NCBI GenBank assembly: GCA_003576915.1
Contig: QEVF01000003.1
Span: forward strand, 113,737-177,736
Source: Planctomycetota bacterium
GTDB taxonomy: Bacteria > Planctomycetota > UBA8742 > UBA2392
Length of the DNA: 64,000 nt
Reading direction: 5' to 3'
Shown here: positions 1 through 64,000 of the stretch, one piece after another
Numbering within the stretch: the first letter of the stretch is position 1
How the letters are laid out: each line of letters starts with the position of its first letter
The notes under the pieces: model-generated
The model's input: the letters and a program-made list of their open reading frames with translations, nothing else
Database searches by the model: none
What the model was told of the DNA's origin: nothing
Program-made: the position numbers and the translations under genes

Positions 1-1
1 C

Positions 2-895
2 TCAAGCCCGTGTGATCAGGACCGCCTGCCAGTAGGGCTGGGCGAGGGCGTGGGCGTTCTGCGGCGCCGGAGTTTTCACCCCGAGGTTCTGGGGTTCCAG
101 GGTCATGCGCCGGGCGCAGCGCTCTGTCAGCACCTGGGACAGTTCGGCGCCTTTGACGGTGGGGCGACCCGAAACCAGTGCCAGGGCGGTCAGGGCGCAG
201 CAGATGGCGTCAAAGTCCGCGCTGTCGAGTTTGCCTTCGAGCGTGTTTTCCATGTTGAGGCCCAGTTCCAGCGTGACCTTGGCAAAGGCGCGGTCAGCAC
301 TGACCGTCGAGTCGTCGGCCTTCCAGCCGCCCTTCTTGGACTGGTGGGCCTTGCCTCCCTTGTAGCTGCCCCGGAAATCGAAGAACTCGACGCAGGCTGC
401 CGGGCTGACCTCGATGAAATCCGACCCTGCCTTGAAACTGCTGCGCTGGAGTAGCTCCGAAAAGCGCAAGTTGAACGCGCCGATGCGGTCGGTCAGGGGA
501 GCGTCGTGATAGAACGCGAAATCCAGGGGCCGGTGCGTGAGCTGCCATACATAGCGCGCGGCATTGCCGACCTCCCGCGCTCCCAAACCCTGCCAGTCCA
601 GCGGGACATCAACGGCGATGGGGCGCGGCAGTTCGAGCAGGTCCTTGCGCCAGCGCGCAAACAGGTCGTCCAGCGTGTCCATCTGCTTGACCTTGCCGCC
701 AAAGGCCTGCATGGATGAGAGGTTGACGGTGATGACTCCGTCGCCGACGTCCGCGGCGACGGCCAGCATGGGCCTGCGGTCCACGCCGAATGCAGAAAGG
801 TTGATGCCCGCCGCGCTGTGTTTGGCCACGATGCTCTCCACAAAGGGAGCGCACTTGTACCAAGGGGGCGCGGAGTCTTCACCGGACATTCGCAA
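2..895 (-). CDS. hypothetical protein (297 aa), complete; no family confidently recognised
   Basis: Complete ORF with stop at 2-4 (tca = TGA on the minus strand). Composition is protein-like and not Arg/Ala-biased like the overlapping antisense frames. I could not assign a family from memory. Confidence 0.45.
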   Translation of the reverse strand: MRMSGEDSAPPWYKCAPFVESIVAKHSAAGINLSAFGVDRRPMLAVAADVGDGVITVNLSSMQAFGGKVKQMDTLDDLFARWRKDLLELPRPIAVDVPLDWQGLGAREVGNAARYVWQLTHRPLDFAFYHDAPLTDRIGAFNLRFSELLQRSSFKAGSDFIEVSPAACVEFFDFRGSYKGGKAHQSKKGGWKADDSTVSADRAFAKVTLELGLNMENTLEGKLDSADFDAICCALTALALVSGRPTVKGAELSQVLTERCARRMTLEPQNLGVKTPAPQNAHALAQPYWQAVLITRA

Positions 896-1088
896 TTGCC
901 GCTACCGCGACTACCATGGGGTGTTCAACAAAGGTATCCAAGGTGGAAGGCTGAGTGCCGCCGTTCAGCCGTCGGACCGGTCCAGGCAGCAACGGGCCGG
1001 CGCCGTCACGGGCCCGGCCCGGTGGCCTTGACCTTTCGAGGAAATGGTCGGAAGTTCGAATGATTCAGCGACTTGTAAGGAGACAGCG

Positions 1089-1757
1089 ATGAAGACTCTG
1101 ATGATTGCAGCGGCCGTTTTCCTGTTGTCGGTGGTTCCGGCCCTGGCCCAGGAAGGCCCCAAGCCCCAGGCCGAGACGCCCGAAAAGAAGGAAAGTCCGA
1201 AATCCGAAGAGAAACCCGCCGAGGCTCCCAAGACGGCAGAAATGGACAAAGCCGCGCCGGACTTCACGCTCAAGAATGCCAAAGGCGAGGAGATCAAGCT
1301 GGCCTCGTTCAAGGGCAAGATCGTGGTGCTCGAGTGGGTCAACTTTGACTGTCCCTATGTCCGCAAGCACTACGACGCCAAGGACATGGTCACGCTGCAG
1401 AAGAAGTACCGGGAGAAGGAGGTGGTCTGGCTTCAGATATGCTCGTCGGCCAAGGGCAAGCAGGGCCACTTCGAAGGCGATGCCCTGAAGGAACGCATTG
1501 CCAAAGAAGGCTGCGACGAGGCCTTCTACCTGCTCGATGAAGACGGTGCCGTGGGCGGCGCCTATAAGGCGCGCACCACACCGGCCATGTACGTCATCGA
1601 TAAGGAGGGCGTTCTGCGCTACATGGGCGCCATTGACAGCATCAGGAGCGCCAAACAGGAAGATGTGGCCAAGGCCACCAACTACGTGTCAGCCGCCCTC
1701 GATGAGCTATTGGCCGGCAAGGCGGTGACCACGAAAGAAACGAAGTCCTACGGCTGA
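1089..1757 (+). CDS. thioredoxin-fold/redoxin family secreted protein (TlpA/AhpC-like)
   Basis: ATG at 1089 is preceded by AAGGAG. Signal peptide MKTLMIAAAVFLLSVVPALA. Redoxin-like motifs VVLEWVNFDCPYV and AMYVIDKEGVLRY. Confidence 0.75.
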   Translation: MKTLMIAAAVFLLSVVPALAQEGPKPQAETPEKKESPKSEEKPAEAPKTAEMDKAAPDFTLKNAKGEEIKLASFKGKIVVLEWVNFDCPYVRKHYDAKDMVTLQKKYREKEVVWLQICSSAKGKQGHFEGDALKERIAKEGCDEAFYLLDEDGAVGGAYKARTTPAMYVIDKEGVLRYMGAIDSIRSAKQEDVAKATNYVSAALDELLAGKAVTTKETKSYG

Positions 1758-1810
1758 GCCGTGAAGTACGCCAAGGCCAATAAATAGCCCGTGGGGCCGG
1801 CCTCAGGAAC

Positions 1811-1842
1811 GACACCCGCCATGGCGGGTGTCGTTGTTTTTG
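1811..1842 (+). terminator. Rho-independent terminator after the redoxin gene
   Basis: Perfect inverted repeat gacacccgcc/ggcgggtgtc followed by gttgttttt. Confidence 0.55.
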
Positions 1843-1871
1843 CGGGGTCCCGTGCCCGGCTTCATGGGGCG

Positions 1872-2963
1872 TCAGTGATACTTGCGACCATAGAGGAATT
1901 CGTCGTCCATGTGGGCGGGGTGCCGCTCATCGGCGTAGACGCCCTGCATCACGGTGGCGGGGTCCGGTTTGGGCTGCTTCATGACCCACTCTTCGGCGGC
2001 CTCAATCTCGGCGCGCAGGGTTTCGTACACCTTGGCGATGGAGGCGTCGTCCGCGTAGCCCATTTCCTTCAGGTAGGCTTCGTAGCGAGTCAGGGGATCG
2101 CGGCCCTCCCAGTACTGCTGGATTTCTTTCGGAACATACTTGGCCGGATCATGCTCGGCGTGACCCTTGCGGCGATAGGTGAGGACCTCAAACATCTGTG
2201 TGCCTTCTCCGGCCCGGGCGCGATCCACCGCTTCTTTGGTGGTTTCATAGACCGCGATGGGGTCGTTGCCGTCAATCGTCACGGCATGTTTGATGCCGTA
2301 GCCCACGGCCTTGTCCGCAAAGCGCTCAGCCAGGCACTGCTGTTTGACCGGCGTGGAGTAGGCGTACTGGTTGTTCTCGATGATGACCACCAGGGGGGCC
2401 TTCATCACCGCGGCGAAGTTGACGTCCTCATGGAATTCGCCCGTGCTGGTGCTTCCCTCGCCGATCCAGGTCAGGGCCACTCGCTTCTCACCGCGCTGCC
2501 TTGCCGCCAGGACAAATCCGCTGCAAAGAGCGATACTCGCCCCCAGCATGGAGATGGGGGCGATGATGCCGTAGCGCAGGTCTCCCATGTGGGTGTTGCC
2601 GTCGCGGCCGCCCGTGGGCGAATTGATGCGATACATGTAGTTGGCCAGGAAGTCGCGCGGCGGCAGCCCTCGCACCAGCGTGGCGCCGGCGTTGCGGATC
2701 ATGGGCGCGATGATGTCGCCTTTCTCCAGGGCGTAAGCGGAGGCACAGCTTGTGGCCTCCTGGCCGAGGCTGGAGAAGGCGGCCCCGATGACCAGGCCGC
2801 GGCGGTAGAGCAGGCTGATCTTGTTGTCAAATTCGCGGTTGAGCACCATGAGGCGGTGCAGCTCCAGCTGCTGCTCACGGGTGAGTCGGGTCTTGAGCGT
2901 GATCTCGCCCGCGCCGCTGACGGACGGGGAGTTCTTGAGGGCGGTTGCCTTGGCTTTGGCCAT
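1872..2963 (-). CDS. TPP-dependent 2-oxoacid/acetoin dehydrogenase E1 component alpha subunit
   Basis: Motifs GRDGNTHMG and GEGSTSTGEFHEDVNFAAVMKAPLVVIIENNQYAYSTP (TPP-binding E1 alpha). No beta-subunit gene adjacent. Confidence 0.85.
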   Translation of the reverse strand: MAKAKATALKNSPSVSGAGEITLKTRLTREQQLELHRLMVLNREFDNKISLLYRRGLVIGAAFSSLGQEATSCASAYALEKGDIIAPMIRNAGATLVRGLPPRDFLANYMYRINSPTGGRDGNTHMGDLRYGIIAPISMLGASIALCSGFVLAARQRGEKRVALTWIGEGSTSTGEFHEDVNFAAVMKAPLVVIIENNQYAYSTPVKQQCLAERFADKAVGYGIKHAVTIDGNDPIAVYETTKEAVDRARAGEGTQMFEVLTYRRKGHAEHDPAKYVPKEIQQYWEGRDPLTRYEAYLKEMGYADDASIAKVYETLRAEIEAAEEWVMKQPKPDPATVMQGVYADERHPAHMDDEFLYGRKYH

Positions 2964-3048
2964 GGAGCTTTCCAGTGTGCTTCCGGTTACAATGCCCGAT
3001 CTGAGCGGTTGGGAATATCCGCCAATTGGCGTTCACTCGCAAGGAGAA

Positions 3049-3804
3049 ATGATGCGTGGACTCATGTTCATGGGGCTGATGGCTTCATTCTTGATGGTGT
3101 TGTCCGCGTGCGGAGGATCATCGGTAGACAAGGGCTCGGGTCAAGGCGGTTGCTCCGACCCGGACTTCACCTACCGGGGCGGCAAGGAAGACACAAGCGG
3201 AGGCCAGAAGGGCAAGGGTGGGTCGGGTGACGGTTCAGCGGGAGGAAGCAAGGACTCCGGCTCCGGCAAGGACGGAAGTTCCGGCAAGGGGCAGGGCGAC
3301 ATTTCTGCCAAGGACAAGCCCAAAGCCGAGCCCGAACCGGGCTCCATCGACTGGAGCAACTTCACGCCCGTGGCCCGCACCAACATTTCAGGCAAGGAGA
3401 CCCTGTTTTCTCATGTGCTGGCTCTGTGGGATGAAGCCTACCGCAGCGTGCGCATCGTATTGTCGGTTGATCCCGTCCCGGCGGACATGATCTCCAGGTT
3501 GCGCAGCGGCGAGCCACTGCTGGACCCGGCCGTCCACTACATCATCAATCTGAACATGGACGAGGGGGTGACGAAGTTCAGCCCCAAGGACGTCGCTACC
3601 TGGTCCTACGACTTTTACAACCTTACGGACCTCAGCCCGATGAAGCTGATCAACATCGGCAAGCCCACCATCAAGGAACTGCAGGGCGAGGCCAAGGTCG
3701 GAACCAAGGTCAGGGTCCGCATCCAGTTCGAGAGCGAGAAGGTCAAAGGGGCCCCGGAAGAGAAGGTCCACTTTGACGTGGTGCAGGAGTTGGAACTGAA
3801 GTAG
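3049..3804 (+). CDS. lipoprotein with Gly/Ser-rich low-complexity linker
   Basis: AAGGAG SD before ATGATG at 3049. Lipobox MMRGLMFMGLMASFLMVLSACGG. Long G/S/K/D-rich region. Confidence 0.6.
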   Translation: MMRGLMFMGLMASFLMVLSACGGSSVDKGSGQGGCSDPDFTYRGGKEDTSGGQKGKGGSGDGSAGGSKDSGSGKDGSSGKGQGDISAKDKPKAEPEPGSIDWSNFTPVARTNISGKETLFSHVLALWDEAYRSVRIVLSVDPVPADMISRLRSGEPLLDPAVHYIINLNMDEGVTKFSPKDVATWSYDFYNLTDLSPMKLINIGKPTIKELQGEAKVGTKVRVRIQFESEKVKGAPEEKVHFDVVQELELK

Positions 3805-3819
3805 CTCCCAGGCTTGGGC

Positions 3820-3850
3820 GCGGGCGGGCTTGGCCCGCCCGCGTTTTTTC
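3820..3850 (+). terminator. Rho-independent terminator after the lipoprotein gene
   Basis: gcgggcgggc / gcccgcccgc stem followed by gttttttc. Confidence 0.6.
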
Positions 3851-3973
3851 TGAAAGCCCCTCTCAGGCTCGTCCACTCAAGTATATCCCCTTCAGACCAG
3901 ACCTTGCGGGCTTCGCGTTGGCCCCGGCCTTGGCCTGTATTACGCTTGGGGACCTTCATATCGGGAGAGTTGC

Positions 3974-4963
3974 ATGCGCATTCTTCACATGCTGTTTGGT
4001 GCCGCGCTGGTCTGTGCCGGGGCCCTTTTTACGGCTCTGGTGAGTGCTTCGACGCCGCAGGACAGGCCCTTTGAACCCGTTCAGATGGGGGAGCAGACGG
4101 CTCCGGCGGCGGACCTCGATGCCCTGGCCCTCAAAGTACTCAACAGCCTGCGCGGTCAGACTTTCATCGAGATCTATGACCTGCTGCTGCCCTACCGGCA
4201 GACTTCTGAGGCCCTCGCCCGCGAGGAGGAGAATTTCCGCCTCGACTCGGGCGACCTGAGCTGGGAGGACATTCGTGCGGGCATCGACGGCAAGCGCGGC
4301 ACGGACCCCATGGGTAAGCTCAAACTGAGCAGCGTGAAGGACTACCGCGCTCTGGATCTGCGGCAGTGGTTTGCACTTCAGTGCGGTTGCTGGCGGGTTT
4401 ACCGCAGCGAAGATGTCGAGGACCGCATGAAGGCTTCCTGGTACGCCGTGGACCGCCACACGGGCCTGCGCGCTTCAAAGAAGGACGCCTATGGGCACCT
4501 GCAGCCCAGCGGCACCCTGATGTTCCGCAACCGATTTGGGGACAATCTGCGCGTGGTCTGCATCAGCATGGGCAACCGCTGGTATGTCGAGGACTTCACT
4601 TTCCAGGTGGGGCGCATGCGTGGCGGCAGTGTGCCCGTGGACAGCGCTGAAGTGGCCGATCCGCGCGTCACCAACGCACGTAACACGCTCAAGATCATCT
4701 TCGACAAGCTGCGCGCGGCCTACCAGGCGGGCAAGGATTCTCTGCCGCCGACCTTGACCTTCGAGACCATCGGCATCAAGCCCGGCGAACTTGATACGAA
4801 GTACTATGACTACGGCATCAAGCTGGACGGCAACAAGAGCGACGGCTTCAAGGGCGCAAAAATCACGGCCACGCCCAAGAAGGGCCTGAAGCTCCCCGGC
4901 GTCACGCTGACCGTGGATTCTCTCAAGAATCAGAATGGCTACGCCATTCGAGATGACGAGTAG
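3974..4963 (+). CDS. hypothetical secreted protein
   Basis: Signal peptide MRILHMLFGAALVCAGALFTALVSA. Protein-like composition. No family recognised. Confidence 0.5.
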   Translation: MRILHMLFGAALVCAGALFTALVSASTPQDRPFEPVQMGEQTAPAADLDALALKVLNSLRGQTFIEIYDLLLPYRQTSEALAREEENFRLDSGDLSWEDIRAGIDGKRGTDPMGKLKLSSVKDYRALDLRQWFALQCGCWRVYRSEDVEDRMKASWYAVDRHTGLRASKKDAYGHLQPSGTLMFRNRFGDNLRVVCISMGNRWYVEDFTFQVGRMRGGSVPVDSAEVADPRVTNARNTLKIIFDKLRAAYQAGKDSLPPTLTFETIGIKPGELDTKYYDYGIKLDGNKSDGFKGAKITATPKKGLKLPGVTLTVDSLKNQNGYAIRDDE

Positions 4964-5429
4964 CCTGGAGCATCAGAGTGCGGCCCGGCAACAGTATGCC
5001 GGGCCGCATTGTCGGGAGAGGCCCGTGCCACTGATCCGACCGCGGTTTTCAGTCCTGCTTGCCCTCCTGCTGGCGGCCCTGTGCCTGTCGGCCTGCGGAT
5101 CGGACGACCCCGTCAACAAGACCGATCGCAGCCGCGCCGAGGCCGACGCCAGGGCGAGCTTCGGCATCATCCGTACGGCGGTGCTGGCGCATTTCAAGAA
5201 GACCGGCAAGCTGCCGGACGAGCCGAGCCTGGCGCACTTCGGCATTGATGAAGGCCAGTTACGCAAGACTTTCTATGAGGCCTATGAATTCGAACTTGAT
5301 GGCGATCCCGAAGATGGCTACGGGGGCACCACCGTCACGGCCAGGCCCAAGGAAGGCAGCGCCGCCCCCTTGATGGTCATGACATTCGAAGACATGCGTA
5401 CTGGGGCGCACAAGATCCGGGTGAAGTAG
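4935..5429 (+). CDS. hypothetical lipoprotein
   Basis: Lipobox LLALLLAALCLSACGSDD. Start is uncertain; an alternative GTG near 5026 is preceded by GGGAGAGG. Confidence 0.4.
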   Translation: MATPFEMTSSLEHQSAARQQYAGPHCRERPVPLIRPRFSVLLALLLAALCLSACGSDDPVNKTDRSRAEADARASFGIIRTAVLAHFKKTGKLPDEPSLAHFGIDEGQLRKTFYEAYEFELDGDPEDGYGGTTVTARPKEGSAAPLMVMTFEDMRTGAHKIRVK

Positions 5430-5444
5430 AGGCATTGCCGCGGT

Positions 5445-7064
5445 TCAGGGGAGGCGCGGGGTCGGCTCTGACTGGACCTTCCTGTCAGGAAGTCTGCCGC
5501 TGCGCGCGATGGACTTCAGATTCCGGCTCAATTCGCTGGTGTCGGCGTCCGGATCTTCTGCCATGGCGCGGTAGCCCGTCTTGCGGGCAAGACCCCTTCG
5601 GGCAGTGGCGCGAGCTTCCTTGTGGCGGCCCATACAGGCCAAAGCGACCGCGCGGTGGCCCTGTGCCGAGCAGAACTCCGCTGTGTCGCCCATGCCGATG
5701 CCCTCAAGGGTCCTGGCTGCATCCTGGGCACATGCGGCGGCGCGGGAGAATTCACCTGTGAGGTTGTACAGGCAGGCCAGGGTGTTGAGGGCGCTGGCCT
5801 CGTAGTAAGGGATCTTGGCCCTCTGGGCCAGCGCAAGGCCGTCAAGCACCAGTCTTAGGGCGCGCCCGTATTCGCCCAGTTCGATGTGGTAGGAGGCAAG
5901 GTTGACGCTGAACAACCCCAGGGAGGACAGATCGCCCAGTTCTTCGGCGATCATCATGGCCTCCTGCATGAGCCGCGCCCCCTGCTCAAAGTTGCGCTCG
6001 GAGAAGTCAAGATTGGCGAGGTTTCCGAGATTGGCGGAGATTCGATCGAGAGCGCCCACCTCGCGCGAGATGCCCAGCGCTTCCTGATAGCATCGCCTGG
6101 CCTGTGCCATGCGCCCCAGCTTGCGAAATGTAATCCCAAGGTTACCCAGCGCGGTGCCCAGGTCGCGCGCATCGCCTCGACTGCGGGCCATGCGCACGCA
6201 GCCTTCAAGAATGGCCCGCGCACGCTGCAACTCGCCGAGGTCATTGAGCACCACCGCGCGATTGACTCTGGAAAGCATGGTGCGGTACTTGTCGCGCCCG
6301 CGCTGAAGCACCCTTTCAGCCTGCTCCAGCATGCGCAAGCCGCGGCGAGGCTGGCCCATCTGAAAGGTCACCACGCCGATCATGTTGACGGCAACGCCCT
6401 CCAATTCGGTGCTGCGCGCGGCTCGGGCGAGCTTCTGCCCCAGGCGCGCGTGGCGCCGGGCCTGCGCCAGACGCGAACTCAGGTAATCCAGTTCGCCGAG
6501 AAGAAGCTCGGCCTGGGCGCAGTCTGCCGGGCGCCCCAGGCGCCGCGCCAGACCACGCGCGCGGCGGGCGGCTTTGCGCGCCGCGTCGAGCTGGCCCCCA
6601 TGGCGCAGGGACCTGGCCAACCCCATCAGGGCCTCAATGGACTGCCGGGTGTTCGCGCCGGAGATTTCGCACAGCCGCGTGTAGCAGGCGGCAGCCTCAA
6701 GGGGCTGATTCAACTGCTCGGCCTCCCGGGCCGCCCGCCGCTGGTAGCGCCGTTCCAGCCTGCGAAGCCTGACGGACCCGGCTTGGCCGGCCTGTGCCAG
6801 GCGGGCGTGCAAAGCCAGGTCGCGGGCGGGCACATGGCCCTTTGACTGCTCCAGGACCGCCAGCGCCAGCGCGTGCAGCCGGGCGCGGGCCGAGGGCATG
6901 AACAGCTGATAGGCCACCTGCTGCGTGAGGGCGTGCGCAAACTGGTAGGCGGACTCCGCCGAGTCCGGCACGAGGGCGTAGGGGCGCGCGGCGACTTGAC
7001 CTAGCCGCGCAGGGTCGTTGCGCCGGGTTGACCGCTGCCGGCCTGGTCGCTGGCCATGTGGCAT
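5445..7064 (-). CDS. TPR-repeat protein (possibly an N-terminally truncated signalling protein)
   Basis: Many tetratricopeptide-like repeats (ALGNLGITFRKLGRMAQARRCYQEAL...). The 5' end overlaps the secA 3' end, so the true start is probably internal, for example the Met near 6899. Confidence 0.65.
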   Translation of the reverse strand: MPHGQRPGRQRSTRRNDPARLGQVAARPYALVPDSAESAYQFAHALTQQVAYQLFMPSARARLHALALAVLEQSKGHVPARDLALHARLAQAGQAGSVRLRRLERRYQRRAAREAEQLNQPLEAAACYTRLCEISGANTRQSIEALMGLARSLRHGGQLDAARKAARRARGLARRLGRPADCAQAELLLGELDYLSSRLAQARRHARLGQKLARAARSTELEGVAVNMIGVVTFQMGQPRRGLRMLEQAERVLQRGRDKYRTMLSRVNRAVVLNDLGELQRARAILEGCVRMARSRGDARDLGTALGNLGITFRKLGRMAQARRCYQEALGISREVGALDRISANLGNLANLDFSERNFEQGARLMQEAMMIAEELGDLSSLGLFSVNLASYHIELGEYGRALRLVLDGLALAQRAKIPYYEASALNTLACLYNLTGEFSRAAACAQDAARTLEGIGMGDTAEFCSAQGHRAVALACMGRHKEARATARRGLARKTGYRAMAEDPDADTSELSRNLKSIARSGRLPDRKVQSEPTPRLP

Positions 7065-10000
7065 TTTTTGTACTTCTTGCCCGAGCCGCAGTGGCAGGGG
7101 TCGTTGGGGCCGGGGAGCTTCTTCTTGTGAGCCATGAAGCCTGTGTCCCGTGAGGGCTGCACGGCCTGCTGCATCTGCCGGCGGGTTTGCTCCTGGGCCT
7201 CGCTGGGCTTGGGCATTTCAGGCTCGGCGGGCATGGCGGGCGGGGCCATCTCCGCGCCGCCGCCGGAGGTTGTGGTGGTGACGGCCGGGTGCAGGGCCTG
7301 GGCCTGGCGCACCTCGCGAACCTGGGGCGCCTCCTCGAACTGGACTTCGATTCGGAAGATGGTGCTGACTACCTCGTGGTCCACGCTGTCCAGCATGGCC
7401 TCGAAGGCTTCGTGGCCCTTCTTCTTGTAGGCGTCCTTGGGGTCCTTCTGGGCGTAGCTTTCCCAGTGGATGCTGCCCTTGATGATCTCCAGGTTCTTGA
7501 GGTGATCCTTCCAATGCTGGTCCAGGCTCTGCAGCACCAGATAGCGCTCCAGTTGGCGCATGCGCCCCGTGGCGGGACGGCCGGCAGGTGTCTTCAGGGC
7601 TGCGCCCGTGGGGTCGGAGCAAATGCGACGCTCGCGCTCTTCGTAGAGCTTCACCGCCCGGTCGTACAGCCAGGTCTGAAGTTTGGTTACGGCCTCCGGT
7701 CCGCCCATGCCGCGCGGCATGTCCTTGGGGTCCACCTCGGCGTTGAAGACGCGGCGGTAATCTGCGGCGATTTCGACGAAGTTCCAGGTGTCGTGGCGCT
7801 CGGGGTCCTTGATGTTGCGCTGCATTGAGGCGGCGATCACGTTGTAGATGCGGTCGAGCAAGTCCTCGCGCAGGCGGTCGGCATGGACCTTGCCGCGGAT
7901 GGTGTGGGCCAGGCGCAGAACGGCCTCCTCGACGGTCTGCTCGCGCAGTGCGTCGTCGGGGATTTCGGCCTCGTGCTCTTCGTCGGCCCAATGGGCCAGT
8001 TTGTTGGCGACGATGGCGCTGATTCTGGTCTGGTCGGAGACGTCGGAGACCTTGTCCAGTTCCTTGACGACCTCAACGACCTTCTTGCGGGCGGCTGTCT
8101 GAAGCGCGAGGAAGTCGGCGCGGTGCATGCCGGCGAGCACGATCTGGCGCTTCTTGTAGACGGCTTTGCGCTGGCCGTTGTTGACGTCGTCGTACTCGAT
8201 GAGGTTTTTGCGGATGTCGAAGTTGCGCTGCTCGACCTTCTTCTGGGCTCGCTCGACGCTCTTGGAGACCATGCGCGCCTGGATGGGCTGGCCGTCCTTG
8301 AGGCCCAGCTTCTGCATGATGCCCTTCATGCGCGGACCGGCGAACATGCGCATCAGGTCGTCATCAAGGGAGATGAAGAACTGGCTCGATCCCGGGTCGC
8401 CCTGGCGGCCACAGCGGCCGCGAAGCTGGTTGTCGATGCGGCGAGATTCGTGGCGTTCTGTGCCGATGACCTGCAGGCCGCCCAGCTTGACGATTTCCTC
8501 GTGTTCGGCATCGATGGCCGGACGGAACTCGCGCGCCTTTTCGTCCACGGCGCGGTCCCAGGCCAGTTCGGCTGCAAACAGGGTGTCGCGCGGAATGCGC
8601 CAGCCCTCGACACCCCGGAACTCCTCGGGCAGGAAGTCTTCGAGTTTCTTGCCCTCGGCGCGCAGGGCCTGTAATGCCATGAACTTGGGGTTGCCGCCCA
8701 GCAGAATGTCCGTGCCGCGGCCGGCCATGTTCGTGGACACCGTGATCTGGCCCTTGCGGCCGGCCTGCGCCACGATTTCCGCCTCGCGCGCGTGAAACTT
8801 GGCGTTGAGGGTGTTGTGCTTGAGCCCCCGGGCATTGAGCAGTCTGGACAGATGCTCGGACTTCTCGACGCTCGTGGTGCCTACCAGAATGGGCCGGCCG
8901 GTCTTGTGGACCTTCTCGATTTCCTCACAGATGGCGGCCCACTTTTCGTCGGCCGTTCCGTAAATCAGGTCTTCGTTGTCGGCGCGGATCAGGGGGCGGT
9001 TCGTGGGAATGGCCACGACGTCGAGCTTGTAGATCTTCTCGAACTCGGCTGCCTCAGTCATGGCGCTGCCGGTCATGCCGCTGATCTTGTTGTACAGCTT
9101 GAAGTAGTTCTGCAGGGTGATGGTGGCCAGGGTCTGGCTTTCCGCGCGCACCCGGATGCCGTGCTTGGCCTCCACGGCCTGGTGCAGGCCGTCGGACCAG
9201 CGGCGGCCGTGCTGCAGGCGGCCGGTGAATTCGTCAACGATGACGATCTCCGGGCCGTCCTCGCCCTCGTGCACGACGTATTCCTTGTCCAGCTTGAACA
9301 GGTTGTTGGCGCGCAGGGCCTGCTCCATCAAATGCGGCCATTCCATGTGCACGCCGTCGTAGAGGTGCTTGACGCCCAGGGCCTTCTCGACCTTGGAGAC
9401 GCCGCGCTCCGTCAGCAGGGCCTGGCTTTCCTTTTCCTTGACCTCGAAGTCGTAGTGGTTGAGTTCGTCGAGATAGAGCTGTTTGTCCTGCAGGGCCGCT
9501 TTGCCGTGCTTGGTGACAATGATGTCCTTCAGTTTTTCAGAGTCGATGCCCTTGAGCGTCTTGGCAATCTCGTCAGCCTTGGCGTACTTGGCCGCGTTGT
9601 CCTCGGCGGCGCCGGAGATGATCAGGGGCGTGCGCGCCTCGTCGATGAGGATGGAGTCCACTTCGTCGATGATGGCGTAATGCAGCTCGCGCTGGACCTG
9701 TGTGCGCGGGTCGACCTTCATGTTGTCGCGCAGGTAGTCAAAGCCGAACTCGTTATTGGTGCCGTAGGTGATATCGCGCGCATACATCTCGCGGCGCTCT
9801 TCATTGTCCATGTCGGTGAGGATGTAGCCGCAGGACATGCCCAGCAGTGCCAATACGCGGCCCTGTTCTTCGGCGTCGCGGCGGGCCAGGTAGTCGTTGA
9901 CAGTCACCACATGGACGCCGCGGCCGTCCAGGGCATTGAGGAAAGCCGCCGGAGTGGCCACAAAGGTCTTGCCTTCGCCGGTCACCATTTCGGCAATCTT

Positions 10001-10345
10001 GCCCTGGTGAAGTACGATGCCGCCCATGAGCTGGACGGGGAAGTGCGCCTTGTAGGGGATGGTCTCGCCGCTGACGGGGTCCTTGACCATCTGGCGGTTG
10101 CCCAGCACGCGCCAGCTGGCTTCGCGCACGAGGGCGAAGGCCTCCACGAGCAGGTCTTCAAGAGACTCGCCGTCTCGACGCCGCTCTTTGAGCCGGGCCG
10201 TATAGTCCTTGAGTTCGGCGTCGGAAAGCGCGTTGGTCTTGGGGAAGAGGTCAAGAATCCTGTTCACGGTGGGCCAGAGCGCCTTGACCAGGCGTTCGTT
10301 GCGCGAACCAATGAAGAAGCGGAGAACCGTATCGAGAAGCGGCAT
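7001..10345 (-). CDS. secA: preprotein translocase ATPase SecA (long form, ~1115 aa)
   Basis: N-terminus MPLLDTVLRFFIGSRNERLVKAL, DEAD-like motor motifs, and C-terminal Zn-binding tail CHCGSGKKYKKCH. Confidence 0.95.
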   Translation of the reverse strand: MPLLDTVLRFFIGSRNERLVKALWPTVNRILDLFPKTNALSDAELKDYTARLKERRRDGESLEDLLVEAFALVREASWRVLGNRQMVKDPVSGETIPYKAHFPVQLMGGIVLHQGKIAEMVTGEGKTFVATPAAFLNALDGRGVHVVTVNDYLARRDAEEQGRVLALLGMSCGYILTDMDNEERREMYARDITYGTNNEFGFDYLRDNMKVDPRTQVQRELHYAIIDEVDSILIDEARTPLIISGAAEDNAAKYAKADEIAKTLKGIDSEKLKDIIVTKHGKAALQDKQLYLDELNHYDFEVKEKESQALLTERGVSKVEKALGVKHLYDGVHMEWPHLMEQALRANNLFKLDKEYVVHEGEDGPEIVIVDEFTGRLQHGRRWSDGLHQAVEAKHGIRVRAESQTLATITLQNYFKLYNKISGMTGSAMTEAAEFEKIYKLDVVAIPTNRPLIRADNEDLIYGTADEKWAAICEEIEKVHKTGRPILVGTTSVEKSEHLSRLLNARGLKHNTLNAKFHAREAEIVAQAGRKGQITVSTNMAGRGTDILLGGNPKFMALQALRAEGKKLEDFLPEEFRGVEGWRIPRDTLFAAELAWDRAVDEKAREFRPAIDAEHEEIVKLGGLQVIGTERHESRRIDNQLRGRCGRQGDPGSSQFFISLDDDLMRMFAGPRMKGIMQKLGLKDGQPIQARMVSKSVERAQKKVEQRNFDIRKNLIEYDDVNNGQRKAVYKKRQIVLAGMHRADFLALQTAARKKVVEVVKELDKVSDVSDQTRISAIVANKLAHWADEEHEAEIPDDALREQTVEEAVLRLAHTIRGKVHADRLREDLLDRIYNVIAASMQRNIKDPERHDTWNFVEIAADYRRVFNAEVDPKDMPRGMGGPEAVTKLQTWLYDRAVKLYEERERRICSDPTGAALKTPAGRPATGRMRQLERYLVLQSLDQHWKDHLKNLEIIKGSIHWESYAQKDPKDAYKKKGHEAFEAMLDSVDHEVVSTIFRIEVQFEEAPQVREVRQAQALHPAVTTTTSGGGAEMAPPAMPAEPEMPKPSEAQEQTRRQMQQAVQPSRDTGFMAHKKKLPGPNDPCHCGSGKKYKKCHMASDQAGSGQPGATTLRG

Positions 10346-10530
10346 GGAGCGAGATCCCAGAGTCAGGGGCGTGGACGGCACGCCCTACGAAATCTTGGCG
10401 CGGCGGGCTATACTCACGGCCCGAGGCACCGCGGTCAAGGAGTTAACGTACGTTGACGGGTTCAGGGAGTCTTGCGCCGGAGCATGGTTCAATGCCTTTG
10501 GGTCGGGCTTGCGCTGCAAGCGAGGTGAGC

Positions 10531-11994
10531 ATGATTAGGAAAGTACTGCTGGTCGCTTTCTCGCTGGGGCTTCTTTTCTGGGCCGGCTCGCGGGGTCAGG
10601 CGCAGGAAGCTGAGCGCGCCGTTGAGCTGAGGCTGGTGGGGTTGAGCCAGGGTTACACCCGGCCCCTGCGCACCACGAGCGAACGTCTTGGGAAGGTGCC
10701 GGGCCTCAGGGAGGTCAAGGCGATTTCCCATCGGGCCGGCATTACGCGCTTCACGGCGCGGACCGCTCTTTCCAACGATGCGATTGCCGCGGCGCTGGGC
10801 CTGAAGCTTCTCGATGCCCGCGACGGCGCGCTGCTGCTTGCCCCGGCAGCGGCCGGCGAGGCCTGGCGTGCGGAAGCCAGGCTGGTCATCCTGGCGATCA
10901 TGGAGGCCATTCGTGAGCGCCAGCACCGGCAGCGGCGCAACATGTGGGACGAACTGCCCAACCTCTTCCCGTCCGAATCCTCCACAGAACAGGCCCTCAA
11001 GGTCCTCGGCTTTGAGCCCAGGATGCTTGAGGGGCGCTTCTTCAAGCTCAAGGACTACCACATTGAGGAAGAGGCGGGCTGGAACGGCACCTACAAGGTC
11101 TGGGCAGGCGAGCGCTATGCACCGGTGCCCGTGGGCAACCTCTACGACTTTGATTTCAGCAACGCCCAGGGGGAGGAGCCCGATGCCAAGGCCCGCTTCG
11201 TCGGCGCCAGGATGAATTTAAGTTCCTGGGGCGGGGGCTTCTGGTGGGTGGATTTCCACGGGTCTGCACTCAACGGCGTCGAATTTGAGCGTGACGCCAC
11301 GGTCGCCGGCAGCGGCACCCTGGCCGTCCAGGCCGGCGCAGAGCGCATCGTCACGGTGCTTCAGGCTGCCGCGCGCTATCGCTTCAAGGAAGGCGTGGAC
11401 AAGAAGACGAAGGACGAACTTCTCCGGGGCAGCCTGGCCAACTGGCAGTCGAAATCCGAACTGGGCCTGGGCGAGGATTACTGGGACTGCCTGCCCTACT
11501 ACAACGATAACGCGTTTTCCCTGAGCTGGTTCAAGCACGAGCAAACCGGCCATCTGCATGCACGCGTCAAGGCCTTCTATCCCAGCCACGCCCTGCACCT
11601 CGACGGCGACCTGGACGTGGACGCGGCCAAGGCATCCGACTTCAACGTCGAAAAGGTTCCCGTGCGCTGGACTGTGGGCGCCGAAAAGGACGCCAACGTG
11701 TTTGAGCAGCGTCGCGTGGAACTGGCCGCGGGTCTCAAGGTCCTGCGCGATGCCTTGTTCGCGCTTCCGGCCCCGCCTCCGGCCGCGAGCGCGCTCAGCG
11801 GACAGGCCCTCTGCGCCGCGCTTTCGCTGGCGGAAGACAAGCTCAAAGGAGCCCACTTCAGCGCCGCCGATTATTTGCTTTTGCCCCAGATGCTGGGAGA
11901 CTGGGAGATTCGCGCCGGATCTTCTGCCACGGGCGGATCAAGCTGGACGCTGGTCAGTTTCACGTCCAAAACCGATATCCGGAGCTACCGCTGA
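10531..11994 (+). CDS. hypothetical secreted protein
   Basis: ATG at 10531 after AGGTGAG. Signal peptide MIRKVLLVAFSLGLLFWAGSRGQAQEA. Confidence 0.5.
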   Translation: MIRKVLLVAFSLGLLFWAGSRGQAQEAERAVELRLVGLSQGYTRPLRTTSERLGKVPGLREVKAISHRAGITRFTARTALSNDAIAAALGLKLLDARDGALLLAPAAAGEAWRAEARLVILAIMEAIRERQHRQRRNMWDELPNLFPSESSTEQALKVLGFEPRMLEGRFFKLKDYHIEEEAGWNGTYKVWAGERYAPVPVGNLYDFDFSNAQGEEPDAKARFVGARMNLSSWGGGFWWVDFHGSALNGVEFERDATVAGSGTLAVQAGAERIVTVLQAAARYRFKEGVDKKTKDELLRGSLANWQSKSELGLGEDYWDCLPYYNDNAFSLSWFKHEQTGHLHARVKAFYPSHALHLDGDLDVDAAKASDFNVEKVPVRWTVGAEKDANVFEQRRVELAAGLKVLRDALFALPAPPPAASALSGQALCAALSLAEDKLKGAHFSAADYLLLPQMLGDWEIRAGSSATGGSSWTLVSFTSKTDIRSYR

Positions 11995-12422
11995 TGCGTA
12001 CTGCCGCCCTCCTGGCACTGGCCCTTGGCCTCTCGTTCTACTGTGTGGCCTGCGGCGATGATCCTGCTCCAACGCCCCAGCCGCGCCCCGCTCCCTCAAG
12101 CGGGATCATCCCCATGTCGAGTATCAGCGAGGCGCAGAAGGCCGAGGCCATCCAGAACATCGGGCAGCTCAAGGCCGCGCTGCAGAGCCGTTCCGTGACG
12201 CCGTACAATCGCAACCTCGAAAAGCTCTCGCGTGACGTCAGCGGCACGTTGAGCGAGGCCACGGCCCAGAAGCTCGGCTTTGCCAGCGTTCAGGGCTTCA
12301 ACGGCCAGTGGTACAAGGCCTCGGACTACGCCATCGCCTACATGGGCAGCGGCAAGTTCCTGATTACGGCGGGCCAGCTCAACCAGCCCAACTACATCAG
12401 CGAGGAAGTGCTGATCCGCTGA
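11994..12422 (+). CDS. hypothetical lipoprotein
   Basis: Lipobox MRTAALLALALGLSFYCVACGDD. Start overlaps the upstream stop. Confidence 0.5.
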   Translation: MRTAALLALALGLSFYCVACGDDPAPTPQPRPAPSSGIIPMSSISEAQKAEAIQNIGQLKAALQSRSVTPYNRNLEKLSRDVSGTLSEATAQKLGFASVQGFNGQWYKASDYAIAYMGSGKFLITAGQLNQPNYISEEVLIR

Positions 12423-12461
12423 GCGCGTTCTCACACCCATGCAGGTTCTCCCGGAGTCTCC

Positions 12462-14324
12462 TTGAGTCAACTTCTTGCGATGTCCTTTGACGGCCTGGCT
12501 TCGCCGTCCATCACCCTCAAGCCCGAGCGGCGCCAGACCGCGGACCAGCCCTTTGGCTGGGGCTTTGCCTGGTATCCGCGCGGCGACAACGCGGCCGTCG
12601 TGATCAAGGACCCCACCAGCATCGGCGAAAACGCCATGACGAAGGTCCTGCGGGACTGGGAGCGCTTCCAGAGCTGCGTGTTTGTCTGCCATATCCGTGG
12701 TGCCGCGCAACGCATCACCCAGCAGGATACCCACCCCTTTGAGCGCAGCTACGCCGGCCGCGACTGGATCATGGCCCACAATGGAGATCTGGTGGGCGAC
12801 CTGGACGCCACTTTTCCACTGGAGGTGCAGTCGCCCTTTGAGCCCATCGGGCTGACGGATACCGAGCACGTGTTCTGCTGGCTGCTGTCCCAGGTGCGGG
12901 GCATGGGCGCGCGCTGCCTGGCGGACATAGGCTGGCACAAGCTCTATGCCTGGTTCGGCGAACTGAACCGGCACGGCACGGCCAACTTCCTGCTCTCCGA
13001 CGGGCAGGACCTCGTGGTGTACCACGACAAAGACCGCTTCAACGGCCTTCACTGGACAAGGCGGCTGCCGCCCCACGCCAGCTTCAAGCTGGAGAACGAC
13101 GAAGTGCTGCTCGACTTCTCCGACGAAATGGACACCAACCGCACCGTCGTTGTGGTCAGCACCCGTCCCCTGGCCGGAGACGACGGCTGGAAGGCCATGG
13201 AAGGCGGCCAGATGCTGGTCTTGCGCCGCGGCTCCATGGTGTGGAACAGCCAGGGCGCGGCGCTGCAGGGCGTTGTCGGGGCGGGCGATACATCCATTCG
13301 CGCCTCCAAGGCCACAGGTAAGGTGCAGGTGCCCGTGGGGGCGCAGGGCGCGGCACGCAAGCCGCATACAAGGGGGCGGCCCCATTCGGGGCGTCTGCGC
13401 GCCGTAGCCACCGAGCAGCGGGTGTTTGACGTGCTGCACGAAACGGTCTACCGCTATGACACGCCCGTTGAGCGTTCGACGCACGTGTTCCGGCTCAAGC
13501 CCGTGGTTGACCCCGTGCAGCAGCTCATCAGTCACAAGCTCAGCATCAACGTGGACGGGCTGCGCCGCGAGTTCGAAGATGTGTTTGGCAACGCTGCCAC
13601 CAACCTGGAAGTTGAAAGCCCCTTCAAGGAAATGCGAATTGTCTCGCGCTCGCTCGTGCGCGTGAACGGCGCGGGGCTTTCGCTGCAGCGCTCGCCATCG
13701 CGGCGCCTGACCATTCCGCTGGTCTGGATGCCCTGGCAGCGACAGATGATGATGCCCTACCTGCTTCCCCCGGAGTTGCCCGAGACCCAGCTTGCCGAGC
13801 TGTCTGACTTTGCGATGAGCTTCGTCGAGCGCCAGAACTTCGACCTGCTGGAAACGCTGGTCGACATGAACATGACGATTTACCGCGACTTCCGTTATGT
13901 CTCGGGCAGCACCCGGAACGAAACTACGCCCTTTGAGGTTTACACGCAGCGCAAGGGCGTCTGTCAGGACTTTGCCAACCTGCTCATCTGCCTGGCGCGC
14001 CTGCTGAGCATCCCCGCGCGCTATCGCGTCGGCTACATCTACACCGGCGCCAACTACGCCAACAAGGTCCAGAGCGAAGCCAGTCATGCCTGGGCGGAAC
14101 TCTATCTGCCCTGGGTCGGCTGGCGCGGCTTTGATCCCACCAACGGCTGTGTGGTCGGAAGCGACCACGTTCGCGTGGCCTGCGGCCGCAACTACCTTGA
14201 TGCGACGCCAACCAGCGGCACCATCTATGCCGGCGGCGGGCCGGAGACCCTGAGCGTGAACGTGAAAGTCGAGGTGGCCGGCGAGTCAGATCTGGCAGAG
14301 CTTGCGGCCAATGACGAAAGCTGA
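12462..14324 (+). CDS. fusion protein: class-II glutamine amidotransferase-like (YafJ-type) N-domain + Bact_transglu_N + transglutaminase-like core
   Basis: TTG at 12462 with GGAG 5 nt upstream. N-terminus MSQLLAMSF resembles YafJ-type MCELLGMS but has Ser where the nucleophilic Cys sits. Motifs CHIRGA, HPF, HNGDL. Mid-region YRYDTPVERSTHVFRLKP. Transglutaminase triad context GVCQDF, HAWAELYLPWVGW, GFDPTNG. Confidence 0.75.
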   Translation: MSQLLAMSFDGLASPSITLKPERRQTADQPFGWGFAWYPRGDNAAVVIKDPTSIGENAMTKVLRDWERFQSCVFVCHIRGAAQRITQQDTHPFERSYAGRDWIMAHNGDLVGDLDATFPLEVQSPFEPIGLTDTEHVFCWLLSQVRGMGARCLADIGWHKLYAWFGELNRHGTANFLLSDGQDLVVYHDKDRFNGLHWTRRLPPHASFKLENDEVLLDFSDEMDTNRTVVVVSTRPLAGDDGWKAMEGGQMLVLRRGSMVWNSQGAALQGVVGAGDTSIRASKATGKVQVPVGAQGAARKPHTRGRPHSGRLRAVATEQRVFDVLHETVYRYDTPVERSTHVFRLKPVVDPVQQLISHKLSINVDGLRREFEDVFGNAATNLEVESPFKEMRIVSRSLVRVNGAGLSLQRSPSRRLTIPLVWMPWQRQMMMPYLLPPELPETQLAELSDFAMSFVERQNFDLLETLVDMNMTIYRDFRYVSGSTRNETTPFEVYTQRKGVCQDFANLLICLARLLSIPARYRVGYIYTGANYANKVQSEASHAWAELYLPWVGWRGFDPTNGCVVGSDHVRVACGRNYLDATPTSGTIYAGGGPETLSVNVKVEVAGESDLAELAANDES

Positions 14325-16260
14325 CGCGGCCATGCTTCGCGCGCAGAAATCGAGGTTGCAGGCGGCCCTGACGTCTGCCCTAAGTGTTGCCCGCCAGTTG
14401 CGCGGCGGGCGCGTTGCCGACTACATTCCTGAACTGGCCAAGGCCGACCCCGCCAGCCTGGCCTTGGCGGCCTGCACACCCGACGGCGTGGTCTGCGAGC
14501 TGGGCGAGGCTTCGCTCGAATTCACGATTCAGTCCATCAGCAAACCGTTCGTGTACGGGCTGGCGCTGGCCGATCACGGCGTGGAGGCTGTGCACCGGCG
14601 CGTCGGGGTGGAGCCCGCCGGCGACAGTTTCAACTCCATCATCCGCCTGGAGCAGAGCACCAACCGGCCCCACAACCCCATGATCAATGCGGGGGCCATT
14701 GCCGTCACGAGCCTGATCGAGGCACGCGAGGGAAAGCCGCCGCTTCAGCGGCTGCTGGACCTGTTTGCCGCGGCCGCCGGCCGCAAGTCCGTGCAGGTGG
14801 ATTTGCCGGTCTACCTTTCCGAAGCCGCCAGTGGCCACCGCAACCGGGCCATTGCCCACCTGATGAAGCACTTCGGGATGCTGCGCGGCGACATTGACCG
14901 CACGCTGGAGCTCTACTTTCAGCAGTGTTCCGTGCTGGTCAGTTGCCGCGACCTCGCGGTCATGGCCGCTACCCTGGCCAACCAGGGCGTCAACCCGCTG
15001 ACGGGCGAGCGCGTACTGCCCGCCGAGGCGGTCACCCACGTGCTGAACGTGATGTTGACCTGCGGCCTCTATGACTTCGCGGGGCAATTCGCGTTTGAGG
15101 CCGGCATTCCCGCCAAGAGCGGTGTCTGCGGCGGCATCCTGGCGGTGGCCCAGGGCAAAGCCGGGCTGGCCTGCTTCTCGCCCCCGCTGGACGAGCGCGG
15201 CAACAGCCTGCGTGGCCTGGCGGCCATGCGTGAGCTCTCGCAGAGCCTGGGGCTGCACGCCTTTGATGCGCCCCCGGCCCGGCGCCCCTCGACGCGGCAG
15301 GCCGCCATCTCGGCGCGGCCTTCCAGGCGCACGGGCGCGGGTACCGCGCGCCTTGATGCGCTGCTGGCCGAGGTGCATCGCCGCCGGCGCGGCGAGTCCG
15401 GCGGGGCGCCTGCCTCATACATTCCGCAACTGGCTCGGTGTGATGCGCGGCTGTTCGGATTGGCGCTGTGCACGGTGGGGGGCGAAGAAGCAGCCCAGGG
15501 CGACGTGGACGTTCCGTTCACGTTGCAGGCCGCCGCCAATGTGTTCACGTACAGTCTGGCATTGCAGGCGCGGGGCAAGGACGTGGTGCACGGGAAGGTG
15601 GGATTTGAGCCCAGCGGCAATCCGTTCAACGCGATCATCTTTGATCCGCGCACGCAGCGCCCCTTCAACCCCCTCAGCAACGCGGGGGCCATTGCCATAT
15701 GTTCGACGATTCCCGGTCAGGGTGCCACGGCGCGCCTCAATCACCTGCTTGAGGGCATGGGCCGCTTTGCGGGCGAAGACAAGCTGCGCGTGGACCTGCA
15801 GGTCATGCTGGCCGAGCGCCAGGCCGGAGAACGCAACAAGGCCATCGCCTGCCTGCTGCGCAATTTCAACGTGATTGACGACGAAGAAGCGGCACTGGAA
15901 CTCTACTTCCAGCAATGCAGCGTGAGCGTGAATTGCCGGCAGTTGGCGCGCATGGGCGCGGCGCTGGCCGCCGGCGGCGTGAACCCGCGAACCGGGCATG
16001 TCGCGCTCGACGCCGATCACGTCAAACGCGTGCTCGCCCTCATGTACATGTGCGGCCTTCATGACGGCTCGGGGCAGTTCGCATTTGACGTGGGCATGCC
16101 GGCCAAGAGCGGCATCTCGGGCGGGCTGGTGGCAGTCGTTCCCGGCCAGTTCGCAGTGGCCGCCTTTTCTCCCCCCGTCGATGCCAAGGGCACCAGCGTG
16201 CGCGGAGCTCTGGCCCTGCACGACATTTCGGCGGCCTTGAGGGTGGGCTTGTTTGCCTGA
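14302..16260 (+). CDS. glsA: tandem-duplicated glutaminase (two GlsA-like domains in one 652-aa protein)
   Basis: Domain 1 has DYIPELAKAD and QSISKPFVYGLAL (Ser-x-x-Lys). Domain 2 has SYIPQLARCD and QAAANVFTYSLAL (Ser-x-x-Lys lost). The two halves align residue by residue. Confidence 0.85.
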   Translation: MRPMTKADAAMLRAQKSRLQAALTSALSVARQLRGGRVADYIPELAKADPASLALAACTPDGVVCELGEASLEFTIQSISKPFVYGLALADHGVEAVHRRVGVEPAGDSFNSIIRLEQSTNRPHNPMINAGAIAVTSLIEAREGKPPLQRLLDLFAAAAGRKSVQVDLPVYLSEAASGHRNRAIAHLMKHFGMLRGDIDRTLELYFQQCSVLVSCRDLAVMAATLANQGVNPLTGERVLPAEAVTHVLNVMLTCGLYDFAGQFAFEAGIPAKSGVCGGILAVAQGKAGLACFSPPLDERGNSLRGLAAMRELSQSLGLHAFDAPPARRPSTRQAAISARPSRRTGAGTARLDALLAEVHRRRRGESGGAPASYIPQLARCDARLFGLALCTVGGEEAAQGDVDVPFTLQAAANVFTYSLALQARGKDVVHGKVGFEPSGNPFNAIIFDPRTQRPFNPLSNAGAIAICSTIPGQGATARLNHLLEGMGRFAGEDKLRVDLQVMLAERQAGERNKAIACLLRNFNVIDDEEAALELYFQQCSVSVNCRQLARMGAALAAGGVNPRTGHVALDADHVKRVLALMYMCGLHDGSGQFAFDVGMPAKSGISGGLVAVVPGQFAVAAFSPPVDAKGTSVRGALALHDISAALRVGLFA

Positions 16261-16442
16261 CGCGGCTGGAGCATTTTCAGGGGTTTTCTTCAGGCACGGG
16301 CTTGCGGCGAACCGCGTCGGGTCGTGTTCGCCTCGCCGCGCATGGCTCTTGGCATGCTATCGGCCCGGCTGCCTTGCCCGACTCGCCCGGCGCAACGCGA
16401 TTGCTCTGAAGACAAACCCTTAAACTGCTCTATATTTCGCCC

Positions 16443-17084
16443 ATGCTTTCCACATTCATCTCGGTCAAGACACGGCTGCCTGACCTCTGCACCGAGGTGT
16501 GGAGCTATGCGCTGGAGCTGCGCCGGGGAGGCGACCCCGGCGGCGCCGCGGCCGTCAAGAGCAAGGTCAGCAGCCTGTTTCGGCTGCTGGACAAGCAGGC
16601 CAAGCTGGCGCAGGTCGAGCAGGGGGACCTCCAGCAGGCCAAGTATGCCCTCTGCGCTCAGATCGACGAGATCGTGATGTCATCGGGCTGGCCCTGGCGC
16701 GACAACTTCGCGCCGCTGTGCGTCGAGTATTACGGCGACGCCGCCGCCGGCGAGAACTTCTTCCAGCGCCTCGAGACCTTCCGCCATTCCACGGAGACGC
16801 GCCGCCGCGACCTGCTCGAGGTGTTCTACATCTGCTTAGCCCTCGGTTTTCAGGGCAGGTACTCCGACACCCGGGGTCTCGAGCAGCGCAAGGCCCTCCT
16901 GGACGGCATCAGCCGCGAACTTTGCGGCGAATCCGCGCGCCCCCTTAGCGTGCAGGTGACCTCGCCCGACCCCCTGCCCGGGCCGCGTACCCCGCGCCCA
17001 CTCTGGATCGTACCGGCACTTTGCCTGCTGGCCGTGGGCGCGCTCTATGCCGCGCTGTCCTGGGCCCTGGGAACGACGGCATGA
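16443..17084 (+). CDS. tssL: DotU/TssL-family membrane protein
   Basis: DotU signature region DEIVMSSGWPWRDNFAPLCVEYYG and RRDLLEVFYICLALGFQGRY. C-terminal TM helix LWIVPALCLLAVGALYAAL. Confidence 0.8.
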   Translation: MLSTFISVKTRLPDLCTEVWSYALELRRGGDPGGAAAVKSKVSSLFRLLDKQAKLAQVEQGDLQQAKYALCAQIDEIVMSSGWPWRDNFAPLCVEYYGDAAAGENFFQRLETFRHSTETRRRDLLEVFYICLALGFQGRYSDTRGLEQRKALLDGISRELCGESARPLSVQVTSPDPLPGPRTPRPLWIVPALCLLAVGALYAALSWALGTTA

Positions 17085-20000
17085 ATCTGCGCGCCCTGAT
17101 TTCAGCGTTTATCAAGGAAGGCGGCATCGGACTGGCCGTGATCGTGCTGCTGGTGATGATGGTCTTGGTCGGCGGCGATTACTTCGAGCTTGAGCCCCGC
17201 CTGACGCAGGCGCTGATGGCGGGCATCGTGTTCGCAGGTCTCGCGATTTACGCGGCGAGGCGCATCATGGCCCGCCGCCAGGCGCGCAAACTGACGTCAA
17301 AGTTCATGGAGCTGGCGGCCGAGGACGCCGATGCCACCTTGGGCGAGCGCAAGGCCCGGCAGCAGGAGATTGCGTCTCTGCTTCGTGAGGGCGTGGCCGC
17401 CCTGCGCCTGTCGGAGCAGGGAGAGCAGGCCGTCACCCGCCTTCCGTGGTATCTCGTCATCGGCCCCGCCGGAGCCGGCAAGAGCACACTGCTGGAGGCT
17501 TCCGGCCAGAACTTCGCGCCGCTGGGCCGCGCACGCAGGCCGGTCACCGAGGCCGGCACCACGCGCGACCTGGACTGGTGGGTTGGCGGCCAGGGCGTGT
17601 TTCTGGATGTGCCCGGCCGCTACATCTCAGATGCCAGTGCTCCCTTTGAGTGGCCGGCCTTTGTCAGCGCTTTGAAGGAAACACGTGCCCAGGCGCCGGT
17701 TTCAGGGGTGCTGGTCGTCATACCCCTGCCCGAGATTCTCGCGTTGAAAAACGACGAGTTGGAACCCTGGGCCAAGAACATCCGCGACCGCCTCGATGAA
17801 CTCAGCGGCCAGTGCCGCTGGGTGTTTCCCGTTTATGTGGTCTTCAGCAAGTGTGACTGTGTCAAGGGCTTCGATGCCGCGTTCTCGAATCTGGCGACGG
17901 AGGGGCGCCGGCAGGCTTTTGGCGCCACGCTTCCCTTTGCCATCGACGAGAACCGAAACTACCGCACCATCTTTCATGACGAGTGCAACCGCCTCAGCGA
18001 GCCCCTGCGCCTTCAGGTTCTTGCCTCCCTGGCCCAGGATCTACCCGCAGCGCTCAAGGAAAGCATGGCGCTTTTCCCGCGGCAGTTCTTTCTGGCCCAG
18101 CGCCGCATGGGTGAAGTGCTGGGACCCGTCTTCCGACCCAACCCGTTCATTGAGACGGGCCTGCTGCGCGGCTTCTACTTCACCAGCGCCACCCAGGGCG
18201 GAGCCCTGCATGACCTGGTGTCTGAGCGGGTGGAGCCACGGCCCGTTCCCGTTGAAACGGCGGCGTTTTTCGTGGAGCAGATCTTCGCCGATGTGCTGCC
18301 GCCCGACCGTTTTCTGGCGCGCCTTTCCCTCAAAGAATCGCAGCGCAGACGCGTCCTTTCCACGGCGCTGGCCGCGGCCAGCCTGCTGCTGGCCCTGATG
18401 GTCTCGGCGGGCATGGCCCTTGCCTTCAGCGAGCGCCGCCAGAGCATCGTTTCGCTGGCGCAGGCGCGCGCCCATCCCGACCCCCTTGCGCGCATGGATG
18501 CCCTGCGCGATGCCCTGCTGCAGGCCGAGGGTAACCGCTCGCCTGTCACCCGCATGTTTGTTTTCAGCGGGGACCCCGAGGGCCGCGCCCTGGGCGAGGC
18601 GCGACAGGAATACCATCAGGCCCTGCGCGCCCATGTCATTCAACCCGCGGCTGACACCCTGGCGGCGGAAATCCAGCGCCTGAGGGATCAGCAAGTCCGA
18701 TCCATCGCTGATTACGACCGCATGCTGGCTGCATTTTCGGCCCTGCGTGCCCTTGCCGGCCGCGGCGACCTGAACGCGGAGGCCCTGCGCCCGGAACTTG
18801 AGCGCACCCTGGCATTGCTGGCTCCGCAAGCGGCCACACGCGAGATTCTCTTCCGGCAGTCGGACTATCTGCTGGCGCGGCCGGGAGAGCTGGCTTCCTG
18901 CCGTGCGCAGATCGCAAGCGGCCTGCTGGAGATCGTCGATCGCGAGTTGCGCGGGGCACTCTGGATTGAGGCGGCCTTTGCCGAAGTCCTGCGCGAGGCG
19001 CCCGCTGACCTTCCCGCCGTGAATCTGGAAGACCTTGTCGCTTCTCCCGGCCGCAGTTACCTCGCGCTGGGGCAGCCCGTGCCTGGCCTCTACACCCAGC
19101 GCGGCTACGACACGTACGCGGGGCCCGCCATGGCATCGCGGGCCCGGGAGATTGCGAGGCGCTATGGGGCGCTGGGCGAAAACAGGCCCGCCTGGAGTGT
19201 CGAGGCTTCATTGACAGACTACTACGCCGACGCCTACGCCCGGGCCTGGGATGATGCCCAGGCGTCGTTTGCGGTGGCTGACTTCGCCTCACTGAGCGAC
19301 TGCGCTGCGGGTCTGAAGCACCTGACAGGGCCGGATTCGGCCATGCGCGAGCTCATGGTTTCGCTGCGCGCAGGGCGCACGCTGCTGCTCAAGAACGGGA
19401 CGCAGCGCAACGCCGCCGGCGACGACCTGAAGTGGCTTGATTCCGGGCTGAGTCAGCTCAGGACAGTTCAGACGGCCCTGGAGGCCATGTTGCAGCGCAC
19501 CCATGCGGGTTCCCACCTGATGGAGTACCTGGCCCAGGAAAAATTGGACGCGCTGCTGGATACTCTCAACGGTGTGGCCCGCGGCATGGAGGATGTGGTG
19601 GCGGCGGCGCCCCGCGAGTCTCGCGGCCGCATGGGCGCCGTGCTTTCCGCCCTGCTTGGGGGAGTTATCCGAGAACTGCGCGAGGCGGCACTGGCCGAGG
19701 CCGGCGAAGTCTGGAGGGCAAGCGTGGCTTCGACATGGCGGTTGGACCTCGCGCCTTACTATCCGTTCAACGCCGAGAGCGTAAGCGAGGCCTCCCCTGG
19801 GACGGTTTCGCGCCTGCTCAATCCCAAGAACGGCAACCTGTGGGTGGCCCTGGCCCAAATGGAAAAGCTCCGTGCCAAGGCGGTCAACGGTCGGCCCCTG
19901 CTGGAGTACGGCCCGGAGTTCAGCGCTGCCCTGGAGCGTGCCGCCAGACTGCGTGACCTGCTTTTCGATGGAGGCGAGACGCTGAGCGTGCCCTTCTCGG

Positions 20001-20389
20001 TGGTGTTTGACCGGGGCGAAGGCGTGTCCGATGTGGGCTTCACGCTCGGCGACAAGTCCGTCACCTACACCGACCTGGGCACGAAGGCCGCCGAGTTTGC
20101 CTGGACGGAGTCCATGGCCCCCGGCGTACGCATTCAGGCCCGCGTGGGGCAGTCGCTGTGGCTGACCCGGTCCTACCCTGCGCAGAAGTGGGCGATCGTG
20201 AGGCTCTTCAGCGATGCCAGGCGAACCCCGGTGGGCGAGCAGCGCGTCAAGTGCGCCTGGGTCTTCACGCAGGTGCTGGGGACCCGAAACTTGAGCTTCA
20301 TGGCCTATGCCGAGTTCGAGTTCCGATCCGGGGTGGCCTTTGACCCCGCGCTCTTCACTGAACTCAAGTTGCCCGAGACCATGCGCTAG
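17081..20389 (+). CDS. tssM: IcmF/TssM-family inner-membrane NTPase
   Basis: ATG overlaps the tssL stop (ATGA). N-terminal TM helices, Walker A LVIGPAGAGKSTLLEASG, a third TM helix, then a ~700-aa periplasmic region. Size and topology are typical of TssM. Confidence 0.85.
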   Translation: MNLRALISAFIKEGGIGLAVIVLLVMMVLVGGDYFELEPRLTQALMAGIVFAGLAIYAARRIMARRQARKLTSKFMELAAEDADATLGERKARQQEIASLLREGVAALRLSEQGEQAVTRLPWYLVIGPAGAGKSTLLEASGQNFAPLGRARRPVTEAGTTRDLDWWVGGQGVFLDVPGRYISDASAPFEWPAFVSALKETRAQAPVSGVLVVIPLPEILALKNDELEPWAKNIRDRLDELSGQCRWVFPVYVVFSKCDCVKGFDAAFSNLATEGRRQAFGATLPFAIDENRNYRTIFHDECNRLSEPLRLQVLASLAQDLPAALKESMALFPRQFFLAQRRMGEVLGPVFRPNPFIETGLLRGFYFTSATQGGALHDLVSERVEPRPVPVETAAFFVEQIFADVLPPDRFLARLSLKESQRRRVLSTALAAASLLLALMVSAGMALAFSERRQSIVSLAQARAHPDPLARMDALRDALLQAEGNRSPVTRMFVFSGDPEGRALGEARQEYHQALRAHVIQPAADTLAAEIQRLRDQQVRSIADYDRMLAAFSALRALAGRGDLNAEALRPELERTLALLAPQAATREILFRQSDYLLARPGELASCRAQIASGLLEIVDRELRGALWIEAAFAEVLREAPADLPAVNLEDLVASPGRSYLALGQPVPGLYTQRGYDTYAGPAMASRAREIARRYGALGENRPAWSVEASLTDYYADAYARAWDDAQASFAVADFASLSDCAAGLKHLTGPDSAMRELMVSLRAGRTLLLKNGTQRNAAGDDLKWLDSGLSQLRTVQTALEAMLQRTHAGSHLMEYLAQEKLDALLDTLNGVARGMEDVVAAAPRESRGRMGAVLSALLGGVIRELREAALAEAGEVWRASVASTWRLDLAPYYPFNAESVSEASPGTVSRLLNPKNGNLWVALAQMEKLRAKAVNGRPLLEYGPEFSAALERAARLRDLLFDGGETLSVPFSVVFDRGEGVSDVGFTLGDKSVTYTDLGTKAAEFAWTESMAPGVRIQARVGQSLWLTRSYPAQKWAIVRLFSDARRTPVGEQRVKCAWVFTQVLGTRNLSFMAYAEFEFRSGVAFDPALFTELKLPETMR

Positions 20390-20470
20390 CAGCCTGCTCA
20401 AAATCCCCGGGACCTTTGGAGCAGCGCGGCCTGCTCCGCAAGCCTAGCCTTGCCCGCGAAAGGAGGAACC

Positions 20471-20842
20471 ATGAAAACGAAACCAAGACCCATGGTGGAG
20501 CGCAGCCCGCGCCACACGCTCAAGCACCCCGAGAAGCTGGTGGTGCTGGTGGGCCATCATGTGGTGGCCCTGGAGCCCCGCACCGGCGACGAACTCTGGC
20601 GCTCGCGGTTGCCCGGCGTGTTTGGCCAGAGCATCGGCACGCTGCTGGTCCAGGGAGACGTGGTGTACGCCGGGCTGTATGGTCGCCTTCACTGCCTGAG
20701 CCTGGAGGACGGCCGGATTCTCTGGAGTGCCGAGCTCAAGGGTCTGGGTCTGGGGCTGGTGGTGATTGGCACAGAGAATGGCCCCTCCAGCGCCCCTATG
20801 GCCCTGCAGTCCGTCGTCGCGCAGGCGGAGCTGTTGGACTGA
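20471..20842 (+). CDS. small PQQ-like beta-propeller repeat protein
   Basis: Two repeats of the type GDELWRS... and DGRILWSAE... Start taken at MKTKPRP after AGGAGG. Confidence 0.4.
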   Translation: MKTKPRPMVERSPRHTLKHPEKLVVLVGHHVVALEPRTGDELWRSRLPGVFGQSIGTLLVQGDVVYAGLYGRLHCLSLEDGRILWSAELKGLGLGLVVIGTENGPSSAPMALQSVVAQAELLD

Positions 20843-20913
20843 CGGGGGGCCCAAAGCCGGATTTGCCGCAACCTCGGGGCAGTCGGGGGGTTCTGTCTGT
20901 GACTTGAGGGAGA

Positions 20914-21773
20914 TGGAAATGAAGACTGTACTTGCGGCCCTTGTGGCGGGCTTGTTGGGAGGCGGGGCGGTGGTCGGGGCTGTGGCCTCCGGCTTGGTGC
21001 CCGTTGAGGACCTGGCCGGGCGCGATGCCAGGGTCAAAAGCGCACCAACCAGCGATCATGACATAGCCGCACTCGAGGAAGAGAACGCGCGCCTGCGCGA
21101 AACGGTCAACTCGCAGGCGAAGGATCTGTCGGAACTGAGCGGGGCCTTGAAGCAGACCCGCAACGACATGGACGCCTTGAGCAGGCGGTTGGAGGATGCG
21201 GCCACCAAGGCGGACGTGGCGAAGATTTCTGCCAGTGCGCCGGAGACGCCGGCGGCCGAAGCCGCGCCGGGCGAAAGTCCTCCGCCCGTGGCAGTAGTGC
21301 CCAGCTCCCCCGAGTATCGCGCCGCCTGGCGCGCGGAACAGGAAGCCTATGAAAAGGAGCGGCAGGAGCAGCGCCGCCTCAACATGCAGGCCGAGCGCGT
21401 GAAGCAACTTGAGGAGCAGAAGACGCTGGTAGCCAAGACCATTCCCGAGACTCTGGCCTCTCAGGCCGCCCGCCTTAACCTGAATGAAACGCAGGTCAAA
21501 GCCTGCGCCGACGCCCTGGTAGCGCATGCCCACAAGCGACTCGAAATCATGAGCGCAGTGGCTGAAAGGCGCATCAACGACGAGGAGATCGACCAGGAAG
21601 CCCTCCAGGCCCAGATAGCCGATCTCGACGCGGCAACCAAAGCGATACTGCTCGCCAGTGTTGATGAGAAGACGGCTGATTCATTGCTGCAGATGACCAA
21701 TCGTGCCGGGCGCGGCGGCAACGACGGCGGACGGGGCGGCCGAAACACGCGCCCCGGCGGTCGCGGCAACTGA
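20914..21773 (+). CDS. membrane-anchored coiled-coil protein with RGG-rich tail
   Basis: N-terminal TM MEMKTVLAALVAGLLGGGAVVGAV, a long heptad-like region, and a C-terminal GRGGNDGGRGGRNTRPGGRGN. Confidence 0.5.
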
Positions 21774-21837
21774 TGCCTTGGAGAACATAAGTCAACAAAC
21801 CGGGGGCCCCTTGGGGCCCCCGGTCGCTTGAGAGTGA

Positions 21838-23043
21838 TCAGCGCAGCTTGGGCAGGGGGTGGCTGGCCAGCCACTGCCACAGGCGCTTGGCGCAGAGGTT
21901 GCCCGAACTGACCACACCCATAAGGGTACGGGTGCTGAGGTCAGTGCAGTCACCTGCCACATAGAGACCGCCGAACATGGTTTTGCCGCCTTCGCCGTGG
22001 GCGAAGTAGCCGTTTTCCTGGGGCAGGCGCTCCAGGCCGGTGATTGGCTTGCGCGGCGCCGGGCCCAGGGCGATGACCATGGCGTCGGCGGGCAGGCATT
22101 GCTCTTCGGGAATGCCCTTTTCCTTGAAGAAGACGTACTCGAGGTATTCGCCGCCCTTGACAGCCTCGACGGTAATACCCAGCAGAATGCGCACCTTGTT
22201 GCCGATGGCGCGCTCGACCAGCAAAGGCTCGGCGGTGGGCTGCTCGGTGGGGCAGAGCAGCATGACGTTTTTGGCGTGGTGGCTCAGGAAGATGGCCGCG
22301 TGCATGGCCTCGTCTCCCGAACCGACTACGATCACGCGGCGGTCCTTGTAAATGGCGGCGTCTACCTGGGCGCCGTAACGGATGCCGCGGTTGAGGTACT
22401 TCGTGACGCCGTCGGCCGAAAGTTCACGCTGGGTGGCGCCGGTGGCCACGATTACGGCGCGTGCCCAGAAGTTGCCCTGCGTGGTCTGCACGAGCTTGAG
22501 GGCGCCTTCGATGCGGATGTTGTTGACCTTGCCCTTCATCAGTACGGCGCCCACATGGCGCGCGTGGTTGGCAAAGTTCTCGGCCACGTCTGCGCCGCTG
22601 ATGGGCTCGTCGTAGCCGACGCCGAAGTATTCGTCAACGTCCGTCAGGTTCAGCAGGTGGCCGCCGGGGGCGTTTTCGTCAATGCCCAGCACGCTCATAC
22701 CGCCGAGCCTCGCGCCGTGGCAGGCTGCCAGGCCGGCGGGACCCAGCCCGACGACGATGACGTCAAAGCAGGTGCGTCCGCGCGAGGCGAGAGACTCGAC
22801 GTCAAAGCGCACACGGGCCGCCTCCAGCAGCTCTTCTTCGGTGGGTTCCGGAAGCCACCTGTCTTCGATGTAAAAGACCGGGGCGACCGGCGCGCCGCAG
22901 AGCTTGCGGATGAAGGCATTGGTCTCGACGTCGCGAGAGATGTCCTTCTCGGTCCACGAAAGGTGATGCTTTTCAAGGACGCGCTTGGCGGCTTTGCTCG
23001 CCTCCGAGCCGTCTGAAAACATGACAATCTTAGCCACTGGCAT
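21838..23043 (-). CDS. thioredoxin-reductase-like FAD/NAD(P) oxidoreductase with N-terminal glutaredoxin-like domain (redox Cys motifs degenerate)
   Basis: FAD motif VIVVGLGPAGLAAC, a second Rossmann RVIVVGSGDEAM, and GLYVAGDC. The CATC position reads YGAQ. The N-terminal Grx-like fold lacks CxxC. Confidence 0.7.
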   Translation of the reverse strand: MPVAKIVMFSDGSEASKAAKRVLEKHHLSWTEKDISRDVETNAFIRKLCGAPVAPVFYIEDRWLPEPTEEELLEAARVRFDVESLASRGRTCFDVIVVGLGPAGLAACHGARLGGMSVLGIDENAPGGHLLNLTDVDEYFGVGYDEPISGADVAENFANHARHVGAVLMKGKVNNIRIEGALKLVQTTQGNFWARAVIVATGATQRELSADGVTKYLNRGIRYGAQVDAAIYKDRRVIVVGSGDEAMHAAIFLSHHAKNVMLLCPTEQPTAEPLLVERAIGNKVRILLGITVEAVKGGEYLEYVFFKEKGIPEEQCLPADAMVIALGPAPRKPITGLERLPQENGYFAHGEGGKTMFGGLYVAGDCTDLSTRTLMGVVSSGNLCAKRLWQWLASHPLPKLR

Positions 23044-23170
23044 AGGCCGAACGCCGCTGGGTTGAGTGTAAAGGGCAGGTTATCGCTATTTTCGGCTTTG
23101 GGTTCAACGGGCAATTGTGGAACCTGTAACACGCGAAGAATTTATGACGCCACGGTTAGATTTGGCGTGA

Positions 23171-23211
23171 TTTTAAAACGCCGACGGCGCGAGGTGCTCC
23201 CCGCGCCGTCG
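23171..23211 (-). terminator. Rho-independent terminator of the giant flagellin gene
   Basis: 10-bp perfect stem cgacggcgcg/cgcgccgtcg. On the minus strand it is followed by GCGUUUUAAAA, directly downstream of the flagellin stop. Confidence 0.65.
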
Positions 23212-23232
23212 AGACAGACTTGAACTGCCGGT

Positions 23233-26103
23233 TTAGCGCACGCCCTGCAGCAGGCTGAGCACAGCCTGGGGGATGCTGTTGGCCGCCGAGAGCACGCTGG
23301 TGCTGGCCTGGAACAGGATCTGGGCCTTGGTGAACGCGCTGGTTTCGGCCGCGAAGTCCAGGTCGCGGATGAAGCTTTGCGCCCCGGACAGATTCTCCAC
23401 GGCCACACCCACGCTGTTGAGGTTGCGCTGCAGCGTATCGCTGGAGACTGAACCCAGGTAGCTGCGCAGGCCGGTCACCTGGTCGATGGCGCGGTCCACG
23501 ATCTCGAGCGCGTTGGCGGCGTTGGTGCTCAGGTCATTGCCTGCGCCCGTACGCAGCGTGTTCAGAGAGCCGCCGGGATAACCGCCGGCCTCCAGGCTTT
23601 CCGGCGTGATCTTGGCCCCGAGCGTGCCCGTGCTGATCTGACGGATGCCCACCATCAGGCTGTCCACGGCGCTGTTCGTCTCGCGCAGCTGGAAGCGCAT
23701 GCCACTGATGTCCTGCGGGCCGCCGCTGTAGCTCTGGCGCACGGCAAAGCTCACGCTGTCCAGGTAGCCGTTGGGCAGGCGGGACTGCGCGTACTGCGGC
23801 GTCAGCGCCGAGGCACCGCTGATGCTGGCATTCTGGGCAAAACCAAAGCGCGCCGCGTCGTTGCGCGTGCCGGCGCTGCCGGCCGCCCCGAAGCTCTGGG
23901 CGAGCGAGAACTTGACGTCGAGGGGGCCAGTGACGAAGTTGACGTCCCAGCCGCGTCCCTGGAAGGCCATGCCGCTGATGTTGCCTTTCACGTCGCTGCC
24001 CACGGCCTGAATGCGTGAGCCCGCCACGCCCGTGACCGTGTTGGTCGTGCCGGCCAGAGCGCCGAGTCCGCTGCGCCCGTCGCCGGTGGCGGCCAGCCCG
24101 CCCTGAAGGGCCGACTTCAGGCCCACACCCGAGGTCGGCGCCGTGACATCCTCAAGGCTGATGATCTGGTCGGAACCGAATTCCGTGCTGAACAGCGCCA
24201 GGCGCTCGAAGTTGCTGGTGCTGGCGCTGTTGGCGCGGCCGAACACGGCGTGCATGTCCGTATCGGAGCCGACGCTGTCCTCGTTGATGGTGAAGGTGCC
24301 GCCGAAGCGATCCACGATGCTGAGGCCGCCCTTGGCATCGAAGTAGGCCTGATAGCGCGTGCGCAGGTCGTCCTGGCCCACGGCGTCGTTGGAGGCGGCG
24401 TTGAGGGCCGTCTGGATGTCCGAAAGCGTGATGAAGCCTGAGGGGCCCGCCGCCACGCTGATGGTCGAAACGCCGCTGGAATCACGGATCTCGAAGTCGA
24501 GCGTGCCGCCGGACACCACGGCGGGCGGAATGGCCAGCGAGCCGCTGTCGGTCACAAAGCCCTTGGGAACGGCGAAGTTGATGAAGCTGACGGGCTCATC
24601 CTTCGAAGCGCCGGATTCGCCCGTGATGCCAAGCTTGCCAAGGTCGCCCGTGTAGCGCGTAACGTCGCGCGAGCCGTTGAGCGCGGCCTGCGTGACGTCG
24701 TCGTCGCCGCCCTGGTTGGTGATGCCCACCGCGGTGCCCGCGGCGCCCAGGGTGCTGCCCGTCATGTCAATGACGACCAGGTTGCCGTTGGCGTCGGTCT
24801 GTACGGCCGCATTGCCGCCAAAGGCCGCCATGCTGCGCACCGCCGCGACCATGGCCGCGATGTCGGCGGGGTTGTCCACGCCCAGGCCGCCGGTGTTGGC
24901 AAAGGAAAGCTCTTCATCGCCCGCGGTGATGGTGCCGTCGCCGTCCACATCAAAGCCGATGGCCGTGCCGTCGCCGAAGGTGGCCGAAGCCGAGCCGCCC
25001 TCGTTGGCCGTGAACATGGAGGCGATCTGGTCGGCACTGAGGGTGAAGGTGCGTACGTTCTGGGCTCCGCTGAACTTGAAGTTCGAGGCGGCGTTGCGGA
25101 TGACGAGGTCGCCGTCGCGGTTGTAGACCTCGAAGTTGGGATCCACGGCCGTCAGGGCCGCCTGGAGTTCCGCCTCGCTGATGACCGAGTCAGCTCCGCT
25201 GTTGATCACGATGTTCCGCGCGGGAGCCGAGCCCACCTGCAGGTTGAACACCATGTCCTGGCCGTTGCCGTTGAGCTGAATGCCCGAGCCCTTGCCCTTG
25301 AGCACGAACTCGGCCGAGCCGCTGTCCAGCGCCATGGGGCGGTAGCCCGCGGCGTAGACGCCGGTGGCCGAACTGTTCTGGTTGATGGCGGCAATCAGGT
25401 CGCCCACGGTGCTGCCGGCGCCCAACAGCAGGTCTTCGCTGCCCTTGGAGCCGCGCACGCGCAGTGTGACGAAGTCGGCCGCGTTGCCGCCGGGGCGCAC
25501 TTCCGTCAGCGTCTGCGTCGAGTCGAAGGCCTGGTTGGTCACAATCGTGGCGCGCTCGGCCATCTGGCCGATGTTCACGTCGAACTTCTGGACCTCGGCG
25601 CCGGGAGCCAGGCGCACGCTGCGCACGTCGAGTTCGTCAAAGGCGCCGGTCTGAGCCTTTTCCACAAGAAAGGCGCTGTCACCGTTGAGCAGGCCCCGCT
25701 TGCCAAAGCGCGTGCTCTGGGCGATGCGGTCGATGGCGACCAGAGACTGGTTGAGTTTGTCCTGCTCCGCCGCGATCTGCTCGCCGGAGGCAAAGCCCGT
25801 GTTCAGGGCGAACACCACGCTCGAACGCATGTTCACCAGCACATCGCTGATTTCCTGGAGCGCGGCTTCGGCGGTATTGATGATGTTGATGTCGTTCTGG
25901 GTGTTCTCCAGCGCGCGGTTCAGGCTTCCGATCTGGGCGCGCAGCTTTTCGGAGATGACCAGCCCCGAAGGGTCGTCGGAGGCGCGGTTGATGCGCAGGC
26001 CGGTGCTGAGGCGCTCGAGAGACGCCTGTTGCATCTGGTCGTTGCGCTTGAGATTCGTCAGAGCGCTGAGCGAGCTGATATTGTTGTTGACGCGAAGACC
26101 CAT
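23233..26103 (-). CDS. fliC: giant flagellin (~956 aa) with conserved N/C terminal D0/D1 regions and a very large central variable domain
   Basis: N-terminus MGLRVNNNISSLSALTNLKRNDQMQQASLERLSTGLRINRASDDPSG. C-terminus TKAQILFQASTSVLSAANSIPQAVLSLLQ. ATG located at 26101-26103. Confidence 0.85.
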   Translation of the reverse strand: MGLRVNNNISSLSALTNLKRNDQMQQASLERLSTGLRINRASDDPSGLVISEKLRAQIGSLNRALENTQNDINIINTAEAALQEISDVLVNMRSSVVFALNTGFASGEQIAAEQDKLNQSLVAIDRIAQSTRFGKRGLLNGDSAFLVEKAQTGAFDELDVRSVRLAPGAEVQKFDVNIGQMAERATIVTNQAFDSTQTLTEVRPGGNAADFVTLRVRGSKGSEDLLLGAGSTVGDLIAAINQNSSATGVYAAGYRPMALDSGSAEFVLKGKGSGIQLNGNGQDMVFNLQVGSAPARNIVINSGADSVISEAELQAALTAVDPNFEVYNRDGDLVIRNAASNFKFSGAQNVRTFTLSADQIASMFTANEGGSASATFGDGTAIGFDVDGDGTITAGDEELSFANTGGLGVDNPADIAAMVAAVRSMAAFGGNAAVQTDANGNLVVIDMTGSTLGAAGTAVGITNQGGDDDVTQAALNGSRDVTRYTGDLGKLGITGESGASKDEPVSFINFAVPKGFVTDSGSLAIPPAVVSGGTLDFEIRDSSGVSTISVAAGPSGFITLSDIQTALNAASNDAVGQDDLRTRYQAYFDAKGGLSIVDRFGGTFTINEDSVGSDTDMHAVFGRANSASTSNFERLALFSTEFGSDQIISLEDVTAPTSGVGLKSALQGGLAATGDGRSGLGALAGTTNTVTGVAGSRIQAVGSDVKGNISGMAFQGRGWDVNFVTGPLDVKFSLAQSFGAAGSAGTRNDAARFGFAQNASISGASALTPQYAQSRLPNGYLDSVSFAVRQSYSGGPQDISGMRFQLRETNSAVDSLMVGIRQISTGTLGAKITPESLEAGGYPGGSLNTLRTGAGNDLSTNAANALEIVDRAIDQVTGLRSYLGSVSSDTLQRNLNSVGVAVENLSGAQSFIRDLDFAAETSAFTKAQILFQASTSVLSAANSIPQAVLSLLQGVR

Positions 26104-26197
26104 GACATCCTCCGTGATGGTCGGGCAGAAGCCCAAAATGGGCAGGCATCCGTGCCTGCCTCTGAGCCCGCAACGCGGGCGCAGCATGACGTGTCTG

Positions 26198-26232
26198 GTC
26201 CTGTATCGACATAAAGGCGAGGGTGGCTTGAG
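26198..26232 (-). promoter_or_regulatory. sigma-28 (FliA)-like promoter candidate upstream of flagellin
   Basis: Minus strand reads TCAAG-N16-GTCGATAC, versus consensus TAAA-N15-GCCGATAA, about 95 nt upstream of the flagellin ATG. Confidence 0.35.
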
Positions 26233-26306
26233 GATTTTTCTGTTTTTCTTCCACGCGCCTGCCTGCCCCTTCGCGACGTCCCTTCGCCAACCTATTTTGG
26301 CGCCCC

Positions 26307-27704
26307 ATGCTGCCCTTGCGCCTGCAGACGCTCGACTTTCCCTTGCCCGGCGGCTGGCAGCAGGCCCTGGCCCACGGACTGGCCCAGCCCCACGCCTGTA
26401 TTTTGGACACGGCCCTGCAAGCAGAGCCGGGTGACCAGAGCGTCATCGCATTTGCCCCCGCCATGTGGTTCTCGGCCACGGGCCAGAGCGTGACCTTTCA
26501 GCGGGCGCGCCACGGCTCGCGCCTTGAAGGCGACCCCATTGACCTGTTTGCCTGTGTCGTCCGGCACGCCCAGGAGGAGATGTCCCTGCGCTCGCCCCTG
26601 AAACCGGGTTTCTGCGGAGGCTGGATGGGACTATGGGGCTATGACCTGCGCTGCTTCATCGAGCGCCTGCCCTGGCCCAAGCCCCAGGGCCCGCTCTTTC
26701 CTGATCTGGCGGCGGGCTTCTACCCGTGGTGCCTGCGCCTCGATCACGCCACAGAGCGCTGCGAACTGCGGCTGCTGACCGGAGTCCCGGGCGGGCCTGG
26801 CAGTGTGCATGAGCTGGCCGAAGAACTCACGCGCCTGTTTCAGCGGCCGGCGCCCGCGTCCGCGGCTTGCCGCCTGGGCCCGCCATGCCTGCACACCGGC
26901 CGCGATGCCTGGCTGGAGCAGGTGCGCGAGGTCAAGCGCCACATCTTCGAGGGCGACATCTATCAGGCCAACCTCACGCGCATGATCTCCCGCGAGGGAG
27001 AGCTTGACACGTCAACGCTCTACGCCGCGCTTCGCCGCCTCAACGCCGCGCCCTTTGGAGGCTATCTGGACTGCGGCTTGGGACGAAGAGTCCTTTCCAG
27101 CTCTCCCGAGCAGTTCCTCACGCTGGCTGACGGCCTGCTGGAAACGCGGCCGATCAAGGGCACGCGTGCGCGTGGTGCGGATGCCGCGCAGGACGCGGCC
27201 CTGAAGGCCGAACTACTGTCCAGCGAGAAGGACCGCGCAGAACTGACCATGATCGTGGACCTCGAACGCAACGACCTGGGACGCATCAGCGAGCCCGGCA
27301 GCGTGCGGGTGCCAAAGCTGGCGGCCTGCCACAGCTACGCTCGGGTTCACCACTTGGAGGCCACAGTGCAGGGCCGCCTGCGCGCCGGCCTTGACATCGG
27401 CCAGATCCTGCGCGCTACCTTTCCCGGCGGCAGCATTTCCGGCGCGCCCAAGAAGCGCGCCCTTGAAGTCATCCATGAGCTTGAGCCCGTGCGCCGCGGC
27501 CCCTACACCGGCAGCCTCTTTGCCCTCGGCCTGGACGGCAGCCTGACCAGCAACATCCTCATCCGCACGCTGCTGCAGGAGCCCGGCCGAGTGAGCTATC
27601 ACGTCGGGGGCGGCATCACCGCCGAAAGCGACCCGCAGGCAGAGTGGGACGAAACTCTGGCCAAGGCCGACGCCCTGGAGCGTGCTCTGGAGGCGTCGTG
27701 CTAG
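26307..27704 (+). CDS. pabB: chorismate-utilising enzyme, aminodeoxychorismate/anthranilate synthase component I family
   Basis: Motifs DLERNDLGRI, FPGGSISGAPKKRALEVIHELEP and RGPYTGSLF. Confidence 0.85.
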   Translation: MLPLRLQTLDFPLPGGWQQALAHGLAQPHACILDTALQAEPGDQSVIAFAPAMWFSATGQSVTFQRARHGSRLEGDPIDLFACVVRHAQEEMSLRSPLKPGFCGGWMGLWGYDLRCFIERLPWPKPQGPLFPDLAAGFYPWCLRLDHATERCELRLLTGVPGGPGSVHELAEELTRLFQRPAPASAACRLGPPCLHTGRDAWLEQVREVKRHIFEGDIYQANLTRMISREGELDTSTLYAALRRLNAAPFGGYLDCGLGRRVLSSSPEQFLTLADGLLETRPIKGTRARGADAAQDAALKAELLSSEKDRAELTMIVDLERNDLGRISEPGSVRVPKLAACHSYARVHHLEATVQGRLRAGLDIGQILRATFPGGSISGAPKKRALEVIHELEPVRRGPYTGSLFALGLDGSLTSNILIRTLLQEPGRVSYHVGGGITAESDPQAEWDETLAKADALERALEASC

Positions 27705-27736
27705 GGGGCCTGCGCAACTATCTGGCCCATGTCGGC

Positions 27737-29008
27737 ATGTTCTCCAGGAACATCTGGCTGTTCCTGCTGGCCGCGCTTTTGATGGGCATCGGGCGCCAGA
27801 TTTTCCAGGTGCTGCGCAACCAGTATCTCAACGCGCTGCAACTCAGCGGCAGCGACCTCACCAGCGTGCAGGGCCTCAACTCCCTGGGCACGCTGGTGAT
27901 TGCCCTGCCCGCCATCGTCATCATCGGCCGACGTTCGGCGCGCTCCCTGCTGGCCGTTGTCGCGTTGGTCAACGCGGGGGCCTACGCCGCGCAGGCCCTG
28001 TTCGGCAATCTGGATTTATTCCGTGCTTCGGCCTTCTGCGCGGGCCTGGCCATGGGACTGAACGTGGCCCTCGGCGCGCCCTTTCTGGTGCGCAACACGG
28101 GGCTGTCCGAGCGGGTTTTCGCCTTCTCCATCCAGAGCGCCGTGAGCTGGCCGCTTTCGGGATTCGTGGGCAGTTGGCTTTCGGGATGGCTTCAGAGTTC
28201 AGCGCAGGCCTGGGCCGGCCAGGGCGTACGCTTCATGGGCGAGACCGTGGCTCCCGATCTGTTCGGCTATCGTTTTGCGCTGCTGGTCGGCGCGGCCATC
28301 GTGCTGCTGGGGCTTGTGCCGGTGGCCTTCATCCGCGAGGACAAGCCTGAAGGCGCCGGCAAGAGCATCAAGGCTTTGCTCACGGTCCATAATCGCGGGC
28401 GCCTGTTTCTGCTGGGTCTGCCGGAGATGATCATCGGCTTTGGCGCGGGCCTGACCGTGCCCTTCTTCAACGTCTACTTTCAGAACGAGTGGAGTCTGGG
28501 GCCCCGCGAAATCGCGCCCATCTTCTCCCTCATGTTTCTGGTGCTGGTGGTGAGCTACCTGCTGGCGCCGCCCCTGATCAAGCGATTTGGACCCGTCAAA
28601 GTCATTCTTCTGAGCCAGGTCCTGAGTCTGCCGTTCTTTGTCGAGCTGGCCCTGGGCAACTTCCTGTGGGCGGCCATCGTCGCCTTCATCATGCGCCAGA
28701 CTCTCATGAACCTCAGCGACCCCGTCTATCGCCAGTTTGCGCAGGAGGTGGCAGACCCCCGCGACCGCAATTCCGTGGCCGTGGTCGTGCATACGTCGCG
28801 CCAGCTTTTCTTCGTCGTGGCCAACTTCGCCAGCGGCTACCTGATCGATGCCGCCGGCGGGCGCTTCACCTGGGTCATTGTCACCACCATCGGGCTCTAT
28901 GTCGTGGCCATTGCCTCGGAGCTGATCATCCTGCCGCGTCTGGACCGGGCGCGGCGCTACAACACCCTGGCGCTGGAGCGCAGGCAGGCCGTCGCGCCCG
29001 AGGGCTGA
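27737..29008 (+). CDS. MFS transporter
   Basis: About 12 predicted TM helices with MFS-like loop motifs. Start at ATG 27737 (MFSRNIW...). Confidence 0.7.
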   Translation: MFSRNIWLFLLAALLMGIGRQIFQVLRNQYLNALQLSGSDLTSVQGLNSLGTLVIALPAIVIIGRRSARSLLAVVALVNAGAYAAQALFGNLDLFRASAFCAGLAMGLNVALGAPFLVRNTGLSERVFAFSIQSAVSWPLSGFVGSWLSGWLQSSAQAWAGQGVRFMGETVAPDLFGYRFALLVGAAIVLLGLVPVAFIREDKPEGAGKSIKALLTVHNRGRLFLLGLPEMIIGFGAGLTVPFFNVYFQNEWSLGPREIAPIFSLMFLVLVVSYLLAPPLIKRFGPVKVILLSQVLSLPFFVELALGNFLWAAIVAFIMRQTLMNLSDPVYRQFAQEVADPRDRNSVAVVVHTSRQLFFVVANFASGYLIDAAGGRFTWVIVTTIGLYVVAIASELIILPRLDRARRYNTLALERRQAVAPEG

Positions 29009-29144
29009 GTGGCTTGTTGCCCCGGTGAAGCCCCTTTATGATGGCGCCAGTGGGTTGTCCGAGCCGCCCCATGAACATGGGCAGGGGCGCCTCGGACTCC
29101 TCATGGGCCGCGAATCGTAGTCGCGCTTGCATGAAGGAGGCGTT

Positions 29145-29966
29145 GTGTCTGATGCCATGTCCGGGTCTGATGGATCCTTGCAGTCGGTGCCGGACGCCGG
29201 AGCGTTCAACGGCAGCGACGCCGAGCGCATGGAGCGATGCTCGCGCGTGCTGGGGTTCAGGCTCACCAACTTCGAGAATCTCCGCATTGCGCTGACGCAT
29301 TCCAGCGCCAAATCCGACGACAACCCCAGCAACGAGCGCATGGAGTTTCTGGGCGACGCCGTGCTGGGCCTGATCGTCAGTGAAAAGCTGTTCCGCGAAC
29401 ATCCCGATTACCCTGAGGGTGAGCTGACCCGCGTCAAGAGCGTGGCCGTTTCCCGCGAAGTTCTGGCCCAGCGCTGCCGCGAGCTTGGCCTTCATGAACT
29501 GATGTATCTCGGCAAGGGCATACGCCGCGACGGCCGCGCCAAGCTGCCCGTCAGCGTGCTGGCCAACCTGTATGAATCCGTGCTCTGCGCGTTGTACATG
29601 GAAGGGGGGCTGGGGGCTGCCCGCGAGTTTGTCGAGCGCGACCTGGGGCCCGTGATCCGCAGCGTGACCTCTCACCAGTTTCAGCAGAACTACAAGAGCG
29701 CCCTGCAGCACCTGGTGCAGGGCCACAACGAACGCGCGCCCATCTATCGCGTGCAGGGCGAGTTTGGCCCTGATCACTCCAAGGAGTTCCACGTGATGGT
29801 GAAAATCGGCGAGCGTGCGTTTGGCCCCGGCATTGGCCGCAACAAGAAGGAAGCCGAGCAGCGGGCCGCCAAGATCGCCCTGGCCGAGCTTCTGGCCCAG
29901 TGGGAGACCTTCGAAGAGGGTGATGACCTGCTGGACATTCCCACGGAATTTGAGGACGACGAATAG
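29145..29966 (+). CDS. rnc: ribonuclease III
   Basis: GTG at 29145 lies 4 nt after GAAGGAGG. Signature ERMEFLGDAVLGLIVSEKLF. C-terminal dsRBD (KSALQHL...GPDHSKEFHV...NKKEAEQRAAKIAL). Acidic tail. Confidence 0.9.
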   Translation: MSDAMSGSDGSLQSVPDAGAFNGSDAERMERCSRVLGFRLTNFENLRIALTHSSAKSDDNPSNERMEFLGDAVLGLIVSEKLFREHPDYPEGELTRVKSVAVSREVLAQRCRELGLHELMYLGKGIRRDGRAKLPVSVLANLYESVLCALYMEGGLGAAREFVERDLGPVIRSVTSHQFQQNYKSALQHLVQGHNERAPIYRVQGEFGPDHSKEFHVMVKIGERAFGPGIGRNKKEAEQRAAKIALAELLAQWETFEEGDDLLDIPTEFEDDE

Positions 29967-30002
29967 CCGTCAGGCCTTCGAAGGAACAGGAACTCAGGCT
30001 CA

Positions 30003-30674
30003 ATGGCGCCGCCGCCCACCTGGATCAATCTCTGGCTGGCCGACCTTTATGGTTTGGCTTGCCACGGCCTGTTCGGGGGCCTGGCCGGCCTCCTTGCGGC
30101 CTCAATGCTCTGCCTCGCCAGCGGTCTTTACCCCTGGTTTGACAACGACGTGTTGGCCTTGGGCCTCATGGGCCTGATGCTGGCTTTGCCCCTGGCCTGC
30201 GCTCTGGGTGCCGGACAGCCGGCGCGGGCCGCGGCAACCCGGGCCCTGGCCGCGGGTCTGGCGCTTTCACTGGTTCTCTCAGGCGTGGGGGGGCACTTCG
30301 CTGTCACGGCCTCCTGGTTCTGCGCGGCATCGCTGCTGGGGGCCGCCCTTGCGTCAGCGGCGCCTGCCGCGGGCGCTGTCGGCTGCGCCCTATGGCTGAT
30401 GCTCGGCGCGTTGCCATTCTTCTATCACAGGCTCGCCGGCGCGCCCCTGGGCGCCTCTCTGGAGGCCTGGGCCTCGCAGGGTTGCCCGTGGCTCGGCTTT
30501 GCCCAGGCGGCGCACACCCCCGACCCGCTGCGCAAGACCCTGCTCTACTTCGGACACTGGACCCCCCTGTCAGGCGCGCCGGCACAGGGCTTCCTCACGG
30601 CCCTTGAACTCTGGCTGATGGGTCTGCTGGCTTGGGGCGCAGCGCTGGCGCGCCCGCGCCATGCCGGGAGCTGA
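30003..30674 (+). CDS. Ala/Leu-rich polytopic membrane protein (hypothetical)
   Basis: Several hydrophobic helices. Its stop TGA lies 1 nt before the next ATG (TGAcATG), implying coupling to the CARF gene. Confidence 0.4.
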   Translation: MAPPPTWINLWLADLYGLACHGLFGGLAGLLAASMLCLASGLYPWFDNDVLALGLMGLMLALPLACALGAGQPARAAATRALAAGLALSLVLSGVGGHFAVTASWFCAASLLGAALASAAPAAGAVGCALWLMLGALPFFYHRLAGAPLGASLEAWASQGCPWLGFAQAAHTPDPLRKTLLYFGHWTPLSGAPAQGFLTALELWLMGLLAWGAALARPRHAGS

Positions 30675-30675
30675 C

Positions 30676-31185
30676 ATGCGCGTACTCGTCTCCTGGACGG
30701 GCAGCCGGCGCGAGCCCTACATGTTCCGGGGCGGCGTGCTCAGCGCGGGCACCCATCTGCAGGTGCTGCGCGACTCGCAGTTCGCCGGAACTTTTCAGCA
30801 TCATTATCTTCTCTCGGTGCCCGAGACTCTTGAAGATGCCGAGGCCATCGTGCGTGAATTGGCTTCGCTGGGCGCTCCCTGCCCCACAGACATTCTTTGC
30901 GTGCCCCTGGCCGACCCGACAGACCACGACCAGATTGCGGCGGCCCTGGCCCGCGCCCTGAAAGAAATTCACCGGACCCACCCCCTGCTCAAGAACGAAC
31001 TTTGGGTGCTGCTCAACACCGGAACACCTCAGATGCAGAGCGTGTGGCTGCTTCTGACAGCGCAGGGGGTGATTGCGGCGCGCCTGATCCAGAGCAGCCC
31101 GCCCTCGCTGGCGCGGGCCAGCGGCAGTGAGCCGGTGCGCGAGTTTGCGCCGGACCTGGAGGCCTGGCGGCGCCTGTTCGATTGA
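30676..31185 (+). CDS. standalone RtcR-type CARF domain protein (no AAA+/HTH output domain)
   Basis: GGGAG SD before ATG. Sequence VLLNTGTPQMQSVWLLLTAQGVIAARLIQSSPP matches my recollection of the E. coli RtcR N-terminal domain (ITTGTHVAQICWFLLAEARYLPARLIQSSPP). The protein ends about where the RtcR linker begins. Confidence 0.6.
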   Translation: MRVLVSWTGSRREPYMFRGGVLSAGTHLQVLRDSQFAGTFQHHYLLSVPETLEDAEAIVRELASLGAPCPTDILCVPLADPTDHDQIAAALARALKEIHRTHPLLKNELWVLLNTGTPQMQSVWLLLTAQGVIAARLIQSSPPSLARASGSEPVREFAPDLEAWRRLFD

Positions 31186-31373
31186 ATGGCGTTTGACTTT
31201 TGGCGGTAATCCCTGTTAGTTCAAGGGGCGCAGCCCAAGCAGATGGCGGAACAGGGCTTTTTCAGCAGTCTGCCCGGCCCGCGCAGTTGCACGGGCCGGC
31301 GGATTGACGGGCTTTGCCCGGCAATCCGGACTGTGCTTTCCGCTGGAAAGGTCAGCCTTTGGACTTTCTCAGC

Positions 31374-31513
31374 GGCCTGCAAACGCAAGCCATGGATGGC
31401 TTGCGCAGTTCAGGCGGCTGAAGAGCCGCTTGAGATGCAGGTCAGGACGAATTCATTTCGGCCTGACCGGGATGAAAAGGTGGCTGGATGCCACTTTTTC
31501 AACACCCTGCTAG
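31374..31513 (+). ncRNA. structured RNA-like element, copy A (leader of the dynamin-like gene)
   Basis: About 75% nt identity to an inverted copy at 40594-40732. Hairpin 1: cgcaagcc-atggat-ggcttgcg. Hairpin 2: ggtcagg...cctgacc. Hairpin 3: aaaaGGTGGC-tggat-GCCACttttt, ending 20 nt before the RBS and ATG of the dynamin-like gene. Confidence 0.45.
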
Positions 31514-31522
31514 GAACAGGAC

Positions 31523-33358
31523 ATGGCGGGCGCCTCACCCAATACGCTGACTCAAAGGCTGGATGAAAAGATCGCCGCCGGCCTGACGGAGGAGCGGCAC
31601 CTGCTCAACGATCTGCGTGACCTGCTCATCAAGCAGGATTTCGCCGAACAGATCGTCGACCAGACCACGAGCCTCAAGGACCACCTCGAGGAGCTGTTTC
31701 TGCTGGTCATCGTCGGCGAGGTGAAGGCCGGCAAGTCGAGCTTCATCAACACCCTGCTCAACGCGGACGTGTGCAAGGTGGGCGCCATTCCCACCACGGA
31801 CAAGATCCACATCCTCAAGCACGGCGACATCGAGCGCGAGAAAATCCACGAGGAGTTCCTCGTCGAGCGCCAGCTTCCCTTTGAGGCGCTGCGGAACATC
31901 AACATCGTTGATACGCCCGGCACGAATTCCATTGTCAAGCGCCACGGCGAAATCACGGAAAGCTTCATCCCCCGCTGCGACCTCGTGCTGTTCACCACCA
32001 GCGTGGACCGCCCCTTCAGCGAGACCGAGAAGGAGTTTCTCTCCCTGATCGTCAGCAACTGGTCGAAGAAGATACTCTTCATCCTGACCAAAAAGGACAT
32101 CAAGGAACCCCACGAGCTGGATGAGATACGCAAGTTCGTGATGGAGCAGATGAAGAAGTTCTTCGACCTCGAACCTCTGCTGTTCATCGTCAGCGCCAAG
32201 GAGGCGCGCAAGGCCAAACAAAGCGGCGACAACGCCCTCTATGAAACCAGCGGCTTCAAGGCGCTCGAGGATTACCTGTTCAAGACCCTGAGCGAGGGCG
32301 ACAAGCTCAGGCTCAAGCTGGAGAGCCCCATCGATTCCAGCGTGGCGATCTGCGACCAGGTGATCGCCGAATTTGACCGCCGCCTGGAGGGGCTGCGCGA
32401 CGACCGCAAGGTGCTCGAAAACATCCGCTCGCAGCTTGACCAGAGCGAGACAGACCTCAAGGAGAACTACGGCCGCTTCATCCTCGAGATCGACAATGTC
32501 ATCTACGAGATGGAACGCCGCGGCCGCAACTGGATCGACGATACGGTCAAGATTACCAACCTGGGCATCCTGCGCTCGGCCGAGCGGTTCAGGGCGCGGT
32601 TCAAGGATGAAGTCGTCAAGGACTACGAGGTCAAGATTGACGACGTGCTCAACAAGGCCGTCGACTGGTTCATGAAGAAGTACCTCAAGGTCTGGCAGGA
32701 CACGACCGAGTACTTCGCCGATCAGGCGGCCAAGCGGCCCCACGAAGGCATGGTCGGCAAAGTGGGCGCGAAGTTCGAGTACAACCGCGAGCGCATTTAC
32801 GACATGGTGCGCGCCAACGCCAAAGACCAGATCAAGAACTTCGACTACGACGACCAGGTGCGTCACTTCCTGTCGCGGGCCGGCATGGGCATCAACGCCG
32901 CCTTTGGCGGAACGCTCATCGGCGTCGGCGGCGCCGTGGCGGTCATCGCCCTGACGACCGCCGCGGGCTTCACCGTCGTGGACATCACCGGCATCGTGGC
33001 GGGCCTGACGGCGATTACCGGCGGCCTCCTGGTGCTGCCCATGCAGCGCCGCAGGATCCGCCAGCAGTTTTCCGACAAAGTGCTCGAACTCAAGGCCGGC
33101 CTCACCAAAGTGCTGCAGGAGCAGATACAGAAAGAGGCCCGCGACGCCATCGAGAAGATCCGCGAGTCCTTCGGCCCTTTCTTCGACTACGTCAAGCGCA
33201 CCAGCGGCGCCGTGGAAGAGTCCCGCAACAAGGTGCGGCAGATCCGCGAGGGCTTCCTCGATCTCAAGCGCCGCTTTGGCCGGACTCTTGAGGAAGAGGG
33301 CAAGGCCCTCGCCGCGCCACAGGCGCCTCAGCCTCAGCCGCCGGCGCCGCCGTCATAA
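31523..33358 (+). CDS. bacterial dynamin-like GTPase (BDLP family)
   Basis: G1 GEVKAGKSSFINTLL, G2 PTTD, G3 DTPG. C-terminal hydrophobic membrane-paddle segment GGTLIGVGGAVAVIALTTAAGFTVVDITGIVAGL. Confidence 0.85.
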   Translation: MAGASPNTLTQRLDEKIAAGLTEERHLLNDLRDLLIKQDFAEQIVDQTTSLKDHLEELFLLVIVGEVKAGKSSFINTLLNADVCKVGAIPTTDKIHILKHGDIEREKIHEEFLVERQLPFEALRNINIVDTPGTNSIVKRHGEITESFIPRCDLVLFTTSVDRPFSETEKEFLSLIVSNWSKKILFILTKKDIKEPHELDEIRKFVMEQMKKFFDLEPLLFIVSAKEARKAKQSGDNALYETSGFKALEDYLFKTLSEGDKLRLKLESPIDSSVAICDQVIAEFDRRLEGLRDDRKVLENIRSQLDQSETDLKENYGRFILEIDNVIYEMERRGRNWIDDTVKITNLGILRSAERFRARFKDEVVKDYEVKIDDVLNKAVDWFMKKYLKVWQDTTEYFADQAAKRPHEGMVGKVGAKFEYNRERIYDMVRANAKDQIKNFDYDDQVRHFLSRAGMGINAAFGGTLIGVGGAVAVIALTTAAGFTVVDITGIVAGLTAITGGLLVLPMQRRRIRQQFSDKVLELKAGLTKVLQEQIQKEARDAIEKIRESFGPFFDYVKRTSGAVEESRNKVRQIREGFLDLKRRFGRTLEEEGKALAAPQAPQPQPPAPPS

Positions 33359-33377
33359 CCCGCAACCTGGAGGTCCC

Positions 33378-34151
33378 ATGCGCCTTGGCCTAGCCACCCT
33401 CCCCCTGCTGTGCTTGCTGGCTGCCTGCCAGTCTCCCACCCCTGAAGCAGGCCAGACGCCAACCACGGCTCCTTCCTCACAGGGGTTCATGATGGCGCGA
33501 GCGAACTGCGACACCGGTGTCGCGCTGCTGGGCCTGTTCAAGGCATACCCCGACGCGCGCTTTTATCTGCACAAGAGCGCCGGCATCGTCACGCGCGATA
33601 CGACTCCCCCGGAGCTGAAGGCCCGGACGCTTGAAGATCTGGAGCGCGAAACGGCGGTGCCCGCGGGGCAGATGGTCTGGGTTACGGCGCTGCTGGACCA
33701 GCGCGAGATTTCCGTCAGCGTTTCCCACGCTCATATGACCGTCAAGGCCGGCCCCTACCTGTGGTCCGCGCGCGGCCGGCCCCGGGAGGCGGCGGGTGAG
33801 TTTGTGGATGGCGCCATCAAGCTGTTCAAGGCGGCCGGCGTGCGGTCAGCGCATTGGACCCTCAACTTCGCCGATCTGACGCCGGCCGACGTGCCGCGCC
33901 TGTGTGAGAAACTGGGCGTGACAGAGATGGAATGCTTTGGCGTGAGCAGCACCGGGCGGCTGGTGCCCCGCGACCCTGTGGCCCCGTCGCAACTGGGGCA
34001 GGTTCAGCGGCCGGCCGTGGCGCGCCGCGACGTGGAGGGCGGCCGGTTGACGGTGCGGCTCCTGGAGGGCATTGAGGACTTTCTTGTCGAGATCGAAAGC
34101 ACCAACGCCGACGCCTTTGAGCGTCTGGCCGAGCAGGCCGAGTCCCGATAA
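33378..34151 (+). CDS. hypothetical lipoprotein
   Basis: GGAGG before ATG. Lipobox MRLGLATLPLLCLLAACQS. Confidence 0.55.
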   Translation: MRLGLATLPLLCLLAACQSPTPEAGQTPTTAPSSQGFMMARANCDTGVALLGLFKAYPDARFYLHKSAGIVTRDTTPPELKARTLEDLERETAVPAGQMVWVTALLDQREISVSVSHAHMTVKAGPYLWSARGRPREAAGEFVDGAIKLFKAAGVRSAHWTLNFADLTPADVPRLCEKLGVTEMECFGVSSTGRLVPRDPVAPSQLGQVQRPAVARRDVEGGRLTVRLLEGIEDFLVEIESTNADAFERLAEQAESR

Positions 34152-34324
34152 CAGCAAAGGCTGCGGCGCCCGTGGCACAGGCCGTGCCACGGGGTGCAGT
34201 GAGGTAGTTGCAGCGGCAGGAAACCAATGGAACGGGATGACGCGTCAATGACGCACAGGCCGTGCAACGGAGGGCCGTAGCGCCCAGCTTTGGCGCAGGC
34301 AGGCGCTCCGCTCGCTGCAGTTTC

Positions 34325-37009
34325 CTATGCCAGACGCCGCCACCGCGTGCAGGCGACGAGCAGGGCCAGCAGGCCCAGCCACGTCACCACGGCCGACTGG
34401 TCCTCGCCCGTGCTGCAGCGCGGCCCTTCGTCTCCGTATTCGTCGCGACCGCCCACGGTGTTCACGGCCGCGTTGCGCACACTGACGGCCGTGGATTGCG
34501 GCGTTTGTGTCGCGAGCCACTGAACATCGGTTCCGCCTTCGATGCCCTTGAACGCCACGGTGACCTCGCCGCTGACCGGACGCGATGCGCGGCCAAGGCA
34601 GATCAGGAGGTTGCGCACGCCTGTGACGGGCAGGGGCGAACCCGTCAGCAGCAGGGGCAGCGCGACAGAGTCATCCAGCGGCGCGGCTTCACGGCAATAG
34701 AGCAGCATGTCTGTGGCGTCCAGGATGCCCAGGGGCCCGGCCCCTTCGAGGAACACCAGGGCGCGCAGGCCTACCATTTTCCCCGCGCCGCCCGAGGCGT
34801 GAGTGAACCCCAATCTCAGGCTCGGCGCATCTCCGCCCATGCCGCGACCGGTGAACCGCAGCCGCGCCAGAACGGCAAGCTGGCTGCCGCCAAAGACGGC
34901 GTTCCGGCTCATCTGAAACAGGTTGACGTCCACGCCGTTGGCGCTGCCGGGCTGAACGGTGAGAGTGCAACCGGTGACGTTGGCGCCGGCGGCGGCCGTA
35001 AGGGCGCTGATATCGGCCGTGGCAAGGCTGAGCGTATGGGAGACCCCGGCAGTAGCGGCCGTGAAATCCGCAGTCAGGAGGAAGGTGGACCCCGCGGCGT
35101 CAATCGAGATGGGCGAGGGCGGCGTGCAGGTGACAGTGCCGCTGACGCCCGAGACGACGACTCCCGCACAGACCAGCGTGTCGCCGGCGTCGAGGCGGCC
35201 CGGCGTGCTGCCCGAGTCGCGGTACAGATTGGCGCCGCTGATGCCGGTTGTGTTTCCGCGAAACACCAGGCCCGAGACGGTCGTGGTGCCGAAGCTGGTC
35301 TGCAGCAGGAAGGCGTTGGCCGGGTTGTTCGAGGAGGTCGCGGCGACGGGCATCGCGGCCAGGGAAGCCTCGGGTCTCGGGCGCAGCAGCACGGTGTTGC
35401 CCGTGCCCGCCACGAGCACGGCCACGCCCGCGGCCGAACCGAGCGGCGCCACATTTCCCGCCACGGCGTAGGCGAGGCTCGTCACGGAAGCGCTGACCGA
35501 GCCGTTGCCCGCAAAGGCGCCGCGCACGGCACAGACCAGCAGGTAATCCGCGCCTTCCTGGGTTAGGTATTCGCTGCAGGAGAAACTCAGGCTGGCCGAA
35601 ACCGGATCGCTGATGCTGCTCAAGAGAGTATCCGTCGCGTCCACGCCTCCGGAGCCGCTGCCCTCGCGATAGAGGCTGCAGGACGAAAGGTCGCTGGCGG
35701 CGAGGCCGGATAGGCTGAGGGTGAAGTTCATGCCGGTGACGATGGCGTTACCGTGGGCCGGAACGTTGCGCAGCTCGAAGCTGAGAAGCACCACGTTGGA
35801 TTGCCCGGCCCGGGCCAGCGGCACCGTTTCACTGAAGCGTGACACAGCCACACGGGCGACGGGCCCGCTGGCAAACTCGTGGACCTCGCTGAACAGGCCA
35901 CCGGTGACGCCCACGCTGCATGCCACATCGCCCAGGGCCGGAAGGATGCTGAAGGGTGCGGCGTTGATGCCACGCTGGAAGTAGGTGGTGAAGGCCGTGC
36001 TTTCCACGACCAGCAGGTAATTCACCGACGCTGCCACGATGGATTCGGAAAGTGCAAAGCCGGTGCTGGATGCGCCGGCCATGGACTGCGGGCCGCCGCC
36101 CAGGGGCACGTCGTTGCCCTCCAGCACGCCGATCTGGCCCTGGTCACGGTAGAGGACGAGGCTGAGCCCGTCCATCGCGGCCACGGACATATGCCGGACC
36201 GTGATGCCCGATACGAGCCCTCCCGCCTCGCGCGGATGCAGGGTGAAGGCGCCCACGACGAAGGTACGGTTGTCGCCCTGGAAGTCGCTTGCGGCGGGCC
36301 AGGCATTGAGGCGGGCGGTCAGGTCCACGCCGTTTGCGTAGACGTAGCCCGTGGGCGCAAGGGTCACCAGTTGGCCATTGGCGGGGCGCGCTGTTTGGAC
36401 GCTCAGCAGGTTGTTGAAGCCGGCGAAGCTCTGGCCCCCGGAGGGGCTGACGATGCCCGACACAAACGACGTGTCCTGGTTGAATCCGACCAGTTCAGGC
36501 CCGTAGTGCAGCTCGATGTTGCCGTTGGGGAAGACATGGCACTGGAAGTTGAAGTAAACGGCGCCGGCGTTGGCCGCGCAGGCCACGCGACGCCACTGAA
36601 ACACCACGCGACCCGCTTCCGGATAAATACCCAGGTTCTGGCTGCGATCGCCGGCGCAGAGATCGACTCTGAACACGTTGATGGCCGCCCGCAACTCCAC
36701 GGGGCCCACAGGCGCCGCAAGGCTGCCGGTGACGGCGCTGGTGACATCCGCCGTCGAGAACGCAAGCTGGCCGTTGGTGTTCATGAACACCTGCCGGTAG
36801 TTCCGGTCGAAGAACGGGAAGTCAAAGGGCAGAATGTAAGCCAGGGCGCCGTCATCCAGATCGCCCACGAGTGTGGCCGGGGCAGGGGCCCCGCCGCGCT
36901 CGGCATAGGCAAGCGTGGTCTGAAATCTGGTGTAGGATTGGGCGCCGAGGCTTGCAGCGAGCAGGCAAAGTACGACCGGCAGCGCGAAAACGCGCATCGT
37001 CGGGAACAT
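34325..37009 (-). CDS. large secreted repetitive protein (894 aa) with C-terminal hydrophobic/basic sorting-like tail
   Basis: Signal peptide MRVFALPVVLCLLAASLGAQS. Thr/Ser/Gly-rich beta-rich repeats. C-terminus CSTGEDQSAVVTWLGLLALLVACTRWRRLA resembles MYXO-CTERM-type anchors. Confidence 0.6.
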   Translation of the reverse strand: MFPTMRVFALPVVLCLLAASLGAQSYTRFQTTLAYAERGGAPAPATLVGDLDDGALAYILPFDFPFFDRNYRQVFMNTNGQLAFSTADVTSAVTGSLAAPVGPVELRAAINVFRVDLCAGDRSQNLGIYPEAGRVVFQWRRVACAANAGAVYFNFQCHVFPNGNIELHYGPELVGFNQDTSFVSGIVSPSGGQSFAGFNNLLSVQTARPANGQLVTLAPTGYVYANGVDLTARLNAWPAASDFQGDNRTFVVGAFTLHPREAGGLVSGITVRHMSVAAMDGLSLVLYRDQGQIGVLEGNDVPLGGGPQSMAGASSTGFALSESIVAASVNYLLVVESTAFTTYFQRGINAAPFSILPALGDVACSVGVTGGLFSEVHEFASGPVARVAVSRFSETVPLARAGQSNVVLLSFELRNVPAHGNAIVTGMNFTLSLSGLAASDLSSCSLYREGSGSGGVDATDTLLSSISDPVSASLSFSCSEYLTQEGADYLLVCAVRGAFAGNGSVSASVTSLAYAVAGNVAPLGSAAGVAVLVAGTGNTVLLRPRPEASLAAMPVAATSSNNPANAFLLQTSFGTTTVSGLVFRGNTTGISGANLYRDSGSTPGRLDAGDTLVCAGVVVSGVSGTVTCTPPSPISIDAAGSTFLLTADFTAATAGVSHTLSLATADISALTAAAGANVTGCTLTVQPGSANGVDVNLFQMSRNAVFGGSQLAVLARLRFTGRGMGGDAPSLRLGFTHASGGAGKMVGLRALVFLEGAGPLGILDATDMLLYCREAAPLDDSVALPLLLTGSPLPVTGVRNLLICLGRASRPVSGEVTVAFKGIEGGTDVQWLATQTPQSTAVSVRNAAVNTVGGRDEYGDEGPRCSTGEDQSAVVTWLGLLALLVACTRWRRLA

Positions 37010-37139
37010 GAAGGTCCTCCGGCGGGGATGGCTTGCGGGGAGCGCTCAGTTTGTCAATTGACCAAGCTCACTTCCAGCTTGAAGCGGCATTTGGCGGCTC
37101 CGGTCCGGAGCGTTGGTGGCCCCCTGGCGCGCGGCTACA

Positions 37140-37658
37140 ATGGCCCCCGTGCCGATCCACGTGCCCTGGGTTGACGGACTGGAACCTTTCAAAGTTGCGG
37201 TGACTCCGCGCCCGGAGGGGGGCGCCCGATTGCCGCGCGTCCTGGCGGCCATGCGCGCCCAGGGCGTCGAAGTCGTTGTCAGCATGCTGGAGCCCAAAGA
37301 GCAGGAGTGGCTCGACCTCGCAACCCAGCACGCCGCCTGCGTCCAGGCCGGCATCGATTATGTCAGTTGCCCCGTGCAGGATCGCGGCGTCCCCCGCGGC
37401 GTGGAACACATACTGCCCGTGGCGCGCCGGCTTGCCCGCGAGCTTTCGGCGGGACGAGGCGTGCTGTTCCACTGCTTTGCGGGTATCGGGCGCTCTCCCC
37501 TCATGGCGGCCTGCACGCTGGCCGTCTTGGGTGTGGCTCCGCTTCGGGCCTTGGAGGCCATCTCGCGGGCACGGGGCCTGCCCGTGCCGGACACCGATGA
37601 GCAACGCGCCTTCGTGCTTGAGTTTGCCCGGGGGCTCACGATTTACGGCGGCCAATGA
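37140..37658 (+). CDS. protein tyrosine/dual-specificity phosphatase
   Basis: PTP loop VLFHCFAGIGRS (CX5R). Confidence 0.7.
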   Translation: MAPVPIHVPWVDGLEPFKVAVTPRPEGGARLPRVLAAMRAQGVEVVVSMLEPKEQEWLDLATQHAACVQAGIDYVSCPVQDRGVPRGVEHILPVARRLARELSAGRGVLFHCFAGIGRSPLMAACTLAVLGVAPLRALEAISRARGLPVPDTDEQRAFVLEFARGLTIYGGQ

Positions 37659-38577
37659 ACTCCGCGCTCAGGTTGGCCAGCAGAATCATGGCCGCGCCGA
37701 ACACCAGCCAGGGCGTCACCTCCTCGCCGACGAGCAGCACGCTCAGGACAGTGGTGAACACGGGCGTCATGGTGAAGATGATGGCGGCGTGATTGGGGCT
37801 GACTTCCTTCTGCCAGGCGTTGAGCAGGGCCAATGCGATCACGCTTGAAACCAGCGCCAGGTAAATCTCGGCCAGCCAGAAGTCGAAGCTGGCGCCGATC
37901 GCGGCCAGGTCGCCGGCATTGAGCATGTCCCATGATCTCGGCGATGCGGCAAAGGCCAGCCCGCACATCGCGGCGCAGCTCGAAATCATCCAGAAGGTCT
38001 GCGAGGTCGTGTCGCCCTTTCGCGTGACCTGGTCCGTGAGAAGAATCTGCACGCCGTAGGCCGCCGCCGCGCCGATGTTCAGCCAGGCCGCCACGCTCAG
38101 GCCGGTCTGCGGCGGGCCGCCGATGAAGGCTGCCCCCGCCACCGCCAGCGGAATGCCGACCAGCACCCCCAGGCGCGGCTTGCGCCCCTGAAAAACCAGC
38201 CCGAACAGCGGGGCGAACACGACGAACAGGGCCACCAGAAAGGCGGCCTGGCCCGGCTGCATGTCGGCATAGGCCAGGCCGATAACCTGCAGCAGCAGGT
38301 GAACCCCGAAAGTAAATCCCAGCAGCGCGCCGGCCCCGACATTGAAGCGGCTGATGTGGCGCAGGCTTCGGGGCAGGATCAGGGGCATGAACAGCGCGGC
38401 GAGGCCAAATCGCACGGCGAGAAAGAACGTGCTGATTTCATAGTCGCGCTCGTCGCCCCACACCGCGCGCAGGGCGGCGGGGCCCGTCTCCAGGGCCACG
38501 AAGGCTCCGGCCCAGATCAGACAGACCAGGAGCAGCACCGCCACGGCCAGCCGCTCGCGCTTGGGCACTTCGCTCAT
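37636..38577 (-). CDS. EamA/DMT-family transporter (paralog 1)
   Basis: 10 TM helices. ATG at 38575-38577 overlaps the stop of the upstream paralog (ATGA). The 668-aa track ORF is an artefactual read-through. Confidence 0.8.
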   Translation of the reverse strand: MSEVPKRERLAVAVLLLVCLIWAGAFVALETGPAALRAVWGDERDYEISTFFLAVRFGLAALFMPLILPRSLRHISRFNVGAGALLGFTFGVHLLLQVIGLAYADMQPGQAAFLVALFVVFAPLFGLVFQGRKPRLGVLVGIPLAVAGAAFIGGPPQTGLSVAAWLNIGAAAAYGVQILLTDQVTRKGDTTSQTFWMISSCAAMCGLAFAASPRSWDMLNAGDLAAIGASFDFWLAEIYLALVSSVIALALLNAWQKEVSPNHAAIIFTMTPVFTTVLSVLLVGEEVTPWLVFGAAMILLANLSAEFIGRRKS

Positions 38578-39587
38578 GGCGCGCCCCCCTGGGGCGCCTT
38601 GCGCCCGATGAACTCCGCGCTCAGGTTGGCCAGCAGGATCATGGCCGCGCCGAAGAAGAGCCAGCCGGTGAAGTGCTCTTCCCCGAACAGGATGGAAATC
38701 AGGGCGGCGAACACAGGCTCGCTGGTATAGACGATGGCCGCGCGCGACGGACTGAGCTCCTTCTGCCAGCGATTGAGCACGGAGAGCGCGATGACCGTGG
38801 CCAGCACGGCGCAGAGCGTGACGCTGACGATGAAGCGGCCATCGCCGAACAGTGCAGCCAGCGAATCCGGCTGGAGGCGGCTCAGCCCCTGCGGCGTGGC
38901 GGCCATGATCAGGCCCATCCACAGCGTGCTGAAAACCAGCATCGTGAAGGTAAGGGCCAGGGGATCGGTTTTGCGGGTGTAGGAATCGGTCATGACGATG
39001 TGCCCGCCAAAGGCCACGGCGCAGCCGATGGTGGCCCAGGCGCCCACGCTCAGGCCGCCTTCGGGCGGTCCCGCGATGAAGGCCGCCCCCAGGGTGGCGA
39101 ACACGAGGCCCAGCAGCACGCCCGCCGATGGCGCTTTGCGCAGCAGCAGGGCCGAAAGAATCGGCGTGCTTACCACGTACAGGCTGGTCAGGAAGGCGCT
39201 CTGGCCCGGCGGCAAGTCTTCCTGCGACAGGCCGAAGATCTGCAACATGAAGCCCGCCGAGAACACCAGCGAAATGCCGAAGCCGTACTTCCAGGCCGAG
39301 GCGCTGAGCCGCTTGACACTGGCGGGAATCAGCAGGGGCATCAGGGCCGAGGCCAGGGCAAACCGGACGAACAGAAAGAACGCGCCGCCGGCGACCTTCC
39401 AGTTGGGCCCCATGGCGTCGGAAATGGCCCGCGTGCCAAGCTTCATCAGCAGAAACGTGGCCCCCCAGAAAACGCAGACGCTCGTCAGCGCCAGTGTCGC
39501 GATGCGGCGCGTTCGCAGACTGGGAACGCTGGTCGTCTCCATGGGCGCGAGACAATAGCAAGGGCGCAGCAAAGGGCACCAACGCAT
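38574..39587 (-). CDS. EamA/DMT-family transporter (paralog 2)
   Basis: 10 TM helices, paralogous to the downstream gene. Confidence 0.8.
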   Translation of the reverse strand: MRWCPLLRPCYCLAPMETTSVPSLRTRRIATLALTSVCVFWGATFLLMKLGTRAISDAMGPNWKVAGGAFFLFVRFALASALMPLLIPASVKRLSASAWKYGFGISLVFSAGFMLQIFGLSQEDLPPGQSAFLTSLYVVSTPILSALLLRKAPSAGVLLGLVFATLGAAFIAGPPEGGLSVGAWATIGCAVAFGGHIVMTDSYTRKTDPLALTFTMLVFSTLWMGLIMAATPQGLSRLQPDSLAALFGDGRFIVSVTLCAVLATVIALSVLNRWQKELSPSRAAIVYTSEPVFAALISILFGEEHFTGWLFFGAAMILLANLSAEFIGRKAPQGGAP

Positions 39588-39626
39588 CGCGATTCAAAGG
39601 GGCGCGCGGCGCGCTATACTGGATCC

Positions 39627-39947
39627 ATGCCCGACGACACACCGACCCAGCGGCAGGAGGACGACACGGAGTTCGAATCGGAGCTGCCGACAGTGGTGGC
39701 GCCGAAAGTGGCCCTCGTGTTTCATGACGACCCCGAAACTCCGGCGGACTTTGTGCTGCACCTGCTCGAGCGCTTCTGCGGCCAGGACGAAACTCGGGCG
39801 CGCGAGATCGTCAAGCGCCTGGCGGAGAAGGGCCAGGCTGTGGCCGGAGAATTCAATCAGGCCGTAGGACGCATCAAGCTCGGTCAGGTGCAGGAGGCCG
39901 CCCGGGGCAAGTATCCCTTCCAGGCGACTCTCGAACCGCTGGATTAG
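39627..39947 (+). CDS. clpS: ATP-dependent Clp protease adaptor ClpS (paralog 1)
   Basis: ClpS core VALVFHDDPETPADFVLHLLERFCGQDETRAREIVKRLAEKGQAV. Confidence 0.85.
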   Translation: MPDDTPTQRQEDDTEFESELPTVVAPKVALVFHDDPETPADFVLHLLERFCGQDETRAREIVKRLAEKGQAVAGEFNQAVGRIKLGQVQEAARGKYPFQATLEPLD

Positions 39948-39949
39948 CC

Positions 39950-40267
39950 ATGCCCGGCACCGCCCCGCTTCCCACGCGCAAAAAGGAGAGCGAGTCTGAC
40001 CAGGACGCCCGCAAGGCGCCCCTTTGGAAGGTCATCTTCCATAACGACGACAAGACCACGATGAACTTCGTGATCTACGTGCTGATGCAGTTTTTCGGAC
40101 ACAGCCTCGAACGCGCCACTGAAATCATGCTTGACGTTCACAAGTCCGGGCAGGGCATCGCAGGTGTCTATCCCCGCGAGGTGGCAGAACTCAAGCAGGA
40201 ACAAACCGTTTCAGCGGCGCGCGGCCAGAAGTTCCCCCTGGTTGTGACCATCGAAGCCGACGAATGA
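39950..40267 (+). CDS. clpS: ATP-dependent Clp protease adaptor ClpS (paralog 2)
   Basis: WKVIFHNDDKTTMNFVIYVLMQFFGHSLERATEIMLDVHKSGQGI. It starts 2 nt after the paralog-1 stop. Confidence 0.85.
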   Translation: MPGTAPLPTRKKESESDQDARKAPLWKVIFHNDDKTTMNFVIYVLMQFFGHSLERATEIMLDVHKSGQGIAGVYPREVAELKQEQTVSAARGQKFPLVVTIEADE

Positions 40268-40593
40268 CGCCGCGCTGCGGGTACCCATCCCCCCAACTCC
40301 GCCGGCCGCGGCGCGGGCTTCCGTGCCGCATGCGCGCGGCGTTGACGCAGGGAGCTGCTGCGTGGCACTTTGCCGAAGTGCGGCGGCCGGTGGCGCGAGT
40401 GGCACCGAGAGCCAAGAGCCGGCTGCTGCCGGAGGAGTCGTGTCGACGCCATATCTTGTCGGCATGGGCCCTTCCACTTTGAGCCACACCCCCGCTCCAA
40501 GATTGCAGTATTTACGTCGGGTGTGTAATTGCTTGGGCGGCTGCCTTTCGTGGCGACGTTCATGGGTACGCTGCGCCAATCCCGCAACCGCTC

Positions 40594-40732
40594 CAGCAGG
40601 TCGTTGAAAAAGTGGCGTCCGGCCACTTTTTCAACCCGATTGGGCCGAAGCAAATCCGGCCCGACCTTCATTTCAATGGGTCTTTCAGCCGCCTGACATG
40701 CGCAAGGCATCCATGGCTTGCGTGAGCAGGCC
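40594..40732 (-). ncRNA. structured RNA-like element, copy B (inverted copy, 17 nt downstream of the RDD gene stop)
   Basis: Homologous to 31374-31513. Hairpin 3 is a perfect GAAAAAGTGGC-cggac-GCCACTTTTTC. Hairpin 2 uses gggccg/cggccc where copy A uses ggtcagg/cctgacc, which are compensatory changes. Confidence 0.45.
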
Positions 40733-40748
40733 CTATTTTAACGGCCTG

Positions 40749-41570
40749 CTAGCGGGCCGTCACTTTGCGGAACCACCCTGCCAACCGAAGTAGCCAGATC
40801 AGGAGGTGTACCGCGATCACGACAATCAAGAGTCCTGCCCCGCTGAACACGATCATCGCGAAGCGGGCAAACCCCTCCCACGACTTCCTGTTGATGCGCT
40901 GCTGTGCCGACTCGTCCGGTGGCGTGTTCACATACTCCAGCAGGCCTTTGTCGAGGTGCGTGGTGTTCAACGCGTAAGTGCCGGAGACTCTGTCGTGCCA
41001 GCCGCGGCGGTGTCGGTTCCATAGCATGCTGAGGGGGCCAAGCCCCAAGGCAACAATGCCCAGGCCCAGGGCCCAGTAGCGGCCCCGCGCCATGCCCATC
41101 GAGGGGCGTGCGAGAGTTCGCCGCACAACCTTGAATCCCGCAAAGTGCATACCCCAGGTCTGGCCTTGAAGGCCGAGCATTCCCGCGAAATAGAGGTCGT
41201 AGATCACTATCTGCACAATCTTGTGGGCCAGTTTCGTGTATGTTGCGTTGAAGCCCAGTACGCTTTCCTCCTGGCCCGGCAGTCCGCCGAGAAGCCAGGC
41301 CAGGAACAAAGCAGCTGGCATGACCACGATGCAGTCCAGGCAAAACGCCAGCAAACGGCGTGTCGGACCGGCAAAGGCCTCCCTCGGATAATTTTCAGCA
41401 TCGGTGAGGTGAGGATGCGAAGAGGCAAACGCCTTGCCGACGGCAACGAGTTCCTGATGCCGCCGCTCTCGGTTCATGTCCGCTGCGTCGTACTCAGGGG
41501 TGACACCGGCCGGTGCGGGCGACGCGTGTTGCCCGGTAGCTTCGGACGCAGACTCGCGGTGGTAGGCCAC
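40749..41570 (-). CDS. RDD-family membrane protein
   Basis: RRGWHDRVSGTYAL motif and TM helices. Start uncertain (alternative internal Met). Confidence 0.65.
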   Translation of the reverse strand: MAYHRESASEATGQHASPAPAGVTPEYDAADMNRERRHQELVAVGKAFASSHPHLTDAENYPREAFAGPTRRLLAFCLDCIVVMPAALFLAWLLGGLPGQEESVLGFNATYTKLAHKIVQIVIYDLYFAGMLGLQGQTWGMHFAGFKVVRRTLARPSMGMARGRYWALGLGIVALGLGPLSMLWNRHRRGWHDRVSGTYALNTTHLDKGLLEYVNTPPDESAQQRINRKSWEGFARFAMIVFSGAGLLIVVIAVHLLIWLLRLAGWFRKVTAR

Positions 41571-41832
41571 GGCGCAAGCCTAGCAACGCGGGCCGCATGC
41601 ATTCAACCTCGCCGCCAGATTGTCGCCCGCGGCTCCGGCCGGGCCCGCGCATGGCCCGCTCGCCGGTCTTTTGCGGGGTCTAACGTGCCCGTACCAAGAG
41701 GGGGCGCGACGCCTTCCCCCGCGCGCAGTGCCAGTCGGGCCTCCCAAGCAGACGTGCAATGTCCCTGGCCCACGGCACAGACGACCGTGAAAGGAGAGCC
41801 GGCGAGTCCAACAAGGGCCGCCCGTCTAAGCC

Positions 41833-41861
41833 TTGACACCGGCGCCTTGTCACCCGAAACT
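41833..41861 (+). promoter_or_regulatory. sigma-70-like promoter candidate for the GT2/acyltransferase operon
   Basis: TTGACA at 41833, then 17 nt, then gaaact. Weak -10. Confidence 0.25.
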
Positions 41862-41898
41862 TACAGGTTCGGCAGTGGGGCTACTGAAAGGCGCAGCT

Positions 41899-43316
41899 TG
41901 AACGGCAAATCCATTCCTGCCGCGAGCGGGTACTGCTTCGTCATACCCACCTACAACAACCGCACCACGGTGACGGATGTCGTGCGGCGCGCGCTGGCCC
42001 TGGCCCAGACGGTCATCGTCGTTGACGACGGCTGCAGCGACGGCACCGCCGAACTCCTGGGGGATCTTCCCATTGTGCTGGTGCGCCACCGGCGCAATTT
42101 CGGCAAGGGCGTGGCCTTGCGCAGCGGTTTTGCCAAGGCCCTGGAGCTCGGCTACACCCACGCCCTTACGATGGACAGCGACGCCCAGCATTATCCTGAA
42201 GAGGCGCCCAAACTGATCGCCGCCAGCCGCGCCAGCCCCGACGCCATCGTGATTGGCGTGCGGGACATGACGGGCGTGCACGTGCCGTCCATTTCGACCT
42301 TCGGGCGCCAGTTCAGCAACTTCTGGATGAAACTGGCCACGGGCGTGGACGCCGGAGACACCCAGTCCGGGTTTCGCATTTATCCGCTGCGGCACGTCAC
42401 GCGGCTTTTCTGCTTCTCCCGCCGTTTCACCTTTGAGTGCGAGCTGCTTGTGCGCGCGGCATGGGGCGGCTGCCCCATCGTCACGGTGCCGGTGCGGGTC
42501 CACTATCCGCCGAAGTCCGAGCGTGTGTCTCATTTCAATCCCGTATGGGACAACGTGCGCTACTTCTTCCTTTACAACTATCTCAACTTCCGGCACCTGC
42601 TCGTGCCCCTGCCTCACCGACGCCTCGTCGCTTGCAGAGATCCGCTCTGGGCGGGCAGCATCGGCGCCACGCTCAAGAACGGGGCGCGGCGCCTGCGCGC
42701 CATGGCCGCGTTGCCGGAGAAGGCACAACTGCGCGGCGGCCCCCTGGCGCGCATGAAGCAGCTCCTGGCCTATCTGGTACATGAGAAGAACTCGCCCGGC
42801 GAGCTGGGCATGGCCGTGGGCATTGGTGCATTTATCGGATGCACTCCTCTGATCGGGGTGCAGTGGCTGTTCGCCCTGTACGCCGGCACGCGCATGCACC
42901 TGAACCGCGTTGCCACCGTCGCGGCGACCAACGTCAGTTTCGGGCCCCTGACGGCAGTGATTGCCGTGGCCTCGGTTCTGCTGGGCAAGTTCCTGCTCGG
43001 CAACCACAGCTACTTCCCTCGCACGCTGGAGTGGGCCATTCTGTGGCCCCACCTCAAGGCAAGTCTCGGCGCCTGGGTTCTGGGCAGCTCGATCATCGGC
43101 CTGGTCATGGCCTTCGTGATGGGCCTCTCCACCCTCTATGGGATCCGCGCCCTGAGGAGGCGCAAGCAGGCGCTGGAAGCGGCGGCGCCGCGTCGCGCGG
43201 CTGTAGATTCGGCTCCTGAACTCACGCCCGCGCATGGCCTGCAAAGTGCGGAAATCCATGCGGCACTCGACGCCCAGGAGGCCCGGGGCAAGACCGTTGA
43301 GGCCCCGGCGCTATGA
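41899..43316 (+). CDS. family-2 glycosyltransferase fused to DUF2062 membrane domain
   Basis: TTG start after AAAGG. GT2 motifs CFVIPTYNN, VVDDGCSDGT and DSDAQH. DUF2062-like C-terminus GMAVGIGAFIGCTPLIGVQWLFALY. Confidence 0.75.
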
Positions 43317-44245
43317 GCGGTGAAGCGCCGTTGAGAGGCTCGCGGCCCTGGGACGGTCGCACACGCAGCGGCCTGGGCATTCGCCTGATGTTCTGGCTGT
43401 TCCGTGTTTGCGGCCCGGTGTTTGCCTACTCCCTGCTGTACCCGGTGGTCTTCTACTATATGTGCGTGGCCTGGAGGCATGGGGCCGCCAGCCGCGACTA
43501 CCTGCGGCGGCTGTATCCGACGGCAACGGCCCTTCGCCTGCTGTGGCTGACCTACCGCCACTTCCTGAGCTTTGGCCGCGTGCTGCTGGATCGCGCCTAC
43601 GCTTTTACAGGCGCGCTTGGAACCTTTCACTTCGAGCGGGTGAACTCGGAGTCGATCACGGAGGCCCTGAAGGAGGGCAAGGGCCTGATTCTCATCTCCG
43701 CCCACATGGGAAACTGGGAGCTGGCGGCGCACGGTCTGGGCAGCCTGGGCGTCACAGCCCCGGCGGTGCCCATCAATCTCGTCTGGTTTCGCAATGAGGG
43801 CCAGCGCGCCCAGCAGCACCTGGAAAAAGTGACACAGGGCCAGCCATTCAACATCATTGACTCCTCCGACCCCCTGGCCGCCAGCATCGAAATGGTCGCC
43901 GCGCTCAAACGCGGCGAGATCGTGGCCATTCACGGAGATCGGGTGGTGGGCAGCGGCACGGTCAAGGCGCCGTTTCTGGGTGCCGAAGCTGAGTTTCCCA
44001 GCGGTCCCTATGTCGTGGCGGCGAACACAGGGGCGCCCGTGGTGTTTGTGTTCTGTAATCGACTGGGCCACAAGCGCTACCGGGTGACGGCCGTGGGGCC
44101 CAGGAGCTTTGCCTTCACTTCAAGACGGGAACGCGAGGCCAACTTGAGGCAGTGGGCGGGCGAATATGCGTTAATCCTGGAGCAGCAACTGCGTGAGTTT
44201 CCCTTGCAGTGGCACAATTTCTATCGGTTCTGGGGGGCGCCGTAG
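43313..44245 (+). CDS. lysophospholipid / lipid A late acyltransferase (LpxL/HtrB family)
   Basis: ATG overlaps the GT2 stop (ATGA). H-X4-E/D block LISAHMGNWELAAH. Confidence 0.75.
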   Translation: MSGEAPLRGSRPWDGRTRSGLGIRLMFWLFRVCGPVFAYSLLYPVVFYYMCVAWRHGAASRDYLRRLYPTATALRLLWLTYRHFLSFGRVLLDRAYAFTGALGTFHFERVNSESITEALKEGKGLILISAHMGNWELAAHGLGSLGVTAPAVPINLVWFRNEGQRAQQHLEKVTQGQPFNIIDSSDPLAASIEMVAALKRGEIVAIHGDRVVGSGTVKAPFLGAEAEFPSGPYVVAANTGAPVVFVFCNRLGHKRYRVTAVGPRSFAFTSRREREANLRQWAGEYALILEQQLREFPLQWHNFYRFWGAP

Positions 44246-44386
44246 ACCGCACGAAGAGGTAGCTTCACGCTCGTGTCATGGCGCCTTGCTTTGTGTAAGA
44301 GTTTGGGTTGCCATGGCGTTGTGACCTTGTAGCATTGATTCTCCCCTTTCGGTGACGGACATCCCCTGTGCAGGGAGTGCAGTTCC

Positions 44387-47300
44387 ATGCCCACGACAAG
44401 AGCGTGTTTGCTGAGTTTCGCGTTTGGGCTCATGGCGGTGCTGCTTGCGGGCTGCGGTCCGGGGTTGCTGGCACTGGCAGGCGGCTCCGGCGGCGGCATC
44501 TTTGCGTTTGCGGGCAACAAGAAGGACAAGGATGGCGGGCCCGCTCCCTCTACCAACTCTCCGCCCGTGGTGGTGATCAACTCCCTGACCCGCGAAGATG
44601 CGCCCGCGAGCATCAACTACACGTTGATCGACGCCAACTCCGACCTGTGCAGTGTGCAGGTGACCTGGTCGCGCGACGGCATCAACTTTTTTCCGTGTAC
44701 CCAGGGCGTGGGCGGTGACCCGGTGACGTTCCTGAACTCCGGTCCCAGTGGGTCAGCCAAGGTGTTCAAGTGGGACTATGAAATTGACCTGCTGACCACG
44801 GAGCTGGAGACGGGTCTGCACATCGCCATTGTGGCCAACGACGGGGCGGGCCCCGGGCCGGTGGCATCCCTCGGCGGGCTGGTGGCGGGCAATGATGCCC
44901 CCGTGGTGAACCAGACGACTTCACCGCAATCGCCGGATGTTCTGGTCACGGGCAGTCTGGTGCTGGTGACGTTCAATATCCGCGATTCCAGCGCAGACGT
45001 GGCGGGCATGGTCGTCGCCTTCACGCTGGATCAGGGTCAGACCTTTACGGAACTTGCGACGGGCGATTTCGTCGGCACTCCGCCCACGGCGTTGCTGACC
45101 ACGCCCCTGGGCGCTGCGGGCCAGTTCATCTGGAATTCGAGTGTGGCCCTGCCGGGCTTTGCGGGCTCGGATGTCTATCTGGCGTTGATTCCCGTGGATC
45201 GGCCTTCGGGCTGGACGGACTTCACGGTAGGCGACCCGGTGTTCGTGGGCCCCATCACGCTCAATAACGTCCAGAACGGGCCGCCGGAGCTGACGCTGGT
45301 TTCCAGCGTGGCCGGCGATTCCTTTGTCGGCAAGGTGCCCCTGCAATTCACATTAAGCGACAGCGGCAGCGACAGTGCTGAAGTCGCCGTGGAATACACC
45401 ATCGACGGAACCAACTGGCTGCCCGCGCGCCTCACAGGCCAGGCCACGACGCAGCCGGCGGGTCCCTTTGTCTGCTCGCCCAATCCGCGCCTTTACTCGC
45501 TGGAGTGGAATGGACTGGCGGACCTGGCAGCCCAGGGTGCCAAGAACGTGGAGTTGCGACTGACGCCCGTGGAGCTGGGGTCTTCGCCCGCCGTCTACGG
45601 CACCACGATTTACACGGGCACGTTCAGCTTTGCGGACAACGAGGCGCCGGAGGTCAGCGACTTCGAGGTGTACCAGAATTCCGGCAACATCTCCGTGCGC
45701 ATCCAGATCAAGGACAGCAGCAGCGACGAAGTCTCCTGCGCCATTACGGCGACCTGGAACGGCGGCTCCAGCAGCGTGATACTGAGCAATTCTGATTTCG
45801 TCGTGGGCAACCTGGGCCAGATGAGCTCTGGAGTGTCCGGAGAGGACAACATCCTGATCTGGAACTCCAACATCGCCCTGCCCCTGACCAACGCTGCAGA
45901 CGTCGTCTGGGAGATCACGCCCACGGATAACCCCCAGGGTTTCCCCGCGGCGGCCCTGCCGGGCCCCACCTACTTCTCGGCCAGCTTTTCCGTGATCAAC
46001 AACCCCGCAGCCGCGACGCCGGCGGGCATCACGCTCGTGGAGGACAACGGCCGCGTCACGGTGAATGTCTCGCAGACGCGCAACTTCACAGCCACCATCC
46101 TGCCTGCGGCGGCCGCCGACCACACCGTAACCTGGGACATCGTGGAGGGCGGCGGCAACGGCAGCATTGTGCCCGTTTCCAGCCCCCTGCAGGGCCCGCA
46201 AACGGCGCTTTACACGGCCCCGGCGACACTGGCCCTGAGCAACCCGAATTTCTGCACGGTGCGAGCCACCAGCACCGTGACCGGAGCCGTCACGGCCACG
46301 TGGCGGCTGTACTGGGGCGATGCCCCGAGCAGCGTGAACGTGACGCCAACGCCCGTCGATGTCGTGGCCGGCCTCACCCAGCAGTTCACTGCCTCGGTGG
46401 CACCCGCAGGCGCCCCGCAGCAGGTCAACTGGTCTGTGGTGGGCGGGTCAGCCAACGGCACCATCACCCAGGGCGGACTATACACGGCGCCTACCACACT
46501 GCCGGCGGTCAAACAGATCAACGTGCGTGCCACAAGTGTTGATGGCGCGGTTTTCGGATCGGCGGTGGTCAATCTCAAACCCAGCCCCGTCTCGCTGCTG
46601 GTGACGGAGAGCGTAGGCTCCAGTCAGGGTCCCTCGCAGGTGACGCTGGGGCAAAGCCTCAGCCTGATGGCGACCGTCAACCCGCCGGACGCACCCCAAC
46701 AGGTCTACTGGACCATCGACTGGAACGGCGTGAACCAGGGTTCGGGCAATTCCACAGTGGGATTCGTCAATGCCTCGGGCCTCTATTCTTCGCCCTCGGC
46801 CTTGCCCTCGCCCAGTCAGGTTTTCGTACGGGCGCGCAGCCAGGTGGTTTCCAGTGTGACTGACGACTACCAGATCAACCTTGTGGCCCCGCCGCCCACC
46901 AGCTTCCAGGTGTCGCCCGCTACGGCCATCGTCACGGCGGGCGGCGCCGGCGTTGACTTTGATGCAGTCAACTTCGTGCCGGCCAACGCCAACCAATCCG
47001 TAATCTGGACCATCAACCCGGTCTTCGGAAGCATTGACAGCGCTTCGGGCGTCTATACGCCGCCCCCGAGCGCGGCATCCAGCCAGAACGTCACGGTCAC
47101 GGCCACGAGTTCCGTGGCAGGAACCGTTACTGCCACCGCCGTTGTGACCGTCAACCCCAGCACGGGAACTTTGCCCAGCAGCCTGACCATCTCGCCCAAT
47201 GAAGGGCGAACTTTCGTGCAGGGCCGCGTCCTGATTTTCACGGCCACGGTGCTGCCCGCCGGCGCCTCCCAATCCGTCAACTGGTCGGTGGTAAGCGGAG

Positions 47301-49405
47301 GAGGCACGATTGACAGCTCCGGGCGCTACACGCCGCCGACGACCGGTCAATCGGATTCCACCGTGGTGATACGCGCAACCAGCACCGTGGTTCCCTCCGT
47401 GTTCAACACGGCAACCATTGACCTCGACGGCATGGGCAACGTGGGCACCTTCCGCAGTGACATCTCCATGGCCCGCAGCGAACCTTCCGTGGCCTATGAC
47501 GCCTCAAACAACCGTGTCTTCGTCATGGGCGGTCTAAGCGAGATGAGCAACTCCACGGGCAAGCACGACGACCTGTGCTTCATCTACAACCCGGTGGGCG
47601 GCACGTTTACGACCCTGCCCCGCATCAACGCCGCACTGTCCACCAACACGATCAGCATGGTGTTTGACAACCCGCGCAAGCTGCTGTTCGCTTTCGTGGG
47701 CAACGGCACCAACAATGTGGGCGTCTTTTCGCTCGATACCCTGGCCGCTACTCCGGCGTGGACGGCCCTTTCGCCGGGCGGCAGCGGCGGGAACACGCCC
47801 AAGTTGAGCCAGACCTTCCGCTACCTCTGCTTCCACGATGAGCCCAGTAACGAAATCCGTGTCTGCGCGGGCGACACCATCTTCCGCCTCGACATTACGA
47901 CTCCCGCCGCGCCTACCTGGCTCACCCGCCAGACGAGCGTGACCGGCACCCCCAGCGCCCCCCAGACCGAAAAATGCGCTTACTACTACAACCCCGGCTC
48001 CGGCAAGCATTGCCTGGTGGGCACGTCCGGGACCAACACGGTCGTGTGGCAGCTCAACACGACTGTCAGCCCCTGGAACTGGGACTCCGTCACCACGCTG
48101 GGAACCGCGCCCACCGGCGGCCTCGATGACGCCAGTGCCGCCTTTGACGCGCCCAACAACCGCCTGCTGGTATTCGGCGGGCGCTCGCCCGGCGGCCTCT
48201 TCAGCAACGAGTTGCGCATCCTGGATTTCAATGTCGCTCCGCCCACCTGGGCTCTTCCGGCCATCGCCCTGGAGCGCACCCCGGACTCTCGCGGAGATGC
48301 CGCGCTGATTGTCGCCGGAAGCCAGCTTGTGATGTTCGGAGGCCGCAATCTGGTGGGCAACTTCGGCGATCTCTGGCAGTCAACGACGAATACTCTGAGC
48401 TGGCTGCAACCCAGCCCCACGGGCCTGGTGCCGCAGGGTCGGCGCAACGCCGCCTGTGTCTGGATCGAGTCCCTGAACTGGGGCTACGTTTACGGCGGCA
48501 TCTGCGACCATGGTGTCAGTGACGAACTCTGGCGCGTGCGCTTTGATGCTTTCGGAGCCGGCGTGCTCTGGGAGGTTGTCAATCCGTCTTCGAGCGCGGC
48601 AACTTTGCCCGGACAGCTTCAGGGCGCCTCGCTGGTGTTCAACGGAGCCACCAATCGCATCGTGCTGTTCGGCGGCAACAAGGCGTCCACGGGCCAAGGC
48701 CTGCTGCAGAACTCCGTCTACCAGTTCAATCCGACGACGCGCACCTGGGCGCTGGCCTCGGCCACGGGCACGCCCCCCACACCTCGCATGGGTCACTGTG
48801 CCTGCTTTGACGAAAGCAATGACCGCATGATCGTGTTCGGTGGCTATGACAACACGGCCAATCCGTACACGGGCAGCATCCACTACCTGAATCTGAGCGG
48901 CGCACCCGCCTGGGTCACGCCCACGGTGACCGGCAGCATTGACGGTCGTGCCGGGGCCTTCTGCGGCATCAGCGACGACAAGTCCCGCATGTACGTTCTG
49001 GGTGGCGCCACCCAGGCCGCGCAGGGCGGCACGCTGCAGCTCTATGAGTGGGTCTTCGGGGGCATAGCATCAGGCACTTGGACGGCCCTGGCCACCCATG
49101 CGCCCGCCACGCCCAAGGGCATCTTCCCCGGCGCCGGCGCCTTTGATCCCGACGGAGGCCGCTTCCTGACGGCGCCGCCGGCCCAGTTCGACAATCAGGC
49201 CTTGGTCTTCTGCAGCCCGGCCATCACTCCGCCCGCGGGCATCACCTGGCAATCGCTGACCATCGGAGGAGTCCAGCATGGCCTGGGCGCCTGCGGCATG
49301 TTCGACCCGGCCAACAAACGCTTCTACGCCATCGGCGGCGAGTATGACCTCGGCGCCGGCAAGACACGCAAGCTCAATCAGGTCCGCATCGTGAGGTTCG
49401 ACTAA
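44387..49405 (+). CDS. giant lipoprotein (1672 aa) with multiple Ig-like (BIG2-type) domains and C-terminal Kelch-type beta-propeller
   Basis: Lipobox LMAVLLAGCGPG. Repeated units of the form ...ATVLPAGASQSVNWSVVSGGGTIDSSGRYTPP. Kelch-like blades NRVFVMGG, NRLLVFGGR, NRIVLFGGN, DRMIVFGGYD, SRMYVLGG, KRFYAIGGEYD. Confidence 0.8.
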   Translation: MPTTRACLLSFAFGLMAVLLAGCGPGLLALAGGSGGGIFAFAGNKKDKDGGPAPSTNSPPVVVINSLTREDAPASINYTLIDANSDLCSVQVTWSRDGINFFPCTQGVGGDPVTFLNSGPSGSAKVFKWDYEIDLLTTELETGLHIAIVANDGAGPGPVASLGGLVAGNDAPVVNQTTSPQSPDVLVTGSLVLVTFNIRDSSADVAGMVVAFTLDQGQTFTELATGDFVGTPPTALLTTPLGAAGQFIWNSSVALPGFAGSDVYLALIPVDRPSGWTDFTVGDPVFVGPITLNNVQNGPPELTLVSSVAGDSFVGKVPLQFTLSDSGSDSAEVAVEYTIDGTNWLPARLTGQATTQPAGPFVCSPNPRLYSLEWNGLADLAAQGAKNVELRLTPVELGSSPAVYGTTIYTGTFSFADNEAPEVSDFEVYQNSGNISVRIQIKDSSSDEVSCAITATWNGGSSSVILSNSDFVVGNLGQMSSGVSGEDNILIWNSNIALPLTNAADVVWEITPTDNPQGFPAAALPGPTYFSASFSVINNPAAATPAGITLVEDNGRVTVNVSQTRNFTATILPAAAADHTVTWDIVEGGGNGSIVPVSSPLQGPQTALYTAPATLALSNPNFCTVRATSTVTGAVTATWRLYWGDAPSSVNVTPTPVDVVAGLTQQFTASVAPAGAPQQVNWSVVGGSANGTITQGGLYTAPTTLPAVKQINVRATSVDGAVFGSAVVNLKPSPVSLLVTESVGSSQGPSQVTLGQSLSLMATVNPPDAPQQVYWTIDWNGVNQGSGNSTVGFVNASGLYSSPSALPSPSQVFVRARSQVVSSVTDDYQINLVAPPPTSFQVSPATAIVTAGGAGVDFDAVNFVPANANQSVIWTINPVFGSIDSASGVYTPPPSAASSQNVTVTATSSVAGTVTATAVVTVNPSTGTLPSSLTISPNEGRTFVQGRVLIFTATVLPAGASQSVNWSVVSGGGTIDSSGRYTPPTTGQSDSTVVIRATSTVVPSVFNTATIDLDGMGNVGTFRSDISMARSEPSVAYDASNNRVFVMGGLSEMSNSTGKHDDLCFIYNPVGGTFTTLPRINAALSTNTISMVFDNPRKLLFAFVGNGTNNVGVFSLDTLAATPAWTALSPGGSGGNTPKLSQTFRYLCFHDEPSNEIRVCAGDTIFRLDITTPAAPTWLTRQTSVTGTPSAPQTEKCAYYYNPGSGKHCLVGTSGTNTVVWQLNTTVSPWNWDSVTTLGTAPTGGLDDASAAFDAPNNRLLVFGGRSPGGLFSNELRILDFNVAPPTWALPAIALERTPDSRGDAALIVAGSQLVMFGGRNLVGNFGDLWQSTTNTLSWLQPSPTGLVPQGRRNAACVWIESLNWGYVYGGICDHGVSDELWRVRFDAFGAGVLWEVVNPSSSAATLPGQLQGASLVFNGATNRIVLFGGNKASTGQGLLQNSVYQFNPTTRTWALASATGTPPTPRMGHCACFDESNDRMIVFGGYDNTANPYTGSIHYLNLSGAPAWVTPTVTGSIDGRAGAFCGISDDKSRMYVLGGATQAAQGGTLQLYEWVFGGIASGTWTALATHAPATPKGIFPGAGAFDPDGGRFLTAPPAQFDNQALVFCSPAITPPAGITWQSLTIGGVQHGLGACGMFDPANKRFYAIGGEYDLGAGKTRKLNQVRIVRFD

Positions 49406-49408
49406 GGC

Positions 49409-52400
49409 ATGGGCAACGCCGACCCGCTTGATGTCCTGTTCCTTTCCCGCGCCCAGGAGCGCCGGCTGCTGACTTCCGCCCAGGCCGCTTCCCTGCGCCA
49501 GGAGTTGGCCCTGCGCCGCCGCGTCGATCCTGACCTCGGTGTCCATGAACTTGCCGTCGAGCGCGGCTACATGGATGTCACCACCGCCATGCAGTTGCTC
49601 AACGCCAGGCCCAGCGACACGGTGGCCGACCTGAGGCAGCGTGCGGGCGAACCCACGGCGCTGGCGCCCGAGGATGAGCGCTTTGACGAAGTGCCTCGTC
49701 TGGTGGAGCCGCTGCCAAGCGGCATGCCTCCGAAGAAGGCGGGCCCGCGCAAGTCGAGCGACGAATCGCACCTGGAAATGGAGTTGCCCCCGCCAACGAG
49801 CCAGAGCGGCGATTCCCTGTTTGAGGATGGGTCAAACCCCGGTCTTGCGCCGCTGCCGGTGACGCCCAGGCCCGAGCCCATCCCCGAGTTGACGAGCTCG
49901 CCAGTGCTCGTGGAGCGTACCCCCAGCCAGTGGGATGATCTGGGTTCGACAAATCTGGGACTTGAAACCGCCAGCCAGGGACCCGCCCCGGGGGACCTCG
50001 CGCCTGAGGAGAATCTCGAGCCCATGCAGGTCAGCCCCCTGGCCGAGGATCAGCGCCTGGGCGGCAGCGGCGACACCCTGGTGGACTTTGACGAGTCGGC
50101 CAGCGAACTGGAGCCCCAGACCCAGTCCATGCCCGACCTCGCGCGCCAGCCCCTGCCCGCGATCGAGGACGAGCCCAAGGCTCCGCCGACGCCTTCCTCG
50201 GCACTCAACGACAGCGCTGTGCGTGACGTCATGCGCGACGCCGATGATGGCTATTTCGGTCAACCGGCCGATCTCACCCGGCCGGCCTTTTCCGACGCCG
50301 TGCTGGCGGGTGCAAAGATTGAGGAAGTCACGCTGTTTGACTCCGAAAAGGACGTGGCCAAGAGCGCCCCGGAAGACGATCCTTCGGCCACAGTGACCGA
50401 TTTCGGCAGGACGCGAGCGCCCGGCAGGAATTCCGTCCCGCCTGCATCCAAGTCGCCGTCGAAGGCGCCCGTGATCACGGAAGTCAAAGACGACTCCGAC
50501 GCGGATTTCGGCGTGACCCTGGCTGGTGACACAATCGCACCCACGGACCTCAAGACCGTCTACGATGACTCCGAGCCCGGCATCGACGATGAAGTCACGG
50601 GCGAAATCACCAACGAACCCAGCACCGGCTCGCGCACCAGCGGCATGAGCACGGCCATGGCGACGGGGGAAGTGGGCGGACGCAAGCGCAACAAGGTCGG
50701 CGTCGAGAGCAACATCACCGACGACCAGAACCTGGCGGGCGAACAGATCTCGGCCTCCCAGGTCACCCTGGCACAGATGCGTGAGAAGATGGGCCTGGGT
50801 GAAGGCGTGAAGATCGCCGATGGCCAGGACACCGCCATGCGCGTGGTCAAGCGCCTCAAGCAGGGCGGCGGTTCCTACAAGCGCTATACCGTGATCCGCG
50901 AAATCGCCCGAGGCGGCATGGGCAAGGTGCTGGAAGTCGAAGACAACGACCTGCGCCGCAGCGTCGCCCTCAAAGTGCTGCGAAAGGAAATGCTCGGACG
51001 CAAGGACCTCGTGGAGCGCTTCCTCGAAGAGGCCCAGATCACCGGCCAGCTCGAACACCCCAACATCGTGCCCGTGCATGAAATCGGCGTGGACGGGCGC
51101 GGCAACCTCTACTTCACCATGAAGCTGGTGGAGGGTGAGGAACTCAGCTCGGTGCTCAAGCGTCTGCGGCAGGGCGACGCCAATGCGGCGCGCAGCTATC
51201 CGCTTTCGCGGCTGGTGGAGATCTTCATCAAGCTGTGTGAAGGCCTGGCCTTTGCCCACTCGCGCGGCGTGATTCACCGCGACCTCAAGCCCGCCAACAT
51301 CATGGTGGGTCGCTTTGGCGAGGTGCAGATCATGGACTGGGGCGTGTCCAAGATTGTGGGCACGCGCGAGGAAACGGCCGAACGCACCGTGGCGAGCGAC
51401 CGGCGGGACGCCCACGCCGGGACCACCATGGTCGGCGCCATCCTCGGCACGCCCACCTACATGTCGCCCGAGCAGGCCCGCGGCGAAACCGACACGCTGG
51501 ACGTGCAGAGCGACATTTTCTCGCTGGGCGTGATCCTGTACGAGATCCTCTGCCTCAAGCTGCCCTGGACGGGCAAGAACTCCGAGGAAATCCTCGATCA
51601 GGTCCGCGAGTACGACCCCGAGCCGCCCTCGAGGCGCGCTCAGGACCGCGCCATTCCCCAGGAACTGGAACAGTTGGCCATGCGTTGCCTGAACAAGGAC
51701 CCGCGCGCCCGCATCCAGAGTACCCAGGACCTGATCGAAAACCTGCGCTCGTGGCAGGAAGGCAAAACGCTCTCGGCCGTCGAATACACCATGGGCCAGC
51801 TTGTCCGCAAATGGCTGGCGCGTCACCGCAAGGCCGTGTTTGCGGGTTCGGCCATCGTGCTCGCGCTCATAGGCGGCATCGTGGCCACGGTGGTCGTGCT
51901 GCGGCAGGCCCGCCTGGCCGATGTGCCCTTTAAGTTGAAGACCGGCGAAACACTGCTGGTCGAGGCGGCCACGGCAAGAGAGGCCGGGCAGTTCGCTGCC
52001 GCGTCCGACAAGGCCATCAAGGCTCAGAGCGAGTTTGAGGCGGTGCTCCAGCTCGTCGATGGCGACGAGCGCGCCCGCGAGGGACGCCAGAACGCCAGCC
52101 TCGAACAGGCCCGCGTGCAGGCCGCCCAGGAGCAGGCCGCGCGCGACGCAGCCCAGAAGGAAAAGGAAGCCGAGCGCCAGAAGAGCCTGGCCGACGCCCT
52201 GAAGAAGGCGCGGGCCAGTTGTGAATCCGCCGACCTCGCACTTAGGGAAGCTCAGGACCGCAACCGGCCGGCCGATGACACCATCCGCGGTCAGTACACC
52301 GCGGCGCTGCAGGACCTTCTGGCCGTTCTGGCCATTGACCCCGGCAACAAGGAAGCGGGCGACGAGAAGCTGCGCGTCGAAAAGTGGCTGGCGGACTACG

Positions 52401-53986
52401 AAGCCGGTCGAGAGCGCCACCGCCAGTTCAAAGACCTTGGCGACAAACTCGTCGAGCTGCGCGCCCGCGTGCAGGCCGCCCGGGCCCTGCTGGTCAAGGC
52501 TGACCAGTTCGATGCGGCCAAGAACCCCGTGCTCGAGGTGATCCGCCTCTCAGATCTGGCCCTGGCGGTGCCCCTCTCCGATGAGCAGGCGGCCAAGCTC
52601 AAGGCAGAAGCCGCGGGCGCCAAGGCGGACGTGACGCTGGAGTACGCCCGCCAGGCCCTCTCCCAGGAGCCGCCCAAGTTCGAGGTCTGCGACCTCATGC
52701 TCAGCATCGCCGAAATCACCGGCCAGCGCGCCGACCAGGTCAAGAAACTGCGCGCCGACTTCACAGAGAAGGAGGCCGCCTTCTCCGGCTTCCAGCGCCT
52801 GCTGAAGACGGCCGAAGACGCCGTGGGCTCCTCAAGCTGGACCATCGCCGTGGAGTACGTGGCCAAGGCCATGAAGGAAGCCGAGGCCAGCAAGTACGCC
52901 ACGGCGCGCGACAAGGCGCGGCTCGCCCAACTTTGGCAGTTTGCAAACCTCGAGGAAATCCACGCGCGCGAGGCGACAGCCACCACCAGTGATCAGGTGG
53001 AGGCCATTTTGGGTGCCTACGAGAAGCTCTATCGCGAGACGATCAAGGACCCCGACTACGTCCAGCGCGCTGAGGGTTACATCGCGGCTATCCGCTCGCG
53101 CCTGGGCGTCGTGCTGCTCGAGGAATCGCGCGGCGCCGAAGACGCGGTGGCCGTCGACTACCTCAAACGCGCCCTGATCTACCTGGTTGAAAAGGCGCAC
53201 CGCGCCGAGGCCCAGGGGCGCCTCGATGAAATCACGGCGCGCAAGGCCCTGGCCGACCTTTCGGATCGCCTGGTGATTCTGCCGCGCGGAAGCTTCATCG
53301 TGGGTTCTTTGCGCGACTCCGACAAGAACCGCCAGCGCACCGTGGAGCAGCAGAAGATTCTGTTCATGGATCGCGTGCCCGTTACCAACGCCGAGTACCT
53401 CAAGTTCGTCGCGGAGGACGGCTACAGCCAGCCCGGATTCTGGGACGAAGAAGCTCTGCCCCTGCTCAAGCACTTCGTGGACACGACGGGCAAACCGGGC
53501 CCCAAGGGCTGGGTCAAGGGCGGTTTTGACCCGAGCCAGGCCAACTTGCCGGTCACGGGTGTGAGCTGGTACGAAGCGCGCGCCTACGCCCGCTGGGCCA
53601 AAAAACGCCTGCCCACGCCCGACGAATGGGAAATCGCAGCCGGCGCCCCGAACGCCAACCAGCCCTCCGACCAGGGCGACTATCCCTTCGGCAAGCGCGA
53701 AGACGCTCCGCTCGTCGGCGTGCCGCGCCTGCGCGAAGTGGGCACGGCAGAATGGGCCAAGAACGCCCTGGGCGTGTACGACCTGGGCTGCAACTGTGCC
53801 GAGTGGACTGACGGCGCCTTCAGTCCCGGTCGTGCCGTGGTCAAGGGAGCTGAAACCGGCCTGAGGCCCGATCTGTTCCTGGGCTATGCCCGCCGCGCCA
53901 AGAACAGTTCGGCGCAACTGGCAGACCGTTCGTCGGGGCGCGGCTTCCGCTGCGTGCAGGAGTATCAGCCGAAGAAGGACGGGTAA
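49409..53986 (+). CDS. Ser/Thr protein kinase (1525 aa) with acidic disordered linker, TM helix and C-terminal FGE-sulfatase (formylglycine-generating enzyme-like) domain
   Basis: Kinase GxGxxG RGGMGKV, catalytic HRDLKPANIMV, DWG in place of DFG, APE-type SPEQ. TM AVFAGSAIVLALIGGIVATVVVL. FGE-like RGSFIVGS...VTNAEYLKFV...VTGVSWYEARAYARWAKKRLPTPDEWE...GVYDLGCNCAEWT. Confidence 0.85.
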   Translation: MGNADPLDVLFLSRAQERRLLTSAQAASLRQELALRRRVDPDLGVHELAVERGYMDVTTAMQLLNARPSDTVADLRQRAGEPTALAPEDERFDEVPRLVEPLPSGMPPKKAGPRKSSDESHLEMELPPPTSQSGDSLFEDGSNPGLAPLPVTPRPEPIPELTSSPVLVERTPSQWDDLGSTNLGLETASQGPAPGDLAPEENLEPMQVSPLAEDQRLGGSGDTLVDFDESASELEPQTQSMPDLARQPLPAIEDEPKAPPTPSSALNDSAVRDVMRDADDGYFGQPADLTRPAFSDAVLAGAKIEEVTLFDSEKDVAKSAPEDDPSATVTDFGRTRAPGRNSVPPASKSPSKAPVITEVKDDSDADFGVTLAGDTIAPTDLKTVYDDSEPGIDDEVTGEITNEPSTGSRTSGMSTAMATGEVGGRKRNKVGVESNITDDQNLAGEQISASQVTLAQMREKMGLGEGVKIADGQDTAMRVVKRLKQGGGSYKRYTVIREIARGGMGKVLEVEDNDLRRSVALKVLRKEMLGRKDLVERFLEEAQITGQLEHPNIVPVHEIGVDGRGNLYFTMKLVEGEELSSVLKRLRQGDANAARSYPLSRLVEIFIKLCEGLAFAHSRGVIHRDLKPANIMVGRFGEVQIMDWGVSKIVGTREETAERTVASDRRDAHAGTTMVGAILGTPTYMSPEQARGETDTLDVQSDIFSLGVILYEILCLKLPWTGKNSEEILDQVREYDPEPPSRRAQDRAIPQELEQLAMRCLNKDPRARIQSTQDLIENLRSWQEGKTLSAVEYTMGQLVRKWLARHRKAVFAGSAIVLALIGGIVATVVVLRQARLADVPFKLKTGETLLVEAATAREAGQFAAASDKAIKAQSEFEAVLQLVDGDERAREGRQNASLEQARVQAAQEQAARDAAQKEKEAERQKSLADALKKARASCESADLALREAQDRNRPADDTIRGQYTAALQDLLAVLAIDPGNKEAGDEKLRVEKWLADYEAGRERHRQFKDLGDKLVELRARVQAARALLVKADQFDAAKNPVLEVIRLSDLALAVPLSDEQAAKLKAEAAGAKADVTLEYARQALSQEPPKFEVCDLMLSIAEITGQRADQVKKLRADFTEKEAAFSGFQRLLKTAEDAVGSSSWTIAVEYVAKAMKEAEASKYATARDKARLAQLWQFANLEEIHAREATATTSDQVEAILGAYEKLYRETIKDPDYVQRAEGYIAAIRSRLGVVLLEESRGAEDAVAVDYLKRALIYLVEKAHRAEAQGRLDEITARKALADLSDRLVILPRGSFIVGSLRDSDKNRQRTVEQQKILFMDRVPVTNAEYLKFVAEDGYSQPGFWDEEALPLLKHFVDTTGKPGPKGWVKGGFDPSQANLPVTGVSWYEARAYARWAKKRLPTPDEWEIAAGAPNANQPSDQGDYPFGKREDAPLVGVPRLREVGTAEWAKNALGVYDLGCNCAEWTDGAFSPGRAVVKGAETGLRPDLFLGYARRAKNSSAQLADRSSGRGFRCVQEYQPKKDG

Positions 53987-55803
53987 TGAGGAACTGGACT
54001 TCGCCCCGGGAGCCATCGGGGGCGTCAGGTGGCACATACATGGAACCAGCCCGAACACAGCGGACCGCTTCAGCGTTGCCTGGCTTCAAGGGTGGCCCGC
54101 CCAGGGGGCTCTTGGGCCCTTGCCACATCTCAACACAGGCAGCTGCCGGCGGGCGCGTTGCCCGATCCGTCGCGCTTTGGGTGCTGATGGTCGTGGCGCT
54201 TGCCTGCACGGCCTGTTCGACCATCGAGACGCCCAACCTCGAGGAGGACGTCAAGAACGAGAAGATCGTGCCCGCGGGCTGGCAGCCCCTGGGCCTGCGC
54301 GTCGGTCTTGCTCCCTGTGTGCTGGAGCTGGAGCTCAATCCTGAAAAGACCAATGTTGAAGACACCAAGCGCTGGGTGCTCGCCCCTACGCCTGAGCAGC
54401 TCAACGGGCAGGCGGGCATCCACAAACGCCTGCTTGATGTGCTGGTGAAGTACCGCATGTTCGAGCGTATCGAGCCCCTGGAAGGCGCCCGCCCCAACTC
54501 CACGCCTGAAGAGCTGCGCCGCCTCGCCCTCGCGCAGGGGCTGGATGTCGTCATGCAGCCTTCCGTGCGCCGCCACGACGTCGGCTACATCGAGAGCAAC
54601 GGCGCCTACGCCTGGAACATGTTCATCTGGTGGATGATGAGCCCCGTCTTCACGTGGTGGATCGCGGATGAGGACTTTGACGTCAACGTGCACATCGACC
54701 TGCGACTCTTCCCCACCTCCACGGGCAATCTCGCCTTGGGCAAGCGCCTGGCGCCCAAGGAGACCCTGGTGCGCAGCCTTGACGACTTCGATCACGGCTT
54801 CAACGCCCTCTCCATCTTCAGCACCCCCGGCTACATGGGCGAAAGCAACTGGGTCAAGGTCGGATCCAAAATGATCCCCATCGGCGAGTGTGCCGCGCAC
54901 AAACAGGCCCTGCGCTTCGTCACGCAGGACCTCGCCCGCAAACTCGAAGATCCCGATTTTCTGGGCGACTTGCGCCGCCGCGCCGGGGTCATTGTCGGCG
55001 TGGACTCGCAGGGCCGGCCCGGCCTGCCCATGACGCGCTATGCCGAGGCCGATGCCGTGGCACTTTCTCGCTTTGCCCTCTCGGCCACGCGCCGGCCCTT
55101 GACGGAGGGCGCCGTCACCACACTCACGGGCGCTGCCGCCACACGCGCCGCCGTGATTGAGGCCATCGGCAAGGTCACGCCTCTGGCGCGCGGCAACGAT
55201 GAGTTCTTCCTCATGTTCTGCGGCACAGGCACCTTGACCCAGGACGGCCGCCTGGGCGTGGCTTTGGCCCAGCCGCCGGTCACGGCGGCCGATACGCCAC
55301 TCGAAATCACGCCCCTGATCGAGCTGGTGGACGCCGCTCTGGAAGAGCGTCCCCGCACCCTGGTGCTGTATCTGGATTGTTCTTTTCTGGCGCGGGGAGA
55401 TTCGCGCTGCGCCGTGACGGACGCACTCCTGGCCAAGTTGCCGGCGAGGGCGGAGAATGAGAAACCACGATCGTTGCTGGCCCCGATCTTCCAGCTCTGC
55501 GCCGAGCGTGGAACGCGCCTGGTTTTGCTGAGCGCCACGGGCGCGCAGGTGGGCCTGCCGGCGGCGGAGCGCGCCCTGGAAATGGAGGAACTCGGCAGCG
55601 GCCTGTTCACGGCCTATGTGCTGGAGGCGCTGTCGGGCAAGGCCGACGCGAACAAGGACCGTGATGTCAGCGTCGATGAACTCACGGCTTATGTTCAGGC
55701 CAAGGTCGGCCAGATCGCGGATCTGGAGGGGGTCCACCAGAAGCCCTTCATTTACACCGACGACGACCGCAAATCCTACGAGCTCCCAAGCGGCAAGAAG
55801 TAG
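53986..55803 (+). CDS. membrane-anchored caspase-like (peptidase C14-fold) domain protein, probable pseudo-protease
   Basis: ATG overlaps the kinase stop (TAATG). Hydrophobic anchor VALWVLMVVALACTAC. Caspase-fold blocks GVIVGVDSQ, DEFFLMFCGTGT (His replaced), LVLYLDCSF, and the distal GSGLFTAYVLEALSGKADANKDRDVSVDELTAYVQAKV. Confidence 0.55.
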   Translation: MRNWTSPREPSGASGGTYMEPARTQRTASALPGFKGGPPRGLLGPCHISTQAAAGGRVARSVALWVLMVVALACTACSTIETPNLEEDVKNEKIVPAGWQPLGLRVGLAPCVLELELNPEKTNVEDTKRWVLAPTPEQLNGQAGIHKRLLDVLVKYRMFERIEPLEGARPNSTPEELRRLALAQGLDVVMQPSVRRHDVGYIESNGAYAWNMFIWWMMSPVFTWWIADEDFDVNVHIDLRLFPTSTGNLALGKRLAPKETLVRSLDDFDHGFNALSIFSTPGYMGESNWVKVGSKMIPIGECAAHKQALRFVTQDLARKLEDPDFLGDLRRRAGVIVGVDSQGRPGLPMTRYAEADAVALSRFALSATRRPLTEGAVTTLTGAAATRAAVIEAIGKVTPLARGNDEFFLMFCGTGTLTQDGRLGVALAQPPVTAADTPLEITPLIELVDAALEERPRTLVLYLDCSFLARGDSRCAVTDALLAKLPARAENEKPRSLLAPIFQLCAERGTRLVLLSATGAQVGLPAAERALEMEELGSGLFTAYVLEALSGKADANKDRDVSVDELTAYVQAKVGQIADLEGVHQKPFIYTDDDRKSYELPSGKK

Positions 55804-55828
55804 GCCCCGGGGAAAACTTTTCCGTCGA

Positions 55829-55863
55829 GGCGCACCGGATTTCCCGGTGCGCCGTCCTTTTTC
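55829..55863 (+). terminator. Rho-independent terminator after the kinase/caspase-like operon
   Basis: ggcgcaccgg-atttc-ccggtgcgcc followed by gtcctttttc. Confidence 0.65.
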
Positions 55864-55927
55864 ATGGGGCAGGCGCCATTGGCACGGCGGCTGCTTCCCC
55901 CTCCAGCGTCAGATTGCGGAGAGGGCC

Positions 55928-56740
55928 ATGCTCCACGGAATCGGGGTTTCCTGCACCGGCGCACACGTCGAGATGGCGCGCCTTGAAAACCTCTCCAACA
56001 ACCTCGCCAACCTGCGCACACCGGGCTTCCGTCAGGACCTGCTCAGCTTCATGCAGCGCCCGCCCGCCAGTCTCGCCCACGACAGTGGCCCCGATGCGCT
56101 GGATCACGGGCACAGCCTGCTCGACCTTCAGGGCGGCGGTGTGCAGCTGGCGCAAAGCCGCGTGGACCTGCGCCAGGGCGCCCTGGAGACCACGGGCAAC
56201 GAACTCGACTTTGCGCTCAACGGGCGCGGCTACTTCGTGCTCGAACATGCGCGCCACGGCCGCGTCTATTCGCGTGCGGGCGCCTTCACCCAGGACAAGG
56301 ACGGCTTTCTGGTCAGCCGCGACGGCCAGAGCTTCGTGCTGGATCAAGAGGGCAGGCGCCTGAACCTGCGTGAGCTGGGGCGGGCACTGGGCGTCTCCGG
56401 AGCGCGCCTTGAGGTCAGCGAGGACGGCAGCCTGGCCGTGAGCGGAAACGGGGGCACAGCGCTCACGGGGCGCCGGCTGGGTCTGGCCGATTTCAGCGAG
56501 CAGGACGAAGCCCGTCTCGCAAAGCTGGGGCACACGCTCTTGACGGGTCAAGGGGCGCGGCCGGCATTGGCCGCGCGCGTGAAGCAGGGCGCGCTCGAAA
56601 TGAGCACGAGCGACGCGACCTTGCTCATGGCCGAGATGGTGAACGTGAGCCGCGCGTTTGAAGCGAACATGAAGCTGCTCAAGCTTCAGGACCAGACCCT
56701 GGGCGAATTGATCAACAACGCGGGCCAGCAGCCCGCCTGA
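55928..56740 (+). CDS. flgF: flagellar basal-body rod protein FlgF
   Basis: N-terminal rod motif LSNNLANLRTPGFRQD and C-terminal rod motif ATLLMAEMVNVSRAFEANMKLL. Precedes flgG. Confidence 0.75.
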   Translation: MLHGIGVSCTGAHVEMARLENLSNNLANLRTPGFRQDLLSFMQRPPASLAHDSGPDALDHGHSLLDLQGGGVQLAQSRVDLRQGALETTGNELDFALNGRGYFVLEHARHGRVYSRAGAFTQDKDGFLVSRDGQSFVLDQEGRRLNLRELGRALGVSGARLEVSEDGSLAVSGNGGTALTGRRLGLADFSEQDEARLAKLGHTLLTGQGARPALAARVKQGALEMSTSDATLLMAEMVNVSRAFEANMKLLKLQDQTLGELINNAGQQPA

Positions 56741-56755
56741 TATCGGGAGAGCAAC

Positions 56756-57547
56756 ATGGCCATTCGAGCCTTGCATACGGCGTCCTCGGGCATGTCGGCC
56801 CTGCAGACGCAGGTCGACGTGATTGCCAACAACCTGGCCAACGTGAACACCGTGGGCTTCAAGCAGGACCGGGCCAACTTCGCCGACCTGCTCTATCAGG
56901 AAGTGCGCCGCGCCGGCCTGCGTCAGCCCGAAGGCAACACGGCCCCCGTGGGCCTGAGCATCGGCTCGGGCGTCAAGCTCGACAGCATTGACAAGGAGTT
57001 CCGCCAGGGCGGCATGCGCGTGACAGGCAACAACTTCGACATGGCCATCGAGGGCGATGGTTTCTTCCAGCTGCTGATGTTCAACGGGCAGACGGCCTAC
57101 ACGCGCTCTGGCAACCTGTTCCGCGACAAGGACGGCAACCTGGTCACGGCCGGCGGCCTGAAACTCCAGCCCGGCATTACCATTCCCGCTGAGGCCACGG
57201 GCATCACGGTCTCCGAGGACGGACGCATCAGCGCGATCATGCCCGGCCAGTCCAACGCCGATGAAATCGGCCAGATCGAACTGGCCCGCTTCGTCAACCC
57301 CAAGGGCCTGCAGGCCATCGGCGACAACCTGTTCCTGGAAACGGACGCCAGCGGCAGAGCCGAAACCGGCAGCCCCACAACATCGAGCTTCGGGCGCATC
57401 CGCCACCAGGCCCTGGAGGAAAGCAACGTCGAGGTCGTCAAGGAAATGGTCGACCTGATCAGCGCCCAGCGCGCTTACGAAATCAACGCCAACGCCATCA
57501 AGTCCGCCGACGAAATGATGCGCGTGGCGAACAACCTTCGCGCCTGA
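56756..57547 (+). CDS. flgG: flagellar basal-body rod protein FlgG
   Basis: MAIRALHTASSGMSALQTQVDVIANNLANVNTVGFK... and ...VDLISAQRAYEINANAIKSADEMM. Confidence 0.9.
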   Translation: MAIRALHTASSGMSALQTQVDVIANNLANVNTVGFKQDRANFADLLYQEVRRAGLRQPEGNTAPVGLSIGSGVKLDSIDKEFRQGGMRVTGNNFDMAIEGDGFFQLLMFNGQTAYTRSGNLFRDKDGNLVTAGGLKLQPGITIPAEATGITVSEDGRISAIMPGQSNADEIGQIELARFVNPKGLQAIGDNLFLETDASGRAETGSPTTSSFGRIRHQALEESNVEVVKEMVDLISAQRAYEINANAIKSADEMMRVANNLRA

Positions 57548-57559
57548 CGGAGCCTTGCC

Positions 57560-58648
57560 ATGAGGATTTTCCTGCTTGCCCTGTTGCTCGGCGCCCCGCT
57601 GTTCTCCCAATCGCGTGCCCTGGCCCAGGTGGTGCTCGCCGATCGCGTCCGTGTCGACAGCGCCTACGTCAGCCTCGCCCAGCTCGGCACCCTCAGCGGC
57701 GACAGCGCCACGGTCCAGGCCGCCTCGGCTGTTCTGCTGGGCAAAGCGCCTGCCGCGGGCGAGACCCGCGCCATCGAGATGGCCTACATCCGCACGCGCC
57801 TGCTGCAAAGCGGCGTCGATGCCGACAAGGTGGCCTTCTATGGGTACACCCGGCCTCTGGTGCTGGGCGGACAGGCGCAAAGCGATGCGTCCTCGGGCGA
57901 CTACCACGCGCCGCCAGAAACCCGGGACGCCGGCCGGTCCCCTGCCCTCCCCGGGGACCGTGCAGCTCCTTCGGCGCAGGCTGCCCCGGCTGAGCTTGCC
58001 GGGCAGGACGAAGTCGTGCGTGACGCCCTGGAACGCCTGAAACGGCGGCTGCAGGCCAAGCTGACGCCGCCCCAGGGAGAAATCGAAGTCCGCGAGCTGT
58101 CCCGCAGCCGCGCCCTACTGGCCGTTTCGGGCGGGACGCTGCTGGAAGTCAAGACGCGGCATGCGCAGGAAGCCCTGGGCAAGCTGGACTACGAACTGAC
58201 GTTGGACATCGAGGGTCGCACGGTGAGCGGCCTGACCCTGAGCGTGGAAGTAGGCGTGCGCCTGAGCTGCGTAGCCCTGACGCGCGACGCCCGCGCCGGC
58301 GAGCGCATTACGCCGGACATGTGCGAGGTGCGAGAGCACTTCACCACACGCCCCTTTGCGGGCCTGGCCAGCGTCGAAAGCGCCCTGGGCCGCGAACTGA
58401 CGCGCACGCTGCGCGCTGGGGACTGGCTGACCGAATCCAACACCAAGCCCGCCCTGCTGGTGCGCAAAGGCGAAAGCGTGACGCTTCGCGCCCCACTGCC
58501 CGGCGGCGGCGTGCTGACCACCGCGGCCACGGCCATGGAGTCCGGGGCTGCGGGCGAGCGCATCCGGGTACGCCGCGCCAGAGACGCGGGCCCCGCCGTC
58601 GAGCTTGTGGCCCGCGTGACGGCCGCGGGCGAGTGCGAAGTGGAGTAA
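57560..58648 (+). CDS. flgA: flagellar basal-body P-ring formation chaperone FlgA
   Basis: Signal peptide. SAF/FlgA C-terminal block GESVTLRAPLPGGGVLTTAATAMESGAAGERIRVRR. Sits between flgG and flgH. Confidence 0.7.
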   Translation: MRIFLLALLLGAPLFSQSRALAQVVLADRVRVDSAYVSLAQLGTLSGDSATVQAASAVLLGKAPAAGETRAIEMAYIRTRLLQSGVDADKVAFYGYTRPLVLGGQAQSDASSGDYHAPPETRDAGRSPALPGDRAAPSAQAAPAELAGQDEVVRDALERLKRRLQAKLTPPQGEIEVRELSRSRALLAVSGGTLLEVKTRHAQEALGKLDYELTLDIEGRTVSGLTLSVEVGVRLSCVALTRDARAGERITPDMCEVREHFTTRPFAGLASVESALGRELTRTLRAGDWLTESNTKPALLVRKGESVTLRAPLPGGGVLTTAATAMESGAAGERIRVRRARDAGPAVELVARVTAAGECEVE

Positions 58649-58679
58649 CAGGCGCCGGTCGCCTTATCAGGAGCCAGCC

Positions 58680-59315
58680 ATGATCCGAGTCCTCATTCTG
58701 ACATTGATGGCCTGCGCGCCGCTCTCTGCCCAGGCCCTGTTCAAGGCCGCAACGGAGCAGGACGGCAAGCGCAGCAGCTACTACACGCTGGAGCCTGAGA
58801 AGCCTCGCGGCTGGCGCGTGCACGACCTGATCCAGATCCGCATCGGCGAAAAGGTCAGTGCCCGGCGCAGCGACAGCCTGGAAACCGCCAAACAGGCCGA
58901 CGTCCAGGCCCAGCTCAAGGACTGGATCGCTATTGACGGCGGCACCGGTAACCTCGTCAGCGCGGCGCCGTCTTCGCCCGGCATCAGCCTTTCGGCGGAC
59001 TACGAGGCCCGCAACGATGCCGCGCGCAACCGCCAAAGCCAGTTCTCTGACGTGATCACGGCTGAGGTCGTGCAGGTGCTGCCCAACGGCCACCTGGAGG
59101 TGCGGGCCTTCAAGGAAATCACGGTCATGCAGGACACCGAGCGCGTCGAGCTGACCTGCCGCATCGACCCGGAAATGGCCGACAGTCGCACGAAGAGCAT
59201 CGACGCCAGCAAGTGTTTCGGCCTTCGCATCCGCTACACCGGTGAAGGCGACGTCAGTGACGGTGCGAGACAGGGCTGGCTCACCAGCCTGCTCAACTTC
59301 CTTTGGCCGTTCTGA
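58680..59315 (+). CDS. flgH: flagellar L-ring lipoprotein FlgH
   Basis: MIRVLILTLMACAPLS. Conserved core SQFSDVITAEVVQVLPNGHLEVRAFKEITVMQDTERVELTC. Confidence 0.85.
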   Translation: MIRVLILTLMACAPLSAQALFKAATEQDGKRSSYYTLEPEKPRGWRVHDLIQIRIGEKVSARRSDSLETAKQADVQAQLKDWIAIDGGTGNLVSAAPSSPGISLSADYEARNDAARNRQSQFSDVITAEVVQVLPNGHLEVRAFKEITVMQDTERVELTCRIDPEMADSRTKSIDASKCFGLRIRYTGEGDVSDGARQGWLTSLLNFLWPF

Positions 59316-59383
59316 CTCTGGCACGGAGCCTGCTTCTGCATCGGCAAGACGCGCCCCCGGGGCGCCAACCAGTGAGGCACAGC

Positions 59384-60499
59384 ATGCGGCGGAAGATTTG
59401 TGTTCTCCTCGCGGTACTTTTGTTCTGCGGCGCGGCCCAGGCCCAGGAGGTCAGCGTGCGCGTCAAGGACATCGTGACCTACAAGGGCACTGCCGACACC
59501 CAGCTCACGGGAGAGGGCCTTGTCGTGGGTCTCAAGGGCACCGGCGACGACAAGGACGCCAAGACCCTGCTCATGCTTCAGGCTATGTCGTCCAAGCTCA
59601 ATCAGTCCAAGCTGCCGGCCTCGGCCTATGCCACGAAGAACGTGGCGCGCGTGATCGTGAGCGTGGAAGTGCCGGCCTTCAAAGGCTACGCCGGCCAGAC
59701 CCTGACCTGCCGCGTCAGCGTAGCCGACAAGTCAAAGTCCCTTGAACACGGCACGCTCTTTCCCACCCTGCTCTTCTTCAGCCTCGATGCGGGGGACAAA
59801 ACGGAGTATGCCACGGCCTCGGGCCGGATCACCCTGGCCCAGGACGGCGACAAGCCGCGCAACCCCGTCAACGGCAGCGTGACGGGCTCAATGCTTCAGG
59901 ACATCAAGGTCGAGTTCTTCACGACGCGCGTGGACGATTACGGCAAGCGCCACGAAAGCGTGACCCTGCTGCTGTCGCACCCGGACAGCGCCACCGCCAA
60001 CGAAATCGCCTCGCGCATCAATGAGGCGCGGGCGCTCAACGCGGAGGTTTCGCGCGGCCACGGCGCACCGGCAAGCCTGGCCCGCGCGCTCAACGACGGC
60101 GTGGTCGAGGTCACCATCCCCCCGGCTTTCCACGGCGATGAAATGCGCTTCAAGGAACTGGTTGACTCTCTCAGCGTGAATCCGGATCTCGTGGCCGTAG
60201 TCACCATCGACGAAACCACGGGCGTGATCGTGTTCTCCGGCAATGTGCGCGTGCTGCCCGGCGCCTTCACCGTACGCGGCATCAGCGTGACCATCGGTGC
60301 AGGCGGCGACGTTCCGGAGAGGCCCGAGCCCGGCACCAGCGTGAAATCCGCCACGGTTCCCCTGAGCCGCCCCAACGTGCAACTGCGTCAGTTGATTGAC
60401 ACGTTCAACCTGCTGAAGCTGGACGCCGGCGAAAAGGTCGCGGTCATCCGCGCCCTGTCGCAGAACGGCATGCTCCAGGCGAAGGTGCGATATGAATGA
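59384..60499 (+). CDS. flgI: flagellar P-ring protein FlgI
   Basis: ATG at 59384 after GAGG. N-terminus VRVKDIVTYKGTADTQLTGEGLVVGLKGTGD. Confidence 0.9.
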   Translation: MRRKICVLLAVLLFCGAAQAQEVSVRVKDIVTYKGTADTQLTGEGLVVGLKGTGDDKDAKTLLMLQAMSSKLNQSKLPASAYATKNVARVIVSVEVPAFKGYAGQTLTCRVSVADKSKSLEHGTLFPTLLFFSLDAGDKTEYATASGRITLAQDGDKPRNPVNGSVTGSMLQDIKVEFFTTRVDDYGKRHESVTLLLSHPDSATANEIASRINEARALNAEVSRGHGAPASLARALNDGVVEVTIPPAFHGDEMRFKELVDSLSVNPDLVAVVTIDETTGVIVFSGNVRVLPGAFTVRGISVTIGAGGDVPERPEPGTSVKSATVPLSRPNVQLRQLIDTFNLLKLDAGEKVAVIRALSQNGMLQAKVRYE

Positions 60500-60887
60500 C
60501 GCCGCTGCGACCCTGGCGCGTCCCACGGCGCGCATTACCGGCCAGTGGGAGGACCTGGCTGCCTGGCCCCTGAGCGCCGAAGAGCGCGCCGCCGAGCTGG
60601 CCGCGCGTCGCGAAGTCGAAGAGGTGGCGGCTGACTTCGAGGCCTTCTTCAGGCAGATGCTGATGAAGGCCCAGCGCCAGACCCTTGAGAAGAGTGAGCT
60701 CTTCAGCGGCGGCATGGCCGAGGACATCGCTTCGTCGCTGCTCGATGAGCGCCTGTGTGAACTCTCGGCGGGCCGGGAAGGCGGCGTTTCGCGGATGGTC
60801 CGCGAAAGCCTGATCTCGGGCCTCGACGGCGTGGCCCACGGCGCCCTGCGCCAGACGCTGCGCAAAGCCTACGGACTCAAGCCATGA
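60492..60887 (+). CDS. flgJ: FlgJ-like rod-binding protein (N-terminal rod-binding domain only, no muramidase domain)
   Basis: EAFFRQMLMKAQRQT...ELFSGGMAEDIASSLLDERL is Rod-binding family-like. 131 aa. Confidence 0.6.
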   Translation: MNDAAATLARPTARITGQWEDLAAWPLSAEERAAELAARREVEEVAADFEAFFRQMLMKAQRQTLEKSELFSGGMAEDIASSLLDERLCELSAGREGGVSRMVRESLISGLDGVAHGALRQTLRKAYGLKP

Positions 60888-61372
60888 GCGACCTCACCTG
60901 CCTGCTGGAGACCCTGCGCGGCCTGGCCCGGGCGCAGGACGACCTCAAGGCTGCGGCCCTGGCCAAGCGCGACGCGCTCACGGCCTGCCGCCTCGCCGAA
61001 ATCGAACAGGCCACGGCACGCGAAGAAGAAGCCCTGGCCCGCCTCGCCCCCCTGGAAAACGCGCGCGCGGAAGCATTGGCGCGGCTGCTGCCGGGCGAAA
61101 AGCATCCGCGGCTGGGGCTGCTCCTGCCCCATGCCGCCGGCCCCCAGCGATTGGAACTGGAGGCGTTGCGCGAACATCTTCGGCGCGGCGCGGGTGAGGT
61201 CGCGCGCGTGAACCGACTCAACGCGCAACTGAGCGAGCAGGCCCTGACCCATTTCGCCGGCTACGTGCAGGTGCTGGCCCATGCCGGACTGGGCAGCGAG
61301 CAGCAGGTTTACACACGCAAGGGGGCGCTGGGCAACTTCGCCGCCAGCGCGCTGGTTTCGCGCAACGCCTGA
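60884..61372 (+). CDS. FlgN-like flagellar export chaperone (tentative)
   Basis: Coiled-coil 162-aa protein immediately upstream of flgK with an overlapping start. Assigned by position and composition only. Confidence 0.4.
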   Translation: MSDLTCLLETLRGLARAQDDLKAAALAKRDALTACRLAEIEQATAREEEALARLAPLENARAEALARLLPGEKHPRLGLLLPHAAGPQRLELEALREHLRRGAGEVARVNRLNAQLSEQALTHFAGYVQVLAHAGLGSEQQVYTRKGALGNFAASALVSRNA

Positions 61373-61384
61373 GAAGGAATCGTC

Positions 61385-63349
61385 ATGGGCCTGTTTTCCG
61401 CACTCGATATCGGCAAGTCTGCGCTGGCGGCGCAGGCGGCGGCGCTGCAGGTGGCGGGAAACAACGTTGCCAACGCCGCCACGCCGGGCTATTCGCGCCA
61501 GCGGGTGAACTTCGAACCCATTGACTCCGCACGCCACGGCCAGGCCTTCACGGGACTGGGTGTGGGGATGCGCGGCGTGAGGCGCATCGTCGATCTCGCC
61601 GTGGAGCAGCGCCTGGCCGAAGTCACCAGCCGTCTGGGCGCGCTCAGCGCCTCGCAGCGCGTGCTGCAGCGGGTGGAGGCCTCGTTCAACGCGCTTTCGG
61701 ACCAGGCGTTGCCGCACCAGCTTTCGGCATTCTTCAGCGCGGCCCAGGAATTGTCCCGCGCGCCGGGAAACGTCGCGGCGCGTCGCGTGTTCCTCGAGCG
61801 CGCCCAGGGGGCGGCACAGGGCTTCAACCAGATCGCCGAGGGCCTCGCTTCTTCGCGTCGGCTCGCCGGCGATGAACTGCGCGCGGGCGCCGCTGATGCC
61901 TCCCGCCTGCTGAGCGAAGTGGCTGCGCTCAATGAGGGCATCACCCGCCTCGAAATCGGCGGCACGGCAGCGGGCCAGGCCAACGACCTGCGCGACAAGC
62001 GCGGGCAGAAACTCCAGGAACTGGCCCAACTGCTCGACTTCCGGGCCGTGGAGCAGCGCAACGGCAGCCTGGACATCATCAGCGCAGGGCAGATGCTCGT
62101 GCGCGGCGCCACGGCCTTTGGCCTCAAAGTGGAAGACGGGCCCGAGGGCTCCCTGCGCCTGGCGCTGGCAGAGGGCGGCCAGACGCTGGCCCCCGCGGGC
62201 GGCTCCCTGGGTGCTCTGCTTCAGGCCCACGGCCAGACCTTGCCGCGCTTTGCGCGAGAACTGGATCGCCTGGCGCGGGGCTTCATCGAGGCGGCCAATG
62301 CCGCCCACGCGCAGGGCGCGCCGGCGGGCGGTTTTTCCACGGCGCAGTCGCGGCCCTTTGCGGCCGCACACGCACTGAGCGACATTCCCGTGGTGGTGTC
62401 GGGCCTGGCGCAGCAGACATCAAGTCTGGGCGGCTACCTTGTGGATCCCGCACTCAGGGGCTATCCGGCTTCTGCGGGCGGTTCGCCCACGGCCTTTGTG
62501 GGAGCGCGGGTGCTGATGACCAGCGGCGCGCGGGCCGGCGAGTTCGCCCTGATCCGGGAGTACGACCCCGCGCTGGGGCGCATCGGCTTTGAGCCCCCCC
62601 TTGGCGGCATTGCCGCGGGCGACACCTTCCAGATCACGAGCCTCGATTCGCCCCTGAAGCACGGCAGCTTCGAACTGGTGGTGGCCAACCGCGCCGCGGG
62701 CAGCGAAGAGCGCTTTGCCATTTCCCTGGACCTCGACCAGCGGCCCACGCCTCCGGCCACCAACGACACTACCCTGGCCCAGCTTGTTGATGACATCAAC
62801 GGCCAGTTGCGCGCGCGTCTGGGCGCCGGGGCGCCCCTGGTCGCCCGCGTCACGCCTGACATGAGGCTGGAGATCGCGTCCGGCTCGCCGGATGTCAGCT
62901 TCCGCTTTGAGAACGACAGCAGCGGTTTCATTGCTGCCTCGGGCCTCAACGCGCTCTTTGCGGGCCAGCATGCGTCGAATATCGCGGTCGAAGGCCGACT
63001 GCAGGCCGACCCGTTGCGCCTGTCCGCGGGACTGCAGCCTCAGGATAACAGCGCTGCCCTGCAGATGGCCGCCGTGCAGCACTGGCAGTTTCAGCCCGGC
63101 GTTACGCTGGAGCAATACTTCGAGGGCATGGCTGCGGCTCTGGGTGTGCAGGGCGCTGAAGCCCGCGAGCTGGCCGAGAACCAGGAGGTACTGGTGCAGG
63201 CCGCCAAAGCCGAACGCGAGACCATCAGCGGAGTGAACATCGACGAAGAGGCCGTCTCCATGATGACTCATCAGCGTGCGTTTCAGGCCGCGGCGCGCTT
63301 CGTCAGCATCGTCGACCAGTTGATGGCCACATTGATGCAGTCGATCTGA
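61385..63349 (+). CDS. flgK: flagellar hook-associated protein 1 FlgK
   Basis: MGLFSALDIGKSALAAQAAALQVAGNNVANAATPGYSRQRV. C-terminus HQRAFQAAARFVSIVDQLMATLMQSI. Confidence 0.9.
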   Translation: MGLFSALDIGKSALAAQAAALQVAGNNVANAATPGYSRQRVNFEPIDSARHGQAFTGLGVGMRGVRRIVDLAVEQRLAEVTSRLGALSASQRVLQRVEASFNALSDQALPHQLSAFFSAAQELSRAPGNVAARRVFLERAQGAAQGFNQIAEGLASSRRLAGDELRAGAADASRLLSEVAALNEGITRLEIGGTAAGQANDLRDKRGQKLQELAQLLDFRAVEQRNGSLDIISAGQMLVRGATAFGLKVEDGPEGSLRLALAEGGQTLAPAGGSLGALLQAHGQTLPRFARELDRLARGFIEAANAAHAQGAPAGGFSTAQSRPFAAAHALSDIPVVVSGLAQQTSSLGGYLVDPALRGYPASAGGSPTAFVGARVLMTSGARAGEFALIREYDPALGRIGFEPPLGGIAAGDTFQITSLDSPLKHGSFELVVANRAAGSEERFAISLDLDQRPTPPATNDTTLAQLVDDINGQLRARLGAGAPLVARVTPDMRLEIASGSPDVSFRFENDSSGFIAASGLNALFAGQHASNIAVEGRLQADPLRLSAGLQPQDNSAALQMAAVQHWQFQPGVTLEQYFEGMAAALGVQGAEARELAENQEVLVQAAKAERETISGVNIDEEAVSMMTHQRAFQAAARFVSIVDQLMATLMQSI

Positions 63350-63359
63350 AGGAGTGGTT

Positions 63360-64000
63360 ATGGCTGTCTTCGGACCTCAACTCGCGCGCTCCACTCCCCT
63401 GACCTCCGGTGAGGGCTTGCTGCGACACCTGGCGGCCCAGAACCGCCGCATCGATACCGCCGCCGCCCAGCTCTCCAGCGGTCGGCGCATCGGCTCGCTC
63501 AGCTATGATCCGCAGGGCGCGGCGAACTGGCTGTCGCTGGAGTCGCTCCAGCGCCGCAACCTCCAGTTCAACCGCAACGCGGAAGACCTGCGCCAGCGCT
63601 ACAATCTCGCCGACAGCCAGCTCTCTGAGGCCGGCGACATTCTCTCCAGGCTCAAGAGCCTGGCCCTGCGCGAGAGCAACGCCTCGACGGACGCCCAGAC
63701 CCGCGCCAACAGCGCGCGCGAAGTGGCGGCGCTGCGTCAGGCCCTGCTGGATGTGGCCAACGCTTCCCACGGCGGGCAGGGCCTGTTCGGCGGGCCGGGC
63801 GCGGGTTTCACGGCCTTGGGCAAGGCCGTGCGCGTTGCCGGAAGGCAGGCCCCCAACCGCGTGGAGATCGGACCGGGCGTCAGCCTCGAGAATTCGCTGC
63901 GCGCCGAAGATGTGTTCGGCCCGCCGCTGACGCTGGCAGGCAGCGACCTCAACGCCAGGGCCAGCTTGAGCGACGTGACACCCGTAGGGGCCAGACTGGC
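63360..64000 (+). CDS. flgL: flagellar hook-associated protein 3 FlgL (3'-truncated by window end)
   Basis: AAGGAG SD, then ATG at 63360. MAVFGPQLARS...AQLSSGRRIGSLSYDP is flagellin-N-like. The frame is open to the window end and is not in the supplied ORF track. Confidence 0.75.
   Translation, partial: MAVFGPQLARSTPLTSGEGLLRHLAAQNRRIDTAAAQLSSGRRIGSLSYDPQGAANWLSLESLQRRNLQFNRNAEDLRQRYNLADSQLSEAGDILSRLKSLALRESNASTDAQTRANSAREVAALRQALLDVANASHGGQGLFGGPGAGFTALGKAVRVAGRQAPNRVEIGPGVSLENSLRAEDVFGPPLTLAGSDLNARASLSDVTPVGARL

Follow-up and report, generated by a model that had tools for sequence, protein, structure and literature searches.

The central question raised by this locus is what kind of element occurs in it twice. 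An initial annotation of the window (the whole stretch of 64,000 nucleotides analysed here, with a G+C content of 65%) described a sequence of about 140 nt present in inverted orientation as copy A (31374-31513, + strand) and copy B (40594-40732, - strand), and interpreted it as a structured RNA, in the case of copy A possibly an attenuator or riboswitch-like leader of a dynamin-like gene. The two copies are, indeed, real: blastn aligns them without gaps over 138 nt (E-value 3e-32), and the similarity claimed for them stands, although the measured identity is 80.4% and not about 75% as estimated. The shared ends, GGCCTGC..CGCAAGCCATGGATG at the start and GCCACTTTTTCAAC..CCTGCT at the end, were likewise recognised correctly. 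As to the nature of the element, we consider it likely that it belongs to a new low-copy, MITE-like family of non-autonomous repeats from an uncultured lineage of Planctomycetota; to our knowledge, hardly any mobile repeats have been described from uncultured Planctomycetota.

Within the 64-kb window, A and B are the only full copies detected by blastn and by the covariance model R1 run with filters off, which scores A at 163.5 bits, the core of B at 130.7 bits and the next best candidate at 33 bits. The Rfam comparison advised in the initial annotation, run over the whole window, gave nothing at the gathering threshold and nothing significant under permissive settings, the best sub-threshold match being TD-2 (25.2 bits against a threshold of 48.7), and the element matches no Rfam family. 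Two further copies, C and D, were found in other genomes.

31374..31511, + strand: copy A, core and 3' terminus, without the 5' inverted repeat (R1 163.5 bits).
40595..40750, - strand: copy B, complete from AGCAGG to CCTGCT at 156 nt (inverted repeats matching at 17/24 positions; core scored at 130.7 bits by R1).
L006:5109-5246: copy C, behind moaA in a Planctomycetota MAG (Bin_91R), found with the hairpin-1 22-mer.
L049:4569-4705: copy D, on a metagenome contig, with a GHMP kinase gene on one side and a gene for a PQQ/FG-GAP propeller on the other.

Copy C comes from a search of species-representative genomes for exact matches to the 22-mer of hairpin 1 (the hairpins are described further on), which pointed to one relevant genome, the Bin_91R MAG, with a single exact match there. 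Matches to the same 22-mer in Idiomarina, Nocardia and a third bacterium were rejected as copies, only the palindrome being held in common. The exact 22-nt palindrome, CGCAAGCCATGGATGGCTTGCG, lies in those organisms at L003:7289-7486, L004:1478-1499 and L005:5100-5437, and at L003 and L005 it forms part of different hairpin-rich units, repeated locally, that otherwise have nothing in common with the element. Copy D was retrieved by scanning metagenomes with the hairpin-4 pattern GAAAANGTGGCNNNNNGCCACTTTTTC, which proved too generic: among the matches listed, a true copy occurred in one of 120 stretches (L049), the remainder being ordinary terminators from gut metagenomes. Copies A, C and D are mutually 88-89% identical and B is 80-84% identical to the others; copies residing in different genomes are 83-89% identical, and the element is the sole similarity between the loci of C and D and the window. 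The family is thus known so far from four full copies and two ORF shadows (P0122 and P0124, discussed with the coding potential). Its copy number is apparently low, with two copies in 64 kb and one exact pattern match in Bin_91R, and a search of viral contigs, plasmids and phages for the element returned no match.

The element is longer than originally delimited. Copies B, C and D reach 18-20 nt further in the 5' direction, and their full unit of about 156 nt, running from AGCAGG to CCTGCT, is bounded by terminal inverted repeats AGCAGGYCGTTGAAAAA. When the 5' end (AGCAGGCCGTTAAAATAGGGCC) is set against the reverse complement of the 3' end (AGCAGGTCGTTGAAAAAGTGGC), 17, 15 and 17 of 24 positions match in B, C and D, respectively, the best of 20,000 random window pairs serving as a control reaching 15/22. 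Imperfect inverted repeats of about 17 nt are present in B, C and D, and in these three copies similarity halts exactly at the ends of the element. The 3' inverted repeat includes the 3' arm of the last hairpin (hairpin 4), together with the T-run of this hairpin. The repeats in the window and the flanks of all four copies are as follows.

31490..31511, + strand: 3' inverted repeat of copy A, GCCACTTTTTCAACACCCTGCT.
40595..40616, - strand: 3' inverted repeat of copy B, GCCACTTTTTCAACGACCTGCT.
40726..40750, - strand: hairpin 0 and 5' inverted repeat of copy B, AGCAGGCC-GTTAAAATAG-GGCCTGC.
40749..40751, - strand: TAG stop of the RDD-family gene, cgcTAGCAGG, a CTAG site overlapping the 5' end of copy B.
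Flanks of copy A: 5' none (no 5' inverted repeat), 3' TA.
Flanks of copy B: 5' TA, 3' TG.
Flanks of copy C: 5' GA, 3' TT.
Flanks of copy D: 5' TA, 3' TA.

TA is thus found at four of the seven flanks that can be read, and at least three of the four 3' flanks begin with T. In the window, TA is 2.7-fold under-represented and CTAG occurs eight times against about 205 occurrences expected from base composition, a 25-fold depletion; two of these eight sites coincide with junctions of the element. Half of the eight sites overlap either the ends of long ORFs or element junctions. Once the 5' repeat is included, copy B starts inside the TAG stop codon of the RDD-family gene (40751-40749), and its earlier placement 17 nt past that stop has to be abandoned. 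In copy D, the TAG stop of the GHMP kinase gene overlaps the 5' end of the element in the same manner (TAGCAGG).

Bacterial MITEs are 70-300 bp long, possess inverted repeats of 15-30 bp and have no coding capacity (PMC3733652). The element agrees with this description in being about 156 nt long and non-coding and in carrying inverted repeats of 15-30 bp (A being without the 5' repeat), and one of its sites is polymorphic. As to dispersal, two copies and two candidate relics lie in 64 kb, and single copies at unrelated loci in other assemblies. As regards target-site duplication, TA stands at the flanks just listed, but the sole pair of filled and empty sites exhibits a repeat of CCTGC and not a duplication of TA. 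The initial annotation had listed a match to a REP/MITE-type repeat as a result that would tell against its RNA interpretation; such a match is obtained in kind, owing to the terminal inverted repeats, the TA flanks and the presence/absence polymorphism, while no named family is matched.

The potential of the element to fold is considerable. The folding energy is -78.9 kcal/mol for A (z = -10) and -59.5 kcal/mol for B (z = -3.8), both relative to dinucleotide shuffles. Three conserved hairpins had been reported, and all three hold, but their total was too low: the core has four consecutive hairpins, the one with the arms CAGGCGGCT/AGCCGCTTG having been overlooked because it is decayed in B. 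A fifth, 5' hairpin (hairpin 0, GCAGGCC-N10-GGCCTGC) occurs in the full-length copies and lies outside the earlier coordinates for B. In copy A, the core hairpins are these.

31385..31404, + strand: hairpin 1, GCAAGCCA/TGGCTTGC, from the minimum-energy fold; 90.6% of cells paired over the four copies.
31405..31438, + strand: hairpin 2, CAGGCGGCT-GAAG-AGCCGCTTG, extended outwards by 3 bp; decayed in B.
31440..31468, + strand: hairpin 3, GGTCAGG.CGAA/TTCG.CCTGACC, which holds the sole compensatory pair.
31473..31501, + strand: hairpin 4, TGAAAAGGTGGC-TGGAT-GCCACTTTTTCA, terminator-like; 100% of cells paired over the four copies.

Hairpin 4 had been said to look like a terminator, and it does: its GTGGC/GCCAC core, followed by TTTTT, is flanked by runs of A and T on opposite arms. 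The T-run pairs with the upstream A-run, and in A a simple terminator scan picked out the antisense reading alone. Judging from this architecture, hairpin 4 and its T-run would probably terminate transcription where the element is co-transcribed.

Over the four copies together, 91.7% of cells fall in pairs, the reference structure being derived from A. The compensatory changes invoked in the initial annotation in favour of an RNA, however, come down to one of 51 pairs (in hairpin 3, A-T in A where the other three copies have G-C), which is not significant with four sequences, as 129 of 500 shuffles do as well. Other measures point to constraint, namely that paired columns are less variable than unpaired ones (Fisher p 0.02-0.04), that cells with G-U pairs possible only in the sense strand outnumber A-C cells by 12 to 3, and that the sense fold is stabler than the antisense one in A, C and D, the reverse being true of B. 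The evidence for a selected fold is modest.

These measures form part of the case for functional structured RNAs, a family either of paralogous small RNAs or of elements in 3'-UTRs, whose sense fold would be under selection and whose mobility would be incidental or ancient. The terminator-like hairpin 4 would suit such a family, and all four full copies lie directly behind, and in sense orientation to, the upstream gene (not significant at n = 4), which, together with the 83-89% identity between genomes, also fits a selected RNA function. Yet the single compensatory pair carries no significance, hairpin 2 has decayed in B, which moreover folds better in antisense, no promoter is conserved (the TAAAAT that precedes B has no counterpart in C or D), no Rfam family matches, the site of A is empty in the closest relatives, and inverted repeats with TA/CTAG flanks would be unexpected for an RNA gene. 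We therefore regard a functional RNA family as unlikely. A combination of both views, in which a transposon-derived five-hairpin RNA has been domesticated as a mobile terminator or 3'-UTR module, is likewise unlikely: kept at low copy number and under purifying selection on the sense fold, such a module would pass from one planctomycete genome to another, settle on TAG stop codons and provide termination, mRNA stabilisation or a 3'-UTR small RNA.

Could the element, instead, encode a peptide? In A, B and C, a single frame (MACAVQAAEEPLEM...) stays open throughout, with an ATG in it, and gene callers sometimes take an ORF from the element (180 aa in L139 and L144; also P0121, P0122 and P0124). 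Nonetheless, substitutions are distributed 13/6/10 by codon position, without an excess at the third position, and a 1-nt deletion in copy D shifts the frame, and therefore there is no conserved peptide, just as the initial annotation had argued. The ORF ends vary (57, 180 and 102 aa) and the open frames have no Pfam match, all of which makes a short conserved peptide gene extremely improbable. When the open frame was used as a query against 1.84 billion representative proteins with HMMER, three ORF shadows were recovered: the 180-aa ORF of copy B itself, P0122 and P0124. The last of these (RIK63765.1), a 180-aa "hypothetical protein" from a Planctomycetota MAG, runs from the element into a C-terminal fragment of urocanase (Pfam E-value 7e-35), and is probably a spurious call across an element located next to or inside a disrupted hutU gene. 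Six-frame and one-frame profiles run against a word-indexed protein database found none, even though copy-B ORFs exist there. Annotators should thus be aware that ORFs of 102-180 aa starting from the internal ATG of the element are spurious.

The genes around the two copies in the window differ. Copy A lies between a gene for a CARF-like protein (30661-31185) and the dynamin-family GTPase gene, the start codon of which is at 31523. An RDD-family gene precedes copy B, which occupies the gap between this gene and two tandem ClpS genes convergent with it. Among named relatives, those closest to the dynamin-family protein all carry the label "MAG: Planctomycetes/Planctomycetota bacterium". At 28926-33358, the gene for RNase III (named from the syntenic L130) is followed by a gene for a 223-aa protein, the gene for the CARF/RtcR-like protein of 174 aa and that for the dynamin-family GTPase, a set that could be a signalling or defence-type cluster; its order is kept in relatives with 98% identity of the dynamin protein and is not kept at 89% or less. 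The tandem ClpS adaptor genes (39627-40267; 106 and 105 aa) are adjacent to two tandem genes for EamA transporters. Elsewhere in the window there are genes for type VI secretion (DotU, IcmF-like) and flagellar genes (FlgI, FlgN, FlgK and a flagellin that, at 984 aa, is unusually long) at 16443-20389, 23233-26187 and 59303-63349, and two giant adjacent genes at 44387-53986, coding for a Kelch/Big_2 repeat protein of 1672 aa and for a 1525-aa protein combining a Ser/Thr kinase with an FGE-sulfatase.

The site of copy A is polymorphic. In three independent assemblies (L130, L131 and L133) of a lineage with a dynamin protein 98% identical to that of the window, the gene order (RNase III, the 223-aa gene, the CARF-like gene, dynamin) is unchanged and the intergenic region is nearly identical, but the allele is empty. 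It reads ...CTCAGCGGCCTGCTAGGAACAGGACATGG, and the window has an additional 130 nt located between two CCTGC repeats.

31381..31510, + strand: polymorphic segment of 130 nt, from the alignment with L130, L131 and L133; the junction slides over the 5-nt repeat.
31376..31380, + strand: left CCTGC of the bracketing direct repeat, present as a single copy in the empty allele.
31506..31510, + strand: right CCTGC, the end of the element, followed by TA (31511-31512) within a CTAG site.

This polymorphism bears directly on the proposal that A is a cis-regulatory leader, i.e. a riboswitch or an attenuator, of the dynamin-like GTPase gene. The location of A would be suitable: its final CCTGC ends at 31510, 12 nt ahead of the ATG at 31523 (the 20 nt to the ribosome-binding site and ATG given in the initial annotation does not hold), an RBS-like sequence, GGAACAGGA, follows directly 3' of the copy, and a terminator-like hairpin is contained within it. 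However, the 130 nt are precisely missing from the same intergenic region in the strains with 98% identical dynamin, and no element is found at dynamin orthologues of 89, 88, 85, 78 and 74% protein identity, the upstream regions of which are unrelated; searches of about 85 kb around these orthologues (74-89% identity) also found the element absent. As the A site varies in presence and absence between close strains, A is not a conserved regulatory leader. A function tied to a specific gene is not supported in general, as the copies adjoin unrelated genes, the neighbours of the copies other than A being RDD, moaA, GHMP kinase and a urocanase fragment. With no Rfam match either, the leader interpretation is very improbable.

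The same pair of alleles can be read in other ways. The A polymorphism is explained equally well if the sister lineage lost the segment by a deletion between the CCTGC repeats as if the window gained it by insertion, and relatives beyond that lineage are too diverged at the site to decide between gain and loss. Copy B, for its part, was found at 99-100% identity in every close strain sampled; the ClpS look-ups directed at the B site returned strains that are all at least 99% identical, none of them from the lineage with 98% identical dynamin.

The CCTGC repeat is also what recommends a derivative of the IS200/IS605 type, that is, a non-autonomous, palindrome-associated element, possibly carrying a guide-RNA scaffold, with a Y1 transposase mobilising it in single-stranded form and inserting it 3' of CCTGC without duplication. 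One CCTGC bracketing the A polymorphism would then be the target and the other the end of the element; CCTGC stands at both positions in all copies, hairpins are located near both ends, and the A locus resembles head-to-tail units that each end in YCTGC. A gene for an IS200-like Y1 transposase is, moreover, situated at L129:13786-14295, 1.8 kb from the dynamin orthologue with 74% identity, but this 22-kb locus contains no copy of the element. A single transposase dimer of IS608 normally binds similar hairpins, whereas here hairpins 1 and 4, those at the ends, do not resemble one another; the significant terminal inverted repeats of B, C and D are atypical of the family, and Rfam gave no match of the IS605 or HEARO type. 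We thus hold this alternative to be quite improbable.

The vicinity of copy A and one other place in the window harbour sequences that resemble the element more distantly.

31228..31380, + strand: candidate decayed older copy, present also in the empty allele (R1 20.7 bits, E-value 0.0016; tentative).
20386..20458, + strand: candidate relic of the 5' part of the element, CTAGCAGCCTGCT ... GGCCTGCTCCGCAAGCCTAGCCTTGC (tentative).

The intergenic DNA at 31228-31380 is itself hairpin-rich. Its alignment to the element, weak but running from end to end, scores 43 against 24 +/- 4.3 for shuffles, the best shuffle reaching 49. It ends with TTTCTCAGCGGCCTGC and TA (31365-31380), resembling the 3' terminus of the element, and a second terminus-like motif, CTTTTTCAGCAGTCTGC, is found at 31256-31272; for the two motifs, the matches amount to 16/17 and 15/16, the latter being the value for the terminus at 31365-31380. 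Going by this resemblance, the segment is probably an older, decayed copy of the element. The possible relic at 20386-20458 extends from the TAG stop of the IcmF-like gene to a point before the RBS of the next gene, and scores 31 when aligned to B, against 15.3 +/- 2.3 for shuffles (best shuffle 24, z about 6.8). As a separate observation, four independent short-read assemblies from Logan (L001, L002, L152 and L153) all start at 31475, inside hairpin 4 of A, and several contigs (L140, L141, L143 and L145) end inside copy B; such recurrent assembly breaks at A and B hint at more near-identical copies or strain variants. The inverted arrangement of A and B, 9 kb apart, does not reflect a composite transposon bounded by them, an option we rejected because A has no inverted repeat on its outer side and because the lineage without A has the same genes downstream of dynamin.

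Under the MITE-like explanation, which we prefer, the element would be moved in trans by a transposase encoded elsewhere and acting on the inverted repeats of about 17 nt; among 40 ORFs of the window, none was found to encode a transposase. Insertion would take place at TA, with a preference for CTAG, a target that presumably points to a transposase of the IS630/Tc1-mariner type, or possibly of the IS427 group of IS5. In this GC-rich, CTAG-depleted genome, TAG stop codons would supply most of such sites, which would explain why the copies are found directly behind genes. Copy A may be a rearranged copy: a full copy would have landed at a TA beside the older relic, and the resulting palindrome, ...GGCCTGC TA GCAGGCC..., would have been resolved by slippage between the two GGCCTGC repeats, with the loss of the 5' repeat of A. 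Given that the sole filled/empty pair involves the 5-nt CCTGC and that A is without its 5' repeat, no clean transposition has been seen. When co-transcribed with the upstream gene, a copy may fold, and hairpin 4 with its T-run may terminate the transcript or stabilise its 3' end; copy A would in this way insulate the dynamin-like gene from upstream transcription.

The practical value of the family is that the polymorphism at the A site makes it a marker of strain-level variation. Its presence would further account for the assembly breaks that recur at A and B. It would also illustrate what a TA/CTAG-targeting element does in a genome that avoids CTAG: it is found on stop codons and behind genes, where its hairpins can alter the ends of transcripts. 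No new regulatory principle is opened by the element.

Comparison with families of small repeats known from other bacteria helps to place it. The strongest resemblance is to RUP and Correia elements, both for the probable TA target and for the structured RNA that co-transcription would yield (PMC2229807). REP/BIME sequences, which are mobilised by RAYT, are similarly extragenic palindromes behind genes for which termination and mRNA stabilisation have been proposed (PMC3733652). They consist, however, of single hairpins of 20-40 bp with a GTAG or CGTC tag and occur in high copy, in contrast to the tagless element of 156 nt with inverted repeats (PMC3733652). A scan of the 64-kb window for solo hairpin 0 as a repeated target found none beyond chance except that of B itself, and this result, together with the 156-nt unit and its five different hairpins, rules out REP/BIME as the identity of the element. 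Palindrome-associated elements of the IS200/IS605 group share with it a short length, the absence of coding capacity, hairpins near the ends and insertion beside a fixed short sequence (here CCTGC, at one polymorphic site), but they differ in having similar hairpins at both ends and no terminal inverted repeats.

Correia elements are accompanied by a TA duplication. In addition, Correia/NEMIS repeats of Neisseria are comparable in their length of 100-155 bp, their inverted repeats, their co-transcription with genes and the effect of their RNA hairpins on the fate of mRNA (PMC2229807). Their inverted repeats nevertheless form one long hairpin that is cut by RNase III, whereas the element folds into five local hairpins and, unlike Correia, has a terminator-like hairpin within its 3' inverted repeat; there is no sequence similarity between the two. 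The ERIC/IRU sequences of enterobacteria are structured intergenic repeats of about 127 bp that are co-transcribed and influence the stability of the upstream mRNA depending on their orientation (PMC2229807), and the transcripts of Correia and ERIC alike are known to affect neighbouring mRNAs (PMC2229807). ERIC, however, is a single long imperfect palindrome, with a different sequence and from a different phylum.

RUP, the repeat unit of pneumococcus, is a MITE linked to IS630-Spn1 and to TA targets (PMC2229807). It differs from the element in its unrelated sequence, in occurring in about 108 copies per genome and in having repeats that match a known IS, the element being apparently low-copy, hosted by Planctomycetota and without a parent IS found. 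At the same time, RUP resembles the element in being a non-coding, intergenic sequence of about 100-160 bp with terminal inverted repeats and TA-containing targets (PMC2229807), and the TA/CTAG flanks of the element point to the same kind of transposase as that of RUP.

Follow-up and report, generated by a model that had tools for sequence, protein, structure and literature searches.

What can a receptor-type Ser/Thr kinase, carrying an FGE-sulfatase domain on the far side of the membrane, have to do with a caspase homologue that has lost its catalytic residues? The two are encoded by adjacent genes in the stretch of DNA analyzed here, 64,000 nucleotides of a Planctomycetota contig (QEVF01000003.1), hereafter called the window. 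Three puzzles meet at this locus: the role of pseudo-caspases, that of non-enzymatic FGE-sulfatase domains attached to kinases and caspases, and the nature of the signals sensed by the receptor-type Ser/Thr kinases of Planctomycetota. Each type of component was already known beforehand. Pseudo-orthocaspases are a recognised class (PMC6426788), FGE/FGS domains are regarded as non-enzymatic binders (PMC7159879), and CLec/FGE domains are found grafted onto STK or orthocaspase domains (PMC7517822). The kinase-TM-FGE architecture is common in Planctomycetota (PMC11032199) and also appears in the bacterial STK atlas (bioRxiv 10.1101/2025.01.12.632604).

An earlier note on this DNA proposed a two-gene operon encoding a signalling or cell-fate module. 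Our main finding is that the kinase and the caspase-like protein are paired even in very distant bacteria; this suggests an envelope sensing complex that is as yet uncharacterised, rather than a cell-death module. On balance, and taking the whole explanation jointly, we lean towards reading window positions 44387-55863 as an operon of three genes that together encode an extracytoplasmic sensing complex.

Layout of the locus

The open reading frames of the kinase and of the caspase-like protein were found at the positions previously given for them. The unit does not start at the kinase, as had been proposed; it consists of three genes, the first of which begins at 44387.

44308-44335, + strand: possible operon promoter, sigma-70-like (TTGCCA-16-TAGCAT, 9/12 match; weak)
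44387-49405, + strand: giant predicted lipoprotein, 1672 aa, with Ig-like/Big_2 repeats and Kelch beta-propellers (Pfam, lipobox)
49409-53986, + strand: receptor-type Ser/Thr kinase, 1525 aa, whole ORF with stop (ORF, Pfam)
53986-55803, + strand: caspase-like ORF
55829-55863, + strand: intrinsic-terminator-like hairpin and T-tract, operon end (fold calculation)

The promoter match sits in the 141-nt gap 5' of the Kelch gene, and sigma-70-like sites are no more numerous than expected from shuffled sequence. The product of the first gene matches Pfam Kelch families (E 6e-48) plus Big_2, and its N-terminus, MPTTRACLLSFAFGLMAVLLAGC, contains a lipobox. Its stop codon lies 3 nt ahead of the kinase ATG, and a Kelch gene stands 5' of the kinase in every close-family locus with enough flank. 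This giant had been overlooked in the earlier note; compared with the PADLOC models, it gave no match. At the other end, the strong hairpin described previously is indeed terminator-like: a 10-bp stem (9 G-C), a 5-nt loop, then a T-tract, with a folding z of -3.2. The start of flgF, at ~55925, is beyond it.

In the window's lineage the operon is flanked by envelope-biogenesis genes and by a flagellar rod/ring operon. A link to that downstream operon, together with the LPHT-ring fold match described below, was considered and rejected, because the adjacency is confined to the window's immediate lineage. Scans of the entire window for Rfam families and tRNAs gave no matches.

The third gene encodes a predicted lipoprotein

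53986-54156, + strand: poorly conserved leader between kinase stop and signal peptide, coding uncertain (family comparison)
54157-54216, + strand: signal-peptide hydrophobic core and lipobox, to invariant Cys77, codon 54214-54216 (alignment, model)
54217-54975, + strand: N-terminal lipoprotein domain, residues 78-330, unannotated in Pfam (Foldseek, motif conservation)
54976-55800, + strand: pseudo-caspase (diverged Peptidase_C14), residues 331-605 (Foldseek, profile-profile alignment)

The kinase stop TAA (53984-53986) shares a base with an ATG (53986-53988), and the resulting TAATG had been interpreted as translational coupling. The overlap is present, and start/stop overlaps of 4-23 nt occur in about ten relatives; the L006 junction reads TAGTG. 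The start itself is doubtful, judging from the comparison of relatives, and coupling is uncertain in this lineage. No conservation is seen within the family over the 57 residues that follow the TAATG, which are modelled with a pLDDT of 30-35, and even a relative 96% identical in the mature protein has a diverged leader with a 57-nt indel. Alternative starts for the lipoprotein are ATG 54040 and TTG 54112.

Downstream of the leader, the lipobox (...LACTAC, followed by S) ends in a cysteine, Cys77, that is found in 26/26 close members and in 117/132 distant relatives, and the structure model places a helix (residues 55-75) at the signal peptide. Because of the signal peptide and the invariant lipobox cysteine, the pseudo-caspase is predicted to be an exported lipoprotein; if so, it would share the extracytoplasmic side of the membrane with the kinase's FGE ectodomain, across from the cytoplasmic kinase domain.

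Between lipobox and caspase domain lies a region (residues 78-330) with no match in a Pfam scan. Foldseek relates it, at low TM-scores and E-values of 7e-5 to 1e-3, to CsgG, HpaA, PelC, XCC0632 and an LPHT-ring chain. The most conserved motifs of the superfamily, a W-rich segment ending in ADE and DDFDHGF, belong to this domain, and the cluster names of the sequences looked up read 'hypothetical protein' only. Both the export signal and the N-terminal domain had escaped the earlier note.

Kinase and lipoprotein genes form an ancient pair

The second and third genes of the operon are an ancient, tightly linked pair. Every close locus with sufficient flank has the triad, its gene order unchanged. 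In distant loci, which were retrieved through lipoprotein motifs only (metagenome scan, alignment A4), kinase-FGE and pseudo-caspase lipoprotein genes are adjacent in 18 of the 22 informative cases: 12 have a Pkinase+FGE gene directly upstream, and in 6 the contig ends within an upstream FGE gene. Among the others, one has an NHL giant between the FGE gene and the lipoprotein gene, and three are without an FGE neighbour. The pair lies on the same strand, often overlapping, in organisms with 45-77% GC, and its adjacency survives deep divergence, the lipoproteins being ~25-30% and the kinase domains ~29% identical while all other neighbours change. The neighbourhood survey thus documents the pairing well beyond the clade, and bears out the earlier view of the kinase and the caspase-like protein as a genuine functional unit.

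Two MAGs hold two complete cassettes each, Bin_91R (L006, L018) and SJ383 (L005, L019), and every duplicated cassette keeps its own kinase, lipoprotein and Kelch copy, which is consistent with cognate pairs. A giant beta-propeller protein is a recurrent accessory, Kelch here and NHL elsewhere; L032 and L035 both have NHL-propeller giants beside the pair. The conserved block contains no gene for an effector, NTPase, DGR or toxin. In a partial-Mantel mirror-tree analysis, all extracytoplasmic parts correlated highly with one another; we discounted this, as rate and saturation effects suffice to produce such correlations in fast-evolving domains.

Linkage could also reflect co-transcription without physical partnership, the lipoprotein being an independent structural protein of the envelope (for example ring-forming, like CsgG or PelC) and the kinase sensing something else. 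The fold matches of the N-terminal domain are oligomeric outer-membrane lipoproteins, the lipoprotein has no FGE neighbour in 3/22 distant loci, and the position of the operon between envelope-biogenesis and flagellar genes in this lineage would suit such a role. We nevertheless hold this to be unlikely: adjacency outlasts very deep divergence while the other neighbours change, the genes frequently overlap, duplicated cassettes retain their own copies of all three genes, and fusions of C14 with FGE domains exist elsewhere (PMC3501461).

A receptor kinase with a non-enzymatic FGE ectodomain

49409-49633, + strand: N-terminal four-helix module, residues 1-75, cytoplasmic (alignment A2, AF2 model)
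49634-50848, + strand: acidic Pro/Ser-rich linker, residues 76-480 (composition, net charge -41)
50885-51727, + strand: Hanks-type kinase domain, residues 493-773 (Pfam Pkinase, E 3.7e-45)
51836-51907, + strand: single TM helix, residues ~810-833 (hydropathy scan)
51908-53266, + strand: extracytoplasmic helical stalk, residues 834-1286 (Ala/Glu/Leu/Arg-rich composition)
53267-53956, + strand: FGE-sulfatase (C-type-lectin-fold) ectodomain, residues 1287-1516, without the FGE catalytic Cys pair (Pfam, E 1e-29)

The Pkinase plus FGE-sulfatase architecture is common to the orthologues P0188-P0206 (41-96% identity), and HMM scans recovered both domains previously assigned to the window protein. PF00069 scores 154.8 bits against a cut-off of 31.7, and the positions of the catalytic Lys, HRD Asp, DFG Asp and APE are filled (VALK, HRDLKPAN, DWG and SPE intact); by profile and motifs, this is a Hanks-type Ser/Thr protein kinase. 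The kinase domain is 62-99% identical among close loci. Ahead of it, the ~400-aa acidic disordered linker of the earlier description is confirmed as a segment rich in P/D/S/E, within which three short islands are nearly invariant (alignment A6).

The sole hydrophobic segment of the protein is the TM helix reported before; RKWLARHRK stands just ahead of it. Since this single helix is C-terminal to a kinase domain that requires ATP, the stalk and the FGE domain should be outside, and the same placement was concluded for planctomycetal STKs (PMC11032199). The stalk evolves fast, with ~29-57% identity among close loci outside the near-identical L001/L002/L006 (96%), and its layout recurs in the distant L029 kinase. 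Its coiled-coil character is putative, as read from its composition.

The proteins of that survey, single-pass STKs with a periplasmic sulfatase-modifying-factor (FGE) domain, share with the window protein the kinase, the one TM helix and the extracytoplasmic FGE domain. Unlike them, the window subfamily adds a conserved four-helix N-module, the 400-residue linker with its short motifs and a stalk of ~450 residues, and its obligate genomic partner, the pseudo-caspase lipoprotein, is absent from the descriptions given in those surveys.

PF03781 matches the ectodomain with 104.4 bits (cut-off 23.3), and its sequence relatives in the PDB are OvsA, EgtB, SUMF2, SUMF1 and PorK, the C-terminal half being best matched by the inactive SUMF2/pFGE. 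The copper-binding catalytic cysteines of FGE lie, as we take it from human FGE, in a C-terminal loop. In the window protein the aligned loop, KGAETGLRPDLFLGYARR, has no cysteine, and those of the domain are at residues 1461, 1463 and 1515 only. The ectodomain would therefore have the FGE fold without being a true FGE, the catalytic Cys pair being absent. A precedent for such a use of the fold is PorK/GldK of the type IX secretion ring, a sequence relative in which a non-enzymatic FGE-fold domain serves as a periplasmic structural or binding module. Unlike the window kinase, PorK is itself a lipoprotein and pairs with PorN; there are no T9SS genes here, and the NCBIfam GldK match is weak (E 1.9e-10, far below the cut-off).

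Could the FGE-like domain still be an enzyme, with the lipoprotein as its substrate, oxidising for instance the Arg474-Cys475 site or another Cys or Ser? True oxidases with the FGE fold (FGE, the EgtB/OvoA family) are its top sequence relatives in the PDB, and Arg474-Cys475 is invariant in the close family, near the former active-site loop of the caspase domain. Such an enzyme-substrate couple is improbable, given the missing catalytic cysteines and the resemblance to inactive SUMF2, the absence of the DinB iron domain needed for EgtB-type chemistry, the difference between RC(A) and the CxPxR recognition motif of FGE, and the fact that Cys475 is not visible in the consensus of the distant relatives.

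The N-terminal module and the case for a cell-fate module

The four-helix N-module is kept in all cassettes (alignment A2). A structure prediction built on database orthologues (AF2, pLDDT 82.6) has helices at residues 6-17, 23-36, 45-52 and 57-65. The module had been likened to c-di-GMP binders of the MshEN/T2SE_Nter type, and this found no support. T2SE_Nter gave no Pfam match at E<=10 in the window protein and 15 orthologues, the family profile found nothing in the PDB at E<=10, and the MshEN motif, that is, two copies of RLGxx(L/V/I)(L/V/I)xxG(L/V/I)(L/V/I)xxxxLxxxLxxQ separated by a 5-residue spacer (PMC5013675), is matched at best at 4-5/11 positions in every orthologue, as in shuffled sequence. 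The top TM-score, 0.62 to PilF GSPII-A, comes with E 6.8 and a probability of 0.33, a non-significant fold resemblance. The window module may share with MshEN/GSPII (PMC5013675, PMC12002112) a small N-terminal four-helix arrangement, made up of two helix-turn-helix halves with a Gly at the turn; the two differ in that the window module has no profile match and no RLG...Q motif, a spacer of ~10 residues between its halves instead of 5, and no evident alpha/beta MshEN_C subdomain. An RsiG-like Pfam match in 1 of 15 N-modules was taken as chance.

This weighs on the reading of the locus as an intracellular kinase and pseudo-caspase module for programmed death, cell fate or anti-phage abortive infection, with c-di-GMP as input through the N-domain. 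That reading has points in its favour: the caspase homology is real, predicted conflict systems contain caspase, FGE and kinase domains together (PMC7159879, PMC10907252), the PADLOC defence-kinase models PD-T4-6 and mad6 match the kinase domain, the PADLOC 'caspase' model weakly matches the lipoprotein (E 1.6e-4, residues 355-418 only), and a GSPII domain gives the N-module its top TM-score. The PADLOC kinase matches, however, cover essentially the generic kinase domain (mostly ~490-790, a few to ~940), so that a known anti-phage system, to which there is no full-length match, was rejected. The motif and profile of MshEN are absent, and the nearest GSPII structure does not itself bind c-di-GMP (PMC12002112). 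The pseudo-caspase is predicted to be exported, no close member has a catalytic dyad (see below), and the conserved block holds no associated effector. A cell-fate module in the programmed-death sense is thus decidedly improbable.

A caspase domain without its catalytic dyad

55225-55227, + strand: Thr414, at the catalytic His position (HMMER, hhalign)
55378-55380, + strand: Cys465, one residue ahead of the canonical Cys column (alignment)
55381-55383, + strand: Ser466, at the catalytic Cys position (hhalign)

The caspase fold claimed for the third protein is real, if very diverged. In the AF2 model of the lipoprotein (pLDDT 82.6), the domain adopts a predicted caspase-haemoglobinase alpha/beta fold with the canonical strand order, and its Foldseek matches are GSU0716, metacaspase 4 (AtMC4), MALT1 and Yca1 (E 4e-8 to 2e-6; to 1e-4 when Sf-caspase-1 is included). 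The match to PDB 3bij has an E of 0.008. PF00656 gives no Pfam match in the window lipoprotein even at E<=1; it is matched by 37/59 distant full-length relatives (best E 1e-36), and alignment by hhalign to relatives with an intact dyad (99.8%, E 2e-30) places Thr414 on the His and Ser466 on the Cys. Homology of the window protein to Peptidase_C14 is therefore transitive, through its distant relatives.

Both catalytic substitutions reported earlier stood up to this comparison. FCGTGT replaces S-G-H-G, and the His column, after strand beta-3, is never His in the 26 close members, which have Thr, Val, Ile, Leu, Met or Ala there; among the 132 distant relatives, 59 have Tyr, 13 Leu and 13 His. The Cys column, after strand beta-4 (D-x-C), holds Ser466 in the window protein, nearly invariant in the close family, and Ser (56), Gly (34), Ala (24) or Cys (6) in the distant relatives. 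The displaced cysteine of LDCSF, Cys465, occupies the 'x' of D-x-C. That the domain is a protease with a non-canonical nucleophile, Cys465 or Ser466, which processes the kinase ectodomain or the Kelch giant, is scarcely credible: both residues are at the end of strand beta-4, the nucleophile's place, and Cys465 is ~90% conserved in the close family, yet the His position has no His or other conserved general base (varied in the close family, mostly Tyr in distant members), two close members have Thr or Ser in place of Cys465, and most distant ones Ala or Thr, and Ser466 is Gly or Ala in 58/132 distant relatives.

With a p20-type C14 domain that lacks the His-Cys dyad, the window protein classifies, on alignment grounds, as a pseudo-orthocaspase. 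It resembles the bacterial proteins of that class (PMC6426788) in its fold, in the substitution of both catalytic residues and in a presumed non-proteolytic role. It differs from them in that its clade has Thr/Val plus Ser, that it is a predicted lipoprotein with a large unannotated N-domain, that it is too diverged for PF00656, and that its pairing with a receptor kinase is strict. The pseudo-variants of the published survey are mostly from Alphaproteobacteria and Cyanobacteria, and a link to photosynthesis was proposed (PMC6426788).

A possible trans-envelope receptor

How might such a pair work? The lipoprotein would partner the FGE ectodomain of the kinase in an extracytoplasmic sensory complex, an account that we judge somewhat more likely than not. 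The FGE domain, a C-type-lectin-fold binding module, and the lipoprotein would meet and bind in the extracytoplasmic compartment that they share, with the dead caspase, the N-domain or both serving as co-receptor or ligand-presenting subunit. A change in the contact between them, brought about by a ligand, the state of the envelope or input from the propeller giant, would pass through the stalk and the TM helix and switch the cytoplasmic kinase.

A direct link between C14 and FGE domains is supported by their recurrent fusion in single proteins elsewhere, a Rosetta-stone argument; 33/671 bacterial metacaspases are C14-FGE fusions (PMC3501461). In these bacterial and archaeal fusions (PMC3501461, PMC6426788, PMC7517822), the same two domain types are linked, and the FGE/CLec domain is C-terminal and thought to bind ligands rather than to generate formylglycine. 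The window differs in having two polypeptides from adjacent genes, with the FGE domain on the kinase and a C14 domain that is dead and predicted to be lipid-anchored.

The proposed logic would be akin to that of lipoprotein-to-inner-membrane-sensor pathways. In Enterobacteria, the RcsF/IgaA/RcsC and NlpE/CpxA systems rely on a lipid-anchored periplasmic protein whose contact with the periplasmic domain of a membrane signalling protein controls a cytoplasmic kinase. The likeness would be one of logic only: sequences and folds are unrelated, the window kinase is of Hanks type and not a histidine kinase, and the interaction at our locus is one that we infer.

More tentatively, the kinase-FGE and the pseudo-caspase lipoprotein could be the two halves of a widespread, unrecognised trans-envelope receptor, in which the dead caspase or the W-rich N-domain is the obligate partner of the FGE domain; we regard this as possible, and short of probable.

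Implications

The locus turns a vague co-occurrence of domains into a concrete two-protein hypothesis, that of a periplasmic FGE ectodomain and a dead-caspase lipoprotein, for which a large family of natural variants is at hand for comparison. A lipoprotein domain without annotation is defined as well, and the Pfam Peptidase_C14 model is shown to miss the window protein and its entire close family. If the broader proposal of a trans-envelope receptor is true, it would account in general terms for the repeated fusion or linkage of bacterial FGE-sulfatase domains with caspase as well as Ser/Thr-kinase domains, and the giant beta-propeller surface proteins, Kelch or NHL, would be interchangeable input modules.

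Organization of the operon

The earlier note paired a receptor-type Ser/Thr kinase with a downstream caspase-like pseudo-protease, and both reading frames were confirmed. They are the second and third genes of an operon that opens with a giant Kelch-propeller protein, a predicted lipoprotein, and the kinase ATG lies 3 nt beyond the stop of this giant's gene. The terminator-like hairpin claimed to follow the third gene is also present: it is the top site of its kind in the region, and it folds better than shuffled sequences (z = -3.2).

Features of the operon (positions in the window)
44387-49405: Kelch giant, 1672 aa; lipobox LLAGC, Big_2/Ig-like repeats, Kelch propellers
49409-53986, + strand: kinase, 1525 aa
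49760-49828: linker island 1, DESHLEMELPPP..SGDSLFED, kinase residues 118-140
50213-50278: linker island 2, SAVRDVMRDADDGYFGQPADLT, kinase residues 269-290
50663-50719: linker island 3, TGEV...VGVESNIT, kinase residues 419-437
53986-55803, + strand: pseudo-caspase lipoprotein, 605 aa
53986 (ATG), 54040 (ATG), 54112 (TTG): candidate lipoprotein starts
54601-54672: W-rich segment WNMFIWWMMSPVFTWWIADE, lipoprotein residues 206-229
54781-54801: DDFDHGF, lipoprotein residues 266-272
55645-55680: EF-hand-like loop, lipoprotein residues 554-565
55829-55853: terminator-like hairpin; 10-bp stem with 9 G-C pairs, 5-nt loop, then a T-tract

Only beyond the hairpin, at about 55925, does flgF start. It opens a flagellar rod/ring operon that runs to about 63349 with flgF, flgG and flgA, followed, by analogy with the related locus L001, by FlgH, FlgI, rod-binding, FlgN and FlgK homologues; its adjacency to the cassette is restricted to the window's immediate lineage (L001, L002 and L006). 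On the other side, a GT2 glycosyltransferase-DUF2062 fusion and a lipid-A-acyltransferase-like protein of the LpxL family are encoded with a 4-nt overlap at 41145-44245, and a 141-nt gap with a promoter-like site separates them from the Kelch gene. The LpxL-like gene is likewise found upstream in L005 and L006. The whole 64-kb window contains no tRNA gene and no Rfam family at the gathering threshold.

A receptor kinase with an FGE ectodomain

The domain layout proposed in the earlier note was largely borne out. Pfam places a Pkinase domain at residues 493-773 (E 3.7e-45) and an FGE-sulfatase domain at residues 1287-1516 (E 1e-29), and NCBIfam agrees through partial matches, PknD-like and EgtB/GldK-like, all far under equivalog cut-offs. 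The kinase motifs VALK, HRDLKPAN, DWG and SPE are all intact. Hydropathy reveals a single hydrophobic helix at residues ~810-833, preceded by RKWLARHRK and followed by an Ala/Glu/Leu/Arg-rich stalk. P, D, S and E abound in the linker at residues 76-480, whose net charge is -41. Three short, near-invariant islands stand out in this acidic, 'disordered' linker among orthologues at 36-93% identity; they resemble short linear docking motifs, here on the cytoplasmic part of the kinase. The combination of kinase, TM helix and periplasmic FGE domain is described as common in Planctomycetota (PMC11032199).

The N-terminal module (residues 1-75) is kept in every cassette, second copies included, and is predicted to form four helices (pLDDT 82.6). 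Its proposed role as an MshEN-type c-di-GMP-binding module found no support. T2SE_Nter matched neither the window nor 15 orthologues even at E<=10, a PDB search with the family profile found nothing, and Foldseek with the model returned no significant neighbours. One of the 15 aligned modules has an isolated, weak match (E 0.0014) to the RsiG-like family of Pfam, RsiG being a c-di-GMP-binding anti-sigma factor; no RsiG binding motif was seen in it by eye, and the match is probably due to chance. Of the 11 positions of the 24-residue MshEN motif (PMC5013675), only 4-5 are matched, exactly as in shuffled sequence. A remote kinship of fold with MshEN is possible.

The C-terminal half of the FGE domain aligns best with SUMF2/pFGE, the inactive paralogue of FGE. 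The loop KGAETGLRPDLFLGYARR, aligned with the loop bearing both catalytic cysteines in FGE, has no Cys; the only cysteines are residues 1461, 1463 and 1515. By these residues, the domain is predicted not to be a formylglycine-generating enzyme, and the proposal that it and the lipoprotein form an enzyme-substrate pair faces specific contrary evidence. Such FGE/FGS domains are regarded as binding modules of the C-type-lectin fold (PMC7159879, PMC10907252, PMC7517822).

A diverged caspase homologue devoid of its catalytic dyad

All sources annotate the lipoprotein as 'hypothetical protein', and neither Pfam nor NCBIfam matches it, even at E<=1. Weak direct signals for caspase homology converge on the same motif: PDB entry 3bij (GSU0716, a C14-fold protein) aligns FMLSYSGHGG over FFLMFCGTGT (E 0.008), the PADLOC 'caspase' model matches (E 1.6e-4), and the top PDB matches of the family profile are the yeast metacaspase Yca1 and 3bij (E ~0.2). 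The AlphaFold model built from 26 family members (pLDDT 82.6, pTM 0.75) has a caspase fold in its C-terminal half, matching GSU0716 (4e-8), Arabidopsis metacaspase 4, MALT1, Yca1 and Sf-caspase-1. An exhaustive profile search collected 21,376 cluster representatives at E<=1e-3, of which 3,581 reach E<=1e-10. Many are 500-560 aa long and aligned over almost their full length; Pfam Peptidase_C14 directly matches 37 of 59 near-full-length distant relatives (best E 1e-36). The downstream protein is a genuine, highly diverged caspase homologue.

The fate of the dyad was read from a profile-profile comparison with six of the top 150 relatives, namely those having His in the His column and Cys in the canonical Cys column (99.8% probability, E 2e-30). 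The alignment pairs NDEFFLMFCGTGTL with NDLVVFYFSGHGAQ and LYLDCSF with IILDSCY, so that Thr414 stands in place of the catalytic His and Ser466 in place of the catalytic Cys, with Cys465 one residue ahead of the canonical position. None of the 26 close members has His at the His position, and two of them carry Thr or Ser instead of Cys465. Across 132 distant representatives, Tyr (59), Leu (13) and His (13) occur in the His column, and Ser (56), Gly (34), Ala (24) and Cys (6) in the canonical Cys column. Exchange of His for Tyr together with Cys for Ser has been described as the pseudo-orthocaspase signature (PMC6426788). By these columns, the replacement of the catalytic residues is family-wide, and specific evidence speaks against reading the protein as a non-canonical protease. 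The pseudo-protease call stands because we found neither an intact dyad nor a lack of profile support.

One conserved loop of the domain, D-A-N-K-D-R-D-V-S-V-D-E within GxADxNxDxxVxxxEL, is EF-hand-like, and EF-hand_5 of Pfam matches 4 of 59 distant relatives; the loop may be a Ca2+ site kept in a dead caspase domain.

Predicted export and translational coupling of the lipoprotein

In every family member, a hydrophobic leader ends in a lipobox whose Cys is invariant; in the window ORF it is Cys77 (...LACTAC|S). Of 132 distant relatives, 117 also have Cys in this column. Accordingly, the mature protein is predicted to be exported and lipid-anchored; a cytoplasmic cell-death module faces specific contrary evidence. 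The best-conserved motifs of the superfamily, the W-rich segment and DDFDHGF, both belong to the N-domain and lie outside the pseudo-caspase. The former, for which the model has low confidence (pLDDT about 60), forms the tip of a long beta-hairpin and may serve to dip into the membrane or to bind a partner.

The last base of the kinase stop TAA (53984-53986) doubles as the first of an ATG, forming the TAATG from which translational coupling had been proposed. This overlap is real, but its use as the start is doubtful. The first 57 residues of the ORF are unconserved (pLDDT 30-35), the junction in L006 is TAGTG, and the leader stretch shows, against L001 and L006, numerous substitutions plus an indel of 57 nt, although the mature proteins are 96% identical. 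Val58 is excluded as a start because its codon is GTT. L001 and L006 share the AGGTGG that lies 7 nt upstream of ATG 54040. It belongs to a stretch of ~75 nt after the kinase stop (53987 to ~54060) that the window and these closest relatives have well conserved; from there to the signal peptide, the sequence is highly diverged and holds the indel. This pattern would fit a true start at ATG 54040 or at a codon further on, and it would also fit a small regulatory element. About ten other relatives have no more than 37-73 nt between the kinase stop and the Cys codon; in them, a start placed 19-22 codons ahead of the Cys gives an overlap of 4-23 nt with the 3' end of the kinase gene. Tight coupling is thus a family trait.

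Conservation of the gene pair

The order Kelch giant, kinase/TM/stalk/FGE, lipoprotein is found in all close-family loci with enough flank, in a set of about 20 distinct Planctomycetota MAG loci.

Identity to the window in close loci
Kinase domain: 62-99%
FGE domain: 50-96%
Stalk: about 29-57% (96% in the closest relatives)
Lipoprotein N-domain: 45-98%
Lipoprotein C-domain (pseudo-caspase): 36-94%

Two MAGs, Bin_91R (L006 and L018) and SJ383 (L005 and L019), each have two complete cassettes. The lipoproteins of the second cassettes, and of L004, share ~42-46% identity with those of L006 and L005, which points to an old duplication with retention of cognate sets.

Beyond this clade, the comparison took in 22 distant loci that were informative (GC 45-77%). 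Each had been selected solely by way of its lipoprotein, four through look-up of distant representatives and most through motifs in the protein sequence. A same-strand Pkinase + FGE gene lies immediately upstream of the lipoprotein gene in 12; the upstream FGE gene is interrupted by a contig end in 6; an NHL-propeller giant is inserted between the FGE gene and the lipoprotein gene in 1; and 3 have neither a kinase-FGE nor an FGE gene upstream. The distant L029 kinase, about 29% identical over the kinase domain, has the same layout of disordered N-terminus, kinase, TM helix, long helical region and FGE. NHL-repeat beta-propeller giants take the place of the Kelch giant at L032:1524-6722, between the FGE and lipoprotein genes, and at L035:512-3511 and L035:9081-12941, flanking the pair. 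Remaining neighbours vary (HEAT/VWA proteins, M24 peptidase). In two high-GC distant loci, the lipoprotein gene is closely followed by a long ORF (L045:8308-10338, L046:8293-10176) with two tandem kinase-domain matches. As the pair is kept while other neighbours vary, gene order identifies the kinase-FGE and lipoprotein genes as the conserved core, with the giant beta-propeller protein as a recurrent accessory. That the two proteins are co-transcribed yet independent faces specific contrary evidence.

A putative receptor complex

STK-FGE receptor kinases, pseudo-orthocaspases and C14-FGE associations are already known types of component. In the searchable literature and in the source annotations we found neither the conserved pairing of kinase-FGE and pseudo-caspase as adjacent genes, nor the lipoprotein nature of this pseudo-caspase family, nor its unannotated N-terminal domain.

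A direct link between FGE domain and lipoprotein is suggested by their genetic coupling and by known fusions of C14 and FGE in single proteins, found in 33 of 671 bacterial metacaspases (PMC3501461) and also reported elsewhere (PMC6426788, PMC7517822). The mirror-tree correlation of FGE and pseudo-caspase (partial r 0.77), confounded by evolutionary-rate class, is consistent with it. Beyond the established domain identities, catalytic-residue loss, export signals, single-pass topology and deep conservation of the pair, we propose that the FGE ectodomain and the lipoprotein would come together in the extracytoplasmic space as a receptor complex, which would control the cytoplasmic kinase through the stalk, and to which the propeller giant may provide an additional input.
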